A DNA stretch of 42,197 bases, taken from sequence record MN850568.1; one strand, given 5' to 3'. Of this stretch, positions 1-42,197 are shown piece by piece. The position numbers and the translations under genes were made by a program. The stretch is from Escherichia phage altidsur. The notes beneath the pieces were generated by a model, which worked only from the letters and a program-made list of their open reading frames with translations, ran no database searches and had not been told where the DNA came from. How positions within the stretch are numbered: position 1 is the stretch's first letter; each line of letters opens with the position of its first letter.

Positions 1-296
1 ATACGTTCGTGCAGCACACCAACATGGTAGCCCGGCAGATGCCCGGCACTGCTGCTGCACTGGGGTGGAGTCGTGATAACGATGCCCAGTTCCAGTTCAT
101 GATGCAGATGGGTTATCAGGCAGGTTCAAGCTGGTATCGTACCGATGGTGCGTACAGCAAACTGGCTGATGCAATCCGTGTTGGCGACCAAGAGAAAGCT
201 GTGCAGGCTCTGGCTGCGACCCCGGCTTATAAGCTGTCGCAGGACGAGCGTAAGCAGTATTACGTCCAAACTCTACTCGCAGGTATGCAGGAATGA
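1..296 (+). CDS. Internal virion protein B, C-terminal end (partial at window start; probable continuation of the ORF that runs off the window 3' end)
   Basis: Open frame from position 3 to the stop at 294-296. The ORF leaving the window at 42197 joins it in frame (2401 + 296 nt = 899 codons). ATGA stop/start overlap with the next gene. Confidence 0.6.
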   Translation, partial: TFVQHTNMVARQMPGTAAALGWSRDNDAQFQFMMQMGYQAGSSWYRTDGAYSKLADAIRVGDQEKAVQALAATPAYKLSQDERKQYYVQTLLAGMQE

Positions 297-3200
297 TTAT
301 CACACAAGAATCGCTCGACAAGTTCATGGCTCCCAAGCAGGGGGCCAACGCTCCCTCGCTGGTTATTCCAGCTCCCGTAAAGACTGCTGACCTCAGCACT
401 CCACTGCAAGATGCCACTCGTCAGGGTGCCGTCGAGCAGTTCGACAAGATGCAGGAACTGGAAGCAACTCCGATGGCCACGGCGTTGAGTGCTTCTGTGA
501 AGAACTGGGACACCACCCAGCTCTTTGATGCCGCGTTCAACAAGCCCACCTTCCAAGCTGACCCGGACTTCAAGCCCAACGAGGCATTGCAGAACGTACA
601 GTTCCCGGTGGGTGCAGATGACCGGACGTTCCTGTTCAAATCCAAATCCATGGACGAGTTCAACTGGCGTACCCAGCAGCTCCAAGAGATGCGTGAGCGT
701 ACCCAGTTGGCTCACACTGCCCCGGTGATGAACGCGGTTCTGCAATTCGCTGACCCGCTGTATCTCGCCACCGACCTGCTCTCGATGGGAGCAGGCACTG
801 CCCTGAAATTAGGTCGCCTCGGAACCGCCGCTGTCGGTGCAGCTTCAACTGCTGCCACTATGGCAGCGGTGGGTAACGAAGCACGCCCAGTGTCTCAGAA
901 CGAGATTATCTTCGCGGCTGCCCTGCACGGGGCAGCCACCACCGCGTTCTATCGTCCCGCCGCCGCGCCAGCTCGTCGCCTTGATGAACTGTCGCCGGAG
1001 GAGTTCGCTGCTGAGATGCAGCGCCGTAACGGTATCGACCCCAACAACCCGCCGCAGTTCGACCCGAACAATGCTATGTCGCCGCTGGCGATGTCGCTCG
1101 GTGTTGGCCCACGCGGTGCCGCTGTCGTTGACGAGGTTCCTGAATCCATCCGGGCTACGGCTCAGCGTGGACTCGACCTCGCACGCCGTGGCGAGCAGAC
1201 CAACCCTAAGCGTCCGTTCCTTGAGTGGTCACTGTTCAAGTCTTTCAGCCAGCACTCTGATGAATCAAGTGCTCTGGCCGGGCGACTGCTGGACGACCCA
1301 CTGAATCCGAACATGACCTCCGCTGCGTCTATCCAGCGCGAGACTCAGGCTCGCTTTGGTGTGCTGCTGAACCAGTATGAGGATACACTGCGCAACGCCC
1401 TGAACGCTGATGGCTGGAGCAACATCCGGCGCTTCCGCGACCCGGTAGGCTATCGCCGGGCGCAGCAGGAGTTTGAAGCTGCTGTGCGTCTGGAGCTGGA
1501 TAAGCGTATGATTGACCCCAGTTTCAAAGGCGCTAACCCAAATGTGGCCAACGCTGCCGACCGACTGGGGGAATACTCCCGTGCCGTTGGCCGTGAGCTG
1601 GAGAACAAGGGTATGGTTGAACCGGGCTTCGTTGAGAAGAACCCGTACTACTACCCGCGCCGGATGAACGTGACCAAGATTGAGCAGGCTGAGCAGTTGC
1701 TCGGCAAGAAACCATTCATGAAGCAGATGACGACTGCTGTGCAGCGCGGTATCGGTACTGACCGTCCGACTGCCAACGTCATTGCCCATGCTATGGTTGA
1801 GCGTGCTCGTCGTAAGGGTTACGGTATCGACAACTCCGGGATGATTATCAACAAGGAGGGTCGTGATGAACTACTCGAAATCATCGCGAACACGAAAGGT
1901 ATGGACGAGGCTGCCAAGGCCCGTGCGTCAGCGCTCCTTCGTGAGTCTGGCTCGGACGCTGGTAGACCGTCAATGCTTAAGAGCCGTATCAACATCGACA
2001 TGATGCACACGCTTGGCCCTAACTTGCAGGTGCGTGACCTGTTCGATGACAGCATCACCAGTATGATGGACAGCTACAACCGACGCATTACTGGGCGACT
2101 GGCTCTGCACGAGGCTGGATTGGGTACTGACGCTGAACGAGCTGCTGCTCGCGAGGCTCTGGCCAAATCTATCCCGGACAGCACTGCACGCCGCAAGGCT
2201 CTCGACCAGTACGACAACATCATGGCCTACTACCAAGGTGCTCCTGTTGGTGAGGAGATGCCGGAGTTCATGCGTCAGTTGTCGGCGCTGACTCAGGCCA
2301 CTGGTCTGGCTGCATCTGGTCTGTGGCAGTTGGTGGAATACGGCACGATGATGCAACGTTTCGGGGCAGTCAATACGTTTCGCGCCATGATGCGTACAAT
2401 TCCCGAAGCACGCGCACTATTTAAGCAAATGAGGGTGTCTACTAAGGAAGGTCGTCAGTTGGCACTTGATGCCGAGGAAGCTCTGACTGCGGCGGTTGCG
2501 AGTGATATTCGTATGCGCCCAATCATGCAGCACTATGACGACATGTTCTCTGCGGATAAGTCTCCGTGGGTCATGCGTATGGAACACCTGCGCGATGCCA
2601 CGATGTTCATCAACATGCAGAAGTACATCCACTTCCACCAGACTCGAACCAACGCTGCGCTCGTAATGCAGACGCTGCGCAAGGCAGCCGAAGGTGATGC
2701 CAAGGCTATTGCAGCCATGAAAACCTACGGTGCCAATGACGCGCTGCTGGCTGACATTCGCAAGCAGGTTGGTACTCATGGCACCAAGCCTGACGCTTGG
2801 GATGAAGGGGTGTTCAATCGCTCCCGCATTGTCATGATGAACGCCATGGATGACGCTATTGTTCGTGCTCGCGTAGGTGAGCTGCCTGCTTTCGCTGAGT
2901 TCAGTACCCTCGGCAAGTTCCTGTTTACGTTCCGTCGATTCGTCGCGGCTACGCACAACAAGACGCTGGTTGGTACTTGGAATCGCGAGGGTGCGCGTGG
3001 TATGGCTACGCTAATGGCGTACCAGTACCCGCTGGCGATGATGGCCACCGCTGCCAACAACGTCATCTCCGGCAAGGCATTCTCTGACCCGGACACTATG
3101 GCCCCGAACAAACTGGCAGGTCAGGCACTGAACTATCTTGGTGCTATCGGCTTTGCCTCTGAGTTCACTGGTGTACTGACCGGGCAGCAGCGTAGCTTCG

Positions 3201-3403
3201 GTGCGCCGGGCCTGCTGTTCCTCGACCGCCTGTATGGTGTCGCCGGGGCCACCTCTGCTACGGCAGGGAGTCTGGCTACTGGTGACATCGACCAAGCCGG
3301 GCATGACGCTCGCAAGGCTGCCGGGAACATCATTCAGGCTCTCCCACTAATCTCCATTGTGCCGGGTGTCCGAGCACTCAACGAAGCAGTTAAGGGCGAA
3401 TAA
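293..3403 (+). CDS. Internal virion (core/ejection) protein C, 1036 aa
   Basis: Very long ORF between the lysozyme-domain internal virion protein and the tailspike, matching T7/phiKMV gene order for the large core protein; ATGA coupling upstream, TAATG coupling downstream. Confidence 0.65.
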   Translation: MIITQESLDKFMAPKQGANAPSLVIPAPVKTADLSTPLQDATRQGAVEQFDKMQELEATPMATALSASVKNWDTTQLFDAAFNKPTFQADPDFKPNEALQNVQFPVGADDRTFLFKSKSMDEFNWRTQQLQEMRERTQLAHTAPVMNAVLQFADPLYLATDLLSMGAGTALKLGRLGTAAVGAASTAATMAAVGNEARPVSQNEIIFAAALHGAATTAFYRPAAAPARRLDELSPEEFAAEMQRRNGIDPNNPPQFDPNNAMSPLAMSLGVGPRGAAVVDEVPESIRATAQRGLDLARRGEQTNPKRPFLEWSLFKSFSQHSDESSALAGRLLDDPLNPNMTSAASIQRETQARFGVLLNQYEDTLRNALNADGWSNIRRFRDPVGYRRAQQEFEAAVRLELDKRMIDPSFKGANPNVANAADRLGEYSRAVGRELENKGMVEPGFVEKNPYYYPRRMNVTKIEQAEQLLGKKPFMKQMTTAVQRGIGTDRPTANVIAHAMVERARRKGYGIDNSGMIINKEGRDELLEIIANTKGMDEAAKARASALLRESGSDAGRPSMLKSRINIDMMHTLGPNLQVRDLFDDSITSMMDSYNRRITGRLALHEAGLGTDAERAAAREALAKSIPDSTARRKALDQYDNIMAYYQGAPVGEEMPEFMRQLSALTQATGLAASGLWQLVEYGTMMQRFGAVNTFRAMMRTIPEARALFKQMRVSTKEGRQLALDAEEALTAAVASDIRMRPIMQHYDDMFSADKSPWVMRMEHLRDATMFINMQKYIHFHQTRTNAALVMQTLRKAAEGDAKAIAAMKTYGANDALLADIRKQVGTHGTKPDAWDEGVFNRSRIVMMNAMDDAIVRARVGELPAFAEFSTLGKFLFTFRRFVAATHNKTLVGTWNREGARGMATLMAYQYPLAMMATAANNVISGKAFSDPDTMAPNKLAGQALNYLGAIGFASEFTGVLTGQQRSFGAPGLLFLDRLYGVAGATSATAGSLATGDIDQAGHDARKAAGNIIQALPLISIVPGVRALNEAVKGE

Positions 3404-5775
3404 TGGCGAACAGCTATAACACCTACGTGGCGAACGGGACGCAGACTGCGTTCCTCGTCACCTTTGAGCAGCGCGTATTTACGCAGATTCAGGTGTACCT
3501 CAACTCCACACTCGTGACGGAAGGGTACACCTACAACTCTGTGACCAAACAGATTGTCTTCTCGACAGCACCTGTCGCCGGGACAATCGTACGCCTGCAA
3601 CGCTACACCTCTGAGACGCTGCTTAACAAGTTTGGTCAGGACGCTGCCTTCACGGGCAGCAACCTCGACGAGAACTTCGAGCAGATTCTGTTTAAGGCTG
3701 AGGAAACTCAGGAGGCATGGCTCGCGCCGCTCGACCGAGCAGTCCGTGTCCCGAACTCCGAAGTCTCCATCAACGCATTACCGAACGTCGCTGGCCGCCG
3801 TAACAAGGCATTGGGCTTTGACAACGCTGGTCAGCCGTTCATGATTCCTCTGGTTGATATTCCTGACTCAGCTCTGGCCATTGCGCTGGCGATGAATGAC
3901 GGCGGTAAGTGGATTGGCACCCTTGGCGGTGGTACGTTCCTCGACCGTCAGGACACTGTGTGTCTGTCAGAGTTCACCAACAACACTGGCTATGCGTCCA
4001 TCGCTGCCGCTGTGCAGGCATGTTTCGACTATGCCAAGGCAAACGGTAAGGTTGTGGATGCACGCGGCTGGGAAGGCACTGTGGACTCCACGGTGACAAT
4101 GGATGGTATTGAGGTCGTCGGCGGTACGTGGCACGGTAAGGCAGATATTCGACTGATTGACTCAACGTTCCGCAACTTCAAGGCATCCACTGTGCGTGTG
4201 GCGTACTGGGGTGGCAAGGTTCGCATTGCTGACTATGAGTTCACCAGTGCGCCGAGCAACTCCAAAGTTACGTCAATCCTGTTCCAAGGCAACATCGCCG
4301 GGGGCAGCTACGTAATCGAGAACGGTATCCACCGTAACGGCAAGTTCGGTATTCTGCAACAGGGTACTGGTGAGGCTATCACCAATGGCATTATCCGCAA
4401 CGTCGCTATGATGGACATGATGGGTGATGGCATTGAGATGAACGTAATCAACAAGCACTATGACGGTGGCCTGCTGATTGAGAACATCTACCTTGAGAAT
4501 ATCGACGGCACCAACGCACCTATTCCACTGTCCAACTGGGGCATCGGTATCGGTATCGCTGGTCAAGGCCCGTTCGGTTGGGACGCTGCTGAGACTCAGT
4601 ACGCGAAGAACGTGACCGTGCGTAACGTCCATGCTCCGCGCGGTGTACGTCAGGTTGTCCACTTCGAAGTTACCCGCGACAGCGTGTGCGAGAACGTGGT
4701 CTGTAACCCTGACCTGTCCGTGTCCACTGGTACTGGCCTGTCTGCTGCTGGCGTAATCACGTACGGCTGCAAACGCATGACCATTGATGGCGTGGTTGGT
4801 GAGCCTATCAACACAGGTGCAACCTCCCCTAACGATATTCGTCTCGTTATGCTGGAGTGGGGTGCTAACCAAGCAGGTGCTGGCGGTACGCCGGGTGCTG
4901 CGTGTCCATCTTTTGACATGACCGTGCGCAACGTGCAGACCCGCACCGGGCGCTTCTATGCAGGTGTCGGCTCCGACGACGATAACACCAACACGTACCA
5001 CCTTGAAAACATTCACTGTTACAAGATGACGCTGTTCGGTGTGGCTACTCTGCTGAACATGACCAACGTTACTGGTGTCGTATTCGACGCAGTTGGCGAT
5101 GACTCCAGCGGCGGTACTTCGTCCAACGGTGTGTACCCGCGTAAGAAGACGTGCCTTAACATGGTGAACGTGAACTTCTACGGGCCGGGTATGACCGAGG
5201 GTGCGCTGTACAGTAAGGCTCGGTACTCGGACATCAGTACGCTGAACTCCAACGTCCGTGCAATCCCGTACACCAACATCCAAGGTAACGTTGGCGCTAT
5301 CCTGTCTCCAGTGAACCGCATCCTGACGCTGCCAAACAACTTGGCAACGCTGACAGGTGCTGAGTTCCCGACTGGTAAAGAGTTCCCGGAAGGTACTGTC
5401 CTGCTGAAAACTGATGGTTCTGGTGGTAACTTCATCGTCACCCAGTTTGGTGCCTACATCCCTAATGATGGCAACAACTTCAAGGTGCGTGCTGCTGCCG
5501 CTGGCCAGACGTATCTGGAGCAGAACCTGACTCCGGCTGGTACTCAGGCATCCACCTCGTGGCTGTACCACAAACCAATCTCTGCTGGCACCCGGTTGAA
5601 CATCCCCGGCGCTGGGCCGAGTGGCGGTACACTGACTGTGACGGTGGTGCGTGCTCCATATCAGGTGGACAACAACATCGGGAACCCGGTGCGCATCGAC
5701 ATCACACCGCCGCTGGTGACTGCTATCCCTGCCGGGACGCAGCTCGCCGCGACTTATCCGGTGGCTTACATCTAA
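3403..5775 (+). CDS. Tail fiber/tailspike protein with T7 gp17-like N-terminal anchor and a beta-helix (depolymerase-like) body
   Basis: The first ~150 aa resemble the conserved N-terminal adaptor of T7-type tail fibers by eye; the rest is Gly/Asn/Thr/Val-rich with repeated G-x-hydrophobic strands typical of right-handed beta-helix spikes; position after the internal virion proteins. Confidence 0.75.
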   Translation: MANSYNTYVANGTQTAFLVTFEQRVFTQIQVYLNSTLVTEGYTYNSVTKQIVFSTAPVAGTIVRLQRYTSETLLNKFGQDAAFTGSNLDENFEQILFKAEETQEAWLAPLDRAVRVPNSEVSINALPNVAGRRNKALGFDNAGQPFMIPLVDIPDSALAIALAMNDGGKWIGTLGGGTFLDRQDTVCLSEFTNNTGYASIAAAVQACFDYAKANGKVVDARGWEGTVDSTVTMDGIEVVGGTWHGKADIRLIDSTFRNFKASTVRVAYWGGKVRIADYEFTSAPSNSKVTSILFQGNIAGGSYVIENGIHRNGKFGILQQGTGEAITNGIIRNVAMMDMMGDGIEMNVINKHYDGGLLIENIYLENIDGTNAPIPLSNWGIGIGIAGQGPFGWDAAETQYAKNVTVRNVHAPRGVRQVVHFEVTRDSVCENVVCNPDLSVSTGTGLSAAGVITYGCKRMTIDGVVGEPINTGATSPNDIRLVMLEWGANQAGAGGTPGAACPSFDMTVRNVQTRTGRFYAGVGSDDDNTNTYHLENIHCYKMTLFGVATLLNMTNVTGVVFDAVGDDSSGGTSSNGVYPRKKTCLNMVNVNFYGPGMTEGALYSKARYSDISTLNSNVRAIPYTNIQGNVGAILSPVNRILTLPNNLATLTGAEFPTGKEFPEGTVLLKTDGSGGNFIVTQFGAYIPNDGNNFKVRAAAAGQTYLEQNLTPAGTQASTSWLYHKPISAGTRLNIPGAGPSGGTLTVTVVRAPYQVDNNIGNPVRIDITPPLVTAIPAGTQLAATYPVAYI

Positions 5776-5784
5776 GGAGAAACC

Positions 5785-6090
5785 ATGGCATCCGTGAACA
5801 AGCAGCTCGACGGGCTGCACCGGATGCTGGTGGAGTATCTGTCCGACCGCTTGGCCGACGCTCGTAGGAAAGATGAACACGGTAATATCATCGAACCTAT
5901 GGCGGCGGCTGAGCTGTCCGTACTTCGCCAGTTCCTGAAAGACAACGGTATTCAGGCTGACAAAGACCACGCAGATGACCTGCTGGCGCTGCAAGAGCAA
6001 CTGAATAACGAAAAGACCGAGGCAGGTCGTAAGGATATTATGACCGCTGCCATTAACTCAATCGCAGAAGATAGTGGGATGATGCACTAA
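5785..6090 (+). CDS. Terminase small subunit (DNA maturase A-like), 101 aa
   Basis: Small ORF immediately upstream of and coupled to the large terminase, similar in size to T7 gp18; RBS-like GGAGA upstream. Confidence 0.55.
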   Translation: MASVNKQLDGLHRMLVEYLSDRLADARRKDEHGNIIEPMAAAELSVLRQFLKDNGIQADKDHADDLLALQEQLNNEKTEAGRKDIMTAAINSIAEDSGMMH

Positions 6091-7850
6091 TGGATTTACA
6101 ACGCCGCATGGTGATGGCAGGAATCGTTCGCGCCCACTACGAGAACAACTTCCCGCTGTTCCTGCATGACTACTTCGCATGGCTGGGCTTTGACCTCACT
6201 GAAATGCAGCTCGACATTGGCCGCTACATGGCCGACAGGACGCTCAAGAACAAGTGCGTCATGGCGCAGCGTGGTGAGGCTAAGTCCACCATCGGTATTG
6301 CCCGTGCTCTATACGAATTTGTGCAGATGCCAAACGCCACTGTGCTGCTGGTATCCGGTTCGGATGACTATGCTGGCACGCTCTCGCACGCTATTGTGTC
6401 TGCCATCATGCAATGGGACAGACTCGAATGGCTGCGCCCGGAGACTCGCGCTGGCGCACGTACGTCATACACTGACGGCTTCGACGTGCATCACGCGTTC
6501 CGTATCCCTGACAAACAGCCCTCTGTAAAAGCGGTCGGTATCTTCGGCCAGTTGCAGGGGAACCACGTATCGCTGTTGATTGCCGATGACGTGGAGACTA
6601 CCAGTAACGGTAGCTCTCCAGCCAACCGCGCCCGTATCAACACCCTGACCAAAGAGTTCGCGGCTATCGCCAACGATGGTGCAGAGATTCTGTACCTCGG
6701 CACTCCGCAGACTCAGGACTCCATCTATAACACGCTCCCGCAGCGTGGCTTCGACGTTCGTATCTGGCCCGGTCGTTTCCCTACGCCGGAAGAAGAAGAA
6801 CGGTACGGCGGCTGTCTTGCCCCGTGGATTAAGCAGAAGATGGAAGGCCACCCGGAACTGCGTACTGGCTACGGTATCCTTGGGAACCGTGGTGCTCAGA
6901 CTGACCCTCAGCGTTATTCTGAGGAGAAGCAGCTCCAGAACGAACGAGATTATCAGCAGGCAGGCTTCCAGTTGCAGTTCATGCTGGACACGTCGCTGTC
7001 TGATGCGCTCAAACAAACGTTACATCTCAGAGACTTAATCTTCTTCCACGGCTCTACGCAGTCTGCGCCGGAGGTTCTGCATTGGTCTAACCACCCGCGC
7101 CATGCCGCCGAGCTGCCACTGGATTTCCCACTTGCTCGCGCTCAGCTATTCTTGGCTGCTGACTTCTCGGACACGTATGTACCATTCGAAAATACCTCGG
7201 CGTTTCTTGACCCTGCTGGTGGTGGGTCGGACGAATCAGTTATCATCGCCACAGCTTCTGTCGGCCCGTTTATCCACGTCATTGGTATGCACGTCTACCA
7301 CGGCGGCCAGACGGAGGAGAACATCAAGGCGGCGGTAGAGTGGCTGTCTGAGGTCGGCGTTAAGCGGCTGGTCATTGAGGATAACATGGGCCACGGAACC
7401 GTGACCAACATGTACCGAGGTGAGATTAAGCGGCAGGGCTTGACCATTGGCTGCGAAGGCGTGTACTCGTCCGGCCAGAAAGAGGTGCGTATCATCAACC
7501 GCCTCGGCCCAATCATGCAGCGCCACCGTGTCGTTGTGCATTGGTGCGTTGTTGAAGAAGACCTGCGGCTGTGCCGGGGGATGAATAACGGTGGTCGCGA
7601 GTTCAGCCTGTTCTGGCAGCTCCAGAACCTGACACAAGACCGTCAATCAATCCCTCATGATGACCGTATTGAAACCCTATCTGCTGCCGTGTACCTGCAC
7701 GCTGAGGTGCTACAGCAGGACGAACATGAAGAAGCTGCCAAGCGCGAGACTGCTGCTGCACGAGAGTTCCTTGCCAACCCCATGGGTTACGACGACTCGA
7801 AGTGGCGCAGCCATAAGCCTGTGCGCGGCGTGCGACGGAGACTACGTTAA
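6090..7850 (+). CDS. Terminase large subunit (DNA maturase B), 586 aa
   Basis: Same length as T7 gp19 (586 aa); ATPase-like segment (LLVSGSDD...LLIADDVETT) followed by a nuclease-like C-terminal half; position after the tail fiber and small terminase. Confidence 0.85.
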   Translation: MDLQRRMVMAGIVRAHYENNFPLFLHDYFAWLGFDLTEMQLDIGRYMADRTLKNKCVMAQRGEAKSTIGIARALYEFVQMPNATVLLVSGSDDYAGTLSHAIVSAIMQWDRLEWLRPETRAGARTSYTDGFDVHHAFRIPDKQPSVKAVGIFGQLQGNHVSLLIADDVETTSNGSSPANRARINTLTKEFAAIANDGAEILYLGTPQTQDSIYNTLPQRGFDVRIWPGRFPTPEEEERYGGCLAPWIKQKMEGHPELRTGYGILGNRGAQTDPQRYSEEKQLQNERDYQQAGFQLQFMLDTSLSDALKQTLHLRDLIFFHGSTQSAPEVLHWSNHPRHAAELPLDFPLARAQLFLAADFSDTYVPFENTSAFLDPAGGGSDESVIIATASVGPFIHVIGMHVYHGGQTEENIKAAVEWLSEVGVKRLVIEDNMGHGTVTNMYRGEIKRQGLTIGCEGVYSSGQKEVRIINRLGPIMQRHRVVVHWCVVEEDLRLCRGMNNGGREFSLFWQLQNLTQDRQSIPHDDRIETLSAAVYLHAEVLQQDEHEEAAKRETAAAREFLANPMGYDDSKWRSHKPVRGVRRRLR

Positions 7851-8518
7851 TGTCCTTGATTACCATCACAGACCAACAGCGGTATGACATCGGCTACCGC
7901 GCCAACATTGCTGCGAACCTTACGCAGCGTTTCGTGAACAACACGACCACTATCACGGCAGCTCAGGCTGCTGACATCGACACGGCCATCCAGCAGCTCA
8001 TGACAGCGTTGGAAGCGGCTGGGTATAGTTCCGTACCGGAAGGCTCAGTAATCGTCGCAGACGGCGCTACAGCGACTGTAGTGAACCAAGACGGCACTGT
8101 GTCCAAGTCGGGTACGGTTGAGGTCGATGGCTCTACTTATCAGATTCGATTCCCGGTGACTGTCGGTATGAAGTCCAACGGTGACTCAATCTCTGTGCAG
8201 AACGTGAACGGTGCCGCTGGCATTACGTCCACTTCCTTCGTGAACACCAACGGCGTGCTGCTGGCAGCCCGGCTCCCGGCGACGGTGGCCTGTATCTCCA
8301 GCGGTAACGGTATCCAAATCCGCAACTCTGCGGGTACGGCTATCGCCAACGCCACGTTTACTGTGTCCAACGGGGTAATCTCGTACGGCACCTTCCCTGC
8401 AACTATCGCTGCTGTGGCTAACGCCGCTGCACTACAGGTTCCGGTGACTGGCACTTACACCGACACTGCAACCTTCACTGTCGCTGGTGGCGTTATCACT
8501 GGCATCACCCTCTCTTAA
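7850..8518 (+). CDS. Hypothetical Gly/Thr/Val-rich protein (possible virion-associated or receptor-binding accessory protein), 222 aa
   Basis: ORF coupled (TAATG) to the terminase stop; beta-strand-rich low-complexity composition; no recognisable catalytic motif. Confidence 0.5.
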   Translation: MSLITITDQQRYDIGYRANIAANLTQRFVNNTTTITAAQAADIDTAIQQLMTALEAAGYSSVPEGSVIVADGATATVVNQDGTVSKSGTVEVDGSTYQIRFPVTVGMKSNGDSISVQNVNGAAGITSTSFVNTNGVLLAARLPATVACISSGNGIQIRNSAGTAIANATFTVSNGVISYGTFPATIAAVANAAALQVPVTGTYTDTATFTVAGGVITGITLS

Positions 8519-8529
8519 GGAGAATCTTT

Positions 8530-8724
8530 ATGGCACTTGTTGACTCTACCGCTGCTGAACGTGCGGAGTTCGTGGCAGCCTGTAATATGGCAGCCAAGTA
8601 TCTGAACGTTTGGACGGAAGACTACTTCTTCGACACCACCAACACCGAGCTGGTTGCTTACTATCAGACGTTCGTGACCCGTGTACAAACGGCGCTCACC
8701 AACCTCACTAACGGCGGCGCATAA
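8530..8724 (+). CDS. Hypothetical protein, 64 aa
   Basis: Short ORF with GGAGA RBS in the gap between flanking genes, same strand and tight spacing. Confidence 0.4.
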   Translation: MALVDSTAAERAEFVAACNMAAKYLNVWTEDYFFDTTNTELVAYYQTFVTRVQTALTNLTNGGA

Positions 8725-8734
8725 GGAGTAGAGT

Positions 8735-9223
8735 ATGAAACTGTCTCGGCTAATGGCCGGGGCAGTCCTCTCATTGTCACTGACATTGACGGGCTGCTCC
8801 GCAACTAGCGCACTGTCTGCTGTAACTTCGGCTGTCTCTCCCAACAAGCCGGAACTCACGGCGCAAGTCGGTGCAGAGAATACGAAGCAAGGTATCGGTG
8901 TGACTGCGAAACAGTCCGACGAAACAAAGGTCGGTGACGTATCAGGTAACGCGAAAGTGGATACCGCTAAGCAGGGTTCGAATGGCACTTCCGTCAAGGA
9001 CGTTACAGGAGGCTCTGTAAACGCTTCTAAGCAGGGGTCGCAAATGACCCAAGGAAACGTACAGGCTCGCACAGTAATCGTCTCACAGAGCGACCCACGC
9101 AGTCTCCTGTGGGCTTTCGGCATGGGCCTTACATGTATCCTTGGTTTAGTCATGTGGTTTGTACCATCTCCGTGGAAAAGGAAAGTGAAAGATGACGGAA
9201 GCAAAGAAGGAGCCAACTCCTAA
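8735..9223 (+). CDS. Lipoprotein with C-terminal transmembrane helix; unimolecular spanin (u-spanin) candidate
   Basis: N-terminal signal peptide ending in a lipobox (LTLTGC), Thr/Ser/Gly/Lys-rich extended middle, C-terminal hydrophobic helix (LLWAFGMGLTCILGLVMWFVP) followed by a charged tail; located directly upstream of the endolysin. Confidence 0.55.
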   Translation: MKLSRLMAGAVLSLSLTLTGCSATSALSAVTSAVSPNKPELTAQVGAENTKQGIGVTAKQSDETKVGDVSGNAKVDTAKQGSNGTSVKDVTGGSVNASKQGSQMTQGNVQARTVIVSQSDPRSLLWAFGMGLTCILGLVMWFVPSPWKRKVKDDGSKEGANS

Positions 9224-9575
9224 CATCCACTCGCGTATGGGTGCAGTGGAGGCTCGTATGCAATCCGTAGAACTTCGACTCGACAAGCACGAGGTACAAA
9301 TCGCCACCCTTGAAAAAGGCGACGCTGCAATGCTGGCCAAGCTCGCGGAGAACGATACCCGCTGGCAGACCGTTCAACAGCAGCTCCTTGTGGTTGAGCA
9401 AATTCAGGACATTCAGAAGACTATGAGCCATATCGGTAAGCTGTTTACGGCGGCGGCTCACGCTGTCAAATGGTGTCTCTTAACCGCATCCCTGTGTAGC
9501 GGTATCTACTTAGCGATTAAGGCTGGCGACCTCACGGCTCTCCAGTCCTTTATCACAACGATTATGGGGATGTAA
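9192..9575 (+). CDS. Lysis-cassette membrane protein with N-terminal coiled coil and single C-terminal TM helix (holin/antiholin/spanin-like candidate)
   Basis: ORF between the lipoprotein and the endolysin; heptad-like N-terminus, one hydrophobic helix (WCLLTASLCSGIYLAI); TAATG coupling to the endolysin start. An alternative start at 9237 would avoid overlap with the upstream gene. Confidence 0.5.
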   Translation: MTEAKKEPTPNIHSRMGAVEARMQSVELRLDKHEVQIATLEKGDAAMLAKLAENDTRWQTVQQQLLVVEQIQDIQKTMSHIGKLFTAAAHAVKWCLLTASLCSGIYLAIKAGDLTALQSFITTIMGM

Positions 9576-10111
9576 TGACTAACTTTGAAATCTGTATGCG
9601 GTTCACCGGGCTGGCAGAAGGCGGTTACGCCAACCTGCCCGGAGACACCGGAGGGGAAACGAATCATGGAATTAGTGACGCTCGTGATGGAAAGCTGGAT
9701 GGTAGAGCTTGCGGTGTCCCTACTGGGCTTGGCGGCACTATTTGTGTGCCTATCCGCAACCTCACCAAAGCGCAAGCCGAAGCAATCTATCGACGGGACT
9801 ACTACAGCCCCATCCGAGGTGACGAGCTTCACCCTGCGATTGCATGTGCCGTGTTCGACTACGGCGTTAACTCAGGTGTCTCCCGTGCGGCGAAAGCTCT
9901 ACAGCGGGTATGCGGCGTTGCACAAGACGGGGTTATTGGCCCTGCTACCGTGGCAGCAGCCAAACGTCTGGAACCTCACTCCGCAGCAGCAGCCATCTGT
10001 GACCTTCGTATTGCGTTCCTAAAGGCTTCTACAGCCCCGACAATCGTTCGGTATAGGGATGCCTTGGTAGCTCGTGCAAAACGCTGTAGCGACTACTGTG
10101 CGACGCTGTAG
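9575..10111 (+). CDS. Endolysin, GH108-type muramidase with C-terminal peptidoglycan-binding-like region, 178 aa
   Basis: N-terminal motif LAEGGYANLPGDTGGETNHGIS and downstream IYRRDYY match the GH108 signature (EGG...DPGG.T..GI...YxxDYW) read by eye; no N-terminal TM/SAR segment. Confidence 0.8.
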   Translation: MTNFEICMRFTGLAEGGYANLPGDTGGETNHGISDARDGKLDGRACGVPTGLGGTICVPIRNLTKAQAEAIYRRDYYSPIRGDELHPAIACAVFDYGVNSGVSRAAKALQRVCGVAQDGVIGPATVAAAKRLEPHSAAAAICDLRIAFLKASTAPTIVRYRDALVARAKRCSDYCATL

Positions 10112-10320
10112 GGGCTATCGAAAGCTGGAGCATTGAACAGGCCGTGGGGAGCAATACCCCCGGCTTGAAAATTGCATGTTTATAGTTGCCCCTCCCTCGA
10201 CCCAAATGACCGCGCGTACCCCCATGACGTGTGCGCGGATTAGCCTCGCGACGTGCGCGATATTGCCTCGCGTGTGCTGCGCGGCGCGTCAAGAGGATTG
10301 CCTGCGTGCGGTATAGCTCG

Positions 10321-10710
10321 TGCGTGTCGCGTTTCACTATCGCCGCGCGGTGCTGTCCTGCTGGCTGGCTGTGTGCCTGCTGTGTGGGCTATCGGTGGCG
10401 GTGTGGTGCTGTCCTATTGGGGACGCTCTGCGCTGGCTGCGTGGTGCTGCTGGCTGCGCGTGGTCGGTCGGGTATCTGTCTCTTTTCGTCGTGGTGTGTG
10501 GTGCTGGTGTGTAGCGGTGTGCGGCGTGGTGCTGCCGTCCTGCTGTGTGGTGTGCTGGTCTACTGTCTGCGCCTGCCAGCTCTGCGCGTCATGCTCTGCT
10601 ACTGTCTCTTACTGTCCTACTGCCTTCACTGTCTGCCGTCTGTCAGTCCTACGGTCTGCCATCCGTCATCCGTTCGGCGCTCGCTTGTTTCGGCTGCGCC
10701 GCGCTCGCTC
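10321..10710. other. A-depleted (G/T/C-only) strand-asymmetric tract; candidate genome-terminus / terminal-repeat-associated region
   Basis: By manual count roughly twenty A residues in ~390 nt on the + strand. Because every stop codon contains A, all three + frames stay open, which produces the overlapping Cys/Arg-rich ORFs in the track. Sits between the last late gene and the early promoters. Confidence 0.6.
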
Positions 10711-10730
10711 TGCGTATCTAGCGATACTAT

Positions 10731-10752
10731 ATCACTATAGACACTTTCATAA
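10731..10752 (-). promoter_or_regulatory. Copy of the 22-bp phage promoter-like motif ATGAAAGTGTCTATAGTGATAT, inverted; + strand reads ATATCACTATAGACACTTTCAT
   Basis: Reverse complement is identical over 22 bp to 31211-31232; contains the CTATAG core reminiscent of the CACTATAG core of T7/SP6-type promoters. Confidence 0.45.
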
Positions 10753-10757
10753 TTATC

Positions 10758-10856
10758 TAATGATTACAGTAACTTATAACCTATCTGATAACGGTATTCT
10801 ATCCAGTGTTATGATTATCTAATCAAACTTTAATCCTAATGATTACAGTAACTTAT
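10758..10856. repeat. AT-rich direct repeats (20-bp TAATGATTACAGTAACTTAT at 10758-10777 and 10837-10856, plus duplicated ATTATCTAA)
   Basis: Exact 20-bp duplication 79 bp apart, read directly, immediately downstream of the A-depleted tract and the inverted promoter-like motif. Confidence 0.6.
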
Positions 10857-10877
10857 CACTTTTCTTGAAAATAATAC

Positions 10878-10907
10878 TTGCCAATCTGTTTTGGTTTATG
10901 CTGTAAT
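10878..10907 (+). promoter_or_regulatory. Host sigma70-type promoter candidate (TTGCCA-N18-TGTAAT)
   Basis: -35-like TTGCCA at 10878-10883 and the same TATGCTGTAAT -10 box as the next two promoters. Confidence 0.35.
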
Positions 10908-10984
10908 TCATCTCGCCGGACAACACAGCGTTAACGTGTTGGACGGTGTAGGACGGTAACACTGCTCTTTAACAATCTGGTGTG

Positions 10985-11013
10985 TTGACAAGGCAAGCTC
11001 ACTATGCTGTAAT
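10985..11013 (+). promoter_or_regulatory. Host sigma70-type early promoter (TTGACA-N17-TGTAAT)
   Basis: Perfect -35 TTGACA at 10985-10990, 17-nt spacer, TATGCTGTAAT box; one of three identically spaced copies upstream of the early region. Confidence 0.55.
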
Positions 11014-11121
11014 GCTTCCACGTCAGCCAGCAAGCTAAACAGTCATTGATAAAGACGTTAAAACACACGTAGGCAAGCTGGTACGGTTTAACTATCTCAG
11101 AACGGGCGCTGATTAAATCGG

Positions 11122-11150
11122 TTGACAGGATGAAATGAGTATGCTGTAAT
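11122..11150 (+). promoter_or_regulatory. Host sigma70-type early promoter (TTGACA-N17-TGTAAT)
   Basis: TTGACA at 11122-11127, 17-nt spacer, TATGCTGTAAT box at 11140-11150. Confidence 0.55.
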
Positions 11151-11201
11151 GCACACCAGATTGACAGGGCAGCAAGCCAGTCAGTCAGAAGTAAAAAGTA
11201 G

Positions 11202-11230
11202 TTGACACGCTGAATACGATGTGATGTAAT
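11202..11230 (+). promoter_or_regulatory. Host sigma70-type early promoter (TTGACA-N17-TGTAAT)
   Basis: TTGACA at 11202-11207, 17-nt spacer, GATGTAAT box at 11223-11230. Confidence 0.5.
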
Positions 11231-11687
11231 CAGCACCGAGTTGAAAGGTTGCAAAACAACCTGCTCTGAGTGAACGTAAACTGGCCACGTAGTGTCACGG
11301 TCTCATGGGTATCCGGCGCAGCTAGGAACTGGTGAGAGGCATCGCTGAAAAGCAACGGTATTGCAACAATGCTAACGCCGTAGGGGTAGTGCCTGATGCA
11401 AGGGAACGGAGAAGCGCGATAGACACAGCGCAGTATCAGTAAAATCCCAAACGTCTTATAAGGCGCGGAGTGAAGCGGGTAGGTAGGCAAGCTGGTAACG
11501 GTGAGCCGGACTGCTGGAGGACTCCTGAGAGTGGATGCAGACAATATCCACGGCGCGAAATGGGCGGGGCGATTTTTCAGGGTAGTGAATCCGACAAGCC
11601 AATCAATGCCACTTAGTGCAACATGTACGGCGCGTCACAATGGGTTCACTATCCACCTGAAAATAGCCAACAACTGGAGAAATAACT

Positions 11688-12080
11688 ATGTACCGTATCT
11701 ATGCAAGCGCATATCGTCAGGGCAACGCTGAATGTGTTAATCTGGCGCTTCATTGCAAGGCACTGCGAACGGTGCAGGATATGTTCGGAGTGGTTCCGGT
11801 CACACTGACAGGCAAGTTCGACAATGCGTACGAGTTAAGCATGGTCTTTCCTGTCGATGGAATCTACGAAATCAGGCAGGCTGTTAAGCTGTTCTGTAAA
11901 GCATTCGAACAGGACTGCATCATGGTAGTGACCAAAGATGATGATGCAATCTTCATGGATTCACCATATCCGGGCAAGCCTGCTGGCAAGTTCGTCAGCA
12001 AGACTGAGGCCGAAATGGAAGCCGGGCAGCACACCGCTTGGACTTACGATGGTGAACAATTTTGGGTAGTGGAGGCGTAA
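11688..12080 (+). CDS. Early hypothetical protein, 130 aa
   Basis: First ORF after the ~450-nt leader; GGAGA RBS 8 nt upstream of the ATG. Confidence 0.55.
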   Translation: MYRIYASAYRQGNAECVNLALHCKALRTVQDMFGVVPVTLTGKFDNAYELSMVFPVDGIYEIRQAVKLFCKAFEQDCIMVVTKDDDAIFMDSPYPGKPAGKFVSKTEAEMEAGQHTAWTYDGEQFWVVEA

Positions 12081-12081
12081 C

Positions 12082-12156
12082 ATGTTTACCGCACTGTGTG
12101 TAGTAGCGGCGGCCTGCTGGGTCATTGACCAGCGACTGAGCCGTCGCCGTGGCTGA
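12082..12156 (+). CDS. Tiny hydrophobic peptide (24 aa, MFTALCVVAAACWVIDQRLSRRRG)
   Basis: ATG 1 nt after the upstream stop, with a strong GGAGG RBS 6 nt upstream; hydrophobic N-terminus with basic tail; not in the ORF track because of length. Confidence 0.3.
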   Translation: MFTALCVVAAACWVIDQRLSRRRG

Positions 12157-12217
12157 TAGCCTATAGCGTCCTGCGGGGCGCTATGTGAAATCAACCAACC
12201 TGACAAGGGGTACTACC

Positions 12218-12748
12218 ATGACAACTGCAATCAAATACACTAGCTTCAAAGACGCTGCCGCTCTGGACAAGGCCATTGAGTCTACCGTCAAGAAGGCGCA
12301 CTCACTCCGTAGCGACATTCAGAACGTTGCGGTCGGCATCATCCTGCACGCTTACCATCACGGCGACTACACTCGTGCTGAATCCTTCGTGAATCAGCTC
12401 GGTCAGGGTATCCGTGGTAAGGCGCTGGTAGACTGGTTCGTCAAGTTCGGCGGCCTGATTATCGGTGAGAACGGCGGGAAACAGGGCTTCATTGGCTGGC
12501 AGGGCGCTGAGTATATCAAGGCGAACATTGACACGGCCAAAGCCACTATGTGGTGGAGCCTGAAACCTGAGCAGGCGTTCGAAGGTTTCGACCTGCAAGA
12601 TGCGCTCGAAAAGCTGATTGCCAAAGCTGAGAAGGCGCTGAACAAGGCGAACGAACTGCGCCACGAAGGGAAGGACGAAGACGCGAACAAGGTTGTCGTT
12701 CCGCAGAACGTGCTGGATGCACTGCGCAAGGCTAAACAAGCTGCGTGA
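12218..12748 (+). CDS. Early hypothetical protein, 176 aa (Lys/Ala-rich C-terminus)
   Basis: ORF with AAGGGG RBS before the internal ATG at 12218; the track ORF begins 33 nt earlier at 12185. Confidence 0.6.
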   Translation: MTTAIKYTSFKDAAALDKAIESTVKKAHSLRSDIQNVAVGIILHAYHHGDYTRAESFVNQLGQGIRGKALVDWFVKFGGLIIGENGGKQGFIGWQGAEYIKANIDTAKATMWWSLKPEQAFEGFDLQDALEKLIAKAEKALNKANELRHEGKDEDANKVVVPQNVLDALRKAKQAA

Positions 12749-12755
12749 TTACTGA

Positions 12756-12778
12756 CAGGCCATTCACTGAGTGGCCTG
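12756..12778 (+). promoter_or_regulatory. Intergenic RNA hairpin (CAGGCC-loop-GGCCTG); candidate RNase III/processing or attenuation site
   Basis: 6-bp perfect inverted repeat with 11-nt loop between two early genes. Confidence 0.35.
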
Positions 12779-12813
12779 AATTGTAACCACACATCAACCC
12801 AAAGGGGCATAGC

Positions 12814-13092
12814 ATGACTTTTAAAGCTGTAGACACTCGCACCAAACCGCTGGCACACTCTTTCCCGGCAGCACTGATGGGAGGCCAGCTCACTGGCACC
12901 ATCGTAGCGACCATTGACGACACTGGCCGCATCGACATCAAGGAAGGCGCGGAGAACCTGCCGCACTTTGCTCAGAGCCGTGACATTCTGGACGAGTCCG
13001 GCGACTTCCTGTGGCTGGTCGATGAAGACCAAGGCACCGAATGGGATGGCACCGTTCGCTGGGGTCGTCAGGAAGACTTCGAAGTGGCATAA
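12814..13092 (+). CDS. Small acidic early protein, 92 aa
   Basis: ORF preceded by a hairpin and AAAGGGG RBS; Asp/Glu-rich with acidic C-terminus (EDFEVA). Confidence 0.6.
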   Translation: MTFKAVDTRTKPLAHSFPAALMGGQLTGTIVATIDDTGRIDIKEGAENLPHFAQSRDILDESGDFLWLVDEDQGTEWDGTVRWGRQEDFEVA

Positions 13093-13106
13093 GCCGGGAT
13101 TGACTC

Positions 13107-13130
13107 AAGCCAGTGTCAAGGCGCTGGCTT
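13107..13130 (+). promoter_or_regulatory. Intergenic RNA hairpin (AAGCCAG-loop-CTGGCTT), part of the repeated hairpin + GGCAAT..TGCC module
   Basis: 7-bp perfect stem with 10-nt loop, followed by GGCAATTCTGCCCCAACC, RBS and ATG. Confidence 0.4.
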
Positions 13131-13168
13131 TATGGCAATTCTGCCCCAACCTATTCGGAGTATTATCC

Positions 13169-13450
13169 ATGACTATCAAAACTGTAACTGCATTCGTGAC
13201 CAAGAAAGCTGGCGAACTGTATGGCTTCGCTGTTTCCCTGAACGAAGGCCAGTACCTGCACCACGTTCGTGAAGAAGGCGAGCCGACTGAGGCCGTAGCC
13301 ATCCTCGAAACGTTGCAGGGTATCCCGCTGCCACACGAGTTCATCATCATGCTCGCTGAGCAGGACGAAGACGACCTGCGACTGCGCCACGGCGACGACC
13401 TGACGATTGAAGAAATCGGCACGTTCGAAGCAGAAGTAGACGACGAGTAA
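13169..13450 (+). CDS. Small acidic early protein, 93 aa
   Basis: Internal ATG of track ORF 12914..13450, chosen because the upstream part overlaps the preceding gene; GGAG RBS; acidic C-terminus (EAEVDDE). Confidence 0.6.
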   Translation: MTIKTVTAFVTKKAGELYGFAVSLNEGQYLHHVREEGEPTEAVAILETLQGIPLPHEFIIMLAEQDEDDLRLRHGDDLTIEEIGTFEAEVDDE

Positions 13451-13460
13451 GCGTTGTCCT

Positions 13461-13484
13461 GCTGCATCCTTGCGAGGGTGCAGC
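13461..13484 (+). promoter_or_regulatory. Intergenic RNA hairpin (GCTGCATCC-TTGCGA-GGGTGCAGC) of the repeated module
   Basis: 9-bp stem with one G-U wobble and loop TTGCGA, followed by GGCAATAATGCC box. Confidence 0.4.
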
Positions 13485-13521
13485 GTGGCAATAATGCCTT
13501 ACTCAATCTGAGGGTTTTAAT

Positions 13522-13863
13522 ATGAGCATCAAACTTGTAATCCTGACCAACATCGCAGCTTCCGCATTCGGCGCAGACGTACCGGAAGAAGCGCGTACTG
13601 CTGAGTGGGTGGCGTTCACCTCCGACGACGAGGGCTACCTGATTGCAGGCCGCAACCGCGACGGCGACTCTGCCGAGGACATCGTGGCGCACTTCGACGC
13701 TGACGAAGGCTTCGCTGGGTTCGCAGCTTCTGGCCTGCCGCTGGAACTGTTCGGCATGATGAACGGCGTGCCTTTCATCGACCGTGAGAAGCTGGGCGCA
13801 GACGTGTCTGTCACCGAGCTGAAAGTGTACGGCGAAGAAGATGACGTAGACTTCTCTGCGTGA
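13522..13863 (+). CDS. Small acidic early protein, 113 aa
   Basis: ORF after the conserved module (ACTCAATCTGAGGGTTTTAATATG); strongly Asp/Glu-rich. Confidence 0.6.
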   Translation: MSIKLVILTNIAASAFGADVPEEARTAEWVAFTSDDEGYLIAGRNRDGDSAEDIVAHFDADEGFAGFAASGLPLELFGMMNGVPFIDREKLGADVSVTELKVYGEEDDVDFSA

Positions 13864-13869
13864 TACCTT

Positions 13870-13893
13870 ACTGCCTCGTTGCGACGGGGCAGT
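13870..13893 (+). promoter_or_regulatory. Intergenic RNA hairpin (ACTGCCTCG-TTGCGA-CGGGGCAGT) of the repeated module
   Basis: 9-bp stem with one G-U wobble and the same TTGCGA loop as 13461-13484, followed by GGCAATCATGCC box. Confidence 0.4.
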
Positions 13894-13928
13894 GCGGCAA
13901 TCATGCCCCAACCTACTGAGGATTTAAT

Positions 13929-14204
13929 ATGTCCACTATCAATGTGTTTTCCCTGAACAACGGCGGTCTGGCTTTCATCGTTGGCGAGACTGTTGACAAT
14001 GCACCTTCACTGGGTGTGCAGCCGAAGCCGGACGCAAGCCATGACGAAGTGATTGGCGAAGTGCGCGAGGCGCTGGAAGACCTCGGCGGTATGCTGATTG
14101 CCATTCAGGGTGGCAAGCTGTCGGTTGAAAAGCTGAATGCACTGGAGCCTCGCTTCATCACCAGCTTTGAAGCTGACAACGTAGACGCGGCTGACTTCGA
14201 GTAA
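13929..14204 (+). CDS. Small acidic early protein, 91 aa
   Basis: ORF after the conserved module (CCAACCTACTGAGGATTTAATATG); acidic C-terminus. Confidence 0.6.
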   Translation: MSTINVFSLNNGGLAFIVGETVDNAPSLGVQPKPDASHDEVIGEVREALEDLGGMLIAIQGGKLSVEKLNALEPRFITSFEADNVDAADFE

Positions 14205-14239
14205 GCCGACCACTAACCCACCAGTAACAGGAGAACAAC

Positions 14240-14476
14240 ATGGCTAAGTTTGAACTGGTACGCTTCACCGACCCGAACGATGGTGAAGTAACCTATGCAC
14301 AATTCGCTGACGACCGCCAGCAGGTGGCAGTGTACACCAGCAAGACCTTTGCTTTCGAACAGTTCGGTGAGGAACTGCACTTTGACAGCGTGAGCTACGT
14401 GCTGCTGTCCGGTGGTGAGTACGCCGATGCAGTGCAGGCCGCACTGGATGAAGGCGAAGTCATCAAGACTGCGTGA
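14240..14476 (+). CDS. Small acidic early protein, 78 aa
   Basis: ORF with AGGAGA RBS; Asp/Glu-rich. Confidence 0.6.
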   Translation: MAKFELVRFTDPNDGEVTYAQFADDRQQVAVYTSKTFAFEQFGEELHFDSVSYVLLSGGEYADAVQAALDEGEVIKTA

Positions 14477-14483
14477 TTTCTGT

Positions 14484-14507
14484 CAGCCCATCCATAGCGG
14501 TGGGCTG
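14484..14507 (+). promoter_or_regulatory. Intergenic RNA hairpin (CAGCCCA-loop-TGGGCTG) of the repeated module
   Basis: 7-bp perfect stem with 10-nt loop, followed by GGCAATCATGCC box, RBS and ATG. Confidence 0.4.
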
Positions 14508-14544
14508 TAGGGCAATCATGCCACAACTAACTGAGGGTTTTACC

Positions 14545-14829
14545 ATGGCTAAAGTAACTGCATACTACTCCGCACAAGAGAAAGACATCGTGGCTGTTGT
14601 TGGTGACGGCTTCGAAGAAGGCAACTATGCGCTGTGCATTTCCGGCTGCAAAGAAGTACCGAAGCTGAACACGGTTGATGATGCTGTGGCTGCGCTGCCG
14701 TCGCTGCAAGCTGACATCGAACGCATGGGTGAGCTGGCCTTCCTGCTGCACGGTGGTTCGCTGAACGCTACTGCTTCGGTTGACATGCCTGCCAAGGGCT
14801 ACGAAGAAGTCGGTAGCTTCGAGGTCTAA
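14545..14829 (+). CDS. Small acidic early protein, 94 aa
   Basis: Internal ATG of track ORF 14473..14829, directly after the conserved module (ACTGAGGGTTTTACCATG). Confidence 0.6.
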   Translation: MAKVTAYYSAQEKDIVAVVGDGFEEGNYALCISGCKEVPKLNTVDDAVAALPSLQADIERMGELAFLLHGGSLNATASVDMPAKGYEEVGSFEV

Positions 14830-14831
14830 GC

Positions 14832-15167
14832 ATGGCGTTGCATCCGGTCAAGGTATTCCGTGGGCCTGACATTACGGATGGGCAAGACGTGGCGGTACTG
14901 CTGTACCGCCTGCCCGATGGTCAGGAAGGGCTGGTCGTCATCGACCAGATTGAAATCTTAGGGCAGCAGATGTTGACGAGTGAGGCGAGCGACGAGCAAA
15001 TCATCGAACGCTTCAAGGCGTACGCCGGGCGCAGGCCATTCATCATCGACCTGCTGAACGAGCTGCACTACAGCGCCGCGCCGCTGGCTATCCAGACGTG
15101 GCTCAAGATTCTCACTCCCATCTACGAGGGTGAGATGTATCTGTTTGGTATTGACAACGAGGAATAA
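14832..15167 (+). CDS. Early hypothetical protein, 111 aa
   Basis: Tightly packed ORF on the same strand, 2 nt after the upstream stop. Confidence 0.55.
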   Translation: MALHPVKVFRGPDITDGQDVAVLLYRLPDGQEGLVVIDQIEILGQQMLTSEASDEQIIERFKAYAGRRPFIIDLLNELHYSAAPLAIQTWLKILTPIYEGEMYLFGIDNEE

Positions 15168-15169
15168 TC

Positions 15170-15415
15170 ATGGGTAAGAAAGTAACTTTGAAAGTAGTTA
15201 AGCGCCGCCCCGGATTCACCGTGGGTACTGAGTACCCGGCAGTGCTGATTGCTGAGGGCGAGAATCTGGTCAAGGCATTCCCTAAGCTGGCCTCGGTGTA
15301 CGGCAAGGGCGCTGAGGATGTGGCAGGCTACGAAACTGTAGCCGTACTGGACGAGCGTGGCCATCCGTGTGACTTCTTCACGCAGGGCTATCACGACTGG
15401 TTCGAAATCGTTTAA
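15170..15415 (+). CDS. Small early protein, 81 aa; paralog-like to 15446..15688
   Basis: Shares an overall pattern and C-terminal H..x..EIV ending with the next ORF (HDWFEIV vs HTIEIVE). Confidence 0.6.
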   Translation: MGKKVTLKVVKRRPGFTVGTEYPAVLIAEGENLVKAFPKLASVYGKGAEDVAGYETVAVLDERGHPCDFFTQGYHDWFEIV

Positions 15416-15445
15416 CCAACCACCTAACCAAGAGAGGGTAACAAC

Positions 15446-15688
15446 ATGGCACGTTCTATTCTGATTCGCATCATCGGCCACACCGCACAGCCGTCCCATT
15501 TCTCCGGCGCAGTGCGTGACACTACCATCGGTAAAGAGTACGCCGCTCTGCTGGTTGAAGCTGGCGAAGAAATCCCGGACGGCTGGGAAACTGACGAGCA
15601 AGGCATCGCGTTTGTTGATGACGTGGGTGATGACTGCTTCGCATACAGCTCGGCGCACCTCGGACACACCATCGAAATCGTCGAGTGA
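15446..15688 (+). CDS. Small early protein, 80 aa; paralog-like to 15170..15415
   Basis: AGAGGG RBS; tandem arrangement with a similar C-terminus. Confidence 0.6.
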   Translation: MARSILIRIIGHTAQPSHFSGAVRDTTIGKEYAALLVEAGEEIPDGWETDEQGIAFVDDVGDDCFAYSSAHLGHTIEIVE

Positions 15689-15744
15689 TAAGCTACAGCC
15701 TCTGCTTGCGGGGGCTGTGTCATTATCAAACGAGCGAGGTGAGC

Positions 15745-15897
15745 ATGAGCGGCAGCACATACAATGCGCACGCCAACCAGATAAGCTACGCAGGGTACTG
15801 CGCACTGGGCGGGGCGAGCAACCCGAACCTAATGAGCCGGGCGGTGTATCTCGGCGGTCACTACATGCACCACGAATACTATTTAATCAGGGGGTAA
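15745..15897 (+). CDS. Small hypothetical protein, 50 aa
   Basis: Internal ATG with GAGGTGAGC RBS inside track ORF 15685..15897; preceded by a hairpin-like inverted repeat at about 15702-15725. Confidence 0.35.
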   Translation: MSGSTYNAHANQISYAGYCALGGASNPNLMSRAVYLGGHYMHHEYYLIRG

Positions 15898-15899
15898 CT

Positions 15900-16184
15900 A
15901 TGGTACTGGCATCTGAAAGTATTATCGAACAGGCTGGCGCAATCCGTGAAGCTGAGCATCTGCGTGGGGTAGCCGCAACGCTCGGTCACTGTGCTGGCAA
16001 CGGCGGTCTGCGTGGGCATTCAGTCGGCGGCGTATTTCCCTGCGTGATATTCTCGCGGGGCAACCCACATGAACACCTCGACTGGTGCTTCCTCGCACCG
16101 AACGGCGACGAGTTCGACGGCTTCGTAAGTTATGAAGATGCGTATGCAGCCGCGCAGGTATGGCTGGAACAACGAGAGGTGTGA
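15900..16184 (+). CDS. Early hypothetical protein, 94 aa
   Basis: Internal ATG of track ORF 15516..16184 with AGGGGG RBS; the upstream part of that ORF overlaps other genes out of frame. Confidence 0.5.
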   Translation: MVLASESIIEQAGAIREAEHLRGVAATLGHCAGNGGLRGHSVGGVFPCVIFSRGNPHEHLDWCFLAPNGDEFDGFVSYEDAYAAAQVWLEQREV

Positions 16185-16186
16185 GT

Positions 16187-16486
16187 ATGAGTAAGTGGAA
16201 AGATAACGTAGCCAAGCTACAGCGTTGGTTGGTCGATGCCTTTGGCGCACCGCCAGCCCCTGTGCATGACGACTCGCCGTTCAAGTACGTCGAGAAGAAA
16301 ACGCAGGAGCTTAAGCTGGGTGACTACGTGGTAGCATACGGCGGTTACATCCAGCGCATCGGTGCCGTGGAGTATGACGGTAGCCGACTGGTCGTAACCA
16401 AGTTAGGGCATGGGCCTGAGCGTGAGTGGCAGGCGTACGAAGATGACGAGTTCACCGTCCGTATTCTGAAAGAGGATAACAAATGA
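16187..16486 (+). CDS. Early hypothetical protein, 99 aa
   Basis: ATG 3 nt after the upstream stop, with GAGAGGTG RBS; ATGA coupling to the next gene. Confidence 0.5.
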   Translation: MSKWKDNVAKLQRWLVDAFGAPPAPVHDDSPFKYVEKKTQELKLGDYVVAYGGYIQRIGAVEYDGSRLVVTKLGHGPEREWQAYEDDEFTVRILKEDNK

Positions 16487-16995
16487 TTGACTTCAAAACT
16501 TTTAACCCGAAGCAGTTAGAAGTGATTAAGCTGCTGGCTGCACACATCGACAGCGAGCCTATGCTCAGTGAGCTGGTCGAGTTCAAGGGTGGCTACCTGC
16601 CGAAGCAAAGCTACATCGGCGCAGTGCGTGCCGGGCGCGAGGGTATGCTGGACATTGTTCCGGCCACTCGTACTGGTGCGCTGCTGGCACGCAACGTCAG
16701 CGTCATCATCGGCATGAACATGCGAGCTGCACAGGCAGCGGGTGACGAGGAGTTGCAGGTCGAGCTGCGTCTGGCTGGCAAGATGGCAGCGCAGGCTATG
16801 TCCTCGGTTGATATTGCTGAGAAGTATCACGACTGGTACATGGCGTGCTCCAATGTGCCGGGGGATATTAGTGAGACGGCGCTGGGTCTGCTGTTCGTGG
16901 GCGAGTTCATTGACACAACGATGCGTACCATCAAGGGCAACGTTGAGCAGATGATTCGTGCAATGCTGGAGTCGAAGAATGCAACGCGACACTAA
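16483..16995 (+). CDS. Hypothetical protein, 170 aa
   Basis: Translationally coupled ORF of ordinary composition. Confidence 0.6.
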   Translation: MIDFKTFNPKQLEVIKLLAAHIDSEPMLSELVEFKGGYLPKQSYIGAVRAGREGMLDIVPATRTGALLARNVSVIIGMNMRAAQAAGDEELQVELRLAGKMAAQAMSSVDIAEKYHDWYMACSNVPGDISETALGLLFVGEFIDTTMRTIKGNVEQMIRAMLESKNATRH

Positions 16996-17149
16996 GCTGG
17001 CCGTAGTCAAATCACCCACCGGATTATTCTGGTGGGTTGTTAATAAACTCCAGCCGAATAAACCTTTGGCTGTGCGTGATACAAAGTGGGAAGCCGAGAG
17101 TAAACTCGAAGACCTGCAACGCATAGTGCGTAATGCTATTCCGGCGTAG
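16979..17149 (+). CDS. Small hypothetical protein, 56 aa
   Basis: Internal ATG of track ORF 16958..17149, overlapping the upstream stop by 17 nt; weak support. Confidence 0.3.
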   Translation: MQRDTKLAVVKSPTGLFWWVVNKLQPNKPLAVRDTKWEAESKLEDLQRIVRNAIPA

Positions 17150-17183
17150 TCATCTACTCATGCCTGTTATTATTTAGCAGGCA

Positions 17184-17205
17184 TTATGAAGGTGTCTATA
17201 TTGGC
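17184..17205 (+). promoter_or_regulatory. Phage promoter-like motif copy (TTATGAAGGTGTCTATATTGG), preceded by hairpin 17160-17184
   Basis: Matches the 22-bp motif at 31211-31232 in 17 of 20 core positions; perfect 7-bp stem ATGCCTG/CAGGCAT immediately upstream; precedes the gene at 17223. Confidence 0.4.
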
Positions 17206-17222
17206 CAACGTGAGGATGAAAT

Positions 17223-17426
17223 ATGTTCCGAGTTATATTGTTGTTCCTGTTCCTCGTTATTATTTGGGGAGCTTTATGGATGGCGCTGGCAGTGTTCGCA
17301 CTGATACCAGCCATCGGTGAGTCGGCTACTTCTTCGGTGGGTACGCTGCTCGGTATGCTGGTAGGCTGGGGCTTGATGCACGTAAGCCTGAGCGTAGGTC
17401 AGAGCCGGAGGTGGATTAGATGGTAA
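17223..17426 (+). CDS. Small membrane protein (two predicted TM helices), 67 aa
   Basis: Hydrophobic segments LLFLFLVIIWGALWMALAVFALI and LLGMLVGWGLMHV; downstream of a promoter-like motif. Confidence 0.5.
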   Translation: MFRVILLFLFLVIIWGALWMALAVFALIPAIGESATSSVGTLLGMLVGWGLMHVSLSVGQSRRWIRW

Positions 17427-17860
17427 AGCCTAAGTACAAAATCGGTGACGAGATTGTAGGTCACAACGACACTGGCACCCGGTCAGGTAAGCTGGGTATC
17501 GTCGCATGGGTTAACCCTGACCGCCGAGCATGGGAGCGCAGTGGCGAGACCCGCTACATCGTGAGCTGGATTGGTGAGCGGCTGAATGCACAGCCGGACA
17601 TCAGCCACTACAAGTCTGATTGGCTGGAGGATAATACCAGTCTGGTCAGCCGCAAGCCGGAAGACCGGGGCCGCTACATGTGCTTGGTCGAAGGTAGCAA
17701 TGCACCGCCGAAGGTTGAGCACATCACTGAACTGGATGCGCGGGAAGAAGCTGAGCGTTTGGCTGAGCGCAACGGAGGTACTGTCCGTGTGCTGCAAGTT
17801 GTAGCCAGCGTGAAGATGAAGAAGAAGATTCAGTACATACCAGAGTGGGATAACGAATGA
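17420..17860 (+). CDS. Hypothetical protein, 146 aa
   Basis: Translationally coupled ORF upstream of the primase. Confidence 0.55.
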   Translation: MVKPKYKIGDEIVGHNDTGTRSGKLGIVAWVNPDRRAWERSGETRYIVSWIGERLNAQPDISHYKSDWLEDNTSLVSRKPEDRGRYMCLVEGSNAPPKVEHITELDAREEAERLAERNGGTVRVLQVVASVKMKKKIQYIPEWDNE

Positions 17861-18567
17861 TGAAATCAGTGAGCAACGACGAGTGGCCGGAGCTGGCGAA
17901 GCGTCTGCCAGTAGGACAAAAGCGAAGGACGTTTCACAGTTGCTCGCGGTCATTCAGTAAGACCAACTTTGAGTATGGCCGTGCGCCGGATTACATATGG
18001 TGCAAGTGCCACCGCTGTGGGTACAGTCGCAAGCATGACCTGACTCATGCTGTGTACGTGCCGCCAGCCGAGGTGCAGGTGAAGGTGCCGACTGATGTGG
18101 TGCCTATCACTGAGGTGATTGCGAAGCAGCCCCGCCTTCTCCTGCCTGTGCTGGAGCGCGAGAACCTGATGCCGCACCTGTCCATCCTGACTGCAAGCCC
18201 AACGTATGGCAGGCTGTATCTGCCGGACGACACGGGCAGCTATTGTGGTCTGGACTATACCGGGCGGCAGTTCATACCGTGGCGCTCACCGCACAAGCAT
18301 AGCTTGGCAATGAAGGTACACCCACGCGGCGATGCTGAAACGAATTGCCTGTGGGTTTACGGTGAGGTGGACGAGTATCTCCAGCAGGTACGGGACGGGG
18401 GCAACTGTGCTTTCGTACCGAACGTGGACGACACGACATTGCAGGCGCTGGTCAGTGTGACGCTGGCCTACGGCTACAACCTCGTGGTCATCTGCCACCA
18501 CCCAAGTGCTCAACGTATCCGCAGGGAACTGCGTGTGGTAGGGCGAGTGCAGATAGTAGGAGAGTGA
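17857..18567 (+). CDS. DNA primase-like protein with zinc-ribbon (CxxxC...CxxC), 236 aa
   Basis: Cys cluster CSRSF...CKCHRCG near the N-terminus; sits directly upstream of the helicase, like the split primase/helicase of phiKMV-type phages. Confidence 0.55.
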   Translation: MMKSVSNDEWPELAKRLPVGQKRRTFHSCSRSFSKTNFEYGRAPDYIWCKCHRCGYSRKHDLTHAVYVPPAEVQVKVPTDVVPITEVIAKQPRLLLPVLERENLMPHLSILTASPTYGRLYLPDDTGSYCGLDYTGRQFIPWRSPHKHSLAMKVHPRGDAETNCLWVYGEVDEYLQQVRDGGNCAFVPNVDDTTLQALVSVTLAYGYNLVVICHHPSAQRIRRELRVVGRVQIVGE

Positions 18568-18568
18568 T

Positions 18569-19834
18569 GTGCTTGACAAGCTGTTGTTAACGGTGATGCG
18601 CGAGCGCGGGAAGTACAACTCCCTGCGACACGCCATCCCGGAAGATACAATGAGCCAGACCACGGGCTATATGCTGCGTGCTTACGGCTCATACTTTGAC
18701 GCGTTCCCGGACAGTGACTTCATTGACATTGAGACACTGGGTACGCATGTTCGTTTGAAGACAGGCAGCACGCCTGAACAGATGGCAGCCTTCGATTCGT
18801 TGTGCGCTCAGCTCAAAGAGTACAAGCCGACGAAGGAACAGAAGGAGGGCATCCTTGACCAGCTCGTAGAGTTGGACACTGCTGGTCGTGCGAACCTGCT
18901 AATGCAGAGGTACGACAATGGTGAAGAACTGGATATTATCTATGAGCTTGGCCGTCTGGCTGAGGGCGCACGCCGCAGTCGGGGTCAATCATCCGTTACC
19001 GATTACGTCGATGACGATGTTGTGGACATTATTAATCGGACTGATGATGACCAAGGCTTTAAGTTCGGTCTCATGTGCCTGCAAGATAGCGTACGCGTAC
19101 TGCTTCCCGGCGACTCCGTTGCAATCGCTGCCCGACCTGACAGTGGGAAGACCAGCTTCATCGCGTTTAACCTTACGCGAATGGCGGCGACAGCAGCGAA
19201 GCTCTATCCGGGCAGACCAATCCTGTGGTTCAACAACGAAGGGCAGGGCATCAACATCATCCCGCGCATCTATCAGGCGGCGCTCAACTGTACGCTCCCG
19301 GAACTGAAAGAGCTGGGTGAGGACAGGAGCAAGCTGCACGCTGCGTATGCCAAGGCACTGGGTGCGCCAGCCAATGTGATTCGTGTGAAGGATATGCACG
19401 GTGCAACGCTGGCGAAAGCTGAGCAGGTTATCGAAGCGATGAACCCGTGCATTGTGGTGTGGGATATGCTTGCCAACTTCAAGCTGTCTGTGTCTGACCC
19501 GTCCAGTAACAAGGCGAGTCAGGTCGAGCAGCTATGGCAGGAGGTACGTGAGCTGGCTGTGCGTCACAACTTCGTGTCGCTGGCTACGGTTCAGGTATCT
19601 GCTGATGGTGCCGACGATATGTTCCCGGCACTGGATGCACTCAAGGATTCCAAGACTGGTATCCAAGGGGCGACTGATGTTATCGTGATGCTCGGCAGTG
19701 TGGATGACCCATCACTGGCAGCACGGCGCGGTGTCAGTACGCCGAAGAACAAACGCCAGATTGCTGGGCGTCCAAGCAACGTGCGGTCACAGGTACACTT
19801 CTTTGCCGACCGCTGCCAATACGAGGATATGTAA
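18569..19834 (+). CDS. DNA helicase (DnaB/T7 gp4 helicase-domain family), 421 aa
   Basis: Walker A (ARPDSGKTSF); Walker B-like IVVWDML and further downstream helicase-like segments; GTG start overlapping the upstream stop. Confidence 0.8.
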   Translation: MLDKLLLTVMRERGKYNSLRHAIPEDTMSQTTGYMLRAYGSYFDAFPDSDFIDIETLGTHVRLKTGSTPEQMAAFDSLCAQLKEYKPTKEQKEGILDQLVELDTAGRANLLMQRYDNGEELDIIYELGRLAEGARRSRGQSSVTDYVDDDVVDIINRTDDDQGFKFGLMCLQDSVRVLLPGDSVAIAARPDSGKTSFIAFNLTRMAATAAKLYPGRPILWFNNEGQGINIIPRIYQAALNCTLPELKELGEDRSKLHAAYAKALGAPANVIRVKDMHGATLAKAEQVIEAMNPCIVVWDMLANFKLSVSDPSSNKASQVEQLWQEVRELAVRHNFVSLATVQVSADGADDMFPALDALKDSKTGIQGATDVIVMLGSVDDPSLAARRGVSTPKNKRQIAGRPSNVRSQVHFFADRCQYEDM

Positions 19835-20196
19835 TGAGCCATTTAAAGGTAGGCGACCGAGTAGTAAACATTGATGCACGCAGTGTGCATTACGGTGCGA
19901 AGGGTACTGTGGTTGACATCAACGACAAGTACGTGAGCATTGACCGCGATGATGGTGCGCGTGGTTCTGGTATCAGCGGCTCGTGGACTGCACGCCATGC
20001 GTCGTGGGCGCGGATTGGTGACGCGCCGCATGTGGCAGCCACGCCGGAACCGGAGGCGACTGCCGAGGACTGGAGTTACGCTGAGGCTGAGCGTCTGTAC
20101 CAAGCGGCGTGCGATGCCATGTCAGTGTACAACCAGTACGTTGAGCGTAAGCCAACGACCAGCTACCTGCCCGGCAGCGTGCCGAGTAAGTGGTGA
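19834..20196 (+). CDS. Hypothetical protein, 120 aa
   Basis: TAATG-coupled ORF; N-terminal KVGDRVV...GTVVDI resembles a small beta-barrel fold. Confidence 0.5.
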   Translation: MSHLKVGDRVVNIDARSVHYGAKGTVVDINDKYVSIDRDDGARGSGISGSWTARHASWARIGDAPHVAATPEPEATAEDWSYAEAERLYQAACDAMSVYNQYVERKPTTSYLPGSVPSKW

Positions 20197-20360
20197 AGGG
20201 TCGCAGCTATCGCCGTTGCTCTTGCGGCGGCAGTCTGCTGGCTGAGCAGACCAAGGGCAAGGCCACTGGCAAGACGCTGGTGATTTACGAGTGTGAAAAG
20301 TGTGGAGTAAAGCAGTATGGAAGAACGCACGTATCGAGCGGCACCCTTAAACCAACGTGA
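20193..20360 (+). CDS. Zinc-ribbon mini-protein (55 aa, GTG start; CxC...CxxC)
   Basis: GTG overlapping the upstream TGA stop; four Cys arranged C-S-C ... C-E-K-C; not in the ORF track. Confidence 0.3.
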   Translation: MKGRSYRRCSCGGSLLAEQTKGKATGKTLVIYECEKCGVKQYGRTHVSSGTLKPT

Positions 20361-20508
20361 GCAAGCAACCATCCGGGCGCAGTACCGGAAGGGTGATGCG
20401 TTCCGTGGTGCTGAGGCGCTGGCCGAACGTTTCAATGTGCCGCCTGCTGATGTGGTGGCAGTGGTGAACTTCACTTATCGCAAGGGGAAACAGAAGCATG
20501 ATAAGTAA
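20317..20508 (+). CDS. Small basic hypothetical protein, 63 aa
   Basis: ORF in the gap before the nucleotidyltransferase-like gene; overlaps the zinc-ribbon ORF, so at most one reading may be correct here. Confidence 0.35.
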   Translation: MEERTYRAAPLNQREQATIRAQYRKGDAFRGAEALAERFNVPPADVVAVVNFTYRKGKQKHDK

Positions 20509-21181
20509 TGCAGAAGTCAAGCGCGTATGGGCAGAGGACATCTGCCGTCTGCTGCAATCACATGAGCTGAACTTTGTGGTTGCCGGGGGAGGGGCAAGGG
20601 ATACAGCGCTGGGTGTTGAGCCGAAGGACTATGACATCGTGGTCTTCGGTTGGGGTGGGGATGTAAGCCGCGTGGTCGGTAGATTGGAATGGTTGGACAC
20701 CAACCTCGAAGCGTATGCCAAGCAGCACAACCTGCCGTATGAGTACATGCCAAGCTACCACGACGCAGCCGAGGGCGGCGACTTCGGTTCCCGTCTGTAC
20801 GGTGTGTTCAAGCTCGGCCCGGTTGACATCATCATTAGTAAATGTGGCTGCTGGTCACAGGTGCTGAGCGAGTTCGACTTCAACCTGAACCAGTTCTACT
20901 TCCCGTCCAGTATCCCGCGATACTCCGGGCAGTACAGCCGTGACCCCGGTGAGTTCATGGCGTACCCGTACGAGCCGAAGCTAACAGCCGAGGACGTGCA
21001 GTGGTATCCGGCGCTGGCCAGTCTGGTTGAAAGCTACGACGACCTGCTGACTCTCCGTGTCTGCCGACCGGATGCCAGCCTGAGTCGTGTGGCCTACATG
21101 CTGGAGAAGCACGAGACACACCGCGAGCGCATCGAAGCATACGTCAATCGTATGCCAGACCATTTGGGTGGCACAGCATAG
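20498..21181 (+). CDS. Pol-beta-superfamily nucleotidyltransferase-like protein (CCA-adding/poly(A) polymerase head-domain motif), 227 aa
   Basis: Motif VAGGGARDTALGVEPKDYDIVVF fits the GGxVRD...DxD signature of class II nucleotidyltransferases, read by eye. Confidence 0.5.
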   Translation: MISNAEVKRVWAEDICRLLQSHELNFVVAGGGARDTALGVEPKDYDIVVFGWGGDVSRVVGRLEWLDTNLEAYAKQHNLPYEYMPSYHDAAEGGDFGSRLYGVFKLGPVDIIISKCGCWSQVLSEFDFNLNQFYFPSSIPRYSGQYSRDPGEFMAYPYEPKLTAEDVQWYPALASLVESYDDLLTLRVCRPDASLSRVAYMLEKHETHRERIEAYVNRMPDHLGGTA

Positions 21182-21191
21182 CGGGGGATGA

Positions 21192-23657
21192 ATGGCAATA
21201 AGAGCACAGGTAATCGACGTTGAGACTGAGAACCATGAGTGGTATGGGGAGCTGGCATCGCCGCGCTGCCCAGATAACTATGTGGTTATGCAGGGCCAGC
21301 GTGACTGTGTGCTGACCAAGGATGGCTGGGTATTCTACGAGCGCGAGGAGTATCGGTACAGTTCTCGTGAGGACTGGTTGCAGAACAAGAGTCTGCACCT
21401 GCATCCTGACACGAACATTCTGGTAGCTCACAACGCGCCGTATGAATTGAGCTGGTGGTTCGAGCATTACGGTGACGAGTTCATTGCCTTCCTCAAACGA
21501 GGTGGCCGTGTATTCTGTACCGCGTATGCTGAGTACCTGCTGACGCATCAGCAATCCCAGTACCCATCCTTGAACGAGACAGCACCGAAGTATGGTGGTA
21601 CTCACAAGGTGGATGCAGTCAAGGCAATGTGGGAGTCAGGCTACCTGACCAGCCAGATTGACCCTGAGCTGCTGAGCGAGTATCTGTCCGGGCCGTCCGG
21701 GGATATTGAGAACACGACCAAGCTGTTCGTTGGTCAGTGGGCTGAACTGACAAAGCAGGGCATGTTGCCGATGGCACTGACCCGCTTCGAAGGTATGCTC
21801 ATGTGGGCGTACATGATGCACGCTGGTCTGCATGTTGACCGTGAGGTAGCCGAGCGCAACCGTCGCGAGTTACAGGATGCAATCAGTGGGCTGACTGAAA
21901 CGCTGCTGAGTTACCTGCCAGCCGACATGCCGAAGGAAGCGCGTGAGCAATTCAAGTTCACGTCAGCTTATCACATGAGCGCCTTCGTGTTCGGTGGTGT
22001 GATGAAGTACAAGGCGCGAGTCGAGCGCCGGGATGCCGAGGGCAATCTCATTTACGTGAAGGTGGATGCACCACTGTTCAAGCGAGGCAAGGACAAGTGG
22101 CTCAAGCATACCAGCGAGTGTGAGTGGGATGACGAGACTGGGTTGTGGTATGACCCGGTTGAGAAGGTACACCAGACTATCTACACCAGCGGCAAGCACA
22201 AGGGCGAGCCGAAGTTTGAGAAGCTGGCTACCGACGAGGTGGATACCAAGTGGGGTGAGGTGCTGTTCCGTATGCCGGGGCTTCTGCGTGTGCAGGACAA
22301 ACGAGCGAAGGAGATTGCAGACAACCTCGAATGGGAAGACCCGAAGAAGCCGGGCGAGTATCTCCGGCGCACAGGTGATTGGGTAGGTAAGCGTAGGCTG
22401 GCCGATGGTTCCCCGGTATTCAGTACGGCGGGTGAGGTGCTGGACATTCTGGCAGCTCGTAAGATTCCCGGCGTGGTGGAGATTGCTGACCGGGCCAAGG
22501 CACAGAAAGACCTCGGCACCTACTACCTCAGCGAGACGTTCGATGAAGAAGGTAACGTGACTGGCCAGTCGGGGATGATGCAGTTCATCCAGCCGGACAG
22601 TATCGTACACCACACCATCAACATGACCGCGACCGAGACGACGCGCTTATCTTCGGCGCGACCGAACAGCCAGAACTTGCCACGTAAAGGTACGAGTAAG
22701 GTTAAGCAGATGTTCACCTCCCGCTTTGGTGAAGGTGGCCGCATCGTTGAAGCTGACTACTCGGCACTGGAAGTGGTGGGGCTGGCCGGGTTCAGTAAGG
22801 ATAAGAACCTGATTCGTGCATTGCTCGACGGTATCGACATGCACTGTATGCGTCTGTCAGCTCAGCTCAACGAGCCATACGAGGACGTGCTTAAGAAGTG
22901 CAAGGATGAATCCCATCCCGACCATGCACGATACAGTCAGATGCGTACTGACATTAAGCCGAAGGCGTTCTCATATCAGTATGGTGCAACAGCGCGAGGT
23001 ATTGCGTACTCGACTGGTTGCTCTGAGGAAGAAGCTCAAGCGTTCATCGACAACGAGAAGGGTCTGTTCCCGGAAGTTGAAGAATGGTTCGACGCGGTTA
23101 TCTTCCCTGCCGTAGAGAAAAGTGGACAGAGCAATGTATTCAAGGAGCAGGACGAGAACGGGCGGTGGCAGGTGTATCGCCGTGGTCACTTCCGTTCGCC
23201 GGGTGGAACTTGTTATTCATTCCGTCAGTACGAGAAATGGAACAAGGCGGCGCGTGCTCACCTGATGGAATACAAACCAACTCAGATGCGTAACTATCCC
23301 ATTCAGGGTGAGACAGCATTTTGGGTACAGGGAATCGGTGGCTTGCTGTTCCGCTGGCTGCTATCGAATGACTTCTTTGGTGGGCGTGTGGTTCCCATCA
23401 ACCAAGTGCATGACGCATTCTATTTCGACATTGCACCTGACTGCCCTCACGAGTTCTTCGTTGGACTCAAGGCAATCATGGAGAGCATCCCGGAATACTA
23501 TAACCACGTATGGCCAGAGTATAACCTGACAGTGCCGTTCCCGGCAGAGGTGGAAGCAGGGCCAAGCATGTACGAGAAGCACCACGTAGAGACGACAGCC
23601 GATGAAGTGCTGGAGTTTAAGAGACAATTCCTGACGAGTAAGGGTATCGCATTATGA
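21192..23657 (+). CDS. DNA polymerase, family A, with 3'-5' exonuclease domain, 821 aa
   Basis: Exo I DVETE near the N-terminus; motif A DYSALEV, motif B RTDIKPKAFSYQYGA, motif C QVHDAF. Confidence 0.9.
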   Translation: MAIRAQVIDVETENHEWYGELASPRCPDNYVVMQGQRDCVLTKDGWVFYEREEYRYSSREDWLQNKSLHLHPDTNILVAHNAPYELSWWFEHYGDEFIAFLKRGGRVFCTAYAEYLLTHQQSQYPSLNETAPKYGGTHKVDAVKAMWESGYLTSQIDPELLSEYLSGPSGDIENTTKLFVGQWAELTKQGMLPMALTRFEGMLMWAYMMHAGLHVDREVAERNRRELQDAISGLTETLLSYLPADMPKEAREQFKFTSAYHMSAFVFGGVMKYKARVERRDAEGNLIYVKVDAPLFKRGKDKWLKHTSECEWDDETGLWYDPVEKVHQTIYTSGKHKGEPKFEKLATDEVDTKWGEVLFRMPGLLRVQDKRAKEIADNLEWEDPKKPGEYLRRTGDWVGKRRLADGSPVFSTAGEVLDILAARKIPGVVEIADRAKAQKDLGTYYLSETFDEEGNVTGQSGMMQFIQPDSIVHHTINMTATETTRLSSARPNSQNLPRKGTSKVKQMFTSRFGEGGRIVEADYSALEVVGLAGFSKDKNLIRALLDGIDMHCMRLSAQLNEPYEDVLKKCKDESHPDHARYSQMRTDIKPKAFSYQYGATARGIAYSTGCSEEEAQAFIDNEKGLFPEVEEWFDAVIFPAVEKSGQSNVFKEQDENGRWQVYRRGHFRSPGGTCYSFRQYEKWNKAARAHLMEYKPTQMRNYPIQGETAFWVQGIGGLLFRWLLSNDFFGGRVVPINQVHDAFYFDIAPDCPHEFFVGLKAIMESIPEYYNHVWPEYNLTVPFPAEVEAGPSMYEKHHVETTADEVLEFKRQFLTSKGIAL

Positions 23658-24547
23658 CCGCATCTGTATTGAACCGCATGAACTCCATCGTCGAACAGTA
23701 CGTTGACGAGGAAGAACTTGACTTTAACGAAGCCACGTCTGGTGGTGGTAAGCTGCTGCCGGAAGGTAAGGCACTGGCACGTCTGGTTGGCTACATTGAA
23801 GTGGGGCCGAGCGTAACCAAGCAGGCACCGGACAAGCCGCCTGTCAATAAGTTCTTCCTCCAGTTCGCGCTGTGGGGCAAGGCCAAGAACGGCGAGACTT
23901 ACCACGAAGTTGTCAATGGTAAGATGGTGCCGGGCAAGGTGCGCACGCAGTTCATCGCTGTGAAGAAAGACCTCAACAGCAAGTCCGGCGCATACAAACT
24001 GTTCAAGCGTATGAACCCGGACAAGACTGCGAAGCACTTCGCGCAGCTTCTGAACCACACCTTCATCGTTCCGATTATCCACAACGAATCGGGCGAGGGC
24101 GAGAACAAGAAGGTGTACGCCAACATCGACCTTGAGAACATCATGCTCGCGGTTGACCCGGTGACTGACCAGCCGTACCCGGTGCCGGAGGTTGAGGACG
24201 AGACGCTGTTCAAGCTGTTCCTGTGGAACCGTCCGACCAAGGAAGACTGGGAATCCCTGTACATCGAAGGTAAGAACGACGATGGCAAATCCAAGAACTG
24301 GATTCAGGATAAGCTGCTGGAATCTCCAGAGTTCCCCGGCTCTCCGCTTGACCTGCTGCTGAATGGTGCAGGTGCTGGCTCTGCAATCGCTGAGCTGCCG
24401 GAGCTGGGTGACGTGGGTGCGCCGGAGGAAGTGGCCGAGGTCAAGGAAGAAGTGAAGGAGCTGGAGACGGCTGGCGCTGCTGACAAGACCAGCACCAAAG
24501 AGCCGGACGTAACTGGCGAGGCTGACTTCGGGCTGCCGAGTCTGTAA
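23654..24547 (+). CDS. Hypothetical protein with acidic C-terminal tail (possible ssDNA-binding protein), 297 aa
   Basis: ATGA-coupled to the polymerase; C-terminus is strongly acidic (EEVAEVKEEVKELE...GEADFGLPSL), reminiscent of phage SSB tails; assignment speculative. Confidence 0.5.
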   Translation: MTASVLNRMNSIVEQYVDEEELDFNEATSGGGKLLPEGKALARLVGYIEVGPSVTKQAPDKPPVNKFFLQFALWGKAKNGETYHEVVNGKMVPGKVRTQFIAVKKDLNSKSGAYKLFKRMNPDKTAKHFAQLLNHTFIVPIIHNESGEGENKKVYANIDLENIMLAVDPVTDQPYPVPEVEDETLFKLFLWNRPTKEDWESLYIEGKNDDGKSKNWIQDKLLESPEFPGSPLDLLLNGAGAGSAIAELPELGDVGAPEEVAEVKEEVKELETAGAADKTSTKEPDVTGEADFGLPSL

Positions 24548-24566
24548 CTGACGCAGGCACAGGGAC

Positions 24567-25559
24567 GTGCCACGGGGGAAACCAATGAGCAGATTGAAAC
24601 GTCTACTCCACAACGCCGAGGAACTTGATGACCAGTTTGATGGTTACGTGTCTGGTCGTATCCTGCTGTGCGATGCTGACTCCACAGTCTACGTCGCGGC
24701 GGCAACCACGAAGAACATCGAGACAGCGAAGACGCGCTTCTGCTCAGGGGTGCTGACTGCTAAGTTCTTGGCCGCCGCCCAGTCTGTGCGTATCGAGCTG
24801 ACCGCTGCCGAGTGCAGCAAGGCTGGTCGGTACAAGCTGCGCGGTGTCAAGCCGTATCAAGGCAACCGCGACAAGGACAGAAAGCCCGGTCTGGTTGAGC
24901 CGTTGCGTAAGGCGATTGGCCGGAACATGTTCAACGTTCCTGATGGCGAGGACTGGTACGTCCACCTGAACTTTGAGTTCGAGGCAGACGACACCTTAAT
25001 CATGGACGCGTGGACGATTGGGCTGGAGGATGCTGTCATCTACAGTGCGGATAAAGACCTGCGCTGCTGGCCGGGCAGGTTCCTCGACCCATACGATAAC
25101 AAGGTGCTGGAGCCATGCAAAGGTATCGGCACATTGTGGTGGCATGAAACCAAGAGTGACAAGTCGCTCATTGGCCATGGCCCGATATTCTTTTGGGCGC
25201 AGATGCTGATGGGTGACACGGCAGACAACATCGCTGGTGTCAAGAAACTTGGCAAGCAGGCAGCTTACAATATGCTGAACGAGTATCAGGAAACTGATGA
25301 CGAGTCGGCAGTGGCTGAGCTGGTGCTGAGAGAATACATGGTGCGTGACCAGAACCCATGGCCGGAGGCTGTTGCTCTGTGGCTGTACCGCACGCCGACC
25401 TACTCATTCGCAGCTCACTTGAATACGCTGACCTTGAGCAAGGAGCTGCGTATCTGGTTGCATAAGAAATTGAGTGAGGAATGGTATGCGGAAAGTGACT
25501 GGCGCGACCTTGTTGCAGATGCGGAAGAATGCGATGGGCTGTCCTTGCCCACTCTGTAA
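24567..25559 (+). CDS. Putative 5'-3' exonuclease, 330 aa
   Basis: Position between DNA polymerase and endonuclease VII as in T7/phiKMV-type replication modules; size close to T7 gp6; Asp-rich N-terminal region. Call is synteny-based. Confidence 0.5.
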   Translation: MPRGKPMSRLKRLLHNAEELDDQFDGYVSGRILLCDADSTVYVAAATTKNIETAKTRFCSGVLTAKFLAAAQSVRIELTAAECSKAGRYKLRGVKPYQGNRDKDRKPGLVEPLRKAIGRNMFNVPDGEDWYVHLNFEFEADDTLIMDAWTIGLEDAVIYSADKDLRCWPGRFLDPYDNKVLEPCKGIGTLWWHETKSDKSLIGHGPIFFWAQMLMGDTADNIAGVKKLGKQAAYNMLNEYQETDDESAVAELVLREYMVRDQNPWPEAVALWLYRTPTYSFAAHLNTLTLSKELRIWLHKKLSEEWYAESDWRDLVADAEECDGLSLPTL

Positions 25560-25866
25560 CGAGCCGATGGTAGACCTCAAGCTCATGGTTGTTGACCACG
25601 ACCATGTGAGTGGGGAGATTCGCGGGGTCATCTGTCGCTGGTGTAATGCTCAGCTCGGTAAGGTAGAGAACTCTGCCAACCGAGCGAAGCGCCAGCGCAC
25701 TGTGGATGATTGGCTGGACAGCGCTATCGAGTGGCGACGTAAGCAACACACTGGTCTGATGTACCCAACGCACAAGACCGAGGCAGAGAAGAAGGCGGCA
25801 GTAGCCGACAGACGTAAGAAGGCAGCAGCCGCGAAAGCGCGAGCCTTATTGACTAAGGGGAAATGA
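25486..25866 (+). CDS. Endonuclease VII-type (His-Me finger/HNH-like) resolvase
   Basis: CPCPLCNEP...VVDHDHVSGEIRGVICRWCNAQLG matches the T4 endonuclease VII zinc/His-Me motif; start uncertain (25474-25534) and overlaps the exonuclease 3' end out of frame. Confidence 0.7.
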   Translation: MRKVTGATLLQMRKNAMGCPCPLCNEPMVDLKLMVVDHDHVSGEIRGVICRWCNAQLGKVENSANRAKRQRTVDDWLDSAIEWRRKQHTGLMYPTHKTEAEKKAAVADRRKKAAAAKARALLTKGK

Positions 25867-26990
25867 TGACCAAGTTAACGAATCACCAACTCAAAGAAGA
25901 CATTGCCGAAGGGCTTGGCACCAAAGCCATTGCGGATAAGCACGACATGACCGAGAGTGCCATCCGATACCGGAAGCGCCAGCTTGCCAAGAGCGGCTGG
26001 AGTCCTGAGCACGACATGACGAAGGAAGTACCGGAGCCGTATGCAGTCAAGGGTACGTCCACGCTGTACGATAAGGACGGCAACGTTGTCATGCAGTGGG
26101 TGAAGACTGCGCTCGACCGTGAGCAAGAGCTGGCTATGCTACAGGCAGCAGTTGATGCAATCAGTGAGAGCATCGTGCCGGAGCCGCCGCGCTTGTATGC
26201 AGGTCGCACAGCGCCAGCCGATTTGCTTAACCTGTTCGTCCTGACTGACTACCACCTCGGTATGCTGGCGTGGGCTGAGGAGACTGGCGACGACTGGGAT
26301 ATGAAGATTGCGGAAGACCTGCTGGTCAAGTGGTTCGCCGCCGCCATCGACAGTGCGCCGCCAGCTCAGGTTGCTATCTTCGGACAGCTCGGTGACTTCC
26401 TGCACTGGGATGGGCTGGATGCAGTAACGCCGTCGAGTGGTCATGTGCTGGATGCTGACACGCGATTCCAGAAGTTGGTGCGTGTGGCCATTCGAGCGCA
26501 GCGCCGCATCATTGGTATGCTGCTGGAGAAGTTCCCGCAGGTTCACGTAGTGTGTGCCGAGGGCAACCATGACATGGCCAGCTCTATCTGGATGCGTGAG
26601 CTGCTGCATGTACTGTACGCCGACGAGCCGCGTGTTACTGTTGACCGCAGCCCTGACCCGTACTACTGCTATGAGCATGGTGAGACGGCACTGTTCTTCC
26701 ACCATGGCCACAAGCGTAAGGCAGAACAACTGGAGACTGTACTGGTCGCCAAGTTCCGCGAAGTGTATGGCCGAACCAAACATGCTTATGCACACGTTGG
26801 CCACCTGCATCACAAGAAGGTACTGGAGTCTGGTGTTATGGTTGTCGAGCAGCACCGTACGCTGGCGGCGAAGGATGCCTACGCTTCTCGTGGTGGTTGG
26901 CTGAGCGAGCGCAGCGCGAGCGTGATTACGTACCATACCCGGTACGGCGAGGTTGCACGATTCACGATTAGCCCGGAGATGTTAGAGTGA
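25863..26990 (+). CDS. Calcineurin-like metallophosphoesterase with N-terminal HTH-like region, 375 aa
   Basis: Metallophosphatase motifs in order: LGDFLHWDG, AEGNHD, FFHHGH, VGHLHH; N-terminal ~40 aa helix-turn-helix-like. Confidence 0.65.
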   Translation: MMTKLTNHQLKEDIAEGLGTKAIADKHDMTESAIRYRKRQLAKSGWSPEHDMTKEVPEPYAVKGTSTLYDKDGNVVMQWVKTALDREQELAMLQAAVDAISESIVPEPPRLYAGRTAPADLLNLFVLTDYHLGMLAWAEETGDDWDMKIAEDLLVKWFAAAIDSAPPAQVAIFGQLGDFLHWDGLDAVTPSSGHVLDADTRFQKLVRVAIRAQRRIIGMLLEKFPQVHVVCAEGNHDMASSIWMRELLHVLYADEPRVTVDRSPDPYYCYEHGETALFFHHGHKRKAEQLETVLVAKFREVYGRTKHAYAHVGHLHHKKVLESGVMVVEQHRTLAAKDAYASRGGWLSERSASVITYHTRYGEVARFTISPEMLE

Positions 26991-27211
26991 CACGAACCCT
27001 GTACCAAGAAGATGTGGTACAGCTTAAAGAAGATGGCCTCTCGATTGAGTGGGAGGCCAACACTCAGGTTGAGCTGTACAAAGATGGCACCGTCTGCATT
27101 TCTCAGGACGGTGAGGAAGTCTGGTTGCCTTGGGCGTACGTCCGAGACGTTATCTTTGCTCTTGAGGAAGCACACGATGCACATGAAAGACACCGTAGTA
27201 GTAGACCTTGA
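26987..27211 (+). CDS. Small hypothetical protein, 74 aa (GTG start)
   Basis: GTG overlapping the upstream TGA; overlaps the next gene by ~35 nt; weak. Confidence 0.35.
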   Translation: MTRTLYQEDVVQLKEDGLSIEWEANTQVELYKDGTVCISQDGEEVWLPWAYVRDVIFALEEAHDAHERHRSSRP

Positions 27212-27680
27212 TGGTACGCTGGCCGATGGCCGCTGGCGTTTGCACCTGCTGCCTCCACCGGAGCGTCGGCACCTTGACGAAGCGTGGGCCGAGTTCAACT
27301 TGGCTGGCGCTGACGACCCTGCGTTTCAGGATACGATTGACATTGTGAACGCTCTGGCCCTCACGTATCGCATTGTCATCCTGACTGGACGCGGGGCCGT
27401 GGCCCGTGAAGTAACAGAGCAGTGGCTCGACGAAGCTGGCGTTGTTTACGACAAGCTAATCATGAGAGAGATTGGTGACTGCCGTAAGGACACAGAGATG
27501 AAGCTATCCGCTCTGGAGGATATTGGTATCGAGAACATCGTGTGTGCTTTCGATGACCTGCCGCACATCGTGGACTTCATGCGAAGCCTCGGCATCACAG
27601 TGTATGAAGTGACCCGGTACGAGGACAACCATGAGTACGTCCACGCCAATGCCAAATACGATGGAGACAAAGATGAGTAA
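27177..27680 (+). CDS. HAD-superfamily phosphatase (polynucleotide 3'-phosphatase-like), ~167 aa
   Basis: HAD motif I VVVDLDGTLAD near the N-terminus and a late acidic motif (FDDLPH); internal ATG of track ORF 27012..27680. Confidence 0.6.
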   Translation: MHMKDTVVVDLDGTLADGRWRLHLLPPPERRHLDEAWAEFNLAGADDPAFQDTIDIVNALALTYRIVILTGRGAVAREVTEQWLDEAGVVYDKLIMREIGDCRKDTEMKLSALEDIGIENIVCAFDDLPHIVDFMRSLGITVYEVTRYEDNHEYVHANAKYDGDKDE

Positions 27681-28257
27681 ACGTGGTGACAAGTTCTGTC
27701 TGGATATTAACCGCGACTACCAAAGCCCACGGCTCAACGCTATGCGGGACAACGGCATCATCCTGACGTACGATGAACCCTATGATGTACCTAATGACAG
27801 CAGGGATTATTACACCTACGTTTGGGACGGCAGGACGGAACATCTGGTACTGGAGCCTTATGAGGTACAGCCAGTCCAGACTGCGTTCATTGAGAACGAC
27901 CCATATGACCCGGCCTCTGATGTTGAGGTGGCCGTGGCCATTGGTCAGGGTGTTGGTGGGCCGGGCGGTATGAAGTTCGACGGCGGCAAACCGCGCATGG
28001 CCCTGCTGTTCGACGGTTGCCCGAATGCACTGGAGGCTGTAGCCAGCGTGCTAACCTTCGGTGCTCAGAAGTACGCAGCTCACTCGTGGCAGACCGTACC
28101 GGAAGGTGAGGAACGCTACAAGTCAGCGCTGCTTCGTCACCTGACCGCAGTGGGTAAGGGTGAGGAGACTGACCCGGAATCCAATCTGCACCATCTGGCG
28201 CACGCTGCTTGCAATGCGCTGTTCATTCTGGAACTTGCTTTAAGGAAAACGAAATGA
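27673..28257 (+). CDS. Conserved phage protein resembling dATP/dGTP pyrophosphohydrolase-type nucleotide hydrolase domains, ~194 aa
   Basis: Segment KFDGGKPRMALL...FGAQKYAAHSWQ...RYKSALLRHL...ESNLHHLAHAACNALFILE; family assignment from memory only. ATG overlaps the upstream stop (ATGAGTAA). Confidence 0.5.
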   Translation: MSKRGDKFCLDINRDYQSPRLNAMRDNGIILTYDEPYDVPNDSRDYYTYVWDGRTEHLVLEPYEVQPVQTAFIENDPYDPASDVEVAVAIGQGVGGPGGMKFDGGKPRMALLFDGCPNALEAVASVLTFGAQKYAAHSWQTVPEGEERYKSALLRHLTAVGKGEETDPESNLHHLAHAACNALFILELALRKTK

Positions 28258-28433
28258 GTGCTTTACTTTATGTGATTGCTTTGTTCTGGTTCGTGTACTT
28301 TACACTGGCCACCCTCAGCGCGTGCAAGTCTTATAACTTGACGCACTACCCGACACGGGCTGGCTCTGCTGGTTTCGTTGTGTGGGTACTGTTGGCTGTA
28401 CTGCCAACTTGGTTCATCTGCTATCTGGCGTAG
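28254..28433 (+). CDS. Small two-TM membrane protein (holin-like topology), 59 aa
   Basis: ATGA-coupled internal ATG of track ORF 28209..28433; hydrophobic helices LLYVIALFWFVYFTLATL and FVVWVLLAVLPTWFICYLA. Confidence 0.5.
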   Translation: MSALLYVIALFWFVYFTLATLSACKSYNLTHYPTRAGSAGFVVWVLLAVLPTWFICYLA

Positions 28434-28441
28434 GGGATTGT

Positions 28442-28747
28442 ATGAGTCGTTATCAGAGAGCTGTCGATGACACAGCGGTAGACAAGAATGTGTGCGGTGC
28501 GTGCCATGGGAGTGGCACCTACCGGGGCATGTTGATTGGTGGGCAGGTAGTCCTGATGGATTGCGAAGCCTGCGGCGGTACGGGTACGAATAACAGCACG
28601 CTTCAACACGAGGTGCTGGCAGACTTAGGGCAGCGCAACCAAGCGCAGCCCGGTTATGATAAGCCTACCTATGGCGTTGGTATTGTCGAAGAATTTCAAG
28701 ACGATGCGGCTGAGGTTGAGCGGTTAGCTGGACAAATTAAGGAGTAG
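28442..28747 (+). CDS. Zinc-finger protein (DnaJ-like CxxCxGxG repeats), 101 aa
   Basis: CGACHGSGTY and CEACGGTGT motifs; internal ATG of track ORF 28382..28747 with GGGG RBS. Confidence 0.5.
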   Translation: MSRYQRAVDDTAVDKNVCGACHGSGTYRGMLIGGQVVLMDCEACGGTGTNNSTLQHEVLADLGQRNQAQPGYDKPTYGVGIVEEFQDDAAEVERLAGQIKE

Positions 28748-28749
28748 TT

Positions 28750-31182
28750 GTGGACTTACTTGCTGAGCAGATTCGACTTGAAGAAGAAGCACGAGCCAGA
28801 CACCGCGAGGGCTGGCTGGACAATATCAAAGAAGCCATGGCTAGTGGCCGGGCCGGGTCGGTGCCGTTGCTCCAGCGTATGATGGTAGAGGCGTATCCTC
28901 TTGTCGAAGCTGCGATGCAAGAAACCCTGAACGAAACGACCCGTGGGTACGGTGCGCAGTACCGGACGTACATGCGTGAGATTGGCACCAAGGCGTGTGC
29001 CTCTCTTGCACTGAGCATGGCGGTGTCCGGTGCTGCGTCGGAGCAGGCGGTGCTGAGTCTGCTTAAGAGTATGGGTAAAGCGCTGATGGCTGAGGTGGTG
29101 TATCTCCGGGCGAAGCAGACCGGGCCACAGCAGGCAGCGTACATGGAGCGCGTGAAGCAGGACGTTAAGAAGTCCCGGTCGAAGTCAGCCAACCACGTCT
29201 ACAACAAAGCGCGTGCGTCGGCGGCGAACGTTGGGGTCGAGATTGATGTGCTGCCGCAGCGTGCTCTGATTACCATTGGCAAGCTGATGATGAAATGCGT
29301 GGAGCCAACTGGGTTGGTGGCTACGATTCGCGTCGGCGGCAACCAACGTCAGCGCGGTACGGCACACTTCGCACTGCATGAGGATGTGCTGGCTACGATG
29401 AACGACTGGCTGGACATGCCGCGTGCTGATGGCATGTGCTGCCCACCGTTGATTATCCCACCGAAGCAGATTGCACCGAACGGTCGCAGCGGTATGTGGC
29501 ACTCGGATGGGCAGGCGGCGATGTACCGGGTAATGAGTCGCATGAACCACAAAGGGTATCGTGCATTGAACGTTGACCCGACCCCTGTTATAGAGCCGTG
29601 TATGATGCTCAGCAGCGTTCCGTACCGAATTAACCCAATGGTACTGGAGTTCCTGAGAACGAACCGTACAGGCGTTATGGGGCTGCCTGTGCCGCCTCGT
29701 GAGCCTAAGCTCCCATTCACCATCCCGGCTGGTGTCAGCTTCGCGCAGTACATCAGCAAGTTCCCACCAGAGATGCAGCAGCAGATGGATGCCGAGGCTC
29801 ATGAGTACAAGGTTAAGACTCGCTTGTATTACAATGAGTTGCGTAAGTTCACGTCGCAGATGCTGGCGCTGAATGGTGCAGTCAAAGAGGCAGAGCGCTA
29901 TGCGCATTATGACCGGGTATACCTCCCGACCTACGCTGATACACGGGGCCGAATTTATTATTCTTCGACCCTTAACCCTCAGTCCATCGACGCAGTGCGA
30001 GCGCTGCTCGAACTTGCTGAACCAGTGGCTCTCGGAAGTGAGGGGTTATTCTGGCTCAAGGTACATGTTGCGAATTGCTTCGGCTACGACGCGACAGACT
30101 TCGAAGACCGGGCGGCGTGGACGGACAAGACACTCCCCCGACTACGTGAGGCGTGCCGTCTTCCAGAGGCATTTGATTCGTTCTGGTCAGAGGCCGATAG
30201 CCCTATCAGCGCGTGGGCTGCATCTGTTGAACTCATTCGCGCTATCGACTCAGGAAATCCTGCGGCTTATCCCTGCCGAGTGGTTACACAATGGGACGCT
30301 ACCTGTTCAGGATTACAGCACCTCAGTGCGATGTTACGAGATGAGGTTGGAGGTGCTGCTGTCAATCTTATCGACAGCGTGGGAAGAAAAGCAGACATAT
30401 ATCTCAAGACGGCAGCAGCGGCGATGCAGGCTCTTGAAGAAAGTGAGGCAGCAGCGCCGACGCAAATGGGTACGTGGCTTGTTAGCATCGGCATCGTTCG
30501 GGCTATGGCCAAGAAGCCAGTGATGACCTACGTGTACGGGGCAACCCGGCATGGTATGGTTGATTACTACTGCCTGTATCTGCGTGAGAACCGGGTCAAG
30601 CTGCCGGACGGCAAGAGCCTGCTGGAGTGTGCGCAGTTCATCGCAGAGTTCATGTGGAACGCTATCCCTCGCGTTGTGCCGAAGGCGGCTGAGCTGATGG
30701 CATGGTTGCAGGCTATCGCAGTTGAGGCGGCAGCCAACGGCGAGTACGTGGAAATCATCGCACCGTCAGGGTTGCGGGTGGTTAACCTGTACCAAGCCAG
30801 TAAGGAGACGATGCTCAACAACATCAACCTCATGGGTATCCACAGCATTAAGCTGCGTGAGTATCTGGACAAGCCGGACAGCCGGAAGTGTGCTGCTGCG
30901 ATTGCTCCGAATTTCGTACACGCTATGGATGCCAGCCACATGATGAAGGTGCTGTGGGAGATGTGGAACAACGGGGTGTACATGGTATCCATCCATGACT
31001 CGTTCGGTGTTGCGGCGGCACATGCTGGTCTGCTGCATAAGGTCATTCGTGAAAAGTTCGTACAGATGTATGAGCAACATGACCCAATTCAACAGCTTGC
31101 GGTAAGATACAATGCTGTTGCACCAGAACGGGGTAATCTGGACATCCAGCTTGTGAAACAATCAAGCAAGTTTTTCTGCTAA
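28750..31182 (+). CDS. DNA-directed RNA polymerase, T7-like single-subunit, 810 aa
   Basis: Motif WDATCSGLQHLSAMLRD (compare T7 DGSCSGIQHFSAMLRD) and IHDSFG catalytic motif; GTG start; located directly upstream of the structural module. Confidence 0.9.
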   Translation: MDLLAEQIRLEEEARARHREGWLDNIKEAMASGRAGSVPLLQRMMVEAYPLVEAAMQETLNETTRGYGAQYRTYMREIGTKACASLALSMAVSGAASEQAVLSLLKSMGKALMAEVVYLRAKQTGPQQAAYMERVKQDVKKSRSKSANHVYNKARASAANVGVEIDVLPQRALITIGKLMMKCVEPTGLVATIRVGGNQRQRGTAHFALHEDVLATMNDWLDMPRADGMCCPPLIIPPKQIAPNGRSGMWHSDGQAAMYRVMSRMNHKGYRALNVDPTPVIEPCMMLSSVPYRINPMVLEFLRTNRTGVMGLPVPPREPKLPFTIPAGVSFAQYISKFPPEMQQQMDAEAHEYKVKTRLYYNELRKFTSQMLALNGAVKEAERYAHYDRVYLPTYADTRGRIYYSSTLNPQSIDAVRALLELAEPVALGSEGLFWLKVHVANCFGYDATDFEDRAAWTDKTLPRLREACRLPEAFDSFWSEADSPISAWAASVELIRAIDSGNPAAYPCRVVTQWDATCSGLQHLSAMLRDEVGGAAVNLIDSVGRKADIYLKTAAAAMQALEESEAAAPTQMGTWLVSIGIVRAMAKKPVMTYVYGATRHGMVDYYCLYLRENRVKLPDGKSLLECAQFIAEFMWNAIPRVVPKAAELMAWLQAIAVEAAANGEYVEIIAPSGLRVVNLYQASKETMLNNINLMGIHSIKLREYLDKPDSRKCAAAIAPNFVHAMDASHMMKVLWEMWNNGVYMVSIHDSFGVAAAHAGLLHKVIREKFVQMYEQHDPIQQLAVRYNAVAPERGNLDIQLVKQSSKFFC

Positions 31183-31207
31183 TAAATAGTGATATGTATC
31201 ATTGACT

Positions 31208-31233
31208 TATATGAAAGTGTCTATAGTGATATG
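31208..31233 (+). promoter_or_regulatory. 22-bp phage promoter-like motif ATGAAAGTGTCTATAGTGATAT, flanked by direct repeats of TAGTGATATGTATCA
   Basis: Identical over 22 bp to the reverse complement of 10731-10752; partial copies at 17184-17205 and 31498-31519; lies in the gap between the RNA polymerase gene and the structural genes. Confidence 0.5.
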
Positions 31234-31293
31234 TATCACGCTACCGGTAGCCCCGTCAGTGGCGGGGGTTACTGCCACTAAGAGAGGATTGTA

Positions 31294-31485
31294 ATGGGTA
31301 AAGAATCTCCATTAGAAAGAGTTACCTTCACGAAAGCTCAGTTAGCTCTACTGGAAAAACACTTCGGAACTTGGGCGGCGGTAGGTAAGACTGTAACCCC
31401 TGATACCAACCTGCCACTGATTAACAGAGAAGCTGGTAAGCAGGATGTGCTGGACTTCATCCGTGAACGTGTCATTGGGTTGTAG
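31294..31485 (+). CDS. Small hypothetical protein, 63 aa
   Basis: ORF with AGAGAGGA RBS downstream of the promoter-like motif. Confidence 0.5.
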   Translation: MGKESPLERVTFTKAQLALLEKHFGTWAAVGKTVTPDTNLPLINREAGKQDVLDFIRERVIGL

Positions 31486-31497
31486 GGAGAGTTGTCG

Positions 31498-31519
31498 TTA
31501 TGAAAGTGTCTACTATGGG
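31498..31519 (+). promoter_or_regulatory. Phage promoter-like motif copy (TTATGAAAGTGTCTACTATGGG)
   Basis: First 13 core positions identical to the 31211-31232 motif; overlaps the first ATG of the next ORF. Confidence 0.35.
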
Positions 31520-31919
31520 AAATACATCACACACGACAATGCCACTCGACATTCGCCGTGCTGTGGCCGAGGGCATTCAAGCTGAGCGGCCATGGTCTGA
31601 CTTATCTCCCGATGTGATTGTTGACAGCATGTACGAGGCCACCGCCTCCGGTTGTGTTGACGTTTACATCACTGACGATGACGACAGCCTCATGGCCGTT
31701 GCACACATCGGCAGGTTATTCGATATTCATGTGGGCGAGATGGTGGTCGTTATGGCCTCATACGTCTGGCCCCCGTACAGAAACCGTGGAGTGATGCGTG
31801 CCATCCTCCGTGTACTCAAAGACGTGGCCCGTTCAGAGGGTGTACGTTGGTGCGGTTACTCCCATATGGTGCGGCCTTACGTTCAGGAGTACCGCTTCAT
31901 TGATTTGGAGAAACCGTAA
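31515..31919 (+). CDS. Hypothetical protein, possibly GNAT-like acetyltransferase, ~134 aa
   Basis: Motif YRNRGVMRAILRVL resembles GNAT motif A; start placed at the second ATG because the first (31500) lies inside the promoter-like motif. Confidence 0.45.
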   Translation: MGNTSHTTMPLDIRRAVAEGIQAERPWSDLSPDVIVDSMYEATASGCVDVYITDDDDSLMAVAHIGRLFDIHVGEMVVVMASYVWPPYRNRGVMRAILRVLKDVARSEGVRWCGYSHMVRPYVQEYRFIDLEKP

Positions 31920-32179
31920 TGGGTAGCGTAGGCAAAGTATTCAAGGGCATTGGCTCGGTCTTCGGGCTGGGTAGCCAAAAGCCTCAGTACACTATCAAGA
32001 CTGACCCCGCTCAGATTAAAGCCGAGACGATGCAGGCTAACCTTGCCGCCGACCTCGGTAACGAGAACACCCCAACCATTCAGGCAGGTGGCCAAGTAAG
32101 CTCGGCCTCTGATACGCTGGGTGGTCGCCGCCGTCGCACCGGAACTGGTGTGGCAAGTAACCTCGGCATTGGGAGCTAA
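31919..32179 (+). CDS. Small Gly-rich protein upstream of the portal (possible virion protein), 86 aa
   Basis: TAATG-coupled ORF immediately before the portal gene, in the position of T7 gp6.7/7.3-type small virion proteins. Confidence 0.5.
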   Translation: MGSVGKVFKGIGSVFGLGSQKPQYTIKTDPAQIKAETMQANLAADLGNENTPTIQAGGQVSSASDTLGGRRRRTGTGVASNLGIGS

Positions 32180-32181
32180 GC

Positions 32182-33747
32182 ATGACTCAAGACGCGCAGA
32201 ACGTCAGCTATGAGTCTCTGTGGCAGAAGTACCGGGATAGCAACGTTGTCACCAAAGCGCGGGAGTACAGCCGCTATACACTGGCTAAGCTGGTGAGCGA
32301 GTACGACCGCAGTGACGTGGACGACATGAACCGCCAGCAGATTACTCGTGATTACCAGTCTGTCGGCGCTCTGCTCGTCAACAACCTAGTTGCCAAACTG
32401 GGTGAGTTCCTGTTCCCGGCTTCCGCTCGATTCGTGAAGCTGAAATTAAACAAGGTGTCTGACCAACAGCGGCAGTCTATGTCGCAAGTTAATCAGGCGC
32501 TTATCACTATTGAAAAGGCCATCGTAGACAAAGCCAAAGAGAATGGCGGCTACGCTGACCTGCTCCAAGCAATTGCCCAACAAGCTGTGACCGGAAACGC
32601 CGCGCTGTACCGCGATATGGAAACTGGTTCGTACCGAGTGTACGGATTGGAATCCTTCGTGGTGCAGCGCGACGGTCGTGGCGTTGTGGTGGATGCTATC
32701 GTGAAGGAGCGCATCCAGTGGGATTCTCTGCCCAAGGACTTTCAGAATGAACTGAACTCCAAAGGCTTCCGCTGCGGTGGGAACAAACGCGTATGGCTGT
32801 ACACTCGTGTGCTCCGCGTCCAGAAGGACAGCGGCACGTACGGCTACGAAATCACGCAGCAGATTGGTAACTACCAAGGTTGCGTCTATACCCCCGGTAA
32901 GGATTACTACCCTGAAAAAGTCTGCCCATGGTTATTCCCAGTGTGGTCTTTGAAGTCTGGCGAGCATTACGGTCGCGGGATTGTCGAAGACCACGCTGGG
33001 GATTTCGCACGTCTGTCCATGCTGTCTGAGCATTCGGCTCTGTACATGCAGGAAGCGCTGCGCGTGCTGTGGATGCTCACTGGTTCTGGCGGCAACGCCG
33101 ATGACATTGAGAGCGCAGAGACTGGTCAGGTCATTCCACTCCAGAACGGCACATCGCTGTCCGGCTTGGAGGTCGGGGATTACCAGAAAGTTCAACAGGC
33201 CCGTGACGAAATCAACCAGATTGTGCAGCGATTGGCGCAAGCCTTCATGTACACTGGCGAGTTCCGTGACTCCGAACGTACCACCGCCACCGAAGTGCAG
33301 CAGGTAGCAACCAGCGCCGAACGTGGGCTGGGTGGCCCGTACTCAATGCAGGCTAAGACCCTCCAGATTCCTCTGGCGTACGTCCTGCTCGCGGAGATTG
33401 ACGAGTCCACCGTACCTGACATCGTAGGCAATATCCTGTCGCTTCAAGTTGAAGCTGGTCTGGATGCCCTCGGTCGCAGCATTGAAGCAGAGACGCTGAT
33501 TCGTGCGCTCTCTGACTCGCAGGCAGCAATGGTTGCTGTCCAAAATATTAATGGCGTTGCTAACACCATCGACCCACAGAAAGTCCTTGAGGTTATCTTC
33601 GCATCCAACGGTGTTGCGCTTGACGACTATCGTAAGTCGGCACAAGACTTGGCCCAAGAAGGGCAGGCCATCGACAATGCAGCTCAGGCTGCCGCAGGCG
33701 TTCAGCCGGGCGCAGTCGATGTAGCGCCTAACATCGCACAGATTTAA
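32182..33747 (+). CDS. Portal (head-tail connector) protein, 521 aa
   Basis: Size and position (first large gene of the structural block, followed by scaffold and capsid) match T7 gp8-type portals. Confidence 0.8.
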   Translation: MTQDAQNVSYESLWQKYRDSNVVTKAREYSRYTLAKLVSEYDRSDVDDMNRQQITRDYQSVGALLVNNLVAKLGEFLFPASARFVKLKLNKVSDQQRQSMSQVNQALITIEKAIVDKAKENGGYADLLQAIAQQAVTGNAALYRDMETGSYRVYGLESFVVQRDGRGVVVDAIVKERIQWDSLPKDFQNELNSKGFRCGGNKRVWLYTRVLRVQKDSGTYGYEITQQIGNYQGCVYTPGKDYYPEKVCPWLFPVWSLKSGEHYGRGIVEDHAGDFARLSMLSEHSALYMQEALRVLWMLTGSGGNADDIESAETGQVIPLQNGTSLSGLEVGDYQKVQQARDEINQIVQRLAQAFMYTGEFRDSERTTATEVQQVATSAERGLGGPYSMQAKTLQIPLAYVLLAEIDESTVPDIVGNILSLQVEAGLDALGRSIEAETLIRALSDSQAAMVAVQNINGVANTIDPQKVLEVIFASNGVALDDYRKSAQDLAQEGQAIDNAAQAAAGVQPGAVDVAPNIAQI

Positions 33748-33757
33748 TGGAGAATAC

Positions 33758-34990
33758 ATGTTTGGTGAATCCCAACCTACTGCCGCACCCGCTCCCCAAA
33801 ACGTACCCGCTGGCCCGACCTATGCTCCCTCTGGTCACAGCGGTAATGATTATGGTGGAAGCCCACAGGTGGTACAGAACCCAGCGTTAGGCCGTCTCGG
33901 TACGCCAATCGAGTTACCTCGTGGTGGTGCTACCCCGCAGCCTGCGCAGCCGTTCGGACAGCAGCCGGGCCTGATTCCTTATCAGGAGCAGAATCCGTAT
34001 GCACAGCCCCAACAGGGAAACCCAAGTCCTTACGCACCCGTACCTCAGCAGAACCCGTATGGTGCTCCGCAGCAGACCTCTCCGTTTGCGGCACCACCAA
34101 TTCCGGTTAATGGGTATCAGAATCCGGGCGCAACGCCTCCGGGCCAAGCGGCTCCGGCACAACAGTTCCAACAGCCAGTAGCTCCGCAGCCTTACGCTTT
34201 CGACCCGTATGGTCGTCAGCCGGGCGCACAGCCGCAGGCACAGCAGCCTCAACAGCAGCAGCCGCAGCCATTCCAACAGTTGCAGCAGCAGCCGGGCCAG
34301 CCCCCGCAGCAGTTCCAGAATCCCAACCTCACGGCTGAGAAACTGGCTACTCAGGAAGGTGGCTTGACCTCCGAGCAGGTTGCTCAGATTTTCCCGGACG
34401 ATACCAGTCGCGCCGTATTCCAAGGTATGGACACCATTGCCCGTGGCCAGAACATCGACCTGCTTGCAGCGTTCGGTTCTGCTTACGAGCGTCGTGACCC
34501 GTCGCTGGTGAACGACCGCTATCTGGCTCAGTTCGACCCACAGACTGTATCAATCCTCAAAGGTCAATTCGGCGCACTGGTTGCGGCTGGTCAGCAGCGT
34601 GACGCTGCAATCGAGCAGCAGGTTTACCAGATGGCTGGTGGCGAGGAGCGATGGGGTCTGGCTGTACAGGCATTCAACACCGCCGCCGACAAAGGCACGG
34701 TCGATGCCGTTGTAGCGGCTGTGAACTCCGGCGACCCTAATCAGGTGCGTCTGGCAGTGAACACCATTCTCCAGTTCGCTGGTTCCGCAGGGAATATGAT
34801 TCAGCGTTCTGGTCAAACTTTGACGCCTAATGGTGGCGGTCAAGCACCTCGTGAGGTTATGACCAACGAGGCATTCCGTCAGCATCTTGGCTGGCTTGAG
34901 CAGGCGCATCCTGTTGGTTCCCCGGAATACAACAAGCATTACGCCGCACTGGTAGAGCAGCGCCGTCAGGCTAAAGCTCAAGGTTACTAA
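33758..34990 (+). CDS. Scaffolding protein with a long Pro/Gln-rich low-complexity N-terminal region, 410 aa
   Basis: Position between portal and major capsid; residues ~1-190 are dominated by P/Q/A/G repeats, the C-terminal half is ordinary. Confidence 0.6.
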   Translation: MFGESQPTAAPAPQNVPAGPTYAPSGHSGNDYGGSPQVVQNPALGRLGTPIELPRGGATPQPAQPFGQQPGLIPYQEQNPYAQPQQGNPSPYAPVPQQNPYGAPQQTSPFAAPPIPVNGYQNPGATPPGQAAPAQQFQQPVAPQPYAFDPYGRQPGAQPQAQQPQQQQPQPFQQLQQQPGQPPQQFQNPNLTAEKLATQEGGLTSEQVAQIFPDDTSRAVFQGMDTIARGQNIDLLAAFGSAYERRDPSLVNDRYLAQFDPQTVSILKGQFGALVAAGQQRDAAIEQQVYQMAGGEERWGLAVQAFNTAADKGTVDAVVAAVNSGDPNQVRLAVNTILQFAGSAGNMIQRSGQTLTPNGGGQAPREVMTNEAFRQHLGWLEQAHPVGSPEYNKHYAALVEQRRQAKAQGY

Positions 34991-35010
34991 TTTCTTCGTA
35001 AGGATTTTCC

Positions 35011-36003
35011 ATGGCTGATAACGCTTATACCCCGAACCAGTTCCGTCCACACTGGGGTGGCGCGAACTCTGATAACGACATTCACCTTGAGGTGTATGAC
35101 CGTGATGTTCAAACCCAGTTCATCTACAACTCCATCTTCCGTTCCGGTCTGACCAACTTCAAGTCTGTGGCTAACCAGTCCAACACTTGGCGTGGCGACC
35201 GTCTCGGCTCTGTGACCGTTAAAGGTCGTCGCTCTGGTGAGGCGCTGGACAACCAGCCAGTTCGCTCTGAGAAACTGATTGTCACTGTGGATACCGTGTC
35301 TTACATCCGTATCCCGATTGACTATCAGGACGACTGGACTGCGCCGGACTTCCGCGCTGAGCTGACCCGTAACATGGGTACTGCACAGGCGAAGGCGTTC
35401 GACCAAGCGCACGTCATCCAGCTCCAGAAGTCTGCTGACTTCGTGCCTCCGGCTTCTCTGGCTGGCGCGTTCAACGCAGGTATCAAGGAGCAGGTCACTC
35501 TGACTGGCACCGTGGCATCTGAGGAAGATGATGCGTCTGCGCTGGTACACGGCCACAAGAAAGCTATCGAGGCGTTCATCCGTCGCGATGCCGACCTTGG
35601 CCGACTGGTTACGCTGATTGACCCGGCGTGGTTCAGCATTCTGCTGGAGCACAAGAAACTGATGAACGTTGAGTTCACTGGTGGTCGTGGTGTCAACGAC
35701 TTCGCAATGCGTCGTGTTGCGTACGTCAACGGTATCCGCATCATCGAGAGCAACGCGTTCCCGCAGGCGGCAATCACTGACCACATCCTCGGCCCTGACT
35801 TCAACGTCACCGCCGACGAGATTCAGCGCAAGATGATTATCTTCGACCCGTCTCTGGCTCTGGTCACTGTCGAAGCCCAGCCGCTGTTCAACCGCGTATG
35901 GGATGACGAACGTGAACTGACCAACGTTCTGGATAGCTTCCACATGTACACCGTGGGCCAGCGTCGTCCAGACGTGGTTGCTGTAGTTACCACTGAGACC
36001 TAA
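35011..36003 (+). CDS. Major capsid protein, 330 aa
   Basis: Strong RBS (AAGGATTTTCC-ATG); size and position match T7 gp10-type capsid; followed by a terminator hairpin. Confidence 0.85.
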   Translation: MADNAYTPNQFRPHWGGANSDNDIHLEVYDRDVQTQFIYNSIFRSGLTNFKSVANQSNTWRGDRLGSVTVKGRRSGEALDNQPVRSEKLIVTVDTVSYIRIPIDYQDDWTAPDFRAELTRNMGTAQAKAFDQAHVIQLQKSADFVPPASLAGAFNAGIKEQVTLTGTVASEEDDASALVHGHKKAIEAFIRRDADLGRLVTLIDPAWFSILLEHKKLMNVEFTGGRGVNDFAMRRVAYVNGIRIIESNAFPQAAITDHILGPDFNVTADEIQRKMIIFDPSLALVTVEAQPLFNRVWDDERELTNVLDSFHMYTVGQRRPDVVAVVTTET

Positions 36004-36013
36004 TGGTAAACTC

Positions 36014-36036
36014 GAAGCCCTTCTCTGAGGGGCTTC
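36014..36036 (+). terminator. Stem-loop terminator candidate after the capsid gene (GAAGCCC-loop-GGGCTTC)
   Basis: 7-bp perfect inverted repeat with 9-nt loop 11 nt after the capsid stop, followed by a T-containing stretch; analogous in position to T7 T-phi. Confidence 0.45.
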
Positions 36037-36059
36037 TATGATTATCACTGGGAGGTTTT

Positions 36060-36608
36060 ATGACTCTACTCGAAGCAGTCAACATTGTTCTTCGAGCATT
36101 GTCTGAACACACTGTATCATCCACCGAGATTCGAAACCCGTCCGTTACCCTTGCACTTGACAAGATTGGTATCGCGCAGGAAGAAGTTCTCACCGATGGT
36201 TGGTGGTTCAACAATATTCGAATCACCATCCCCCGCGAAACGGATGGTCGTGTCAAATACCCCGCCGACGCATTGAGCTTCATCCCTGATGGGTTTGAGT
36301 GTATCGTGCGTGGCGGGTATCTTTACAACGCTAATTCCCAAACCTTTGTTTTTACAGAAGATGTTCCGGGATTGGTGACTTACGATTTAGGCTGGGATGA
36401 CCTACCCAGTCCGGTACAACGACTCGTTGCATATCAAGCAGCTATCTCCGCGTACTCGGATGACATGGGTGACAATCCCCCGGCCAGTGTTACTGGTGGT
36501 TATGCCATGGCCCTGCAACAGTGCCAGTCTATCCATACCCGCCAGCGTCGATTCAATGCTCGCCAGCGCAAGAGCTGGTGGCGCTATGAGAGTGCTCGGA
36601 GAGGATAA
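36060..36608 (+). CDS. Tail tubular protein A, 182 aa
   Basis: Size and position after capsid match T7 gp11; GGGAGG RBS. Confidence 0.7.
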   Translation: MTLLEAVNIVLRALSEHTVSSTEIRNPSVTLALDKIGIAQEEVLTDGWWFNNIRITIPRETDGRVKYPADALSFIPDGFECIVRGGYLYNANSQTFVFTEDVPGLVTYDLGWDDLPSPVQRLVAYQAAISAYSDDMGDNPPASVTGGYAMALQQCQSIHTRQRRFNARQRKSWWRYESARRG

Positions 36609-39052
36609 TGCCAGTATACCAAGGCGCTTATAAATCCATCCTCGGCGGCGTGAGCCAGCAGGTCTATACTGACCGCCAGCTATCGCAGGTTGAGGAACAG
36701 GTCAATATGACCTCTGACACCGTGCGTGGCCTGCGTAAACGCCCCGGCACCCGACTGCACCGTACTGTGGATTCCACTAACGCGAACGTCTGGAGCCTTG
36801 GTAACTTCGGCCACCTGCGATTCACTACCACTAACTTAGGCTGGGGCATCACCACGTTCATCGTGAATACGAAGACCGGGTATGTCACAGCCATCGTCGA
36901 GACGGAGACTGTCCAGTTCATGGGCCAGTCCAACTATCTCGTCACGAACAACCCCGACGACATCGTGTTCGCTACCGTAGGCAACACCATGTACGTTGCC
37001 AACTGCTCCAAGCTGCCCGTGCTTCTGGAGAACGAGACGCGTATGAATCCGGGTCGCCGGGGTTACTTCTTTGTGCTGGCAGGCGCATACGGCAAGCAGT
37101 TTACCGTCCGTATCGAGACCAGCGGTGGGGCAGTCTCTGCTACATACACCACCCCTGAATCTGGCGCTACAGGCGCGGCAGCCGCATCTACCCCGGAGCG
37201 CATCATTAGCGAGTTGAAGACTCAGCTCGACGCTGCCATCGGCGGCGCTACCGGGCTGGAGGTTGTGCAGGTGGACGGTGCGTACATGTACCTCCAGACC
37301 ACTGCTGCATACACTGACCTGAACGTTTCCACCAACACTGGCTCCAGCTATGCGATTGCCTCGAACACTCACCGCGTTGACCTGACCACTAAGCTCCCGG
37401 CACGTCTGCCGACTCAGGCTGGTGGCTTCATCATGACCGTGGGCGACGACAGCTTCGCGCAGTATTTCCAGTGGGATTACGCCAACTCGCGCTGGGTGGA
37501 GAAAGGTGCGTGGGGTTCCCCGACCGGGATTAACCCAAGCACAATGCCGCTGGTGTTCAGCACGACTTCGACCACCAACCAGCACACGTTCGCCCAAGGC
37601 TCATGGCCGGGCCGACTGGCTGGCGACGACAAGACCAACTCAATCCCAGCATTCACTGATGCTGATGGTGTGGGTATCACTGGTCTGGCTTCGTTCCAAG
37701 GTCGCCTGATTGTGTTCTCCGGCCCGTACATTACCATGGGTTCCAGCAACAAGGAAGACAGAACCAACTTCTTCCGTACGACTGTGACGCAGGTACTGGA
37801 CGACGACCGCATTGAGTTCACTGCAACCAGCTTCGCCGGGGCATCGTTCCGGTACGGCATCCCGTTCAACTCTGACCTGATTCTGGCCAGCGAGGAACAC
37901 CAAGCCGTTATCCCCGGACGTAACCAAATCCTGACACCGAACAACGCCACCGCTGTGTTGACCTCGACGTACCAGATGGATACGGGTGTAGCGCCGACTA
38001 CTTCTGGCCGCAGCCTGTATTACGCGTACCCGCGCTCGAACAGCTCATTCTCCATCAAAGAGATGCTACCGTCCGGCTACACGGATTTGCAGTACGTGAG
38101 TCAGGATGTGACCGACCACCTGCCGACCTATCTGGAAGGGGCTAACTCGTACATCTCTGCCAGCACCACGAACAACATCGTTGTGTTTGGCTCAACCACT
38201 GAGAAGTCCACGCTCTACGTGAACGAGTACCTGTGGTCAGGTGACGAGAAGGTGCTGTCCTCTTGGCATCGCTGGGAGGTGTACGGTACTGTGCAGGCTG
38301 CGTGGTTCGTCCGTGAAGTGTTGGTGCTTTTGGTTGAGCAGCAGGGCCACATGAACCTGCTCACGCTGTCCATGCGAGATTCCCCTGACCCGACTGACCC
38401 GGCGCGATTCCTCCCGGCCATTGACTACGCCCAGTTGATGACTGTGACGAACCCGGCCACGGACAGCTCGTACATTCAGTTCGCTGCCACTGGCGAGCAG
38501 AAGGCGCTGTGGGACATTATCCAGTACCGCTACCAGACTGAGGGCAACTGGGATTTCATGACGAACGTAGTGCCGTCTGGTAACTACATCGGGGCTGAGG
38601 TCGGGGTTAAGTCCATCGACACCACGAACCGACGCGTGTACCTCCAGCCTTCATATGGCAGCAGCTCACTGTACGTGGGCCTGCGATTCACTGCCCTGTT
38701 CAGCCCTACGCCTCCGCGTGTGTTTAATCAGGACGGTTCGTACATGGACGTGAACAAGATGGTTATCATGCACTACAACTTTACGTTGCGGTACACGAGC
38801 CTGTTCAACATCACGGCCAGCGACCGGGGCGCGTACTCGGCACTGAACATCATCAGCAGCCCTATCCGGTACACCAGTAAAGAGCTGGGTCTGGAGTCTG
38901 CGATGTTGGCCAAGCGTGCGCACTTGAAGGTTCGCATGGGTCTTGAGGTGGAGTCCAGCAGCATGGTCGTGGATTCGTCTACGGCAGGCGACCTGAACAT
39001 TCAGGGGCTTGGCTACTACATCAAGTTCTACAACAAAGTTCGGAGAATTTAA
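36608..39052 (+). CDS. Tail tubular protein B, 814 aa
   Basis: Size and position match T7 gp12; translationally coupled to tail tubular A. Confidence 0.75.
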   Translation: MPVYQGAYKSILGGVSQQVYTDRQLSQVEEQVNMTSDTVRGLRKRPGTRLHRTVDSTNANVWSLGNFGHLRFTTTNLGWGITTFIVNTKTGYVTAIVETETVQFMGQSNYLVTNNPDDIVFATVGNTMYVANCSKLPVLLENETRMNPGRRGYFFVLAGAYGKQFTVRIETSGGAVSATYTTPESGATGAAAASTPERIISELKTQLDAAIGGATGLEVVQVDGAYMYLQTTAAYTDLNVSTNTGSSYAIASNTHRVDLTTKLPARLPTQAGGFIMTVGDDSFAQYFQWDYANSRWVEKGAWGSPTGINPSTMPLVFSTTSTTNQHTFAQGSWPGRLAGDDKTNSIPAFTDADGVGITGLASFQGRLIVFSGPYITMGSSNKEDRTNFFRTTVTQVLDDDRIEFTATSFAGASFRYGIPFNSDLILASEEHQAVIPGRNQILTPNNATAVLTSTYQMDTGVAPTTSGRSLYYAYPRSNSSFSIKEMLPSGYTDLQYVSQDVTDHLPTYLEGANSYISASTTNNIVVFGSTTEKSTLYVNEYLWSGDEKVLSSWHRWEVYGTVQAAWFVREVLVLLVEQQGHMNLLTLSMRDSPDPTDPARFLPAIDYAQLMTVTNPATDSSYIQFAATGEQKALWDIIQYRYQTEGNWDFMTNVVPSGNYIGAEVGVKSIDTTNRRVYLQPSYGSSSLYVGLRFTALFSPTPPRVFNQDGSYMDVNKMVIMHYNFTLRYTSLFNITASDRGAYSALNIISSPIRYTSKELGLESAMLAKRAHLKVRMGLEVESSSMVVDSSTAGDLNIQGLGYYIKFYNKVRRI

Positions 39053-39053
39053 T

Positions 39054-39794
39054 ATGGGTTGGGCAGCTTTTGCTAAAGCTGGTGCCGACGCTACGAACTC
39101 CTTCATCACCACCTATGCTCAAGGACGAGCAGAGCGTGCGCAGATGAAGGCGGTTCAGGCAGAGAACGAACGCCTGAACAAGCAAACGTGGCAGGCAATG
39201 GGCCAGCGCATCAACACCGTGAATCTCCAGCGCGGCCTGCTCCGGCAGCAGACTGGCACCGACCTGTACAACATCAACAAGGAAGCTAACCGGGCATCCG
39301 GCGCGAGCATTAACAATGCCGCCGCTGCCGGGATTGAAGGTGCCTCTGTGGACGAGGCGGTTACGGACATCAGCCGCCAGAATCAGGAAAGCCAAGCGCA
39401 GACCCGATTCAATGAGCAGATTCAGGAGATGAACCTCGACACCAGTATCAACGACATCATCGACACCGCCGTCGCAGCTCAGCGTTATTCGCAGAAGCCA
39501 GCGAGCAACAGCATGATTGTGGGCCGCGCCATTGGCGTGTCTGCCATGCAGTTTGCTTCGAGCCTCGCGCAGACCAGCTTCGACTACATGCCGACTGAGG
39601 GTGCGAAGGGTACGGGTACACAGAGCGGCAGTGCTGGCGCTACAGCGTCAACGTTCGATAACCTCGGCTCCAGTACAGCGAGTTATGGAACAACTAACTG
39701 GATGCAGAAGGCTGGGGAATTTAACCCTGTGCCTGCGCAGTATCAATCAAATCGTTACATGGGCTACGGCTCAGGTTCAATCTTTGGGGGCTAA
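39054..39794 (+). CDS. Internal virion protein A, ~247 aa
   Basis: ATG 2 nt after the upstream stop (track ORF starts earlier at 39009, overlapping the upstream gene); Gln/Ala-rich. Confidence 0.6.
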   Translation: MGWAAFAKAGADATNSFITTYAQGRAERAQMKAVQAENERLNKQTWQAMGQRINTVNLQRGLLRQQTGTDLYNINKEANRASGASINNAAAAGIEGASVDEAVTDISRQNQESQAQTRFNEQIQEMNLDTSINDIIDTAVAAQRYSQKPASNSMIVGRAIGVSAMQFASSLAQTSFDYMPTEGAKGTGTQSGSAGATASTFDNLGSSTASYGTTNWMQKAGEFNPVPAQYQSNRYMGYGSGSIFGG

Positions 39795-39796
39795 TC

Positions 39797-42197
39797 ATGG
39801 CTACTATGCGTGACCAGCGTGGCGCTAACCTTAATGCTGCGCAGCAGGGATTACCAAGTGTGCAGCAGGCGCAGACTCCGTTTAGTCTCGCAGGCCGCGA
39901 TACTCGCATCGACACGTTTCCTACCGAGTCCATTCAACGCGTACTGAACATGGCCAGCGCACTTGCTGGCCGTGTCACTGAGCGTGCGAACGAGGAAGAA
40001 TACCTCAAGGGGGCTAACGCCGCCGCGAGTGGCAAGGCTGTCGAGGATTTGGATTCGAACTGGCTTACCGCTCAGTTCCAGAAAGCTGGTTACAACGACC
40101 AGTACAAACGAATGGAAATGGCGAAGGTCGCCTCAGACATCTCGGCTAACATGCCGCAGTATGCGAAGATGGCACCCGACGAGTTCTTGAAGGTGGTGGA
40201 CGAGAAGACCACTGGCCTGTTCGAGAACACTGATGGTATGACGCTGAACGGGCGTAAGTCACTGCTGGAGAACCAGCTCACGTTCAGCAACACCCTTATC
40301 CGTACGCAGGCTGCCCAGCATGGTAAGTATCTGGTTGAGCAGCGTGCGGCGATGTACAACACGCAGGGTAACACTCTAGTTACTCTGGCGGCTCAGGCCA
40401 AGGCCACTGGCGATGGCGGCGCGTACGCTAACGCTACGGCAGCAACCATGGCATGGGCCAAGTCTATTCTGGCAGACGACAAGCTGCCACTGGAGACTCG
40501 CCGGACGCAGGTGACTTCCATGATGGGGCTGATGCTCCAGCAGGATTTGCGTACCCCGGTCGAGACTGCTGTGAACTCCGGGCTATTCAACGAGCTGCCT
40601 GCCGACGATTTGGCCAAGCTGCAAGGTCAGATTCGTGAATCCAAATCTCGTACTGAGGTTCAGGATAACATGGGTCTGCTGGCGCAGAAGGGTCAACTTG
40701 ATGCGCGTCAGGCAGTATTCGGTGACGTTACGCCGGAACAGTACACGCAGACGCTCCAGCAGATGGTGGACAATAAGCTGATTAGCGCTGGTGGTTTCAG
40801 CTCTGCTATCGAGTCCTTCTACAAGGATTACGCCAAGCAAGCCAAGGCCAGCCAGCTCGGTCAGGCTTACGCCACCGGGAACCAGACGTACATGCTCCAG
40901 CAGGGCGCGAGTGAGCAGGATGGTGCTGACGCATTCATCAAGGCTCGCATGAAGCAACCGGGCGCGACGGCAAGTTCCGTGGCGTTCGACCTGCTGCAAG
41001 TGGGTGCGCAGACTGGCTTCCCTTCTGCGTACAAGTCTGCTGCCAAGTTGATTGAACCATCCCTGTCGAACTTCGGCACCGTGGACGAAATGAACCCGGA
41101 CGCTGCCCGTACCGTAACCGGGCTGATTGACCGCGTAACTGTGGCCGAGAATCAGGGTGACAAGACTGCATGGACTAAGCTCCTGTCAGGTCTGTCAGAA
41201 GAAAACCAAGAGAAGATGGTGTACATGCGCGAGCAGATTAAGGCTGGCCGCACCATCGACCAAGCTGGTCAGGGTTACATCAAGCAGCAGCAGGACTACG
41301 CTGGCTTGACCCCGGCACAGAAATCTCAAATCCTCACGCAGCGTCAATCTGACGTTAACTCTGTGGTGAATGGGCTGGAGGCTCAGGGCTTCCTCTCTCG
41401 CACTTGGCAGGGTCTGGCTGGTCTGTTCTCAGATACTCAGCAGAACCTGTTCCAAGCACGCGTCGCATCTGGTGACATTACTGCCGCGCAGGAAATGTCG
41501 GAGGTGTCTGCCGCGTACCGCGAGGAGCTGCAAGCTGTAGTCCTCAAGAACCCGAACGTGACGAAGGATGGTATGGAAGCACTCGCATCTGCGAAGCTGG
41601 CCAACCGTGTCCTGCGCGTTGGTGAAACCACATTCAGCCCCGGCTCTGTGCTTATCGCACCGAGAGGCCAAACTGTTCAGTCTATGCTCGGCTTGCCTGC
41701 TGACGTAGCCCCCGACCGTATCGGTCGCGCTATCGCCGCACTTGACCAGACCAAGGCACCAGAAGGCTTCGAGTCGTCCTACTCGTTTATGCCAGATGGC
41801 TCTCTGAACGTTCAGTTCTTCAACAAGCAAGGTGACGTTTCCCCGAACTCGGTACGCATTCTGCCGCAGCTCGTGCAGGAACGCATCCGTGAAGACGACC
41901 GTGCAGCAGCCACTGCCAACAACGAAGTGTATGGCGACGGGAAACTCTTTGTTGATAAGACCAGTAACGTGGGTATCCGCGTGAATGGCGTTAATACTGC
42001 TGGGGTAGACGAGCAGCGTATGCTTGTTGCCCGTGGCAAACTGATTGACTTCGAAGGTATCCGCAGCACCACCTATCGCGACAGCACTGGTGTACAGACT
42101 AACGGTGTCGGTATCTCCGACCGTAGCCCGTACTTTGCCCAAGGCCAAGCGTCTGGTATGAAAGGCGGTACTGAGTGGTCGCCGCGAACTATCCACG
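39797..42197 (+). CDS. Internal virion protein B with C-terminal lysozyme-like domain (5' part; runs off the window and appears to continue at 1-296)
   Basis: Uninterrupted + frame from the ATG at 39797 to the window end (800 codons); near the end, FEGIRSTTYRDSTGVQTNGVGIS fits the E-G-x-R...Y-x-D...G...T-x-G-x-G lysozyme motif. phiKMV gp36 is known to carry a C-terminal lysozyme domain. Confidence 0.7.
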   Translation, partial: MATMRDQRGANLNAAQQGLPSVQQAQTPFSLAGRDTRIDTFPTESIQRVLNMASALAGRVTERANEEEYLKGANAAASGKAVEDLDSNWLTAQFQKAGYNDQYKRMEMAKVASDISANMPQYAKMAPDEFLKVVDEKTTGLFENTDGMTLNGRKSLLENQLTFSNTLIRTQAAQHGKYLVEQRAAMYNTQGNTLVTLAAQAKATGDGGAYANATAATMAWAKSILADDKLPLETRRTQVTSMMGLMLQQDLRTPVETAVNSGLFNELPADDLAKLQGQIRESKSRTEVQDNMGLLAQKGQLDARQAVFGDVTPEQYTQTLQQMVDNKLISAGGFSSAIESFYKDYAKQAKASQLGQAYATGNQTYMLQQGASEQDGADAFIKARMKQPGATASSVAFDLLQVGAQTGFPSAYKSAAKLIEPSLSNFGTVDEMNPDAARTVTGLIDRVTVAENQGDKTAWTKLLSGLSEENQEKMVYMREQIKAGRTIDQAGQGYIKQQQDYAGLTPAQKSQILTQRQSDVNSVVNGLEAQGFLSRTWQGLAGLFSDTQQNLFQARVASGDITAAQEMSEVSAAYREELQAVVLKNPNVTKDGMEALASAKLANRVLRVGETTFSPGSVLIAPRGQTVQSMLGLPADVAPDRIGRAIAALDQTKAPEGFESSYSFMPDGSLNVQFFNKQGDVSPNSVRILPQLVQERIREDDRAAATANNEVYGDGKLFVDKTSNVGIRVNGVNTAGVDEQRMLVARGKLIDFEGIRSTTYRDSTGVQTNGVGISDRSPYFAQGQASGMKGGTEWSPRTIH

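What the first reader, a model, noticed from the sequence alone, without database searches (positions are those of the whole stretch)
3403..5775. Tailspike with a probable polysaccharide depolymerase domain
After the conserved T7-type N-terminal anchor, the protein is rich in Gly/Asn/Thr/Val with short repeated strands and an Asp/Glu-containing core, typical of right-handed beta-helix capsule or LPS depolymerases. It is probably the host-range determinant and implies an encapsulated or O-antigen-bearing host.
Basis: inference. Interest (0 to 1): 0.4.

Follow-up and report, generated by a model that had tools for sequence, protein, structure and literature searches.

The report
Phage tailspike that digests colanic acid

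Summary
The ORF at 3403-5775 (+) is real and encodes 790 aa. Its exact sequence is GenBank QHR65270.1, "tailspike colanidase" of Escherichia phage altidsur (Bonnellvirus, Autographiviridae); the window is that phage's 42,197-bp genome.

- A T7-type N-terminal anchor (Pfam PF03906, aa 2-104).
- A Gly/Asn/Thr/Val-rich body (37% against 25% background).

The substrate can be named. The protein is 94% identical, without gaps, to the phage NST1 enzyme. Recombinant NST1 enzyme hydrolyses colanic acid to single repeat units. Relative J8-65 makes expanding halos and lowers high-molecular-weight colanic acid.

The host inference needs a correction. Sibling phages were isolated on E. coli K-12, which has no O-antigen or K capsule, only inducible colanic acid. 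That polymer is shared across Enterobacteriaceae, so it is not a serotype-level determinant.

Two extras:
- The catalytic core (invariant D342, E345, E422) is homologous to host WcaM, the uncharacterised last gene of the colanic acid cluster (E=2e-18).
- The 3' third of the gene is a synonymous-divergence hotspot against sibling phage aldrigsur, which suggests allele exchange.

Verdict: already known, low interest.

The parts
3403..5775 (+). Complete tailspike colanidase gene (790 aa plus TAA stop). Identical to QHR65270.1 of Escherichia phage altidsur.
   Evidence: ORF list; exact-sequence look-up; 94.7% nt identity to the aldrigsur 'tailspike colanidase' and 87.4% to the NST1 gene.
3403..3717 (+). 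N-terminal tail-attachment (anchor) domain, aa 1-105, T7 gp17 type.
   Evidence: Pfam PF03906 at aa 2-104, E=3.6e-07, above cut-off; PHROG tail-fibre families at aa 1-104; PDB Gp44 8ES4 at aa 2-104, E=8.9e-05. dN=0 against aldrigsur.
3718..3942 (+). Neck or linker, aa 106-180, between the anchor and the enzymatic body. Conserved only within Bonnellvirus-type spikes.
   Evidence: Homology to colanidases with other adaptors starts at aa 162-202. pLDDT is below 50 here in the monomer model. The boundary is approximate.
3943..5262 (+). Right-handed parallel beta-helix catalytic domain, about aa 181-620.
4093..4818 (+). Most conserved core, aa 231-472, shared with host WcaM. It contains the motifs GDGIEMNV (341-348), NWGIGIGIAG (378-387) and RQVVHFE (416-422).
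   Evidence: NCBIfam TIGR04004 WcaM at E=2.2e-19, aa 304-464; BLASTP against K-12 WcaM at E=2e-18; joint alignment with invariant columns; highest column identity at aa 331-420.
4426..4437 (+). Codons for D342 to E345 (GDGIE), candidate catalytic carboxylates.
   Evidence: Invariant in 22 colanidase homologues, in phi92 gp150 and in WcaM. The catalytic role is inferred, not shown.
4666..4668 (+). Codon for E422 (RQVVHFE), the third invariant acid and a candidate catalytic residue.
   Evidence: Invariant. The role is inferred.
5263..5772 (+). C-terminal domain, aa 621-790, mostly beta. It is homologous to the C-terminal part of phi92 gp150 and is the synonymous-divergence hotspot.
   Evidence: The alignment to 6E0V runs to aa 790. 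Against aldrigsur: nt identity 86.1%, dS 0.557, dN/dS 0.086.

Best explanation
The gene encodes the single tailspike of a phiKMV-like podovirus, Escherichia phage altidsur (genus Bonnellvirus).

Residues 1-105 form a T7 gp17-type adaptor that fixes the spike to the tail. By analogy with T7-like phages and solved tailspikes, the spike is expected to be a trimer at the tail tube A/B junction. After a short neck, residues about 181-620 form a right-handed beta-helix that binds colanic acid. This domain acts as an endo-glycosidase (hydrolase) that cuts the polymer backbone into single repeat units. Residues 621-790 form a C-terminal beta domain, as in phi92 gp150.

On the virion, the enzyme lets the phage bind and bore through the colanic acid slime layer of E. 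coli and related Enterobacteriaceae to reach the outer membrane. Spikes released unassembled at lysis diffuse outwards and produce the expanding plaque halos.

Shown here or in the cited papers: the gene, its domains, the predicted fold, 94% identity to a biochemically tested enzyme, and the halo and colanic-acid loss in relative J8-65.

Inferred: trimer state and copy number, the catalytic role of D342/E345/E422, and activity of this particular allele.
For: Identity: the exact sequence is QHR65270.1, 'tailspike colanidase [Escherichia phage altidsur]', on a 42,197-bp contig. The window length equals altidsur's in Olsen et al. 2020, and the window is about 98% identical to sibling aldrigsur.

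Family: PHROG 6117 'colanic acid degradation' at E=1.8e-229. The PDB phi92 gp150 colanidase matches at E=4.5e-65 over aa 162-790.

Function: the protein is 743/790 identical, with no gaps, to NST1 CAE. Recombinant NST1 enzyme reduced colanic acid from 8.7 MDa to about 107 kDa in the fermenter. In a 48-h digest it gave a 1,148-Da product that the authors assign to one repeat unit, and it released reducing sugar (PMC9143390). [quoted passage not shown]

Constraint: dN/dS is 0.054.

Substrate link: the catalytic core is homologous to WcaM of the host colanic acid gene cluster.

Context: the gene lies between the internal virion proteins and the terminase, and no other fibre or spike gene is found.
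Against: No assay exists for this allele itself. It differs from the NST1 enzyme at 47 positions.

The primary NST1 biochemistry paper (Firozi et al. 2010) could not be read here.

The catalytic residues of the family are not described in any paper I could reach. The coordinates of the ligand complex 6E0W were not available, so I could not check that the invariant acids face the sugar.

The N-terminal 180 residues are poorly modelled (pLDDT below 50). Oligomeric state was not modelled.

It is not established whether colanic acid is a required receptor or only a barrier. Sibling phages were isolated on K-12 MG1655, which (from my own knowledge) makes little colanic acid under standard 37 C plating. 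Infection therefore probably also needs another surface receptor.
Confidence: 0.93

Rival explanations
1. The spike is a depolymerase for a serotype-specific K capsule or an O-antigen rather than colanic acid. This is what the first reader's host inference implied.
For: Most beta-helix tailspikes that resemble the model structurally act on O-antigens or K capsules, for example HK620, Sf6, CBA120 and Klebsiella depolymerases. DepoCatalog lists two Klebsiella enzymes with a 'colanidase-like' domain among capsule depolymerases.
Against: The protein is 94% identical to an enzyme shown to hydrolyse colanic acid. The sibling phages were isolated on K-12 MG1655, a model strain of the kind described as lacking O-antigen and capsule apart from colanic acid. 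The catalytic core is homologous to WcaM of the colanic acid cluster.
Confidence: 0.03
2. The spike binds polysaccharide but is catalytically dead, so it is a pure receptor-binding protein.
For: No assay has been done on this allele. It has 47 substitutions relative to the NST1 enzyme.
Against: All invariant residues of the family are intact (D342, E345, N347, W379, R416, Q417, H420, E422). The beta-helix has dN/dS of 0.02. The more distant J8-65 (85% identical spike) still gives halos and loss of colanic acid.
Confidence: 0.02
3. The enzyme is a polysaccharide lyase (beta-elimination at glucuronic acid) rather than a hydrolase.
Against: The NST1 enzyme is reported as a hydrolase that releases reducing ends and whole repeat units. 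From established structural knowledge, not tested here, the glucuronic acid of colanic acid sits in the side chain. Elimination there would not depolymerise the backbone. Sutherland (1971), cited, is titled 'Enzymic hydrolysis of colanic acid'.
Confidence: 0.04
4. Role variant: colanic acid is the obligatory primary receptor, so the phage productively infects only cells that are making colanic acid. The alternative is that colanic acid is merely a barrier the enzyme removes.
For: J8-65 was found on mucoid lon hosts and gives turbid plaques. [quoted passage not shown] It does not grow on the K-12 strain IJ1133 but does grow on T7-resistant MG1655. From my own knowledge, such mutants are often LPS-defective and mucoid. 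The colanidase is the only spike or fibre gene in the genome.
Against: Nine Bonnellviruses were isolated on ordinary MG1655. No adsorption or wca-knockout data were found. Kc261's very narrow host range points to further determinants.
Confidence: 0.35

Closest known systems
Phage NST1 colanic acid-degrading enzyme (CAE; GenBank HM214492 / ADI49571.1)
   Same: Same length (790 aa). 94% identical with no gaps over anchor, beta-helix and C-terminal domain. Same 90%-identity cluster. The NST1 enzyme's hydrolase activity on colanic acid has been measured.
   Different: 47 substitutions, spread along the protein. The DNA is only 87.4% identical. The NST1 genome is not sequenced, so its phage type is unknown.
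Tailspike colanidases of the other Bonnellviruses (aldrigsur, J8-65, glasur, megetsur, Kc261 and others)
   Same: Same gene position and same architecture. 98.4% (aldrigsur) to 85% (J8-65) protein identity. J8-65 supplies the biological phenotype of halos and colanic acid loss.
   Different: Against aldrigsur the 3' third is a divergence hotspot: 86% nt identity against about 98.5% in the flanks, nearly all synonymous. Lidtsur carries a variant that is about 88% identical up to aa ~243 and about 50% after that.
Phage phi92 gp150 colanidase tailspike (PDB 6E0V apo; 6E0W shares the same chain sequence)
   Different: Only 27-29% identity. gp150 belongs to a myovirus with several spike sets and has a different N-terminal attachment region. 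It is one of many spikes there, whereas it is the only one here.
E. coli WcaM (b2043), last gene of the colanic acid (wca/cps) cluster
   Same: Homologous beta-helix core: BLASTP E=2e-18, 32% identity over aa 231-472 against WcaM 97-314; NCBIfam E=2.2e-19. D342, E345, N347, W379, R416, Q417, H420 and E422 are all conserved. Both are tied to colanic acid.
   Different: WcaM is 464 aa and begins with a twin-arginine signal (SRRTFL, seen; listed as a Tat substrate). It lacks both the T7-type anchor and the colanidase C-terminal domain. The phage protein scores 69 bits against an equivalog cut-off of 795, so it is not a WcaM. WcaM's own activity is untested.
Pantoea stewartii WceF (PDB 6TGF), a host-encoded stewartan-modifying enzyme with a tailspike-like fold
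   Different: 9% identity and a different substrate. That paper does not mention WcaM or colanic acid.

Membership tests
Colanidase tailspike family (NST1 CAE / phi92 gp150; PHROG 6117) | Sequence homology across the whole enzymatic body | tested here: met
   PHROG 6117 at E=1.8e-229, aa 88-790; 94% identity to NST1 CAE; gp150 at E=4.5e-65.
Colanidase tailspike family (NST1 CAE / phi92 gp150; PHROG 6117) | Fold of the solved member (beta-helix plus C-terminal domain of 6E0V) | tested here: met
Colanidase tailspike family (NST1 CAE / phi92 gp150; PHROG 6117) | Conserved active-site residues | tested here: inconclusive
   Family-invariant D342, E345, E422, H420, R416 and W379 are all present.
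Colanidase tailspike family (NST1 CAE / phi92 gp150; PHROG 6117) | Enzymatic degradation of colanic acid | not testable with these tools
   Shown for the NST1 enzyme and, at the phage level, for J8-65. Not shown for this allele.
T7 gp17-type tail fibre N-terminal domain (Pfam PF03906) | HMM score above Pfam's gathering cut-off | tested here: met
   30.4 bits against a 25.2-bit cut-off, aa 2-104.
Right-handed parallel beta-helix (pectin-lyase-like) carbohydrate-active enzymes | Beta-helix fold | tested here: met
WcaM (NCBIfam TIGR04004 / NF007517 equivalog) | Whole-protein score above the curated equivalog cut-off | tested here: not met
   69.4 bits against a 794.6-bit cut-off; only aa 304-464 match. 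It shares a domain with WcaM but is not a member. Phage records that call this gene 'colanic acid biosynthesis protein' are mislabelled.
WcaM (NCBIfam TIGR04004 / NF007517 equivalog) | N-terminal twin-arginine export signal | tested here: not met
   WcaM starts [20 protein letters not shown]. The phage protein starts with the T7-type anchor.
Genus Bonnellvirus (Autographiviridae) | Genome-wide nucleotide similarity and gene order with J8-65-type phages | tested here: met
   About 98% identity to aldrigsur over the whole window and 83% to J8-65 over 64% of a 24-kb stretch. Gene order is the same. The protein is named as altidsur's.

The most novel reading that the evidence does not exclude
The phage colanidase and the host's WcaM share one catalytic core, with the same invariant Asp/Glu/Glu, His, Arg and Trp. 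Under this reading WcaM is itself a periplasmic colanic-acid endo-glycanase that trims or releases the polymer. It is currently annotated only as a 'putative colanic acid biosynthesis protein', and I found no paper assigning it an activity. Phages and host would then have exchanged this module. I found no paper in the searchable library that links WcaM to tailspikes, and none that assigns it depolymerase activity. The homology is, however, implicit in domain databases and in phage mis-annotations.
Probability: 0.5. Interest if true: 0.4.

Novelty: already known. Interest (0 to 1): 0.1.

Why it matters
For this window it matters little. The gene is already deposited and named as a tailspike colanidase. 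Its family has a crystal structure and a biochemically tested member that is 94% identical.

In practical terms, it confirms that the phage targets colanic acid, an exopolysaccharide common to Enterobacteriaceae. That is relevant to biofilm removal, to phage-cocktail synergy (as shown for J8-65 with T7), and to making low-molecular-weight colanic acid.

The one thread with wider value is the specific homology to host WcaM. It gives a cheap, testable hypothesis for the function of a colanic-acid-cluster gene whose activity is unassigned. It also explains a recurrent mis-annotation of phage spikes as 'colanic acid biosynthesis protein'.

Tried and rejected
- **Primary NST1 paper.** Firozi et al. 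2010 is not held under its PMC id or DOI. I relied on PMC9143390 and PMC4179555 instead.
- **Local Pfam copy.** It found only PF03906. The precomputed annotation of homologues lists a newer family, PF27800, whose name I could not retrieve.
- **AlphaFold-database fold search.** I wanted to see whether WcaM-type proteins appear as structural neighbours, but the library is not installed.
- **Model coordinates.** They are not exposed to scripts. I could not measure distances between D342, E345 and E422, or superpose the model on the ligand complex 6E0W.
- **Receptor data for Bonnellviruses.** Literature searches for wca knockouts, genome-wide screens and the BASEL collection found nothing usable.
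- **WceF paper.** It does not mention WcaM or colanic acid.
- **'CAase' fire-blight paper.** It never names NST1 or colanic acid, so I did not use it as evidence.
- **Closer donor for the divergent 3' third.** The best match is still aldrigsur at 89.3%.
- **Antisense ORF 4273-6000 (-), 575 aa.** I treat it as spurious. All genes run on one strand, and divergence is synonymous in the + frame.
- **Sigma-70 and terminator scan of the 10-11.8 kb gap.** It returned nothing, although repeats there look promoter-like.
Full report

Yes. The window has one ORF at exactly 3403-5775 on the + strand. It starts with ATG, encodes 790 aa and ends in TAA. Its ATG overlaps the stop codon of the upstream 1036-aa gene (TAATG), and an AAGGG lies a few bases upstream. 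The next gene starts 10 nt after the stop, behind a GGAG.

The composition claim holds. Gly, Asn, Thr and Val make up 37.1% of the protein, against 25.5% in the window's other long ORFs.

The 'T7-type N-terminal anchor' is confirmed by Pfam PF03906 at aa 2-104 (E=3.6e-07; 30.4 bits against a 25.2-bit cut-off). Several PHROG tail-fibre families also match only aa 1-104.

**2. What the window is**

The window is 42,197 bp, the length given for Escherichia phage altidsur (MN850568, Bonnellvirus) in Olsen et al. 2020. It is collinear with sibling phage aldrigsur and about 98% identical to it. That agrees with the published 97.1% genome-wide identity between the two.

An exact-sequence look-up settles the identity. 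The 790-aa protein is QHR65270.1, 'tailspike colanidase [Escherichia phage altidsur]', on a 42,197-bp contig.

The window is a circular permutation of the genome. One internal-virion-protein gene runs across the window's end and start.

**3. What the gene is**

*Sequence.* PHROG 6117 ('colanic acid degradation') matches aa 88-790 at E=1.8e-229. Sixteen phage records carry a full-length DNA homologue, annotated 'tailspike colanidase' or 'colanic acid-degrading protein'.

The protein is 743/790 (94%) identical, without gaps, to the phage NST1 colanic acid-degrading enzyme. It is 98.4% identical to the aldrigsur spike and 85% to the J8-65 spike.

A solved structure exists for a more distant homologue, the phi92 gp150 colanidase tailspike (PDB 6E0V/6E0W). 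It matches at E=4.5e-65 over aa 162-790.

*Fold.* I built a 22-sequence alignment and an AlphaFold2 model (mean pLDDT 75). The model is confident (85-97) over most of aa 200-560. It is poor over the first 180 residues, where the alignment is shallow and the trimer context is missing.

- AlgE4 epimerase;
- Klebsiella K1 lyase and coliphage K5 lyase;
- GH87, GH110 and GH28 enzymes;
- HK620, 9NA, CBA120 and Acinetobacter tailspikes;
- Pantoea WceF.

Foldseek ranks the same proteins.

*Function.* Two papers carry the experimental weight.

In PMC9143390, recombinant His-tagged NST1 enzyme was purified. After a 48-h digest of colanic acid no monosaccharides were found. The product had a mass of 1,148 Da, which the authors assign to one repeat unit, and reducing sugar was released. 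In a fermenter the enzyme lowered the average mass from 8.71 MDa to 107 kDa.

In PMC4179555, Bonnellvirus J8-65 forms plaques with large expanding halos on mucoid K-12. Phage could not be recovered from the halo edge. Plates seeded with phage had significantly less high-molecular-weight colanic acid.

With 94% identity to the first enzyme and 85% to the second phage's spike, transferring the function is safe. It has not been measured for this allele.

*Context.* The gene order, read around the permuted genome, is as follows:
- portal, scaffold, capsid;
- tail tube A and tail tube B;
- three internal virion proteins;
- tailspike;
- small terminase and large terminase;
- small unknown genes;
- a lysis block containing an Rz-like spanin and the endolysin.

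No other fibre or spike gene is recognisable.

**4. Anatomy and likely mechanism**

- **aa 1-105** form the T7 gp17-type anchor.
- **aa 106-180** form a neck found only in Bonnellvirus-type spikes.
- **aa ~181-620** form the beta-helix.
- **aa 621-790** form a C-terminal beta domain that is also present in gp150.

Homology to colanidases in other phage groups begins at aa 162-202. Those proteins carry other adaptors at their N-termini: P22-type head-binding PF09008 in podoviruses, and PF18668 with or without PF26208 in large myoviruses. The enzymatic body is therefore a mobile module. tblastn finds it in 262 phage records, from 40-kb podoviruses to 380-kb jumbo phages.

The most conserved stretch is aa 331-420. 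Invariant residues include G341, D342, I344, E345, N347, V348, W379-G382, R416, Q417, H420 and E422.

I propose D342, E345 and E422 as the catalytic carboxylates. This is inference from invariance only.

The mechanism I consider most likely is as follows. Spikes on the tail bind colanic acid along the beta-helix groove and hydrolyse backbone glycosidic bonds, releasing repeat units. The virion thereby moves through the slime layer to the outer membrane. Surplus spikes released at lysis diffuse away and strip neighbouring cells, giving the halo.

Selection is strongly purifying. dN/dS is 0.054 over the whole gene and 0.02 in the beta-helix.

**5. Correction to the host inference**

The siblings were isolated on E. 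coli K-12 MG1655. [quoted passage not shown]

Colanic acid is secreted by Enterobacteriaceae generally. Spikes that are 80-86% identical occur in phages of Enterobacter, Cronobacter and Kosakonia. Kc261 lysed only 1 of 11 Kosakonia strains.

The spike therefore defines a broad polysaccharide target rather than a serotype, and other factors set the fine host range.

It is unresolved whether colanic acid is a required receptor or only a barrier. The hints for a required receptor are J8-65's turbid plaques, its failure on strain IJ1133, and its growth on mucoid or T7-resistant hosts. I found no knockout data.

**6. Two further results**

*(a) Homology to host WcaM.* NCBIfam matches aa 304-464 to WcaM, the last gene of the host colanic acid cluster, at E=2.2e-19. 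The score (69 bits) is far below the equivalog cut-off of 795 bits.

Direct BLASTP against K-12 WcaM (b2043) gives E=2e-18 and 32% identity over aa 231-472. A joint alignment keeps D342, E345, N347, W379, R416, Q417, H420 and E422 invariant.

WcaM has a twin-arginine signal and is listed as a Tat substrate. It lacks both the anchor and the C-terminal domain.

This explains why several phage records call the spike 'colanic acid biosynthesis protein'. It also explains why one paper read a 'wcaM superfamily protein' in a phage as a biosynthetic function.

No paper in the searchable library mentions both WcaM and tailspikes. The two that mention both WcaM and depolymerases do not connect them. The WceF paper, a precedent for a bacterial exopolysaccharide-modifying enzyme with a tailspike-like fold (title), does not mention WcaM.

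The natural hypothesis is that WcaM is a periplasmic colanic-acid glycanase. This is untested.

*(b) A divergence hotspot.* Against aldrigsur the gene is 94.6% identical at the DNA level, while the surrounding 13 kb is 98.5% identical. The differences are concentrated at nt 4501-6000.

The C-terminal domain has dS of 0.557, against 0.07-0.15 elsewhere in the gene, with dN/dS of 0.086. No database allele is closer than 89.3%. This is the signature of replacement by an unsampled, functionally equivalent allele.

Lidtsur shows a different mosaic: about 88% identity up to aa ~243 and about 50% beyond. That matches the 'unique version of tailspike colanidase' noted by Olsen et al..

**7. Verdict**

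Both the observation and the interpretation are correct, but the object is already known and named in GenBank. Its family has a solved structure and a tested enzyme. Novelty: already known. Interest: low (0.1).

The only thread worth pursuing is the WcaM link. It concerns the host gene more than this phage gene.

Noticed in passing
window 4093-4818 (aa 231-472) and L006:2503-3897 (E. coli K-12 wcaM): The catalytic core of the phage colanidase is specifically homologous to host WcaM, the uncharacterised last gene of the colanic acid cluster (E=2e-18), and all family-invariant polar residues are conserved. This suggests WcaM is a colanic-acid glycanase. I found no paper linking the two.
   Followed up: partly
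window 4501-6000, especially 5263-5772: This is a local divergence hotspot against the otherwise ~98.5%-identical sibling phage aldrigsur: 86-93% nt identity, almost all synonymous (dS 0.56 in the C-terminal domain). It looks like recombinational replacement by an unsampled allele; no closer donor is in the phage collection.
   Followed up: yes
hits H47, H53, H68, H69, H71 (phages SKA64, ST231, Sharanji, vB_EcoM_CRJP21, BF17): Homologues of this spike are annotated 'colanic acid biosynthesis protein', and in one case 'MutT/NUDIX hydrolase family protein'. The first label probably comes from the WcaM domain hit. These labels are misleading.
   Followed up: partly
hits H38, H52, H79 (Stutzerimonas phage STP9, Acinetobacter phage ABPW7, Campylobacter phage A145): Colanidase homologues (31-49% identity) sit in phages attributed to hosts not known to make colanic acid. 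A145 and ABPW7 look like ordinary ~146-149 kb coliphage types. Either the host assignment or the substrate deserves a check; PMC11126041 already raises this for ABPW7.
   Followed up: no
window 10111-11688: A 1.6-kb non-coding gap with strong negative AT skew. It has GT-rich degenerate repeats at 10340-10610. It also has three tandem copies of TATGCTGTAATnC (10897, 11003, 11140), two of them preceded by GTTGACA at 17-nt spacing. These are probably early host-RNA-polymerase promoters near the true genome end. The consensus scan missed them because the second hexamer has G at position 2.
   Followed up: partly
window 41739-42197 joined to 1-296: The window is a circular permutation of the phage genome. 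An internal virion protein gene (homologue of aldrigsur_54) is split across the window's end and start, so the record's ends are probably not the physical termini.
   Followed up: partly
window 8735-9223 (+): A 162-aa protein matches the PHROG 'Rz-like spanin' family (E=1.4e-36). It has an N-terminal lipoprotein-type signal (LTLTGC) and a hydrophobic C-terminal stretch, a layout reminiscent of a unimolecular spanin. It is annotated only as hypothetical in the sibling phage.
   Followed up: partly
window 7850-8518 (+): A 222-aa ORF lies directly after the large terminase. It has internal repeats (for example ATFTVSNGVISYGTFPAT / ATFTVAGGVITGITLS). It matches only unknown-function PHROGs, plus a weak hit to a 'virion structural protein' family. 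Its function is unknown.
   Followed up: partly
window 4273-6000 (-): A 575-aa antisense ORF lies inside the tailspike gene. It is almost certainly spurious: all annotated genes are on one strand, and divergence between alleles is synonymous in the + frame.
   Followed up: partly

Follow-up and report, generated by a model that had tools for sequence, protein, structure and literature searches.

A coiled-coil, tail-anchored membrane protein as the probable holin of the Bonnellvirus lysis cassette in Escherichia phage altidsur

When a phage lyses its host is decided by the holin, and of all lysis components this is the one most often missed by annotation pipelines. The lysis genes of Escherichia phage altidsur (genus Bonnellvirus) raise the question of how a muramidase that carries no export signal gets to the cell wall in a phage group where no gene is called as a holin. 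The window analysed here is the whole 42,197-nucleotide stretch of sequence record MN850568.1, and its positions 8735–10111 hold three tightly coupled genes on the + strand, here called A, B and C (Table 1). The annotations of LF82-23, J8-65 and LIMEzero contain no holin, B is labelled hypothetical in every record inspected (19 Bonnellvirus records and LIMEzero), and the paper on Kc261 recognised the endolysin as the sole lysis component. The u-spanin identity and the odd status of the cassette are already in the literature: the spanins of J8-65 and LIMEzero were classed in the T1 gp11 family, and these two spanins were noted as the only members of that family without a pairing with pinholin and SAR endolysin (Kongari et al., 2018). 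A first-pass annotation of the altidsur sequence described a cassette without an obvious holin, in which B fits no standard holin class and no annotated gene explains how the muramidase reaches the periplasm. We propose that the three genes probably form a complete late lysis cassette of Bonnellvirus with the order spanin-holin-endolysin, in which B would be the holin.

The cassette and its spanin and endolysin genes

Some 20 phage records, and LIMEzero as well, carry all three genes, and this conservation, together with the low dN/dS of B given below, indicates that they are real genes and not chance ORFs. B is coupled translationally to both of its neighbours; its overlap with A is 32 nt long and that with C 1 nt. 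C is the final gene ahead of the genome end, and in J8-65 the terminal repeat begins 73 nt past the homologue of C. The three genes are a genuine lysis cassette. A scan for sigma-70 promoters and terminators over positions 5700–11800 returned fewer sites than shuffled controls.

Table 1. Features of the A-B-C locus, in positions of the window (KD, hydropathy score)
Feature	Position	Strand	Basis
Gene A, predicted u-spanin of the T1 gp11 family, 162 aa	8735..9223	+	ORF, PHROG 1804, T1 gp11 homology
Lipoprotein signal peptide of A, with lipobox LTGC (Cys21) at its end	8735..8797	+	read from sequence
C-terminal TM helix of A, residues 124–143, followed by basic tail KRKVK	9104..9163	+	KD 2.0
Gene B, coiled-coil tail-anchored membrane protein, 127 aa, proposed holin/endolysin-release factor	9192..9575	+	ORF
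Internal GGAGG Shine-Dalgarno, 5-nt spacer and ATG of Met23, possible second start in B	9248..9260	+	sequence
Uncharged hydrophobic core of B, residues 94–109 (WCLLTASLCSGIYLAI), flanked by K93/K110	9471..9518	+	hydropathy, family alignment
Gene C, predicted soluble GH108 N-acetylmuramidase endolysin, 178 aa, 18.7 kDa	9575..10111	+	Pfam PF05838
GH108 catalytic domain of C, residues 13–101, including AEGGY motif	9611..9877	+	Pfam, PDB alignment
PG_binding_3-like region of C, residues 105–150	9887..10024	+	23.0 bits vs cut-off 24.6

Gene A was described in the first-pass annotation as a u-spanin-like lipoprotein, and the analysis bears this out. The gene has the ribosome-binding site AAGGAG and encodes the lipoprotein signal MKLSRLMAGAVLSLSLTLTG-C21 with the lipobox L-T-G-C, as well as the strongly hydrophobic C-terminal transmembrane domain (TMD) LLWAFGMGLTCILGLVMWF, with an approximate insertion free energy of -1.2; both the lipobox and the membrane anchor on which the assignment depended are thus present. 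When all forward frames between 7800 and 10200 were scanned, A was the sole ORF with a lipobox. It matches PHROG 1804 ('Rz-like spanin') with an E value of 1.4e-36 and shares 35% identity with T1 gp11 (E 4e-16), 54% with the u-spanin of CB5 and 34% with the KP34-like u-spanin, and the motif TAQVGAENTKQ is invariant between A and the T1 gp11 family members compared. Like T1 gp11, A combines a lipobox and its Cys with a C-terminal TMD and a location in a lysis cassette, and no Cys occurs in its mature periplasmic segment (residues 22–123), the criterion of Kongari et al. (2018). A is longer than T1 gp11 owing to the insertion of a repeat, about 21 aa in length, of which Bonnellvirus has one copy, LIMEzero two and T1, KP34 and CB5 none. 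These matches show that A and the u-spanin gp11 of T1 are truly homologous. Its partner differs, as A is accompanied by a soluble endolysin, whereas the T1 gp11 family is otherwise paired with a pinholin and a SAR endolysin.

The product of C is an ordinary GH108 endolysin, soluble as the first-pass annotation had stated. It matches Pfam Glyco_hydro_108 (PF05838) with 79.7 bits against a cut-off of 21.2 (E 2.3e-22) and aligns from residue 13 onwards with PDB entries 7dnp, 2is5 and 2ikb (E 1e-23 to 3e-17). The EGGY motif (LAEGGYANLPGDTGGETNHGI), whose Glu we take to be catalytic from general knowledge of GH108, aligns with the matching motif in 7dnp, and the PG_binding_3-like part, whose Pfam score is just below the threshold, aligns to the corresponding region of the same structure. 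Apart from this score C shows no notable difference from other GH108 enzymes and it groups clearly by sequence with the N4 gp61 type, the three PDB entries above and the TtsA-like 6v3z and 6v40; a tblastn search with C found relatives in 539 phage records. The most hydrophobic 19-residue window of C has a KD below 1.2 and is internal, and therefore C carries no N-terminal TMD, SAR, Tat or signal segment as judged from hydropathy windows and from the start of the domain at about residue 13. Classification of C as a SAR or signal-peptide endolysin of the phiKMV/KP34 type was rejected, since its N-terminus has no hydrophobic segment.

Gene B, its family and its genomic neighbourhood

The long coiled coil and C-terminal TM helix that the first-pass annotation ascribed to B were both recovered. 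An AlphaFold2 model of B (mean pLDDT 83.5) consists of a long helix spanning residues 12–110 and a short helix spanning residues 114–126, and a heptad pattern covers residues 17–72. The C-terminal segment AVKWCLLTASLCSGIYLAI is weakly to moderately hydrophobic with a KD of 1.58; it fell below the KD 1.6 cut-off used in the first TMD scan and scores at least as high as the TMDs of lambda S, which reach 1.1–1.5 by the same scoring. The hydrophobic core of this segment is exactly 16 residues long in 13 of 13 B-family members, and in B the core, flanked by K93 and K110, is followed by an invariant GD. Across these 13 members the N-terminal flank of the core has a net charge of +2 to +3 and the C-terminal tail one of 0 to -2, so that the positive-inside rule predicts an N-in, C-out orientation for every one of them. 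This rule and the absence of a signal peptide both argue against a periplasmic coiled coil. The tail of B itself (KAGDLTALQSFITTIMGM) has a net charge of 0 and is partly hydrophobic, and the highly charged hydrophilic C-terminal tail that is typical of holins is absent from B.

Use of the internal start at Met23 would give a 105-aa form of B, and this form is annotated in J8-65 and in two Enterobacter records. The internal Shine-Dalgarno sequence and ATG are invariant in seven Bonnellvirus sequences and LIMEzero keeps AGGAGG..ATG. B shares 83–98% identity within Bonnellvirus and 53% with the LIMEzero homologue, and its dN/dS within the genus is 0.055–0.08. B is thus under strong purifying selection and is a functional gene.

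B has no holin-family match in Pfam, PHROGs or NCBIfam, and the PHROG that it does match (35530) is one of unknown function. A search for homologous proteins returned close relatives only (at least 69% identity) and a related-locus search with a B-family sub-alignment returned one locus. When 1.84 billion representative proteins were searched with a profile, seven full-length distant relatives of B emerged (E 8e-14 to 2e-7), which have the same architecture as B; in them, too, the hydrophobic core is followed by a basic-x-G-D motif that is invariant. Reciprocal tblastn of two of them (P0035 and P0037) against 50,697 phage records matched B genes only. The next gene downstream of these relatives encodes a lysozyme of PF00959 (GH24) in all six contigs that reach far enough and in one further IMG/VR contig, and a hydrophobic N-terminus is absent from all of these lysozymes. 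As only parts of these genomes are covered by the contigs, the distant relatives may have a holin encoded further away. Through these adjacencies the B family is tied to signal-less endolysins of two unrelated families, GH108 and GH24, and the linkage holds with or without a u-spanin upstream. From this we regard the B family as a small, uncharacterised family that lies just 5' of signal-less endolysins in all lineages examined.

Besides A, B is the sole membrane protein kept in the altidsur window, LF82-23, J8-65 and LIMEzero. Apart from A and B, the interval 7800–10200 has no ORF with a TMD, and no TMD partner adjoins B in the eight lineages examined. Readings of B as an i-spanin-like protein or as the carrier of an embedded o-spanin were discarded, since the forward frames of B and its homologues contain no lipobox ORF. 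A group of ORFs at 10231–10822 with many apparent TM segments lies in the A-depleted non-coding end of the genome, is lacking from J8-65 and LIMEzero and was considered spurious.

Comparison with known release systems and alternative roles of B

The lysis genes of phiKMV encode a pinholin, a SAR endolysin and Rz/Rz1, as the first-pass annotation stated and the cited reference confirms, and the published gene order of KP34 is spanin-holin-endolysin. The KP34-like phages (Drulisvirus) and Pectobacterium phage CB5 (Phimunavirus) share with altidsur a homologous u-spanin and the same gene order, and in all of them the cassette is preceded by the terminase large-subunit gene together with two small genes. 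In the KP34-like phages and CB5, however, the two genes that follow the spanin encode an 83–89-aa pinholin with one TMD and a SAR GH24 endolysin, both unrelated to B and C; the endolysins start with MSLKNKIIGALFGVTALGGGITAVV, whereas C has no such segment. B and C therefore differ as a unit from the pair of the relatives, and B occupies the holin slot of the spanin-holin-endolysin order that is usual in those phiKMV-like relatives with a homologous u-spanin. For this reason export of the muramidase is unexplained only at the level of annotation, and B is the evident candidate; the remark that there is no obvious holin likewise applies to the annotation and not to the biology of the cassette. 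The synteny with the holin slot, the purifying selection on B, its position as the sole conserved membrane protein that is not a spanin and its linkage to signal-less endolysins together point to a role in endolysin release, and B is most likely the missing membrane hole-former of the cassette.

That B fits no standard holin class holds as far as family matches go, but its design has precedents. XhlA of PBSX and gp24.1 of SPP1 are holin components of Gram-positive phages that are required for lysis; like B, each is a small protein encoded in a lysis cassette, hydrophilic in its N-terminal portion and with its only TMD at the C-terminus, and their design includes a cytoplasmic coiled coil, as is predicted for B. 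In gp24.1 there is also a second start, in frame within the gene and served by a separate ribosome-binding site. B differs from both in its greater length, its Gram-negative host and the absence of an adjacent partner with two TMDs. The T protein of T4, a class III holin that works with a soluble endolysin, has a short cytoplasmic N-terminus, a single TMD and a large periplasmic domain. B likewise has a single TMD, a predicted N-in/C-out orientation and a soluble endolysin, which in formal terms would place it among class III holins; its predicted layout is reversed, as the large domain is the coiled coil on the cytoplasmic side and the periplasm receives a tail of just 17 residues, and sequence similarity to T is lacking. 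We conclude that B is probably the holin or an essential holin component, with an architecture that resembles that of XhlA and SPP1 gp24.1. Membership of B in XhlA, in DUF2730 or in any holin family was rejected, as the matches are sub-threshold and confined to the coiled coil.

Whether B would open the membrane by itself is a separate matter. XhlA and gp24.1 always work together with a neighbouring holin that has two TMDs, of the XhlB or gp26 type, and B could similarly be an accessory or regulatory part, XhlA-like or antiholin-like, of a holin in which the hole itself is made by a small multi-TMD protein from another locus. Weak matches to XhlA (PF10779) in 10 of 13 B-family members fit this idea, although they reach only 14–19 bits against a cut-off of 34.7 and cover the coiled coil only. 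A candidate partner is a 67-aa ORF at 17223–17426, which occurs in 19 of 19 Bonnellvirus records and combines two hydrophobic segments with a C-terminus that is basic. It lies in the early/middle region ahead of the primase gene, has no family match, evolves fast (38–100% identity against 83–98% for B) and is missing from LIMEzero, which has the pair of B and the GH108 enzyme. Some genomes also have a two-TMD ORF at 28209–28433 (74 aa, or 59 from ATG), which was rejected as a general holin because LF82-23, J8-65, Lidtsur, smaasur and LIMEzero all lack it. As, in addition, a TMD partner is found beside B in none of the eight lineages, we consider an accessory role for B rather unlikely. More doubtful still is a releasin-like role, in which B would be a membrane-tethered cytoplasmic factor that targets the endolysin or the membrane yet makes no classical holes and the phage would be holin-less in the sense of Mu. 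Mu gp25 (DUF2730) is such a tethered protein and is required for endolysin release, and endolysins without SAR domains are likewise found paired with DUF2730 genes. As is predicted for B, gp25 is helical and cytoplasmic; its gene lies close to that of the endolysin, and a holin is not recognisable in Mu either. The mechanism demonstrated so far, however, concerns SAR endolysins already exported by Sec, whereas C must cross the membrane folded. The TMD of gp25 is N-terminal (N-out, C-in), at the opposite end from that of B, and the faint DUF2730 (PF10805) matches in 2 of 13 B-family members lie far below threshold (14 against 24.9 bits) and again involve the coiled coil only.

Finally, B might have no part in lysis and serve, for example, in morphogenesis or exclusion, in which case C would have to get to the wall through export by the host, through leakage or with the help of a holin concealed in a different frame. 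B does lack a holin-family match, and a +1-frame ORF within C, at 9585–10022, contains a hydrophobic stretch. This ORF was rejected as a hidden holin, because in LIMEzero it is broken by stops and its stretch is not hydrophobic and in J8-65 a stop removes the start region; embedded lipoprotein or TMD ORFs were likewise not found in B or its homologues. The constant position of B-family genes directly 5' of endolysins of two families, and an endolysin with nothing to direct its export, make this very improbable.

Proposed course of lysis and its implications

In the Bonnellvirus/LIMEzero lineage B and a cytoplasmic GH108 muramidase take, as a unit, the place of a pinholin and a SAR endolysin. 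If B is the holin, it would be produced late, possibly from both Met1 and Met23, and become tail-anchored in the inner membrane with its coiled-coil N-terminal domain of about 90 aa in the cytoplasm, its core spanning the membrane and its tail in the periplasm. It could then build up and oligomerise via the coiled coil until a critical amount is present and the membrane becomes permeable enough for the folded muramidase to get to the wall, after which the u-spanin A would break the outer membrane. A bolder version, which we hold only tentatively, is that B represents a stand-alone class of holins in Gram-negative phages, tail-anchored and assembled through the coiled coil, that makes lesions with its unusually short 16-residue core, bordered by basic residues, independently of a multi-TMD partner and possibly regulates itself through its two starts. 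Such a class would be the Gram-negative counterpart of an XhlA that acts alone, and its lesions would fit the passage of folded endolysins.

A holin function of B would close the sole exception in the survey of T1-type u-spanins and give annotators a new family to look for, with a coiled coil, a 16-residue core and a basic-x-G-D motif directly 5' of a signal-less endolysin as its signature. If B needs a partner after all, a two-component holin in the style of XhlA would have been described for the first time in a Gram-negative phage. B as a holin would also provide a tractable system in E. coli K-12 for the opening of a membrane by a short C-terminal helix and a cytoplasmic coiled coil, and the same question of how the membrane is opened applies to XhlA and gp24.1 and to the DUF2730 proteins that are paired with soluble endolysins.

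Composition of the lysis cassette

The altidsur window (42,197 bp) is the complete, circularly permuted genome of a phiKMV-like podophage, reported (MN850568) among bonnellviruses from Danish wastewater, and all its genes are carried on the + strand. Across 7800-10400 it shares 98% identity with Escherichia phage aldrigsur, also a Bonnellvirus. Genes A, B and C form the final coding block ahead of the genome end, and in the related phage J8-65 the terminal repeat begins 73 nt past the homologous endolysin gene. The first-pass annotation had described 8735-10111 as a non-canonical lysis cassette. This observation held, its three ORFs were placed exactly and its description was accurate. The cassette called "non-canonical" consists of a known u-spanin (A) and an ordinary GH108 endolysin (C) on either side of B, an uncharacterised but conserved membrane protein.

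Coordinates of the lysis genes, the ORFs preceding them and the small ORFs upstream of distant B homologues
Feature	Position	Strand	Remarks
Large terminase subunit	6090-7850	+	upstream of lysis cassette
Two small conserved ORFs	7850-8518, 8530-8724	+	between large terminase subunit and cassette
A, u-spanin	8735-9223	+	162 aa, AAGGAG ribosome-binding site
B, coiled-coil membrane protein	9192-9575	+	127 aa
C, GH108 muramidase	9575-10111	+	178 aa
Small ORFs 5' of the lysis genes in distant lineages	L014 3796-3990; L021 163-459; L026 5673-5966		

The product of gene A has a signal peptide with a terminal lipobox (LTGC), and its C-terminal helix is strongly hydrophobic, in agreement with the lipoprotein with a C-terminal TM helix described before. 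Its likeness to T1 gp11, noted earlier for the architecture, extends to homology (E 4e-16, 35% identity, with an invariant TAQVGAENTKQ block), and it matches PHROG 1804 'Rz-like spanin' (1.4e-36). These matches identify A as an already-known kind of protein, a predicted T1 gp11-family u-spanin. The J8-65 and LIMEzero proteins were already placed in this family, as unusually long members and the only ones outside pinholin/SAR-endolysin cassettes (Kongari et al., 2018). The extra length is due to an inserted repeat of ~21 aa (DVSGNAKVDTAKQG..TVK) in the periplasmic domain (8930-9000, residues ~66-88), present in two copies in LIMEzero, one in Bonnellvirus and none in T1, KP34-like phages and CB5. 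The repeat count thus differs among these phages, in a domain that has to bridge the periplasm.

Gene C has the profile of an ordinary GH108 endolysin, with a Pfam score of 79.7 bits (cut-off 21.2) and matches to PDB 7dnp, 2is5 and 2ikb (E 1e-23 to 3e-17). The hydrophobicity scan found no hydrophobic segment at its N-terminus and the catalytic domain begins at about residue 13, in agreement with the soluble enzyme proposed before. GH108 relatives of C were found by tblastn in 539 phage records; the nearest beyond Bonnellvirus and LIMEzero (36-46% identity) occur in phages of Rhizobium, Sulfitobacter, Bordetella, Brucella and others.

Outside this group, the u-spanins nearest to A come from Pectobacterium phage CB5, at 54% identity, and from Klebsiella phages of the KP34-like type, at 34%. 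For KP34-like viruses the order 'spanin-holin-endolysin' has been published. In CB5 and KP34-like phages the spanin is followed by a single-TMD holin of 83-89 aa and a GH24 endolysin whose N-terminus is clearly of SAR type (MSLKNKIIGALFGVTALGGG...), whereas altidsur has B and a cytoplasmic enzyme in place of this pinholin and SAR enzyme. B and C have no similarity to the CB5/KP34-like pair, so the spanin has been retained and the holin and endolysin differ together, as a pair. To our knowledge, a pinholin cannot release a soluble endolysin, and co-replacement would therefore be expected if B is the cognate release factor.

Protein B and its distant relatives

Protein B (QHR65276.1, 'altidsur_9', by exact sequence match) is labelled 'hypothetical protein' in all annotated records containing it. 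Its gene begins within A, with a 32-nt overlap, and its stop codon and the start of C have one nucleotide in common (TAATG). Within the genus its dN/dS is 0.055-0.08 (at dS 0.3-1.1), and B is a real, constrained gene. The long coiled coil and C-terminal TM helix described for it were both recovered: the AlphaFold2 model (10-sequence alignment, mean pLDDT 83.5) places residues 12-110 in an unbroken helix and 114-126 in a short one, separated by a break at G112-D113, heptads cover residues 17-72, and the C-terminal hydrophobic window has a KD of 1.58, compared with 1.1-1.5 for the three lambda S TMDs in the same crude scan.

There are two possible starts, Met1 (ATG 9192) with AAGGAA 9 nt upstream and Met23 (ATG 9258) with GGAGG 5 nt upstream, and both arrangements are kept in LIMEzero. 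The protein sequence of residues 11-22 is kept across genera, and what little nucleotide variation the genus shows there is confined to third codon positions, which suggests that the 127-aa form is probably translated. The same codons (9222-9257) are nearly invariant in nucleotides across the genus, with no synonymous change between altidsur and J8-65 even though the neighbouring coiled coil (next 60 codons) has a dS of ~1.2. Since this block includes the GGAGG ahead of the internal ATG, it hints at additional RNA-level constraint on the second start. By analogy, a 127/105-aa pair would recall dual-start holins and SPP1 gp24.1/gp24.1*.

A word-indexed search with B retrieved close relatives only. 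When 1.84 billion cluster representatives were searched with a profile, seven further full-length members emerged (P0035-P0040 and P0044; E 8e-14 to 2e-7, 20-30% identity). They share with B an N-terminal (Y/H)R(R/K)xGxxE motif, the coiled coil, the hydrophobic core and, two residues past it, an invariant G-D. Reciprocal tblastn of P0035 and P0037 against the phage collection returned no hits beyond the B genes in Bonnellvirus and LIMEzero. The uncharged core has a length of exactly 16 residues in 13/13 aligned members, with a basic residue on either side. The net charge is +2 to +3 in the N-flank and 0 to -2 in the C-tail, so that the positive-inside rule predicts a uniformly tail-anchored, N-in, C-out family.

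The main new evidence of this analysis is the link between the B family and signal-less endolysins. Wherever a contig extends to the next gene 3' of a distant B homologue, which is so for six lineages from Logan/JGI and one contig from IMG/VR, a PF00959 (GH24) lysozyme follows. It starts 0-31 nt past the homologue or overlaps its stop, and none of these lysozymes has a hydrophobic N-terminus (e.g. MVVSEKGKLLLMKLEDLRLFPY, MYKVDLKALQALLEKREGKV). A T1-type u-spanin overlaps the start of the B homologue in two of the loci, and no spanin was found near it in the others. Because the enzyme is GH24 in the distant loci and GH108 here, and the spanin is optional, it is to signal-less endolysins that the B family is tied. 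As judged from gene order, this invariant link across two unrelated enzyme families is a classical genomic signature of a holin. In metagenomic contig L013 the u-spanin (1170-1673) was uncalled; it has an unusual lipobox (LWGC) and an 83-nt overlap with the B homologue, and is another case of gene callers missing spanins.

Candidates for the holin

That the cassette has no obvious holin, as stated earlier, is true of the annotations, since none is annotated in LF82-23, J8-65 or LIMEzero, but B itself is a holin candidate. We scanned all + strand ORFs of at least 25 aa for hydrophobic windows and checked their conservation in these three phages. Once out-of-frame ORFs that shadow large conserved genes are set aside, A and B are the only membrane proteins shared by all four genomes. 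No lipobox or TMD ORFs embedded in B were found. A +1-frame ORF inside the endolysin gene was considered as a hidden holin and rejected, as it is not conserved.

In its predicted topology (one TMD, N-in, C-out) B is formally class III-like, with domain proportions the reverse of those of T4 T. We consider it probable that B acts as the holin or forms an indispensable component of it. In the main competing reading, B would be an accessory of the XhlA kind, serving a two-TMD protein encoded at a distance. Its architecture resembles XhlA of PBSX and gp24.1 of SPP1. Both of these carry their TMD at the C-terminus, and lysis depends on them; each works together with a two-TMD holin. The XhlA Pfam model matches 10 of 13 B-family members weakly (14-19 bits against a cut-off of 34.7), over the coiled coil only and amid many other coiled-coil families, and B was not found to belong to XhlA, nor to DUF2730 (Mu releasin), in which the TMD lies at the opposite end of the protein. 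A two-TMD ORF at 28209-28433 (74 aa from TTG, 59 aa from ATG) occurs in roughly half of the genus and is missing from LF82-23, J8-65, Lidtsur, smaasur and LIMEzero, a patchy presence that indicates an accessory membrane gene. ORF 17223-17426 (67 aa) has two hydrophobic segments and a basic C-terminus (..GQSRRWIRW) and is present in 19/19 Bonnellvirus records, diverging fast (38-100% identity). Its place is in the early/middle part of the genome, immediately 5' of the primase region; it matches no family, and LIMEzero lacks it. Its possible roles include those of a holin partner or a superinfection-exclusion protein. Overall, the accessory role seems rather unlikely, and we propose the B family as a candidate new holin family in coliphages growing on K-12, though nothing categorically new.

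ORF 28209-28433 is flanked by a gene annotated as putative phosphodiesterase in relatives and by a Q-like gene, just before the RNA polymerase gene.

Other features of the genome

The small ORFs that separate the large terminase subunit from the lysis genes are kept across distant phiKMV/T7-like lineages; PHROG 10405 'virion structural protein' is a weak match to them. The C-terminal motif of the 222-aa protein, TFTV(A/T)(A/G)G(A/V)IT(A/G)I(A/T)LS, is also C-terminal in 97-98-aa proteins directly 5' of B homologues. Directly past the last gene, 10230-10720 is depleted in A and consists nearly entirely of G, T and C (AT skew -0.28 over 10001-11000). It contains direct repeats of a degenerate GTGCTG type and is probably a genome-end or terminal-repeat zone. 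Long 'ORFs' with many apparent TM segments in it are spurious and are not kept in J8-65 or LIMEzero. Further on, the motif TATGCTGTAAT occurs three times (10897-10912, 10984-11015 and 11121-11152), in two cases with GTTGACA upstream at sigma-70 promoter spacing. These sites are likely early promoters for the host RNA polymerase; LIMEzero has three host promoters annotated at the equivalent place. Lastly, where the late region begins, an ORF of 139 aa (31500-31919) has a GNAT acetyltransferase Pfam match (E 7.9e-05) and also matches PHROG 2746 'host range and adsorption protein'.

Follow-up and report, generated by a model that had tools for sequence, protein, structure and literature searches.

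Genes and features of the lysis cassette

The window, that is, the whole 42,197-nucleotide stretch of Escherichia phage altidsur DNA that was analyzed (MN850568.1), contains a lysis cassette in the order u-spanin, gp127 and endolysin. Wholly inside the GH108 endolysin gene (9575-10111), in its +1 frame, we found an open reading frame (ORF) that starts with an ATG at 9666, stops with a TAA at 10020-10022 and predicts a product of 118 aa. The features of the locus are given below, where KD19 denotes the best 19-residue Kyte-Doolittle hydropathy window.

8735..9223, + strand: unimolecular spanin (u-spanin); phrog_1804 'Rz-like spanin', E 1.4e-36
9192..9575, + strand: gp127, 127 aa, unannotated, XhlA-like; coiled coil plus C-terminal transmembrane (TM) segment
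9575..10111, + strand: soluble GH108 endolysin; Pfam PF05838, E 2.3e-22; phrog_315 endolysin, E 5.8e-41
9650..9656, + strand: Shine-Dalgarno (SD)-like GGAGGGG, read from the sequence, 9 nt 5' of the ATG
9666..10022, + strand: embedded ORF, 118 aa plus stop, in the +1 frame of the endolysin gene; translation checked
9666..9668, + strand: start codon ATG, formed by endolysin His31 CAT and Gly32 GGA
9687..9701, + strand: two more in-frame ATGs (9687-9689 and 9699-9701), preceding the hydrophobic segment
9699..9758, + strand: predicted TM helix MVELAVSLLGLAALFVCLSA, codons 12-31 of the embedded ORF; KD19 2.24
9762..9785, + strand: basic cluster SPKRKPKQ, directly after the predicted helix

A sequence-only reading of this DNA had suggested a possible holin gene within the endolysin gene, citing the ORF and its frame, a hydrophobic helix with a basic stretch after it, and GGAGGGG ~9 nt upstream, and each of these elements was found where that reading had placed it. 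The product is laid out as MELVTLVMESWM-VELAVSLLGLAALFVCLSA-T-SPKRKPKQ and onward, and its tryptic peptides include QSIDGTTTAPSEVTSFTLR and LYSGYAALHK. The GGAGGGG is built from the codons for Gly26-Gly27-Glu28 of the conserved endolysin motif GGETN, and the Gly codons used there, GGA and GGG, are rare. The ATGs at 9687 and 9699 come from endolysin Asp-Gly pairs (GAT GGN) and are possible alternative starts, while the open +1 frame itself reaches upstream to a TTG at 9585 (145 aa). The predicted TM helix overlaps a variable loop of the endolysin, DGRACGVPTGLGGTICVPI.

The N-terminus of the endolysin, MTNFEICMRFTGLAEGGY, is not hydrophobic and carries neither a signal-anchor-release (SAR) nor a signal sequence; the enzyme is soluble and therefore needs a holin. 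The u-spanin has an N-terminal lipobox (LTGC) and a C-terminal TM segment with a KD19 of 2.01. Kongari et al. (2018, PMC6139136) placed its orthologues in J8-65 and LIMEzero in the T1 gp11 family, every other member of which they found associated with a pinholin and a SAR endolysin. The stop codon of gp127 overlaps the endolysin start (TAATG). This protein consists of an N-terminal coiled coil of 85 residues and a weakly hydrophobic C-terminal segment (KD19 1.58); AF2 predicted helices at 12-111 and 114-126, and in the family alignment the C-terminal hydrophobic segment was conserved in every lineage, LIMEzero included, where the protein is ORF54. In PHROGs, gp127 belongs to phrog_35530, a family of unknown function. 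When the gp127 family was compared with the Pfam XhlA profile (PF10779), 11 of 12 members matched weakly and below the cut-off (best E 5.4e-4), with altidsur gp127 itself scoring 14.2 bits against a curated cut-off of 34.7.

The annotations of the relatives (Bonnellvirus and LIMEzero-like phages) list endolysin and spanin only and no holin in any of them, and apart from gp127 and the embedded product the cassette encodes no further small membrane protein. The earlier suggestion that the cassette otherwise lacks a holin thus held for annotated genes, but gp127, with its TM segment and weak similarity to XhlA, sits in the holin slot. Genes 3' of the endolysin in LIMEzero, L022 and L051 (~71 and 190 aa) were considered as holins and rejected, as they have no TM segment. 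Outgroup L054 encodes two multi-transmembrane holin-like genes and has no embedded ORF.

Synonymous sites of the endolysin gene keep the embedded frame, its start signals and its hydrophobic segment

The GC content of the window is 55.7% and long alternate-frame ORFs are common in it. On the coding strand, 20 ATG ORFs in alternate frames reach 60 aa, 19 of them in the +1 frame; the embedded ORF ranked fifth among the 20 in length, and synonymous recoding of the endolysin gave P ~0.01 for an ORF of such length. Judged by the window alone, the ORF is therefore only moderately unusual. Its KD19 of 2.24 is rare: values of at least 1.6 occurred in just 2 of 27 alternate-frame ORFs in the window. 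Each of the 14 Bonnellvirus records contains the whole ORF, beginning and ending at the same codons. This within-genus conservation was set aside as evidence, since control ORFs open by chance in the +1 frame of TerL (6166-6528 and 6676-7038) survive equally well within the genus, at 88-94% nucleotide identity. At this shallow divergence the pairwise synonymous difference (pS) did not differ between the ORF (0.14-0.26) and its flanks (0.15-0.31), regional nucleotide identity at the ORF was unremarkable, and most comparisons ranked the endolysin last or next to last in pS among ~40 genes. Variable columns among Bonnellvirus ORFs fell mostly at endolysin third positions (50 of 119 columns, against 23 and 14), and in the embedded frame these are second positions. 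Because the variation lies there and pS inside equals that in the flanks, the embedded amino-acid sequence is under loose constraint.

More informative were deeply diverged relatives. A tblastn search of the phage collection left a gap in identity from 63% to below 50%, and a DNA-pattern scan of JGI metagenomes returned one relative only, a close one; usable deep lineages were taken from Logan and IMG/VR contigs. The deep set comprised 12 lineages with pS of at least 0.50. Over endolysin codons 31-148, these lineages carried 5 stops in the +1 frame where within-gene permutation of synonymous codons predicted 43.2 (Poisson P 2.5e-13, a value that, like the other P values from these lineages, is overstated because they are not fully independent, with pS of 0.5-0.76). 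The flanks of the gene had 40 +1 stops against 32.9 expected. Under a second null, based on empirical codon frequencies given the next base, 44.2 stops were expected inside the region and 4 were seen, while the flanks had 28 for 19.1 expected.

The avoidance of stops could be read from individual codons. Leu before an A-starting codon (column 64) was always CTC or CTT, though CTG is the main Leu codon, and Val before A (column 99) was GTC or GTT in all cases. Inside the ORF, GTG, CTA and ATA were confined to sites with T or C as the next base; 3' of the ORF, stop-forming codons were used freely. Stops in the +2 frame occurred at the expected level, and calibration gave unremarkable P values in 30 of 33 genes across 7 genomes. 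Four outgroup GH108 genes that are accompanied by separate holin genes had 9-15 stops in the +1 frame, matching expectation, and the TerL chance ORFs were broken in LIMEzero. The sequence-only reading had listed stops in this frame in related phages among the findings that would refute it, and this check did not refute it: across the clade the frame stays open, and the few stops, seen in LIMEzero, L049 and L050 only, all fall in the 3' third and leave 83-101 aa. Synonymous difference in the deep lineages was 0.61 inside the ORF against 0.76 in the flanks, a contrast that is not specific because pS of the u-spanin gene is also low (0.62). We also observed conserved long +1 runs in the helicase and RNA polymerase (RNAP) genes.

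The start signals gave separate evidence of synonymous choice. All 12 deep lineages have GGA for Gly26, or GGA or GGG for Gly27, where codon usage of the genome predicts 0.24 (P 3.5e-8); in the outgroup both codons are GGC. Where residue 31 is His or Tyr, its codon ended in T in all 10 deep lineages concerned, against 0.34 expected (P 2e-5), and the outgroup His31 codon is CAC. Lineages with Trp or Phe at this position have an ATG 4-5 codons further downstream.

Of 17 in-clade lineages, 11 had a more hydrophobic +1 frame than synonymous permutation predicts, and Fisher's method applied to 12 lineages gave a combined P of 7.8e-10. T at the third position of endolysin codons rose from 0.29 gene-wide to 0.42 in the helix region. 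The hydrophobic segment survives where the endolysin loop differs in sequence, with a KD19 of 2.28 in L053 and 2.65 in L051. In LIMEzero, an isolated and propagated phage, the ORF is shortened to 83 aa, its KD19 is 0.92 and no convincing TM segment is left; L049, L034-36 and L052 have weak segments (KD19 1.2-1.45). Since the segment is weak or lost in these lineages, the embedded protein may be dispensable or may have changed its role.

Selection on endolysin synonymous sites has thus avoided +1 stops and kept the ORF, its SD-like site and ATG and its hydrophobic segment across the clade, all of which are absent from the outgroups, and this bears out the proposal of a gene within a gene. The same reading had named chance as a serious alternative; the window and the close relatives cannot tell the ORF from chance, but the deeply diverged relatives decide against it. 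The stretch from 9666 to 10022 is very probably a real overprinted gene that would encode a single-pass inner-membrane protein.

The predicted membrane protein

AF2 placed a helix at residues 2-31 of the embedded product and predicted no order in the rest, a disordered tail of ~85 residues. Counted from the translation, the tail has a net charge of +8, and the whole product is net positive in all lineages. In every lineage the net charge is +1 to +4 over the 15 residues that follow the helix and 0 to -2 in the N-terminal flank, so that by the positive-inside rule the basic cluster would be on the cytoplasmic side. Taken alone, this cluster is weak evidence because most of its Lys and Arg residues are forced by the endolysin motif LTKxQAxA. 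Likewise, conservation of the tail is largely imposed by the endolysin frame, and its content of Ser, Thr and Pro (34%) is like that of typical out-of-frame sequence.

Comparison of the embedded protein with Pfam and PHROGs, holin families included, gave no match at E values up to 0.1. A profile search of 1.84 billion proteins returned a single match, which was the embedded ORF itself, called once as a 'hypothetical protein' in an Enterobacter assembly (WP_048338823.1). We applied holin criteria that are reportedly those of Wang, Smith and Young 2000. The product is small with at least one predicted TM segment, has a charged, hydrophilic C-terminus and is encoded next to the endolysin in the cassette; sequence membership of a holin family was not found by Pfam, PHROGs or the profile search. 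By inference, the embedded protein would be translated, would insert into the membrane with the topology given above and would have a holin role; kept by selection across the clade, its gene is the best candidate for that of the clade's holin-type lysis protein.

An o-spanin or other lipoprotein was also considered and rejected. The N-terminus of the product is acidic and has no Lys or Arg. It also has no conserved lipobox Cys: Lidtsur, L027, L048 and L022 have Phe or Tyr in place of Cys28. The u-spanin already present in altidsur also opposes such a reading.

Candidate role in lysis and comparison with known systems

We consider it probable, at roughly 0.55, that the ORF is a genuine +1 overprinted gene whose product is a holin or a pore-forming partner of gp127. 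Ribosomes would initiate internally at the ATG at 9666, served by GGAGGGG, on the late mRNA of the cassette (u-spanin, gp127 and endolysin). The product would have a short acidic N-terminus, one TM helix (~12-31) and the basic disordered tail of ~85 residues, and by the positive-inside rule its topology would be N-out, C-in. It would build up in the inner membrane and, alone or with gp127, permeabilize that membrane at the end of infection; the soluble endolysin could then get to the peptidoglycan, and the u-spanin would complete lysis. A fuller version of this reading is tentative: the ORF may be a de novo overprinted holin that acts with XhlA-like gp127 as a two-component holin, may be the missing holin of Bonnellvirus, the LIMEzero-like phages and unclassified relatives, and may be one of at least three conserved overprinted +1 genes, together with those in the helicase and RNA polymerase genes.

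An alternative that we regard as unlikely, yet as the strongest of the rivals, is that the gene is real and its product forms no hole, gp127 being the holin and the embedded protein an antiholin or timing regulator, or a protein of unrelated function such as superinfection exclusion or membrane depolarization. It gains from the position of gp127, which is as well placed for a holin as the embedded gene and lies where the KP34-type cassette (u-spanin, holin, endolysin) has its holin, and from the conservation of its TM segment in every lineage. LIMEzero and L049 keep gp127 despite a lost or weakened embedded TM segment, which fits an accessory, dispensable role, as does the loose constraint on the embedded sequence. 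Against this, the architecture of gp127, a coiled coil and one weak C-terminal segment, is unlike that of known holins and resembles XhlA, which in PBSX additionally requires the holin XhlB (PMC5589764). Moreover, the cassette has no small membrane protein besides gp127 and the embedded product.

We judge it improbable that the frame is open by chance or is kept by a non-coding constraint, with no functional protein translated from it. The frequency of long alternate-frame ORFs at this GC content, the modest rank of the ORF, a within-genus conservation no better than that of the TerL controls and a tail that resembles ordinary out-of-frame sequence in composition and predicted disorder would all fit such an origin, and the conserved +1 runs in the helicase and RNAP genes leave room for something that the null is missing. 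It is opposed by the 4-5 stops where 43-44 were expected under two nulls, with flanks, +2 frame, other genes and the four outgroups behaving as expected, and by the SD-like site, the start codon and the hydrophobic segment, each of which gives a signal of its own. We know of no non-coding mechanism that clears stops from a single frame. Programmed +1 frameshifting, which would fuse the endolysin N-terminus to the hydrophobic segment, for example as a membrane-tethered fragment, is very improbable: in every lineage the +1 frame continues open from the ATG back to around endolysin codon 9-15, an openness that is uninformative because no at-risk stop sites lie between codons 15 and 33, and such a fusion would carry just ~30 enzyme residues and would need neither the ATG nor the SD-like site that synonymous choice has kept.

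The closest precedent for an overprinted holin-type gene is hol187 in ply187 of staphylococcal phage 187, a gene for a small membrane protein that the endolysin gene encloses completely, in another frame. It also has its own ribosome-binding site and start, and no separate holin gene adjoins the endolysin. The product of hol187 is reportedly 57 aa, encoded at the 5' end of a CHAP/amidase lysin gene of a Gram-positive phage. The altidsur ORF is unrelated in sequence, and its predicted product has 118 aa, with a single helix ahead of a long disordered tail. It takes up the central two thirds of its host gene, which codes for a GH108 muramidase, and the phage, a Gram-negative podophage, also carries a u-spanin and an XhlA-like gene; support for the ORF comes from sequence comparison. 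In phiX174, gene E occupies the +1 frame of scaffold gene D and causes lysis through a protein with an N-terminal TM helix and a basic, poorly ordered tail. The altidsur ORF is likewise an overprinted +1 gene with a predicted N-terminal TM helix followed by a basic disordered tail. However, E has no sequence similarity to it and inhibits MraY as the single-gene lysis protein of a phage without endolysin. Since altidsur has an endolysin and a spanin, the function it is missing is of the holin type.

Rz1 in Rz, known from lambda and many other phages, is likewise an independently initiated +1 lysis gene within a lysis gene and is routinely overlooked by gene callers (Kongari et al. 2018, PMC6139136). 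Rz1 itself carries a lipobox and is a lipoprotein of the outer membrane, whereas the N-terminus of the altidsur product is acidic and no Cys in it is conserved, in a phage already provided with a u-spanin. The two-component reading is modeled on PBSX of Bacillus subtilis, in which XhlA, XhlB and XlyA are all required for lysis (Toyofuku et al. 2017, PMC5589764). There XhlA, which gp127 resembles, is a coiled-coil membrane protein with a C-terminal TM segment, encoded directly 5' of a small holin and the endolysin. PBSX differs in being a Gram-positive system and in its separate, non-overlapping gene for XhlB. XhlB is predicted to have two TM segments. Finally, the cassettes of KP34-like Autographiviridae have the same order of u-spanin, holin and endolysin (PMC4411677), with a u-spanin of the same T1 gp11 family (PMC6139136). 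They pair an 83-aa pinholin with a SAR endolysin (PMC4411677), whereas in altidsur the endolysin is a soluble GH108 enzyme and the middle gene encodes XhlA-like gp127.

Overlapping genes that gene callers discard can be recovered by synonymous-permutation tests on diverged metagenomic relatives. Recoding, codon-optimizing, deleting or replacing the GH108 endolysin would unknowingly destroy a second gene. If the proposed role is true, the embedded gene would be only the second holin-type gene described in another reading frame of an endolysin gene, with none before it from a phage of Gram-negative hosts, and it would fill the holin gap of Bonnellvirus and the LIMEzero-like phages.

The lysis cassette and its embedded reading frame

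The altidsur sequence is a complete genome of the genus Bonnellvirus (Autographiviridae) with 55.7% GC, and its + strand carries all genes. Its lysis region was 98.3% identical to that of Escherichia phage aldrigsur. The first two genes downstream of the large terminase gene encode 222 aa and then 64 aa, and we detected no hydrophobic segment in either product. The cassette consists of the following genes.

Lysis genes of the window
8735-9223, +, unimolecular spanin (u-spanin): lipobox LTGC, C-terminal transmembrane segment, phrog_1804 match
9192-9575, +, gp127 (127 aa): coiled coil and C-terminal transmembrane segment, weakly XhlA-like
9575-10111, +, soluble GH108 endolysin: Pfam E 2.3e-22

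The J8-65 and LIMEzero orthologues of this u-spanin belong to the T1 gp11 family (Kongari et al. 2018, PMC6139136). The gp127 and u-spanin genes share 32 nt, and the gp127 stop and the endolysin start also overlap (TAATG); gp127 is annotated as hypothetical in all records, and the family is conserved across the clade. Public Bonnellvirus records annotate neither a holin nor an ORF embedded in the endolysin gene. Directly 3' of the endolysin gene lies a non-coding stretch (10140-10900), which begins with a G+C-rich block of ~550 nt that is A-poor, repetitive (GCTG and GTGT motifs) and contains several spurious ORFs, and changes abruptly to AT-rich sequence at ~10700-10900. Since the 259-bp terminal repeat of J8-65 begins 73 nt past the endolysin stop, this stretch is probably the genome-end and early-promoter region.

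The sequence-only reading had placed a possible holin gene in the +1 frame of the endolysin gene, and its description of the ORF was accurate: ATG at 9666, 118 codons, end at 10022. The product begins with a hydrophobic helix followed by a basic stretch (MELVTLVMESWM-VELAVSLLGLAALFVCLSA-T-SPKRKPKQ), and the Shine-Dalgarno-like GGAGGGG at 9650-9656, 9 nt before the ATG, arises from the codons for Gly-Gly-Glu in the conserved GGETN motif. Within the window by itself, the ORF stands out only mildly. It ranks fifth longest among 20 same-strand alternate-frame ORFs, 19 of them in the +1 frame, and an ORF of this length had a P of about 0.01 under synonymous recoding of the endolysin. Its highest Kyte-Doolittle hydropathy over 19 residues (KD19) was 2.24, while only 2 of 27 alternate-frame ORFs reached 1.6 or more. 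The window also holds 71 antisense ORFs of at least 60 aa, the longest of 265 aa (e.g., 26139-26936, 29185-29907 and 8515-9153, all on the - strand); with all annotated genes on the + strand, ORF length alone is therefore a poor guide here.

The embedded ORF was intact in 14/14 Bonnellvirus records with start and stop unchanged. Control chance ORFs in the terminase gene persisted equally well at 88-94% nucleotide identity, so we did not count within-genus intactness as evidence. Synonymous difference (pS) within the overlap equaled that in the flanks, and substitutions in the overlap were mostly at third positions of endolysin codons (50 of 119 variable columns, versus 23 at first and 14 at second positions). 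In LIMEzero, a diverged isolated phage whose endolysin is 63% identical, the ORF was cut to 83 aa. After the close relatives and LIMEzero only, chance looked the better reading. The SAMase gene (11688-12080, +) had a low within-genus pS (0.15-0.26) like the endolysin gene, most genes lying at 0.3-0.6, and contains no long alternate-frame ORF (longest +1 ORF, 43 aa).

Stop codons, start signals and hydrophobicity in diverged lineages

We then looked for +1 stops in deeper lineages, which were contigs from Logan assemblies and IMG/VR found via gp127 and endolysin homologues. All have a syntenic cassette (u-spanin, gp127 homologue, endolysin) and an endolysin with 61-79% identity to that of the window, and pairwise synonymous differences among the lineages (0.50-0.76) are close to saturation. 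Every deep lineage had an open +1 frame of 115-159 codons at the corresponding place in the gene. L022, L027, L032 and L048 carry the ORF at 118 aa, its start and stop at identical positions; it was 111-130 aa in L023, L034-36 and L051-53, and 92-101 aa in L049 and L050. Within-gene permutation of synonymous codons gave P values of 0.0002 to 0.019 per lineage (LIMEzero, 0.045), and +2-frame stops matched expectation in the same test. Pooled over 12 representative lineages, the alignment at endolysin codons 31-148 contained 5 +1 stops versus 43.2 expected (Poisson P 2.5e-13, although shared ancestry means that these P values are overstated), while the flanks contained 40 versus 32.9 expected. 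A second null, built from empirical codon frequencies given the amino acid and the next base in other genes of three genomes, gave 4 versus 44.2 inside and 28 versus 19.1 in the flanks. In the site table, Leu preceding an A-starting codon was always CTC or CTT and never the dominant CTG, and Val preceding A was always GTC or GTT; GTG, CTA and ATA were confined to sites followed by T or C. Stop-forming codons were used freely just past the ORF end.

Codon choice at the start signals was an independent line of evidence. The Shine-Dalgarno-like site needs rare Gly codons (GGA and GGG are 5% and 14% of Gly), yet Gly26 was GGA or Gly27 was GGA/GGG in 12/12 lineages versus 0.24 expected (P 3.5e-8), and GGC GGC stands in the outgroup. 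The ATG is made when the His or Tyr codon at endolysin position 31 ends in T, which was so in 10/10 lineages versus 0.34 expected (P 2e-5); the outgroup codon is CAC. Lineages with Trp or Phe at this position have an ATG 4-5 codons downstream instead. For 11 of the 17 in-clade lineages, the hydrophobic segment of the +1 product scored above the permutation null (12-lineage Fisher combined P 7.8e-10), and the segment was retained in L051 and L053 despite an endolysin loop of other sequence and length. It was absent in LIMEzero and the outgroup. Deep-lineage pS was lower within the ORF (0.61) than in the flanks (0.76), a contrast that is non-specific because pS of the u-spanin gene is 0.62.

Taken together, these comparisons indicate that the embedded ORF is kept by selection and therefore almost certainly translated and functional (probability roughly 0.85). 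Chance had been raised as a serious alternative; long alternate-frame ORFs are indeed common here, but 4-5 stops versus 43-44 expected in the deep lineages make chance or a non-coding cause improbable. That the +1 frame is instead reached by a +1 frameshift, making a fusion, is more improbable still. Amino-acid constraint beyond an open frame with a hydrophobic N-terminus and basic residues after it is weak. The truncated copy in LIMEzero and the weak hydrophobic segments in L049, L052 and L034-36 mean that the embedded gene can degrade.

Control genes and outgroup cassettes

Permutation P values across 33 genes in seven genomes were unremarkable except for the endolysin, helicase and RNA polymerase genes. 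In LIMEzero the terminase control ORFs were disrupted, as expected of chance ORFs. Four outgroup GH108 endolysin genes (41-47% identity) are adjoined by separate holin or holin-like genes; their +1 stops were at expectation (9/9.4, 9/8.4, 15/15.1 and 12/11.4, observed/expected) and their longest +1 open runs were 38-50 codons. One outgroup contig, L054 (JBQVBY010117921.1, 44 kb), has a conventional cassette at positions 1-3534, where a GH108 endolysin gene (47% identity to that of the window) is preceded by two holin-like genes for multi-transmembrane proteins of 112 and 98 aa and followed by a DUF2514 Rz-like gene. It contains no u-spanin, gp127 or +1 ORF and is a useful natural contrast to the embedded-ORF cassettes.

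The helicase gene (18596-19834, +) contains a second conserved +1 ORF (18918-19307, 129 aa), a candidate overlapping gene. Its ATG was kept in 7/7 genomes compared, including LIMEzero, with 0 stops versus 3.7-3.9 expected in 6/7 and permutation P of 0.002-0.07 in 7/7, and it encodes a moderately hydrophobic stretch, LPITSMTMLWTLLIGLMMT (KD19 1.53). The RNA polymerase gene (28837-31182, +) has a 216-codon +1 open run at 29873-30523 with 0 stops versus ~7 expected in the window, glasur, Kc261, megetsur and LIMEzero, and 8 stops in Lidtsur and J8-65, whose polymerases are more diverged; its first ATG is not conserved, and a Met ~10 codons in is conserved.

Predicted product and possible role in lysis

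AF2 with a 16-sequence alignment predicted a single helix (residues 2-31, pLDDT 75-87), with the rest of the protein disordered. In every lineage, net charge is 0 to -2 in the N-terminal flank, which lacks Lys and Arg, and +1 to +4 over the 15 residues past the helix, and the protein as a whole is positively charged. This asymmetry and the positive-inside rule predict an N-out, C-in single-pass inner-membrane protein. A profile search of 1.84 billion representative proteins found no homologues outside these ORFs, which fits an origin by overprinting; the single match, WP_048338823.1, is a 'hypothetical protein' with one gene call, from an Enterobacter assembly containing such a phage. An o-spanin was excluded: the product lacks both a lipobox and a conserved Cys, and the phage already encodes a u-spanin.

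Because the endolysin carries neither a signal nor a signal-anchor-release (SAR) sequence, it requires a holin, and no recognizable one was found in the cassette. The embedded protein fits the classical description of a holin in its small size, at least one transmembrane segment, a basic and hydrophilic C-terminus, and its link to the endolysin. We slightly favor the view that it would form the pore, alone or as the partner of gp127. The earlier suggestion that the cassette otherwise lacks a holin holds for recognizable or annotated ones, but gp127 occupies the holin slot: KP34-like phages encode their holin exactly at this position (PMC4411677), and the C-terminal hydrophobic segment of gp127 is conserved in all lineages. 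AF2 gave gp127 a long helix (12-111) and a short one (114-126), and 11 of 12 family members matched Pfam XhlA weakly (best E 5.4e-4, under Pfam's threshold). Bacillus PBSX pairs the membrane protein XhlA with the holin XhlB, the two being required alongside the endolysin (PMC5589764). The main alternative, rather less likely, gives the holin role to gp127 and makes the embedded protein a regulator or a protein with another membrane role; decay of the ORF in LIMEzero would fit this. Two small proteins with strongly hydrophobic segments, 17223-17426 (+, 67 aa, N-terminal KD19 2.82) and 28254-28433 (+, 59 aa, C-terminal KD19 2.25), are formally further membrane-protein candidates; both genes map to the early/middle part of the genome, at a distance from the lysis cassette.

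A precedent for the embedded pore-forming holin favored here is hol187 inside ply187 of staphylococcal phage 187 (1999 work, as cited in PMC4553209), and Rz1 in Rz and phiX174 E in D are architectural analogues. The embedded ORF appears to have evolved independently of known out-of-frame embedded lysis genes and, on comparative evidence, would be the first such case in a podophage of Gram-negative hosts and the first within a GH108 gene.

Follow-up and report, generated by a model that had tools for sequence, protein, structure and literature searches.

Between positions 10321 and 10710 of the DNA of Escherichia phage altidsur, one strand is built almost entirely from G, T and C. This locus raises three questions: whether the tract encodes anything, how it relates to the physical ends of the virion DNA, and why A is missing from it. 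The window analyzed is the whole stretch of 42,197 nucleotides (sequence record MN850568.1), and all coordinates refer to its first letter. We favor, with a probability of about 0.72, the reading in which the tract represents the non-coding core of a Bonnellvirus left-end and concatemer-junction module. Regions of this type are already known as the terminal repeat or concatemer junction of T7-like phages. The recurrent A-depletion, which persists despite complete sequence turnover, appears undescribed in the searchable literature, in which no account of a one-directional A-depletion of the entering genome end was found.

Genomic setting of the tract

Phage altidsur belongs to the genus Bonnellvirus of the Autographiviridae, and all its genes lie on one strand. 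It is 97.1% identical to aldrigsur (Petrzik et al. 2021). Across the region studied here, the identity amounts to 96.6% with Escherichia phage aldrigsur and to 80-93% with more than 13 other Bonnellvirus phages. The Bonnellvirus genomes of this group were deposited as permuted assemblies, and no published end mapping was found for any Bonnellvirus in the searchable literature. The tract is located between the endolysin gene, which is the last late gene (9575-10111), and the early sigma70-type promoters (from 10878), whereas the first gene, a SAMase homologue (11688-12080), lies downstream of both the tract and these promoters. An endolysin-anchored scan of 45 viral loci detected a large A-poor segment beside the gene in the four closest relatives only, and in none of the unrelated phages with a similar endolysin. 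The elements to the right of the tract are the following:

10746-10877, + strand: AT-rich region with a 30-nt direct repeat (10757-10786 and 10836-10865), from repeat analysis
10878-10907, 10985-11013, 11122-11150 and 11202-11230, + strand: four putative sigma70-like early promoters, TTGACA/TTGCCA-N17-18-TGTAAT
10963-10975, + strand: boxA-like TGCTCTTTAACAA, a motif match that gives context outside the tract

The consensus promoter scan excludes TGTAAT by rule, and the four early promoters were therefore identified by reading the sequence.

Composition and extent

Positions 10321-10710 comprise 18 A, 113 C, 135 G and 124 T (4.6% A, AT skew -0.75, GC 64%), which agrees with the original prediction of a nearly A-free tract of about 390 bp with some twenty A. 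The reiterated GCTG and GTGG units that it named are likewise present in number (GCTG 16 times, GTGG 9 times), together with 17 copies of CTGC and eight of CTGTC. Scanned in 390-nt windows, the entire sequence reaches its lowest A content at 10316-10705 (4.6% A; genome mean, 22.9%; z = -6.3), the next-lowest count elsewhere in the genome being 63 in 390. Finding 18 or fewer A among 390 nt has a binomial probability of 1.4e-23. The tract is delimited exactly by a maximal-segment scan:

10316-10715, + strand (so T-depleted on the - strand): A-depleted tract of 400 bp with 4.5% A, defined by composition scans and 12 relatives

The five longest A-free runs of the whole sequence (38-51 nt) are all found inside 10340-10715, and no comparable minimum exists for any other base on either strand genome-wide. 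In the composition profile, the AT skew is -0.49 at 10401-10800 and mostly small elsewhere (about -0.15 to +0.3). Computing the skew along the genome thus bears out the tract as an outlier and as its unique extreme. The asymmetry had also been described as local with normal flanking sequence; it is indeed the sole extreme of the genome, but its flanks are not quite normal, as A is already down to 15.5% from about 10230 on the left and the right flank is unusually AT-rich.

Within the tract, the homodinucleotides TT, CC and GG are strongly under-represented (TT 12 observed, 40 expected), and this avoidance is reflected in a lag-1 autocorrelation with z = -7.7. Single-strand folding of the tract is less stable than that of GC-matched windows for both strands (residual z about +3).

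Open reading frames over the tract

Open frames run over the tract at 10231-10740 (169 aa), 10253-10822 (189 aa) and 10320-10514 / 10545-10721, and they are open because stop codons are missing through composition. These frames are long, and the records of Kc261, forsur, HHU8, ROV85 and Lidtsur place 'hypothetical protein' features across the tract, so that real Cys/Arg-rich proteins have to be considered. We regard such proteins as hardly conceivable. Stops are lacking by composition on both strands and all three frames are open together. Moreover, close relatives differ by indels of 1, 7, 9, 10, 11, 19, 20, 21 and 29 nt, which are not multiples of three throughout and break the frame, and a Pfam and PHROGs search of the four tract ORFs returned no match. 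The three overlapping ORFs are spurious, as had been suspected, and the 'hypothetical proteins' annotated over the tract are artefacts of its stop-free composition. Several such entries in Bonnellvirus records can be flagged accordingly.

Terminal repeat and genome ends

The type phage of the genus, J8-65, carries an annotated repeat_region at both record ends, and these ends share exactly 259 bp; the paper describing it states no method for the repeat annotation (PMC4179555). Its left repeat boundary (TCGACCCGAAGG) aligns to position 10197, within a CCTCCCTCGACCC block that is invariant in 12 of the 12 aligned relatives. Its right boundary aligns to about 10460, inside the A-poor tract. Two features of altidsur follow from this homology:

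10197-10229, + strand: left-terminal box TCGACCCAAATGACCGCGCGTACCCCCATGACG, homologous to the TCGACCC start of the J8-65 repeat; the predicted first virion base is 10197
10197-10474, no strand assigned: putative direct terminal repeat (DTR) of about 264-278 bp, placed by homology to J8-65 only

The terminal box is shared more widely. When the left ends of T7, T3, SP6, K1-5, phiKMV, LKA1, JG068, CB5, LIMElight, KP34, J8-65 and altidsur were compared, all 12 started with TC or CC and carried a CCCC(C)-(A/G)-T whose first base is at nt 23-29. In altidsur, the box reads TCGACCC...CCCCCAT with its C-run from nt 23, counted from 10197. The right edge of the DTR would lie between about 10460, according to the J8-65 annotation, and 10474, by analogy with SP6, K1-5 and JG068.

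Given these alignments, we place the predicted left genome end at about 10197 and the predicted right edge of the DTR at about 10460-10474. As the J8-65 boundaries map to 10197 and about 10460, the tract would straddle the right DTR boundary. It would consist of the right ~145-160 bp of the DTR, the invariant GGGTATCTGTCTCTTTT and about 230-240 bp of unique left-end DNA. The original prediction of a tract next to the genome terminus is thereby supported as to the genome-end region, but the tract extends across the predicted right DTR boundary. For some 15 deposited, arbitrarily permuted Bonnellvirus genomes, these positions indicate the likely physical ends.

An alternative is that the A-poor tract is itself the terminal repeat, with boundaries matching the composition (about 10316-10715). 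The 414-bp repeat of phiKMV is A-poor throughout, and the DTR of altidsur is placed by homology. We nevertheless consider this very improbable, because in J8-65 the repeat begins at the family-conserved box, 120 bp to the left of the tract, and ends in the tract's middle, and because the A-poor zone exceeds the annotated repeat by 150-400 bp in phiKMV, LKA1 and J8-65.

A candidate pause signal beside the right repeat boundary

T7 RNA polymerase has ATCTGTT as its class II pause/termination signal; transcription ends 6-8 nt downstream, aided by a U-run, and the T7 concatemer junction carries one natural copy at its right end (bioRxiv 10.1101/2021.01.11.426313; bioRxiv 10.64898/2026.02.12.705533). 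The sequences of several phages were checked for its position relative to the repeat. In T7 the repeat spans 1-160 and ATCTGTT begins at 161, and in T3 the repeat spans 1-231 and ATCTGTT begins at 232. The repeats of SP6 and K1-5 measure 174 and 234 bp, as checked from the record ends, and both end in ...GGGCTA|TCTGTT. The repeat of JG068 ends in ...GGGCA|TCTGTA, and its length of 216 bp was mapped by Sanger run-off (PMC3765740). TATCTGTT is the concatemer-junction class II signal in T7, T3, SP6, K1-5 and JG068, and altidsur carries GGGTATCTGTCTCTTTT at the equivalent position:

10469-10487, + strand: GGGTATCTGTCTCTTTT, candidate class II-type signal for pausing or termination by the phage RNA polymerase, based on invariance, position and thermodynamics

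In the alignment, GGGTATCTGTCTCTTTT is unchanged in 11 close relatives, whereas both of its flanks vary; TATCTGTCTCTTTT is invariant and lies just right of the putative DTR boundary (about 10460). GGGTATCTGTCTCTTTT occurs once in the genome, comprises the only T4 run of the tract, and is found 0-13 nt from the predicted right boundary of the DTR. At positions 10473-10486 it reads TATCTGTC followed by TCTTTT. According to nearest-neighbor energies, the T-run of GGGTATCTGTCTCTTTT marks the lowest stability of an RNA:DNA hybrid compared with the duplex in the DTR and the tract, and it belongs to the top 0.04% genome-wide. The TCTTTTC downstream of the ATCTGT core forms a local maximum of hybrid-minus-duplex energy, with the T-run 6-8 nt downstream. 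The altidsur version, T-ATCTGTC, has six of the seven core bases of ATCTGTT, and its preceding base is among the three that fit (A, C or T on the non-template strand). Zhang and Studier reportedly gave, in 2004, (C/T)ATCTGT(T/A) as the consensus of the T7 signal, and the altidsur signal matches seven of the eight positions of this consensus. They also reportedly proposed at that time that a polymerase paused at the T7 signal recruits the prohead-terminase.

The core is not the same in all relatives. J8-65 and Lidtsur carry ATCTAT(C) and not ATCTGT, and a distant IMG/VR relative has ATCAATCTCTTTT in place of the signal, with ATCAATCTCTTTTGC present twice. ATCTGT was not found at the left ends of phiKMV, LKA1 and KP34; phiKMV, LKA1, LIMElight and KP34 display only a TGCCT...TTTTGC-type element after the repeat. 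From these sequences, an element at the repeat edge is general, whereas the exact ATCTGT core is not, only the CTCTTTTGC-like part of the signal being general in that clade. A scan of IMG/VR for the signal retrieved one further Bonnellvirus and two chance matches. Termination by T7 RNA polymerase is lost upon any change in ATCTGTT (bioRxiv 10.1101/2021.01.11.426313); the cognate altidsur polymerase is a different enzyme.

Considering its analogy with the junctions of the other phages, we propose that GGGTATCTGTCTCTTTT is a candidate pause signal for the concatemer junction. In replicating concatemers, the phage RNA polymerase coming from the late genes would cross the single repeat copy and would pause or terminate at TATCTGTC and the adjoining TCTTTT (10473-10486). 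The paused complex may mark the junction for the prohead-terminase, as proposed for T7, upon which the terminase would cut at the TCGACCC box and at the right repeat boundary, and the repeat would be duplicated. The remainder of the tract would act as a fast-evolving spacer of short G/T and C/T motifs that sets a distance of about 680-1030 bp between the entering end and the early promoters. If so, the T7 rule that puts an RNA-polymerase pause signal where the terminal repeat ends on the right extends to another genus.

Taken with the location of the tract between the endolysin and the early promoters and the homology to the J8-65 repeat, the invariant motif at the class II signal position of T7, T3, SP6, K1-5 and JG068 supports the expectation that the tract sits where T7-like phages carry terminal repeats and concatemer-processing signals. 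R-loop promotion upstream of the pause was considered separately and rejected, as the nearest-neighbor hybrid-versus-duplex energies are at the genome mean.

Zones within the tract

Upstream of the candidate signal, the strand is G/T-rich with GGTGCTG and GCTGG units. Downstream of it, three zones can be distinguished:

10488-10560, + strand: hypervariable G/T-rich zone of GTG/GCTG/GGTGCTG units, recognized by indels between relatives
10561-10715, + strand: C/T-rich zone with loose (T)ACTGTCY-type repeats (10561-10660) followed by a conserved block, from repeat analysis and comparison with T7, SP6 and K1-5
10716-10745, + strand: conserved TCTAGCGATACTATATCACTATAGACAC at the right edge of the tract, from the alignment of relatives; single copy in the genome

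The (T)ACTGTCY array comprises 5-7 loose copies at a spacing of ~9-10 bp, for which Tandem repeat finder reports periods of 9 and 18 with scores of only 35-47. The C/T-rich zone also harbors the short-repeat families D2, D5 and D11. By position, the array would be an analogue of the T7 SRL and of the CCTTAGT arrays of SP6 and K1-5, although its motif is unrelated to the T7 CCTAAAG.

A-depletion in relatives and other T7-like phages

No part of the intergenic region varies more than the tract: only 56% of the alignment columns are invariant and 146 columns contain gaps. The homologous segment nevertheless holds 3.7-7.7% A in all 12 relatives, so that the A-poverty outlasts the sequence turnover in the comparison that the original prediction had proposed. 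In the variable columns, only 25 of ~340 base states are A. The remaining A residues are invariant in 10 of 18 cases, compared to 215 of 382 for the other bases, and the variable ones are mostly A/G. The idea that they are specially conserved functional positions was rejected, since 56% of them are invariant like the other bases.

The numbers of A in consecutive 100-nt segments, starting at the left terminus, are as follows:

altidsur: 16, 6, 3, 4, 8, then 30
J8-65: 10, 6, 5, 8, 12, 25
phiKMV: 9, 10, 8, 4, 7, 8, 5, 11, 20
LKA1: 8, 13, 2, 6, 15, 29
CB5: 7, 11, 13, 14, 12, 22
LIMElight: 17, 8, 7, 15, 19
KP34: 19, 8, 13, 18
SP6: 13, 14, 17, 23
K1-5: 14, 22, 13, 24
JG068: 17, 15, 26
T7: 26, 15, 41
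T3: 25, 29, 33

The left 400-800 bp are A-depleted in J8-65, LIMEzero, phiKMV and LKA1 as well, and more weakly in CB5, LIMElight, KP34, SP6 and K1-5. LIMEzero has 6-14% A over 500 bp, counted in a record whose start differs from the terminus. The depletion starts ~30 nt inside the repeat, passes the repeat end and ceases where the host-type promoters begin. Some 300-nt stretch with less than 15% A is present in 9 of the 12 left ends compared, and a T-poor left end in none of the 12.

Comparison with known left ends

T7 and T3 show the same order of elements as proposed for altidsur, namely the last late gene, the terminal repeat, an ATCTGT-type signal (a candidate in altidsur) at its right edge, a short-repeat array (loose in altidsur), an AT-rich region, several strong host-type promoters, a boxA-like GCTCTTTAACAA and an anti-restriction first gene. 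They also share its terminal box, with a TC start and CCCCCAT at about nt 25. They differ in that they are not A-poor (15-45% A per 100 nt), G/T-richness being confined to the right half of the repeat in T7, in the repeat motif (CCTAAAG versus ACTGTCY in altidsur) and in the signal (TATCTGTT versus TATCTGTC). No candidate for a phage-polymerase promoter equivalent to phiOL was confirmed in altidsur.

In SP6 and K1-5 (Molineuxvirinae), TATCTGTTC(G/C)TTTGCTCC straddles the repeat end and resembles TATCTGTCTCTTTTCG of altidsur. The first 300-400 bp of both phages are moderately A-depleted (13-24%) and a short-repeat array follows the signal, but the depletion is far less pronounced, the array is built from CCTTAGT and the sequences cannot be aligned with altidsur. 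The phiKMV-like left ends (phiKMV with a 414-bp repeat, LKA1 with 298 bp, LIMElight with 277 bp, LIMEzero and CB5) display a strong to extreme A-depletion from about nt 30 to the first host promoters. In phiKMV (4-11% A over 800 bp) and LKA1 (2-15% over 500 bp) it continues past the repeat end, like in altidsur. A T-run element (TGCCTCTTTTGCC or similar) directly follows the repeat in these phages. They differ from altidsur in the missing ATCTGT of phiKMV, LKA1 and KP34, whereas altidsur misses the phiKMV nick consensus. J8-65 is closest, with a homologous region that holds 5-12% A over the first 500 bp and with CTATCTATCTTTTTT 13 nt after the annotated 259-bp repeat; its tract, however, is only 62% identical, with many indels, and has the core ATCTAT.

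Possible causes of the A-depletion

To explain the A-depletion, we lean, weakly, towards selection that favors an 'inert' spacer of three letters. An A-free strand, together with its T-free complement, would offer no -10 hexamers, ATG, stop codons or Shine-Dalgarno sites, no A/T-containing palindromic or Type I restriction sites and no stray ATCTGT, and would fold poorly when single-stranded; local duplication and slippage of motifs would perpetuate the composition. An inert spacer fits this genome, since all GATC and CCWGG sites have been purged from it (0 of each genome-wide). GGCC and CCGG are absent, while general palindrome avoidance was rejected because GCGC and CGCG are enriched 2.4-fold. 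Several observations speak against the inert spacer. It predicts no strand preference, yet it is invariably A, and never T, that is depleted. GC-only palindromes are enriched, and the neighboring 500 bp, which are AT-rich, reach the cell just as early. No such depletion, finally, is seen in T7 and T3.

Two other explanations compete with the inert spacer. The tract could be functionless filler that arose by slippage and duplication of A-free seed motifs (cryptically simple sequence), possibly with strand-biased mutation at genome ends. This would account for the most variable zone of the region, with its indels of ~10, 20 and 29 bp and its many short direct repeats, and for remaining A residues that are no more conserved than other bases and vary mostly as A/G. 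We consider it unlikely, because depletion of the same direction and degree recurs in left ends that cannot be aligned and whose hosts differ in GC (phiKMV, LKA1, LIMEzero, CB5), because it ends where the early promoters start, because simple motif expansion does not predict the avoidance of homodinucleotides, and because the tract contains conserved blocks. More improbable still, in our estimation, is that the strand asymmetry serves a single-stranded or replication intermediate. Either the T-free bottom strand could be neither primed nor folded and would thus leave a long clean 3' tail for end-to-end annealing into concatemers, or an R-loop or a transcript at the pause site would prime DNA synthesis (a secondary origin, cf. 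T7 phiOL/phiOR). The consistent orientation, without a T-poor left end in any of the 12 phages, and the weak self-folding of both strands are in line with such a role. So is the scarcity of GAC (bottom-strand GTC, the T7-type primase site), which occurs only twice in 486 nt versus 20 GTC on the top strand, a count that assumes the T7-type GTC site for altidsur. The tract is not R-loop-prone, however: its hybrid-minus-duplex energy equals the genome mean in the G/T zone and is unfavorable in the C/T zone. In addition, the depletion goes past the repeat, where annealing is unneeded, and in T7 the same strand carries strong primase sites close to the left end.

A broader claim can be formulated, namely that the near-absence of A in the first 400-800 bp of the transcribed-sense strand is a selected, strand-specific and functionally required trait of the Autographiviridae other than T7 and T3 (from Bonnellvirus to phiKMV, weaker in SP6). 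We regard this claim as possible, though rather doubtful. If it were true, the 'three-letter' leading end might be a signal-free, restriction-proof entry segment, or might give a structure-free, non-primable strand for end annealing or repeat duplication, and would in that case be more than filler and more than conserved sequence as such. If selection maintains the A-depletion, an unrecognized constraint would act on the first-entering DNA or on concatemer processing.

Other candidate elements and the spacer upstream of the left end

Several further elements were considered. A Chi (GCTGGTGG) cluster, suggested by the GCTG and GTGG units, was rejected, as 10100-10800 contains no exact Chi and two one-mismatch variants. 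A G-quadruplex is equally unsupported, since GG is observed 30 times against 48 expected and G3 runs are almost lacking. The phiKMV-type nick consensus CGACNNNNNCCTACTCCGG yields only matches with three mismatches at chance level, none of them in the tract. Helical periodicity (~10 bp), which would point to phased protein binding, was dismissed because lags 9-11 showed no significant autocorrelation, although many indels are ~10 or 20 bp long. The sequence at 10718-10745 (…ATCACTATAGACAC) was considered as a phiOL-like phage promoter, which is unsupported, as this sequence is present in a single copy in the genome. The search against known RNA families (Rfam) gave no match at E ≤ 1. On the left side, a spacer separates the endolysin from the predicted terminus:

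10112-10196, + strand: spacer from the endolysin stop to the predicted left genome end, from the 12-relative alignment, with the hairpin GGGGAGCAATACCCC (10147-10161)

Within this spacer, a conserved CCCGGCTTGAAAATTG...CCTCCC runs up to the putative cut site. CCCGGCTTGAAAATTG...CCTCCCTCGAC is also found in a contig (L035) with a 66% identical endolysin, and LIMEzero carries a divergent counterpart of the motif, CTAAAAATTG...GGCCTCCCTCGAC.

Hypothetical proteins over the stop-free tract

In public records of relatives, the stop-free tract (the A-depleted stretch at 10316-10715, + strand) carries 'hypothetical protein' annotations:

L002, 3054-3593: Kc261 QQM15444
L011, 1483-1998: forsur_28
L012, 1607-2155: HHU8 XMR00743
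L008, 1447-2013: ROV85 gp21 and gp22
L021, 1054-1461: Lidtsur gp55

Frame-breaking indels and the lack of homologues indicate that these 'hypothetical proteins' of Kc261, forsur, HHU8, ROV85 and Lidtsur are annotation artefacts.

Sequence features of the probable terminal repeat and the early leader

The following elements were located in or near the inferred terminal repeat, the AT-rich stretch and the early region:

10147-10161: small hairpin GGGGAGCAATACCCC, a short way upstream of the inferred left genome end
10742-10761 and 10804-10823: direct repeat pair ...ATTATCTAAT, AT-rich stretch
10757-10786 and 10836-10865: direct repeat pair CTAATGATTACAGTAACTTAT..., AT-rich stretch
10883-10890: exact class II consensus AATCTGTT, with TT right after it
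10963-10975: exact rrn-type boxA TGCTCTTTAACAA, between early promoters 1 and 2
13125-13163, 13887-13925 and 14502-14540: three copies of the 39-nt element GGGCAGTGCGGCAATCATGCCCCAACCTACTGAGG

The genome maximum for the density of alternating purine-pyrimidine runs (≥ 8 nt) lies at 10163-10462 (inferred terminal repeat, left half), where such runs (e.g. ACGTGTGCGCG) make up 21% of the bases versus a mean of 3.6%. This segment may be Z-DNA-prone, and the runs of the type Bonnellvirus J8-65 (GCGCGTGCGCGTGCATG) are longer than those of altidsur. Further to the right, past the tract but ahead of the first early promoter, lie both direct repeat pairs, which are kept in relatives; they could serve as a secondary origin or as a site where a protein binds.

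The copy of the class II consensus, a T7 RNA polymerase pause/termination signal type, falls within the first early promoter (TTGCCAATCTGTTTTGG...), in its spacer. Relatives do not conserve it, and the match is probably fortuitous. In L034 (IMGVR_UViG_2228664000_000004), a 43-kb contig with a 78% identical endolysin, the region 3609-4200 shares the terminal box (TCGACCC...CCCCCGTAGGGGG), and A makes up 9-17% across 600 bp. CAATCTCTTTTGC is present there in duplicate, approximately 300 nt from the terminal box, which illustrates the drift of the boundary signal.

The early leaders of T7 (813), T3 (781), SP6, K1-5, LKA1 and CB5 contain the motif GCTCTTTAACAA as well, and so does that of one IMG/VR relative. 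This recurrence suggests that boxA is a widely conserved host antitermination element of early transcripts. Every copy of the 39-nt element forms a small hairpin, and a ribosome-binding site and ATG come after each copy; the hairpin at 10147-10161 resembles these hairpins; processing sites, terminators or phage promoters could be their roles.

Genome-wide site content

Neither GATC (approximately 165 sites expected) nor CCWGG occurs on either strand of the entire 42,197-bp genome, which indicates that Dam/Dcm-type or matching restriction sites are very strongly avoided. Exact Chi octamers (GCTGGTGG) are confined to the + strand (eight versus none on the - strand), at:

5826, 7215, 8483, 21451, 34634, 36574, 37418 and 40787 (+)

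This orientation is the one that RecBCD would read if it entered via the right genome end.

Follow-up and report, generated by a model that had tools for sequence, protein, structure and literature searches.

A predicted leftward promoter for the phage RNA polymerase facing the left genome end of Escherichia phage altidsur

Gene order and non-coding sequence at the left genome end

The window, i.e. the whole stretch of 42,197 nt of Escherichia phage altidsur DNA that was analysed (MN850568.1), carries all its real genes on the plus strand. The region of interest matches phages of the genus Bonnellvirus (Autographiviridae), aldrigsur at 95% and also glasur, RZ4, Kc261 and J8-65, with LIMEzero being more distant. 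When mapped against J8-65 and glasur, the virion, terminase and lysis genes extend to 10111 and are followed by a non-coding stretch of about 1.5 kb, the SAMase gene at 11688, the early and replication genes, the RNA polymerase gene (28750-31182) and the structural genes. This gene order indicates that the window is a circular permutation of a linear Bonnellvirus genome. The annotated left end of J8-65 (TCGACCC..., terminal repeat 1-259, 259 bp) aligns to window position 10199; this repeat is a GenBank annotation, and the J8-65 paper gives no method for the genome ends. By this homology the left genome end would lie at 10199, with the motif studied here, termed P-left, about 535 bp inside. The original prediction had assigned the motif to a terminus region, which agrees with this placement, the homology to the J8-65 ends being its sole basis; the near-end location, the same place as that of phiOL in T7, was likewise borne out. 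The non-coding DNA contains the following features:

10199..10460, no strand assigned: inferred direct terminal repeat, one copy in this permutation, by homology to J8-65 repeat_region 1-259
10300..10720, plus strand: A-depleted tract with 1-5 A per 50 nt
10473..10488, plus strand: conserved block TATCTGTCTCTTTTCG (GGGTATCTGTCTCTTTTCG over 10470-10488), resembling the T7 class II pause signal
10729..10750, minus strand: P-left, predicted leftward phage-RNA-polymerase promoter, reading ATGAAAGTGTCTATAGTGATAT, exact inverted twin of 31211-31232
10751..10877, no strand assigned: AT-rich spacer from P-left to the first early promoter, 75% A+T over 10751-10880
10758..10777, no strand assigned: direct repeat 1, TAATGATTACAGTAACTTAT, exact copy
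10837..10856, no strand assigned: direct repeat 2, TAATGATTACAGTAACTTAT, at about -76 to -57 of the first early host-type promoter
10878..10907, plus strand: first putative early host-type promoter, TTGCCA-N18-TGTAAT with TG upstream, repeat family TATGCTGTAAT
10985..11013, plus strand: second putative early host-type promoter, TTGACA-N17-TGTAAT
11122..11150, plus strand: third putative early host-type promoter, TTGACA-N17-TGTAAT
11202..11230, plus strand: fourth putative early host-type promoter, TTGACA-N17-TGTAAT

At its minimum the A-depleted tract contains 5.6% A in 430 nt, compared to 15.1% at the first percentile of the genome. Depletion of A on the plus strand makes a leftward transcript poor in U: the predicted leftward RNA, 535 nt long up to the inferred end, consists of 8% U and includes a single UUU run. 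The block at 10473-10488 is the most conserved part of the tract and provides the sole run of at least 4 U in a rightward RNA over 10199-10733. It reads ATCTGTC followed by TCTTTT at 10474-10486, about 13 nt to the right of the J8-65 repeat end, and differs in its seventh base from the ATCTGTT of the T7 signal.

The four early host-type promoters are putative and were read from the sequence and from the annotation of LIMEzero, in which the site homologous to the first of them is an annotated host promoter. A sigma-70 and terminator scanner, which excludes TGTAAT as -10 element due to the G at position 2, made no calls in 10000-11700, and a search of 9900-11800 against Rfam gave no match at E <= 1. 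The cumulative GC skew follows the gene blocks and is uninformative on an origin.

Copies, orientation and start site of the promoter motif

The 22-mer ATATCACTATAGACACTTTCAT is located at 10729-10750 on the plus strand and its exact reverse complement at 31211-31232. These were the only two occurrences in a window-wide search, and no match was obtained in any shuffle. An inverted copy of a motif found at 31211-31232 had been predicted, and this relationship is exact; the site proposed for it, 10731-10752, was real but shifted by 2 nt. A 13-mer taken from the strand opposite to the 22-mer, ATGAAAGTGTCTA, also occurs at 31500 (plus strand) and, with 1-2 mismatches, at 17186 and 2429, both on the plus strand, and the 13-mer core has 6 matches in the window compared to 0.6 expected. 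A promoter position matrix was built from the four plus-strand sites (17186, 31211, 31500 and 2429). Scanning the window with this matrix returned exactly five sites above 27 bits (27-32), namely 31500, 31211, 17186 and 2429 on the plus strand and 10750 on the minus strand, with the best remaining site at 9.7 bits. When the twin at 31211 was omitted from the matrix, the left copy still reached 18.5 bits, the highest background score being 11.0. The four copies facing rightward are:

2429..2450, plus strand: predicted rightward phage promoter ATGAGGGTGTCTACTAAGGAAG within the internal virion protein gene
17186..17207, plus strand: predicted rightward phage promoter ATGAAGGTGTCTATATTGGCCA ahead of the replication genes, directly past a hairpin
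31211..31232, plus strand: predicted rightward phage promoter, exact twin of P-left, 29 nt past the RNA polymerase stop codon
31500..31521, plus strand: predicted rightward phage promoter ATGAAAGTGTCTACTATGGGAA overlapping the start codon of a gp36-like ORF

The site at 17186 is followed by a small membrane-protein gene and then by the primase gene, and those at 31500 and 2429 both fall within the block of virion genes. Four of the five copies are thus oriented in the sense of the genes; the left-end copy is the exception and alone faces leftward. The sequence predicts the 22-mer to be a promoter of the phage's own single-subunit RNA polymerase with ATGAAAGTGTCTATAGTG as functional reading. 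The earlier description of the 22-mer as promoter-like is supported to this extent: it has the sequence of a phage-RNA-polymerase promoter and is an inverted copy of the one following the polymerase gene.

The direction of the left-end copy had been read differently, with CACTATAG on the plus strand as a core of the T7/SP6 type. This did not hold up, since the functional reading ATGAAAGTGTCTATAGTG lies on the minus strand and points left. On its own, CACTATAG is found twice compared to 0.87 expected, and 22 of 100 shuffles contained it at least twice, which is chance level. Its presence on the plus strand results from the palindrome CTATAG that the promoter contains, and the plus strand around 10729 reaches at most 0.1 bits against the promoter matrix. 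At the homologous LIMEzero site the plus strand is AATCCTTAGTGCTTGCCTTCAT, which lacks CACTATAG, and the full LIMEzero promoter is found on the minus strand, while J8-65 reads ACACTACAG on the plus strand with the CACTATAG core altered. A T7/SP6-type core on the plus strand is thus missing from one relative and changed in another. Each of the four sites ahead of genes reads ATGAA.. in the rightward direction. As a side observation, CACTAAGG of LIMEzero resembles the T3 core.

Alignment of the motif to the T7 promoter revealed shared G-11, T-8, C-7, T-4, A-3 and G+1. Position 18 of the motif is G in every site of every phage compared. From this alignment the transcription start of P-left is predicted at this G, corresponding to window position 10733 on the minus strand.

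To the right of P-left, the two exact copies of TAATGATTACAGTAACTTAT that had been claimed were confirmed at 10758-10777 and 10837-10856, with 0 expected. The description of these AT-rich repeats as following the promoter does not apply, since given the leftward orientation they lie upstream of P-left. For the same reason the arrangement departs from the T7-like origin layout, in which a rightward promoter has an AT-rich region downstream. At 90% identity the repeated unit can be lengthened to 30 nt (10757-10786 and 10836-10865). Another piece is repeated at 10742-10761 and 10804-10823, which shows this area to be a local duplication containing an insertion. Repeat 1 occurs in exact form only in the window, glasur, ROV85, Kc261 and usur; the variant CTATTGATATCAGTAACTTAT is found in RZ4, forsur, BHUENT7 and Ec1, and no recognisable copy was found in the J8-65 group. 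Repeat 2 is kept in the Bonnellvirus genomes and recognisable in LIMEzero, followed by TGAAAATAAT and then by the -35 element of the first early promoter. Both 20-mers hold the palindrome TTAC-A-GTAA, which J8-65 does not keep. Exact consensus sequences for IHF (WATCAANNNNTTR) or DnaA (TTWTNCACA) are absent from 10721-10860, and most relatives have AATCAAATATTTA, a match to the IHF consensus, between the two repeats. With only two copies, and with repeat 1 not conserved in the J8-65 group, the repeats do not fit origin iterons or host-factor sites, although they may conceivably serve in an origin. We also considered degenerate promoters, as by eye the reverse complement of the 20-mers is similar to the J8-65-type core and their plus strand to the KP34 promoter TAATGTTACAG. 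This was rejected, since the 20-mers score about 0 bits against the promoter matrix and are unchanged in phages with different cores. The most economical reading of the sequence is that the 20-mers represent the region upstream of the first early promoter, partly duplicated beside P-left.

Co-variation of promoter core and polymerase among relatives

The promoter comparison comprised 13 genomes. Ten of these, the window and nine relatives, were whole and were scanned at all five positions, and in forsur, usur and ROV85 three sites were checked (left-end, just past the polymerase gene, and start codon of the gp36-like ORF). The 10 whole genomes have the motif at the same five positions, save for the virion-gene copy, which was not found in J8-65 and smaasur, and the left-end copy runs counter to the genes in every genome compared. 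Five core types were distinguished among the 13 genomes. The core varies among phages and is identical or near-identical across the sites within one phage, inverted left copy included:

GTGTCTA: window, BHUENT7, Ec1
GTGACTA: glasur, RZ4, forsur, ROV85
GCTACTA: Kc261, usur
GTAACTG: J8-65, smaasur
GTAACTG / GTATCTG: Lidtsur
GGCAAGCA (GCAAGCA): LIMEzero

The corresponding polymerase gene was identified by its similarity to T7 RNA polymerase structures. The segment of its product aligned to the T7 specificity loop (T7 residues 743-758) shifts with the promoter core, while its flanks are conserved:

28750..31182, plus strand: single-subunit RNA polymerase gene, E = 9e-58 to T7 RNA polymerase structures
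Specificity-loop segment, window: KETMLNNINLMGIHS
Specificity-loop segment, glasur and RZ4: KEIALNNINLMGIHG
Specificity-loop segment, Kc261: KESPM-HLHLMGVHQ
Specificity-loop segment, J8-65: KETTM-GIKLMGVHA
Specificity-loop segment, LIMEzero: RETSM-RLNLLGVHA

Such co-variation of core and loop is what one would expect for promoters and their cognate polymerase. Since the inverted copy co-varies too, it is held to the same specificity as the other sites. The LIMEzero record (FR751545) lists two 'putative phage specific promoters' (7294-7313 and 20330-20349), which are homologues of the window sites at 17186 and 31211 and align with the window sites in one frame, ATnAARG, core, TAWGG. These two rightward sites are the only ones annotated in that record, whereas its inverted copy at 634-655 is unannotated, as are those at 20741 and 33867. 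The motif family, its orientation and layout, and its co-variation with the polymerase are direct observations on these genomes.

Proposed role of P-left and comparison with known left-end promoters

From these observations we infer the start site, in vivo activity and role of P-left. We consider it probable that P-left is a leftward promoter of the phage's own polymerase which faces the genome end and is the counterpart of P001 in phage LUZ19. P-left has the inferred terminal repeat and the A-depleted tract on its left and the putative early host-type promoters on its right. Once the phage polymerase has been made, it would start at 10733 and transcribe leftward along the A-depleted tract and across the terminal repeat, giving an RNA that is non-coding and poor in U. 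With a unit-length genome as template, transcription would reach the end of the DNA after about 535 nt, and on replicating concatemers it would extend beyond the repeat, antisense to the lysis and terminase genes, as in LUZ19. The resulting convergent transcription at the concatemer junction may keep late read-through out of the early region and/or join in junction processing, and this is the role of P-left that we prefer. T7-type polymerases can reportedly pass one another head-on, as Ma and McAllister are said to have described in 2009, which weakens a simple roadblock model.

Two further explanations dispense with a leftward promoter. According to the original prediction, a rightward T7/SP6-type promoter with CACTATAG on the plus strand and the adjoining AT-rich region would form a phiOL-like secondary origin or a packaging signal. 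Its position equals that of T7 phiOL (405), just ahead of the host promoters A1-A3, and with the AT-rich 130 bp to the right of the motif a plus-strand reading fits the T7-like origin layout. Moreover, phiKDA1 has a rightward copy at 410, and in KP34 the strong promoter S2 (nt 475-490, plus strand) was validated in vitro (Lu et al. 2019, PMC6834552). Nevertheless, we regard this explanation as very unlikely given the plus-strand score of at most 0.1 bits, the full minus-strand promoter in LIMEzero at a site without CACTATAG, the altered ACACTACAG in J8-65, and the chance-level frequency of CACTATAG beside four gene-preceding sites that all read ATGAA.. rightward. Even more improbable in our view is that the motif is not a promoter, serving instead as a target of strand nicks of the kind found in phiKMV relatives, as a site for a DNA-binding regulator, or in recombination between inverted copies. 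Nick sites were raised as an alternative for the conserved motif of the KP34 group (Eriksson et al., PMC4411677), and the two 22-mers are indeed exact inverted repeats 20 kb apart. However, the sites are situated ahead of gene blocks, behind stop codons or terminator-like hairpins, have a T7-like sub-structure, and co-vary with the polymerase specificity loop, and mapping in LUZ19 showed the equivalent site to be a start of primary transcripts. A phiKMV-type nick consensus occurs at chance frequency (4 found, 3.7 expected). Recombination between the inverted 22-mers was rejected as a candidate, since all relatives are collinear and 10750-31211 is never inverted.

Another explanation retains the same leftward promoter and assigns it a different function: the U-poor transcript would remain stably paired with DNA over the terminal-repeat region, and this RNA-DNA hybrid would either open the junction or serve as primer for DNA synthesis to the left, leading to duplication and cutting of the repeat in the course of packaging and mirroring phiOR and the junction pause site of T7. 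U-poor RNA lacks U-tract termination signals and engages in stronger kinds of RNA-DNA pairing, and the predicted leftward RNA with its 8% U and one UUU run would have both properties. In altidsur, J8-65, LIMEzero and LUZ19, A-depletion extends from the inferred end exactly to the promoter, and a conserved block resembling the junction pause signal is situated just right of the inferred repeat; in T7, polymerase paused at the junction starts packaging (PMC3276506). This proposal is nonetheless purely inferential, and we rate it as possible but unlikely. KP34 and phiKDA1 manage with a rightward promoter, the KP34 tract is only mildly A-poor (16%), and A-depletion could instead exclude palindromic restriction sites containing A/T from the DNA that enters first. 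In addition, the block reads ATCTGTC instead of ATCTGTT and would be met by an enzyme different from that of T7, for which any base change in the class II pause signal ATCTGTT is said to abolish it (bioRxiv 10.1101/2021.01.11.426313). A more general form, which we put forward tentatively and with similarly low confidence, is that P-left and the A-depleted tract constitute a conserved module in Phikmvvirus, Bonnellvirus, Waewaevirus and Limelightvirus, whose RNA is needed for junction processing. A U-poor, termination-proof RNA across the repeat would then duplicate the repeat or mark it for terminase, and the module would be a mirror image of T7 phiOR and the junction pause rather than a mere transcriptional insulator. 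In the genera concerned the polymerase gene is located late in the genome.

For our preferred reading, a leftward promoter acting through convergent transcription, the closest known system is LUZ19. ONT-cappable-seq of this phage identified four phage-specific promoters: two are located directly past the polymerase gene, a third is in the structural region, and the fourth is P001, which lies in the early region in opposite orientation and whose mapped antisense transcripts run toward the right end (PMC10914365). The arrangement of P001 is conserved in 15 other Phikmvvirus species, and the authors hypothesised that P001 may stop transcription of the circularized genome from reaching the early genes (Putzeys et al. 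2024, PMC10914365). Searching the LUZ19 record with the motif, we located P001 at 736-748 on the minus strand, where it is flanked by the terminal repeat (1-472) and the annotated sigma-70 promoters (913-1182) and adjoins the end of a tract with 7% A. P-left and P001 are thus alike in being promoter copies opposite to all genes, with the terminal repeat on one side and the host early promoters on the other, and in abutting an A-depleted tract, with further copies just past the polymerase gene (two) and in the structural region; for P-left this location follows from homology to the J8-65 end and from the TTGACA-N17-TGTAAT cluster. They differ in that the LUZ19 promoter sequence, GgtTATGTCACacACAnnGG, is unrelated, host and genus are other ones, LUZ19 lacks the fifth copy ahead of the replication genes that altidsur has, and the P001 transcripts were mapped whereas P-left is a sequence prediction. 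By this comparison we assign P-left as the Bonnellvirus counterpart of P001, a member of the known kind of antisense left-end promoters. LUZ19-type polymerases share only about 31% identity with that of altidsur, so that convergence could account for the common layout.

What this analysis adds to the known kind is the coupling of the promoter to an A-depleted tract across distant genera; the LUZ19 paper (PMC10914365) makes no mention of an A-depleted tract, a terminal repeat or concatemers. The backward left-end promoter is not peculiar to Pseudomonas phages but recurs in enterobacterial genera despite the low identity of the polymerases, in every case coupled to an A-depleted tract that extends to the genome end. 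This finding limits the roles that come into question, and these can be tested in E. coli K-12, a far more tractable host. Furthermore, the data provide a promoter map for Bonnellvirus with consensus, predicted start and five sites, of which database records annotate at most two, and the series of cores and specificity loops constitutes a small set of candidate orthogonal polymerase-promoter pairs.

Other phages of the family show variations of the same layout. In LIMElight, which has a genus of its own (Limelightvirus), the annotated phage promoter recurs in inverted orientation about 250 bp to the right of the repeat. T7 phiOL (405) is likewise a phage promoter between the terminal repeat, 160 bp long in T7, and the early host promoters A1-A3. 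T7 also has a strand-asymmetric tract beside the repeat and an ATCTGT-type block just right of it, with CCCTATCTGTT just past the terminal repeat. However, phiOL is rightward with an AT-rich region downstream, whereas P-left is leftward, and the T7 tract is poor in G while that of altidsur is poor in A. In a concatemer P-left would face the repeat from the right, T7 phiOR from the left. T7 A0 (nt 224) resembles P-left in lying close to the left end and in directing transcription leftward off the genome, but is used by the E. coli host polymerase and not by the phage enzyme. In KP34 and phiKDA1, S2 and the copy at 410 are left-end copies of a promoter that is also found past the polymerase gene and in the structural region, but they are on the plus strand and rightward, and the left-end copy of JG068 is rightward as well. 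Altogether, these comparisons indicate that phages of this family generally have one of their own promoters between terminal repeat and early promoters, and that only its direction varies.

Phage promoter copies and possible adjacent stem-loops

Every copy of the phage promoter opens with ATG, as noted for the following copies.

Window 31500-31521 (+): promoter copy
Window 2429-2450 (+): promoter copy
LIMEzero 20741 and 33867: promoter copies
J8-65 5664 and 19870: promoter copies

In several phages the ATG of the 31500 copy is the annotated start codon of the gp36-like gene. At 2429 the ATG encodes an in-frame Met within the internal virion protein gene, and the copy is followed by the ribosome-binding-like sequence AAGGAAGG. 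Since promoter copies overlap the coding frame, the encoded residues shift with the promoter core.

The 31211 promoter is flanked on both sides by TAGTGATATGTATCA (31187-31203 and 31222-31238) and followed by a G+C-rich hairpin, GGTAGCCCCG...CGGGGGTTACT, at 31243-31275. A small inverted repeat, GTATC-GCTA-GATAC, comes after the leftward promoter (10729-10750). This repeat and the hairpin may form 5' stem-loops of the respective transcripts. In the glasur record (MN850583), position 1 falls within the inverted promoter, 1 nt from its edge (the record opens TATCACTATAGTCAC...); this is probably an arbitrary linearisation point and not a physical end.

IHF consensus match and early promoter-like elements

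Between the two 20-mer direct repeats (10758-10777 and 10837-10856 in the window), most relatives conserve AATCAAATATTTA, which fits the IHF consensus WATCAANNNNTTR exactly and is found for example at glasur 88-100 and J8-65 ~620-632. In the window, a 1-nt deletion has abolished the exact match, leaving AATCAAACTTTAA at 10822-10834. Four early promoter-like elements, each with a -35 hexamer, spacer, upstream TG and -10 hexamer, were located beyond the repeats.

10878-10907: early promoter-like element
10985-11013: early promoter-like element
11122-11150: early promoter-like element
11202-11230: early promoter-like element

Their -35 hexamers are near-perfect (TTGACA or TTGCCA), and the spacers measure 17-18 nt. 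The -10 hexamer is TGTAAT, embedded in the conserved TATGCTGTAAT; its second position is G in every copy and every relative, which is atypical of sigma-70.

The A-depleted left end

From the inferred genome end to the leftward promoter the + strand has very little A (5.6-8% A at 10300-10720), and tracts of this kind were delimited in five phages.

Window 10300-10720 (+): A-depleted tract
J8-65 1-526 (+): A-depleted tract
LIMEzero 40-633 (+): A-depleted tract
LUZ19 1-730 (+): A-depleted tract
LIMElight 101-300 (+): A-depleted tract

Two long open reading frames coincide with this region.

10231-10740 (+): ORF, 169 aa
10253-10822 (+): ORF, 189 aa

Both look spurious because stop codons are impossible on a strand nearly without A, and alignments across them contain indels that would shift the reading frame. 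'Hypothetical proteins' annotated at the matching place in relatives (forsur_28, Kc261 41017-41556, Lidtsur 41053-41460, ROV85 gp21-23 and, on the opposite strand, glasur_55) are probably not genes.

Conservation in the non-coding left end is highest in the block GGGTATCTGTCTCTTTTCG (10470-10488), which lies ~13 nt to the right of where the terminal repeat annotated in J8-65 ends. It holds the sole run of at least 4 U in rightward RNA over 10199-10733 and resembles the class II pause signal of the T7 concatemer junction, CCCTATCTGTT, directly after the T7 repeat. The unverified BHUENT7 record (PV874197) carries a left-end tandem duplication of ~121 bp that includes this block; the duplication may reflect mis-assembly at the terminal-repeat boundary, or it may be genuine variation.

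As an alternative to U-poor RNA, A depletion could possibly keep A/T-containing palindromic restriction sites out of the first-entering DNA. The LUZ19 and J8-65 tracts are likewise A-poor (7% and 9% A), whereas KP34 has a rightward-facing left-end promoter and 16% A, and the left-end tract of T7 is poor in G, not A.

Follow-up and report, generated by a model that had tools for sequence, protein, structure and literature searches.

The interval 10878-11230 of the Escherichia phage altidsur sequence (MN850568.1) very probably consists of four tandem, rightward promoters for the sigma-70 RNA polymerase of the host, which together form the early control region of this Bonnellvirus. All positions given here refer to the window, that is, the whole stretch of 42,197 bp that was analysed, which is a circularly permuted Bonnellvirus genome (phiKMV-like Autographiviridae). 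We call the four sites P1 to P4, and their composition is as follows.

10878-10907, plus strand: P1, with the -35 element TTGCCA (10878-10883), an 18-nt spacer ending in TGC (10899-10901) and the -10 element TGTAAT (10902-10907); predicted start at about 10914-10915.
10985-11013, plus strand: P2, with TTGACA, a 17-nt spacer ending in TGC, and TGTAAT; predicted start at about A11020.
11122-11150, plus strand: P3, with TTGACA, a 17-nt spacer ending in TGC, and TGTAAT; predicted start at about 11157-11158.
11202-11230, plus strand: P4, with TTGACA, a 17-nt spacer ending in TGA, and TGTAAT; predicted start at about 11237-11238.

A sequence-only reading of this DNA had described three perfect TTGACA-N17-TGTAAT sites and one TTGCCA-N18-TGTAAT site. 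We found the three exactly at 10985, 11122 and 11202, and the fourth at 10878 just as it had been described. The exact TTGACA-N17-TGTAAT matches are restricted to one 353-bp interval. When both strands of the 42,197 bp were searched, these three were the sole matches even with one mismatch allowed; 0.13 were expected, and three were reached in none of 100 shuffles. In whole-genome scoring against TTGACA/TATAAT, P1-P4 were the best sites, matching at 10-11 of the 12 positions, and the sole sites with TG just before the hexamer. Three weaker sites of this type lie elsewhere in the genome, all of them lacking the TG. The -35 element matches TTGACA at six of six positions in P2, P3 and P4 and at five of six in P1, and the spacers of 18, 17, 17 and 17 bp (P1 to P4) are all within 17 +/- 1, as are those of P1 in the relatives (17 or 18 bp). 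At all four sites the -10 element differs from TATAAT at a single one of the six positions, with G for A at the second (-11), and the T at the last position (-7) is invariant.

The same reading had taken one box to be common to the four sites. This is true of TGTAAT, which is found in all of them, but the longer TATGCTGTAAT is present in only three (10897, 11003 and 11140); P4 has GTGATGTAAT in its place, and P1 of the relatives has TTTGCTGTAAT or TGTGCTGTAAT. The core common to all four sites is TGn followed by TGTAAT, that is, TGnTGTAAT. The TG stands at -15/-14 in every site (TGC three times, TGA once), and the chance of finding it in four of four is about 1.5e-5. As judged from these positions, the conserved box is an extended -10 element, which refines the earlier description. 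A scan for consensus promoters and terminators over 9000-14000 reported none of the four sites; because the scan demands A at the second position of the -10 element it misses P1-P4, and its result is uninformative rather than negative.

Several other candidate elements were considered. TATGCT as the true -10 element was rejected, since its distance from TTGACA would be 12 bp and since P1 and P4 do not conserve it. Leftward promoters resembling T7 A0 were not supported either: TGTAAT occurs on the minus strand at 10768 and 10847 with four of six -35 matches and no TG, and the hexamer is altered in J8-65, smaasur and the LF82-23 type. Likenesses to a Pho-box, a CRP site and a LexA half-site, checked by eye, gave no full sites. 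An orphan fifth TTGACA with no -10 partner is present at 11161-11166 on the plus strand, 11 nt after the -10 element of P3; it overlaps the 3' arm of the RNA helix described below and is kept in 14 of 15 genomes, smaasur having TTGACG.

The position of the cluster in the genome agrees with an early function. All long open reading frames of altidsur lie on the plus strand, and the landmarks are as follows.

Ending at 10111: endolysin, the last gene.
11688-12080, plus strand: anti-restriction SAMase, the first early gene, annotated in relatives, with its ATG at 11688.
From 28750 to the stop at 31182: phage RNA polymerase gene, about 17 kb downstream of the cluster.

One relative, J8-65, has a record that begins at the genome end, with an annotated terminal repeat of 259 bp, and alignment to it places the left end of altidsur near 10198. 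The cluster would then lie about 0.7-1.0 kb inside the left end (at a distance of about 680 nt for P1 and about 1,000 nt for P4), in a 1.5-kb non-coding stretch. That is, it reads rightward and is placed after the terminal-repeat region and before the first early gene, which is the position of the early promoters of T7 and T3. Other good host promoters are absent between the cluster and the phage polymerase gene at 28750. The SAMase of altidsur shares 26% identity with that of T3 over 92 amino acids (E 2e-6), a distant kinship. With a 2-kb query around the cluster, the closest match was Escherichia phage aldrigsur (97% identity), and about 20 further Bonnellvirus phages matched at 84-92%. The hosts of close relatives are E. 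coli K-12, Pantoea, Kosakonia, Cronobacter and Enterobacter, in agreement with the enterobacterial host that had been proposed.

We also observed other features of this genome, which are recorded here in their own right. Just inside the inferred terminal repeat, the segment 10300-10700 is poor in A (AT skew -0.6 to -0.84) and contains degenerate repeats of the GTGCTG type, and 10700-10900 is an AT-rich block (GC 0.26-0.36) with two 30-nt direct repeats, CTAATGATTACAGTAACTTAT..., at 10757 and 10836. The longest exact repeat in the genome is a 23-nt perfect inverted repeat, ATATCACTATAGACACTTTCATA, of which one copy (10729-10751, plus strand) is upstream of P1 and the other (31210-31232, minus strand) is just past the stop of the phage RNA polymerase gene. 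It contains the T7-promoter-like CACTATAG, and ATGAAAGTGTCTA is found again at the start of the open reading frame at 31500. We considered CACTATAG at 10730 as a repeated promoter for the phage polymerase, but its single recurrence is inverted and supports no promoter family. A 39-nt element, GGGCnnnnGGCAATCATGCCCCAACCTACTGAGG, has three copies in the early gene region (13125-13163, 13887-13925 and 14502-14540), which resemble stem-loops adjoining ribosome-binding sites. Restriction-type sites are strongly avoided genome-wide: GCGCGC, GTGCAC, GCATGC, CACGTG, CTGCAG, CAGCTG, GGCGCC, GCCGGC and others are absent where 20-95 were expected, and k-mer counts indicate that GATC and CCWGG are absent as well.

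To describe conservation, we used 15 bonnellvirus genomes (altidsur and 14 relatives), which contain 22 distinct promoter sequence variants. All four promoters are present in 14 of 14 relatives; these phages are closely related, so that the counts given here do not represent independent events. The variable columns of P1 and P4 among the 15 genomes are as follows.

P1: -35 element, 1 of 6; spacer, 11 of 15 (pairwise identity 0.56); TGC, 0 of 3; -10 element, 0 of 6.
P4: -35 element, 0 of 6; spacer, 8 of 15; TGn, 1 of 3 (only the n); -10 element, 1 of 6 (TGAAAT in smaasur).

When P1 and P4 are taken together, 3 of 30 columns vary in the elements and 19 of 30 in the spacers (Fisher p=3e-5). At the level of sequence, this pattern, in which the elements are fixed and the spacers are free, is the one expected of promoter elements. 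Considered together with the rightward direction of all four sites and their place before the first early gene, it supports the earlier proposal that they are early promoters of the host type. P2 and P3 say less about promoter function because their spacers are almost invariant too: P2 is invariant, spacer included, in 14 of the 15 genomes, and P3 has invariant hexamers and 4 variable columns among 14 in the spacer. Their conservation cannot separate promoter function from the predicted RNA helix described below. The TG is invariant over the 15 genomes, and only the n of TGn varies. The promoters are not annotated in any bonnellvirus record examined, nor are they mentioned in the papers on the genus Bonnellvirus that we found.

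We then compared the cluster with the early regions of other phages. In the T3 record, promoter A1 has the -35 element TTGACT (443-448) and the -10 element TATTAT (467-472), followed by tcatctcgtcaac. P1 reads TTGCCA-N18-TGTAAT-tcatctcgcc; its TGTAAT aligns with the TATTAT of T3 A1, and in both phages TCATCTCG (tcatctcg) comes next. Elsewhere, the similarity between P1 and T3 is limited to the boxA described below. The T7 A1-A3 arrangement, to which the sequence-only reading had likened the cluster, is thus a matter of analogy with some real homology, the latter in the alignment with T3 A1 and in the 17-mer of boxA.

The A1, A2 and A3 promoters of T3 and T7 (Studiervirinae) are likewise tandem rightward sigma-70 promoters located at most about 1 kb past the terminal repeat and before the first anti-restriction gene, which in T3, as in altidsur, is a SAMase gene. 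They share with P1-P4 a consensus or near-consensus -35 element and a spacer of 17-18 bp, and the same boxA 17-mer stands in the early leader. The order in T3 and T7 is three tandem promoters, boxA, an RNase III site and the anti-restriction gene, and the arrangement in altidsur matches it in its tandem promoters, boxA and anti-restriction gene, the long helix before the Shine-Dalgarno sequence (see below) being a candidate for the RNase III site. The differences are as follows: altidsur has four promoters instead of three; its boxA comes after P1 only, whereas that of T3 and T7 comes after the whole cluster; its -10 elements all have G at the second position together with TGn, whereas those of T3 and T7 (TATTAT, TAAGAT, TACGAT and GATACT) have no TG; and the leader past the last promoter is about 450 nt, compared to about 175 nt in T7. 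The genome of altidsur is also of the phiKMV-like type, with the polymerase gene about 17 kb downstream, unlike those of T3 and T7. Taken comprehensively, P1-P4 appear from their sequences to be ordinary host early promoters of the T7/T3 type.

A closer parallel to the -10 element itself is found in Pantoea phage LIMEzero (FR751545) of the sister genus Waewaevirus. Two of the three sites that the authors of that record annotated as putative host promoters are TTGTCA-N17-TGTAAT and TTGACG-N17-TGTAAT, and they occupy the equivalent position at the left end, before a homologous structured leader and a SAMase-like gene. Unlike those of altidsur, these two sites are about 600 nt apart and have imperfect -35 elements, and TGn is present at only one of them. 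The third annotated site (928-974, 'putative Pantoea specific promoter') includes the boxA-like GCTCTTTATACAATCTGG and has no TGTAAT, so that it is probably not a promoter but a variant of boxA.

In T3-like contigs of IMG/VR (L121, L059, L058, L021, L043, L057, L060 and L120), the equivalents of A1 have the form TTGAC(A/T)-N14-TGG-(TG/TT/CC/CT)TAAT. Such promoters (for example, in L121, L059 and L058) combine TGG with a base other than A at the second position, followed by agcttccgtcaac, which resembles the gcttccacgtcagc of P2. In these contigs the first two positions of the -10 element vary freely when TGn is present, whereas the bonnellviruses fix TG at all four sites. Among the A1 candidates of T3-like contigs, TGn was found in 9 of 14 with a base other than A at the second position and in 7 of 58 with A (p=1.6e-4). 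Since the non-A base goes together with TGn, the TG extension looks like a compensating feature.

The G at -11 deserves separate consideration. The adenine at -11 is the base that nucleates melting of the promoter. In the extended -10 promoters of E. coli (galP1 type, TGnTATGGT), TG is located one base before the -10 hexamer, and in such classical promoters A is retained at -11 and the -35 element is usually poor. P1-P4 resemble the galP1 type in sequence by the position of the TG, but they differ from it in having a strong -35 element (perfect at P2-P4) and G at -11. None of the 22 distinct variants departs from this G, nor does either TGTAAT site of LIMEzero, whereas the outgroups LIMElight, KP34, GAP227, T7 and T3 have A at this position. 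A single G-to-A transition would make TATAAT, and it is never seen in this lineage. Indeed, neither strand of the genome contains a single TATAAT, although 3.3-9.9 were expected (P 0.04 to 5e-5, depending on the model). The suggestion of the sequence-only reading that the unusual base is selected agrees well with these data, and the G at -11 appears to be a selected feature and a modest but real oddity for promoter recognition. In vitro, a duplex with G at -11 in a consensus promoter gave too little heparin-resistant complex for kinetics (PMC1919498), and P1-P4 could therefore be weak.

There are several candidate reasons for this G. It may avoid a full-consensus promoter that binds the polymerase too tightly; it may give short-lived open complexes, so that polymerases from upstream are not blocked; it may make shut-off easier; or, at P2 and P3 only, it may serve the RNA pairing described below. 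Pairing was rejected as the cause of the G at P1: ATTACAG at 10842 complements CTGTAAT, but J8-65 breaks the pairing and shows no compensation. A stronger version of these ideas is that TTGACA-N14-TGn-TGTAAT represents a distinct, selected grammar, in which the contacts with duplex DNA (-35, TG and T-12) are maximal and the melting A at -11 has been deliberately removed, so that binding would be tight and opening slow or brief. Such a grammar could let polymerases from the upstream tandem promoters pass, could allow fast shut-off, and at P2 and P3 could let the bases double as arms of an RNA hairpin, the G pairing with the C of the partner TTGACA. We regard this idea as rather unlikely.

The RNA that would be transcribed from the cluster contains the following predicted structures.

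10914-10948, plus strand: 5'-terminal hairpin of the P1 transcript, with the outer stem CGCCG/CGGUG.
10973-11010 (at P2) and 11125-11163 (at P3), plus strand: the two arms of a 33-bp imperfect helix in transcripts reading through from P1 (RNAalifold).
11246-11262, plus strand: hairpin AGGUUG-CAAAA-CAACCU, just past the P4 start, followed by the invariant TGCTCTGAGTGAACG.
11231-11687, plus strand: untranslated structured leader of 457 nt, which ends in an interrupted helix (about 19 bp) just 5' of the Shine-Dalgarno sequence.

The 5' hairpin of P1 lies in a 63-nt fold of -20.7 kcal/mol (z -2.9). In the usur-type relatives its outer stem is kept and its inner stem is wholly different (z -3.3), and in the mellemsur type it is weak (z -0.25). 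The hairpin at 11246-11262 shows a compensatory change from U-A to A-U in 6 of 14 sequences. In the 457-nt leader, 24 of the 120 predicted pairs show compensatory changes when LIMEzero is included, and the helix of about 19 bp before the Shine-Dalgarno sequence of the SAMase gene has two compensatory pairs relative to LIMEzero. Because helices with compensatory changes are found just past the predicted starts of P1 and P4, the plus strand is presumably transcribed from upstream of 10973 through the leader, and these modelled helices support P1 in particular. A search of Rfam with 10100-12200 found no family for the leader. A partial match to the Mn riboswitch, on the minus strand inside the SAMase gene, scored 20 bits, where the gathering score is 45, and was attributed to chance.

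The helix between P2 and P3 raises the question of whether these two sites are kept mainly as the arms of a long RNA hairpin in P1 read-through transcripts, possibly a substrate of RNase III, with their likeness to promoters being secondary or incidental. In the predicted helix each TTGACA pairs with the TGTAA of the other site, and the G of TGTAAT thus pairs with the C of TTGACA. In the aligned sequences 99.8% of cells are paired, and sliding the partners relative to each other lowers this to 23-44%. An insertion of 2 nt in the 5' arm has its counterpart in the 3' arm, and all one-sided changes are compatible with wobble pairs. Folds of single sequences gave z values of -3.4 and -3.8, and the invariance of P2 and P3 even in their spacers would also be explained. 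However, no double compensatory substitutions were found among the aligned sequences, and the structure was derived from the same sequences that were used to assess the pairing, so that the modelled evidence for the helix is suggestive. Moreover, the hairpin leaves unexplained P1, P4 and the two sites of LIMEzero, which have the same grammar and hexamer-specific conservation and no such partner, and three perfect TTGACA-N17-TGTAAT matches are very unlikely to arise by chance. We therefore consider it improbable that RNA structure alone accounts for P2 and P3. A dual role for these sites, as promoter and as helix arm, is likelier than that; it is a serious possibility, though we stop short of calling it probable. 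The helix might be an RNase III substrate or a dual-coded element.

Another explanation concerns the register of the -10 element. That is, the TG inside TGTAAT might be the extended -10 motif of a hexamer AATNNN, which would restore A at -11 and put this TG at -15/-14; TTGACA would then be 20 bp away and would matter little. In this register only one of the four sites would have T at -7 and the final three positions of the hexamer vary at P3, and the exact 17-bp distance between the perfect TTGACA and TGTAAT has no explanation. The annotated -10 element of T3 A1 aligns with TGTAAT and not with the shifted hexamer, and the 5' hairpin of P1 begins 7 nt after TGTAAT; both of these favour TGTAAT as the -10 element. 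A shifted register is, in our judgement, very improbable.

It is hardly credible that the repeated motifs are binding sites of a regulatory protein (an early repressor of the phage or a host factor) rather than polymerase sites, because the common unit TTGACA-N14-TGn-TGTAAT has no dyad symmetry and, of its 12 hexamer positions, 10-11 agree with the sigma-70 grammar. The dyad that would be one example of such a site is specific to P4, where an operator superimposed on a promoter, or an RNA hairpin, would explain it just as well. This dyad spans the core of P4 with the arms GCTGAATAC (11209-11217) and GTAATCAGC (11226-11234), which match at eight of nine positions. In Kc261 its arms are GCTGATTA and TAATCAGC (8 of 8 pairs), RZ4 has a 7-bp version, and a further GCTGATTAA is located at 11108.

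Returning to the reading of P1-P4 as host early promoters, we examined the putative antitermination signal that follows P1.

10964-10980, plus strand: boxA of the rrn type, GCTCTTTAACAATCTGG (17-mer), between P1 and P2.

The consensus of boxA is GYTCTTTAANA (PMC5725501), and GCTCTTTAACA at 10964-10974, on the transcribed strand, is its sole exact match in the 42,197-bp stretch. The 17-mer is identical in T7 (813), T3 (781) and GAP227 (428), and it is present in all 14 bonnellvirus loci; in J8-65 it has a single change, C to T, which is still within the consensus. The boxA is conserved, although identity over the preceding 50 nt is only 49%. When IMG/VR was scanned with the 17-mer, at least 120 contigs matched, with no bonnellvirus among the matches listed. 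A second boxA after P4 (GCTCTGAGTGA) was rejected, since it fails the consensus at four positions. Since boxA is located downstream of P1 but upstream of P2, it would be present in the P1 transcripts and in none of the others. Antitermination that depends on boxA shields long untranslated RNAs from Rho (PMC7665894). Such protection, presumably with use of the Nus factors, would fit the 770-nt untranslated leader of P1, and also the finding that no other good host promoter precedes the phage polymerase gene.

From these findings, early transcription of altidsur may be pictured as follows. Once the left genome end has entered the cell, the host polymerase would bind P1-P4 and start about 7-8 nt downstream of each -10 element, near 10915, 11020, 11158 and 11238. 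The strong contacts with duplex DNA (-35, TG and T-12) probably offset the poor melting that is expected from the G at -11. The polymerase would make a structured leader of 450-770 nt and then transcribe the SAMase gene and the other early genes, and boxA may give the P1 transcripts, and only these, resistance to Rho across the long untranslated leader. By analogy with T7, transcription may help to pull the genome in.

If the sites are simply moderately strong promoters, the present result is routine phage annotation. Even so, a genus in which this region is unannotated gains its early transcription start region, and the region is tied by sequence to the early control region of T3 and T7 through the initial transcribed sequence of A1, boxA and the SAMase gene. 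If the G at -11 is required, and not just tolerated, these promoters would provide a natural case that departs from the best-conserved rule in -10 recognition. In the 22 natural variants, G at -11 always occurs together with the TG of the extended -10 element and a strong -35 element. This set offers a clean and cheap test of how far duplex contacts can replace the adenine at -11, and it could show whether these promoters have been adapted to tandem arrangement or to rapid shut-off.
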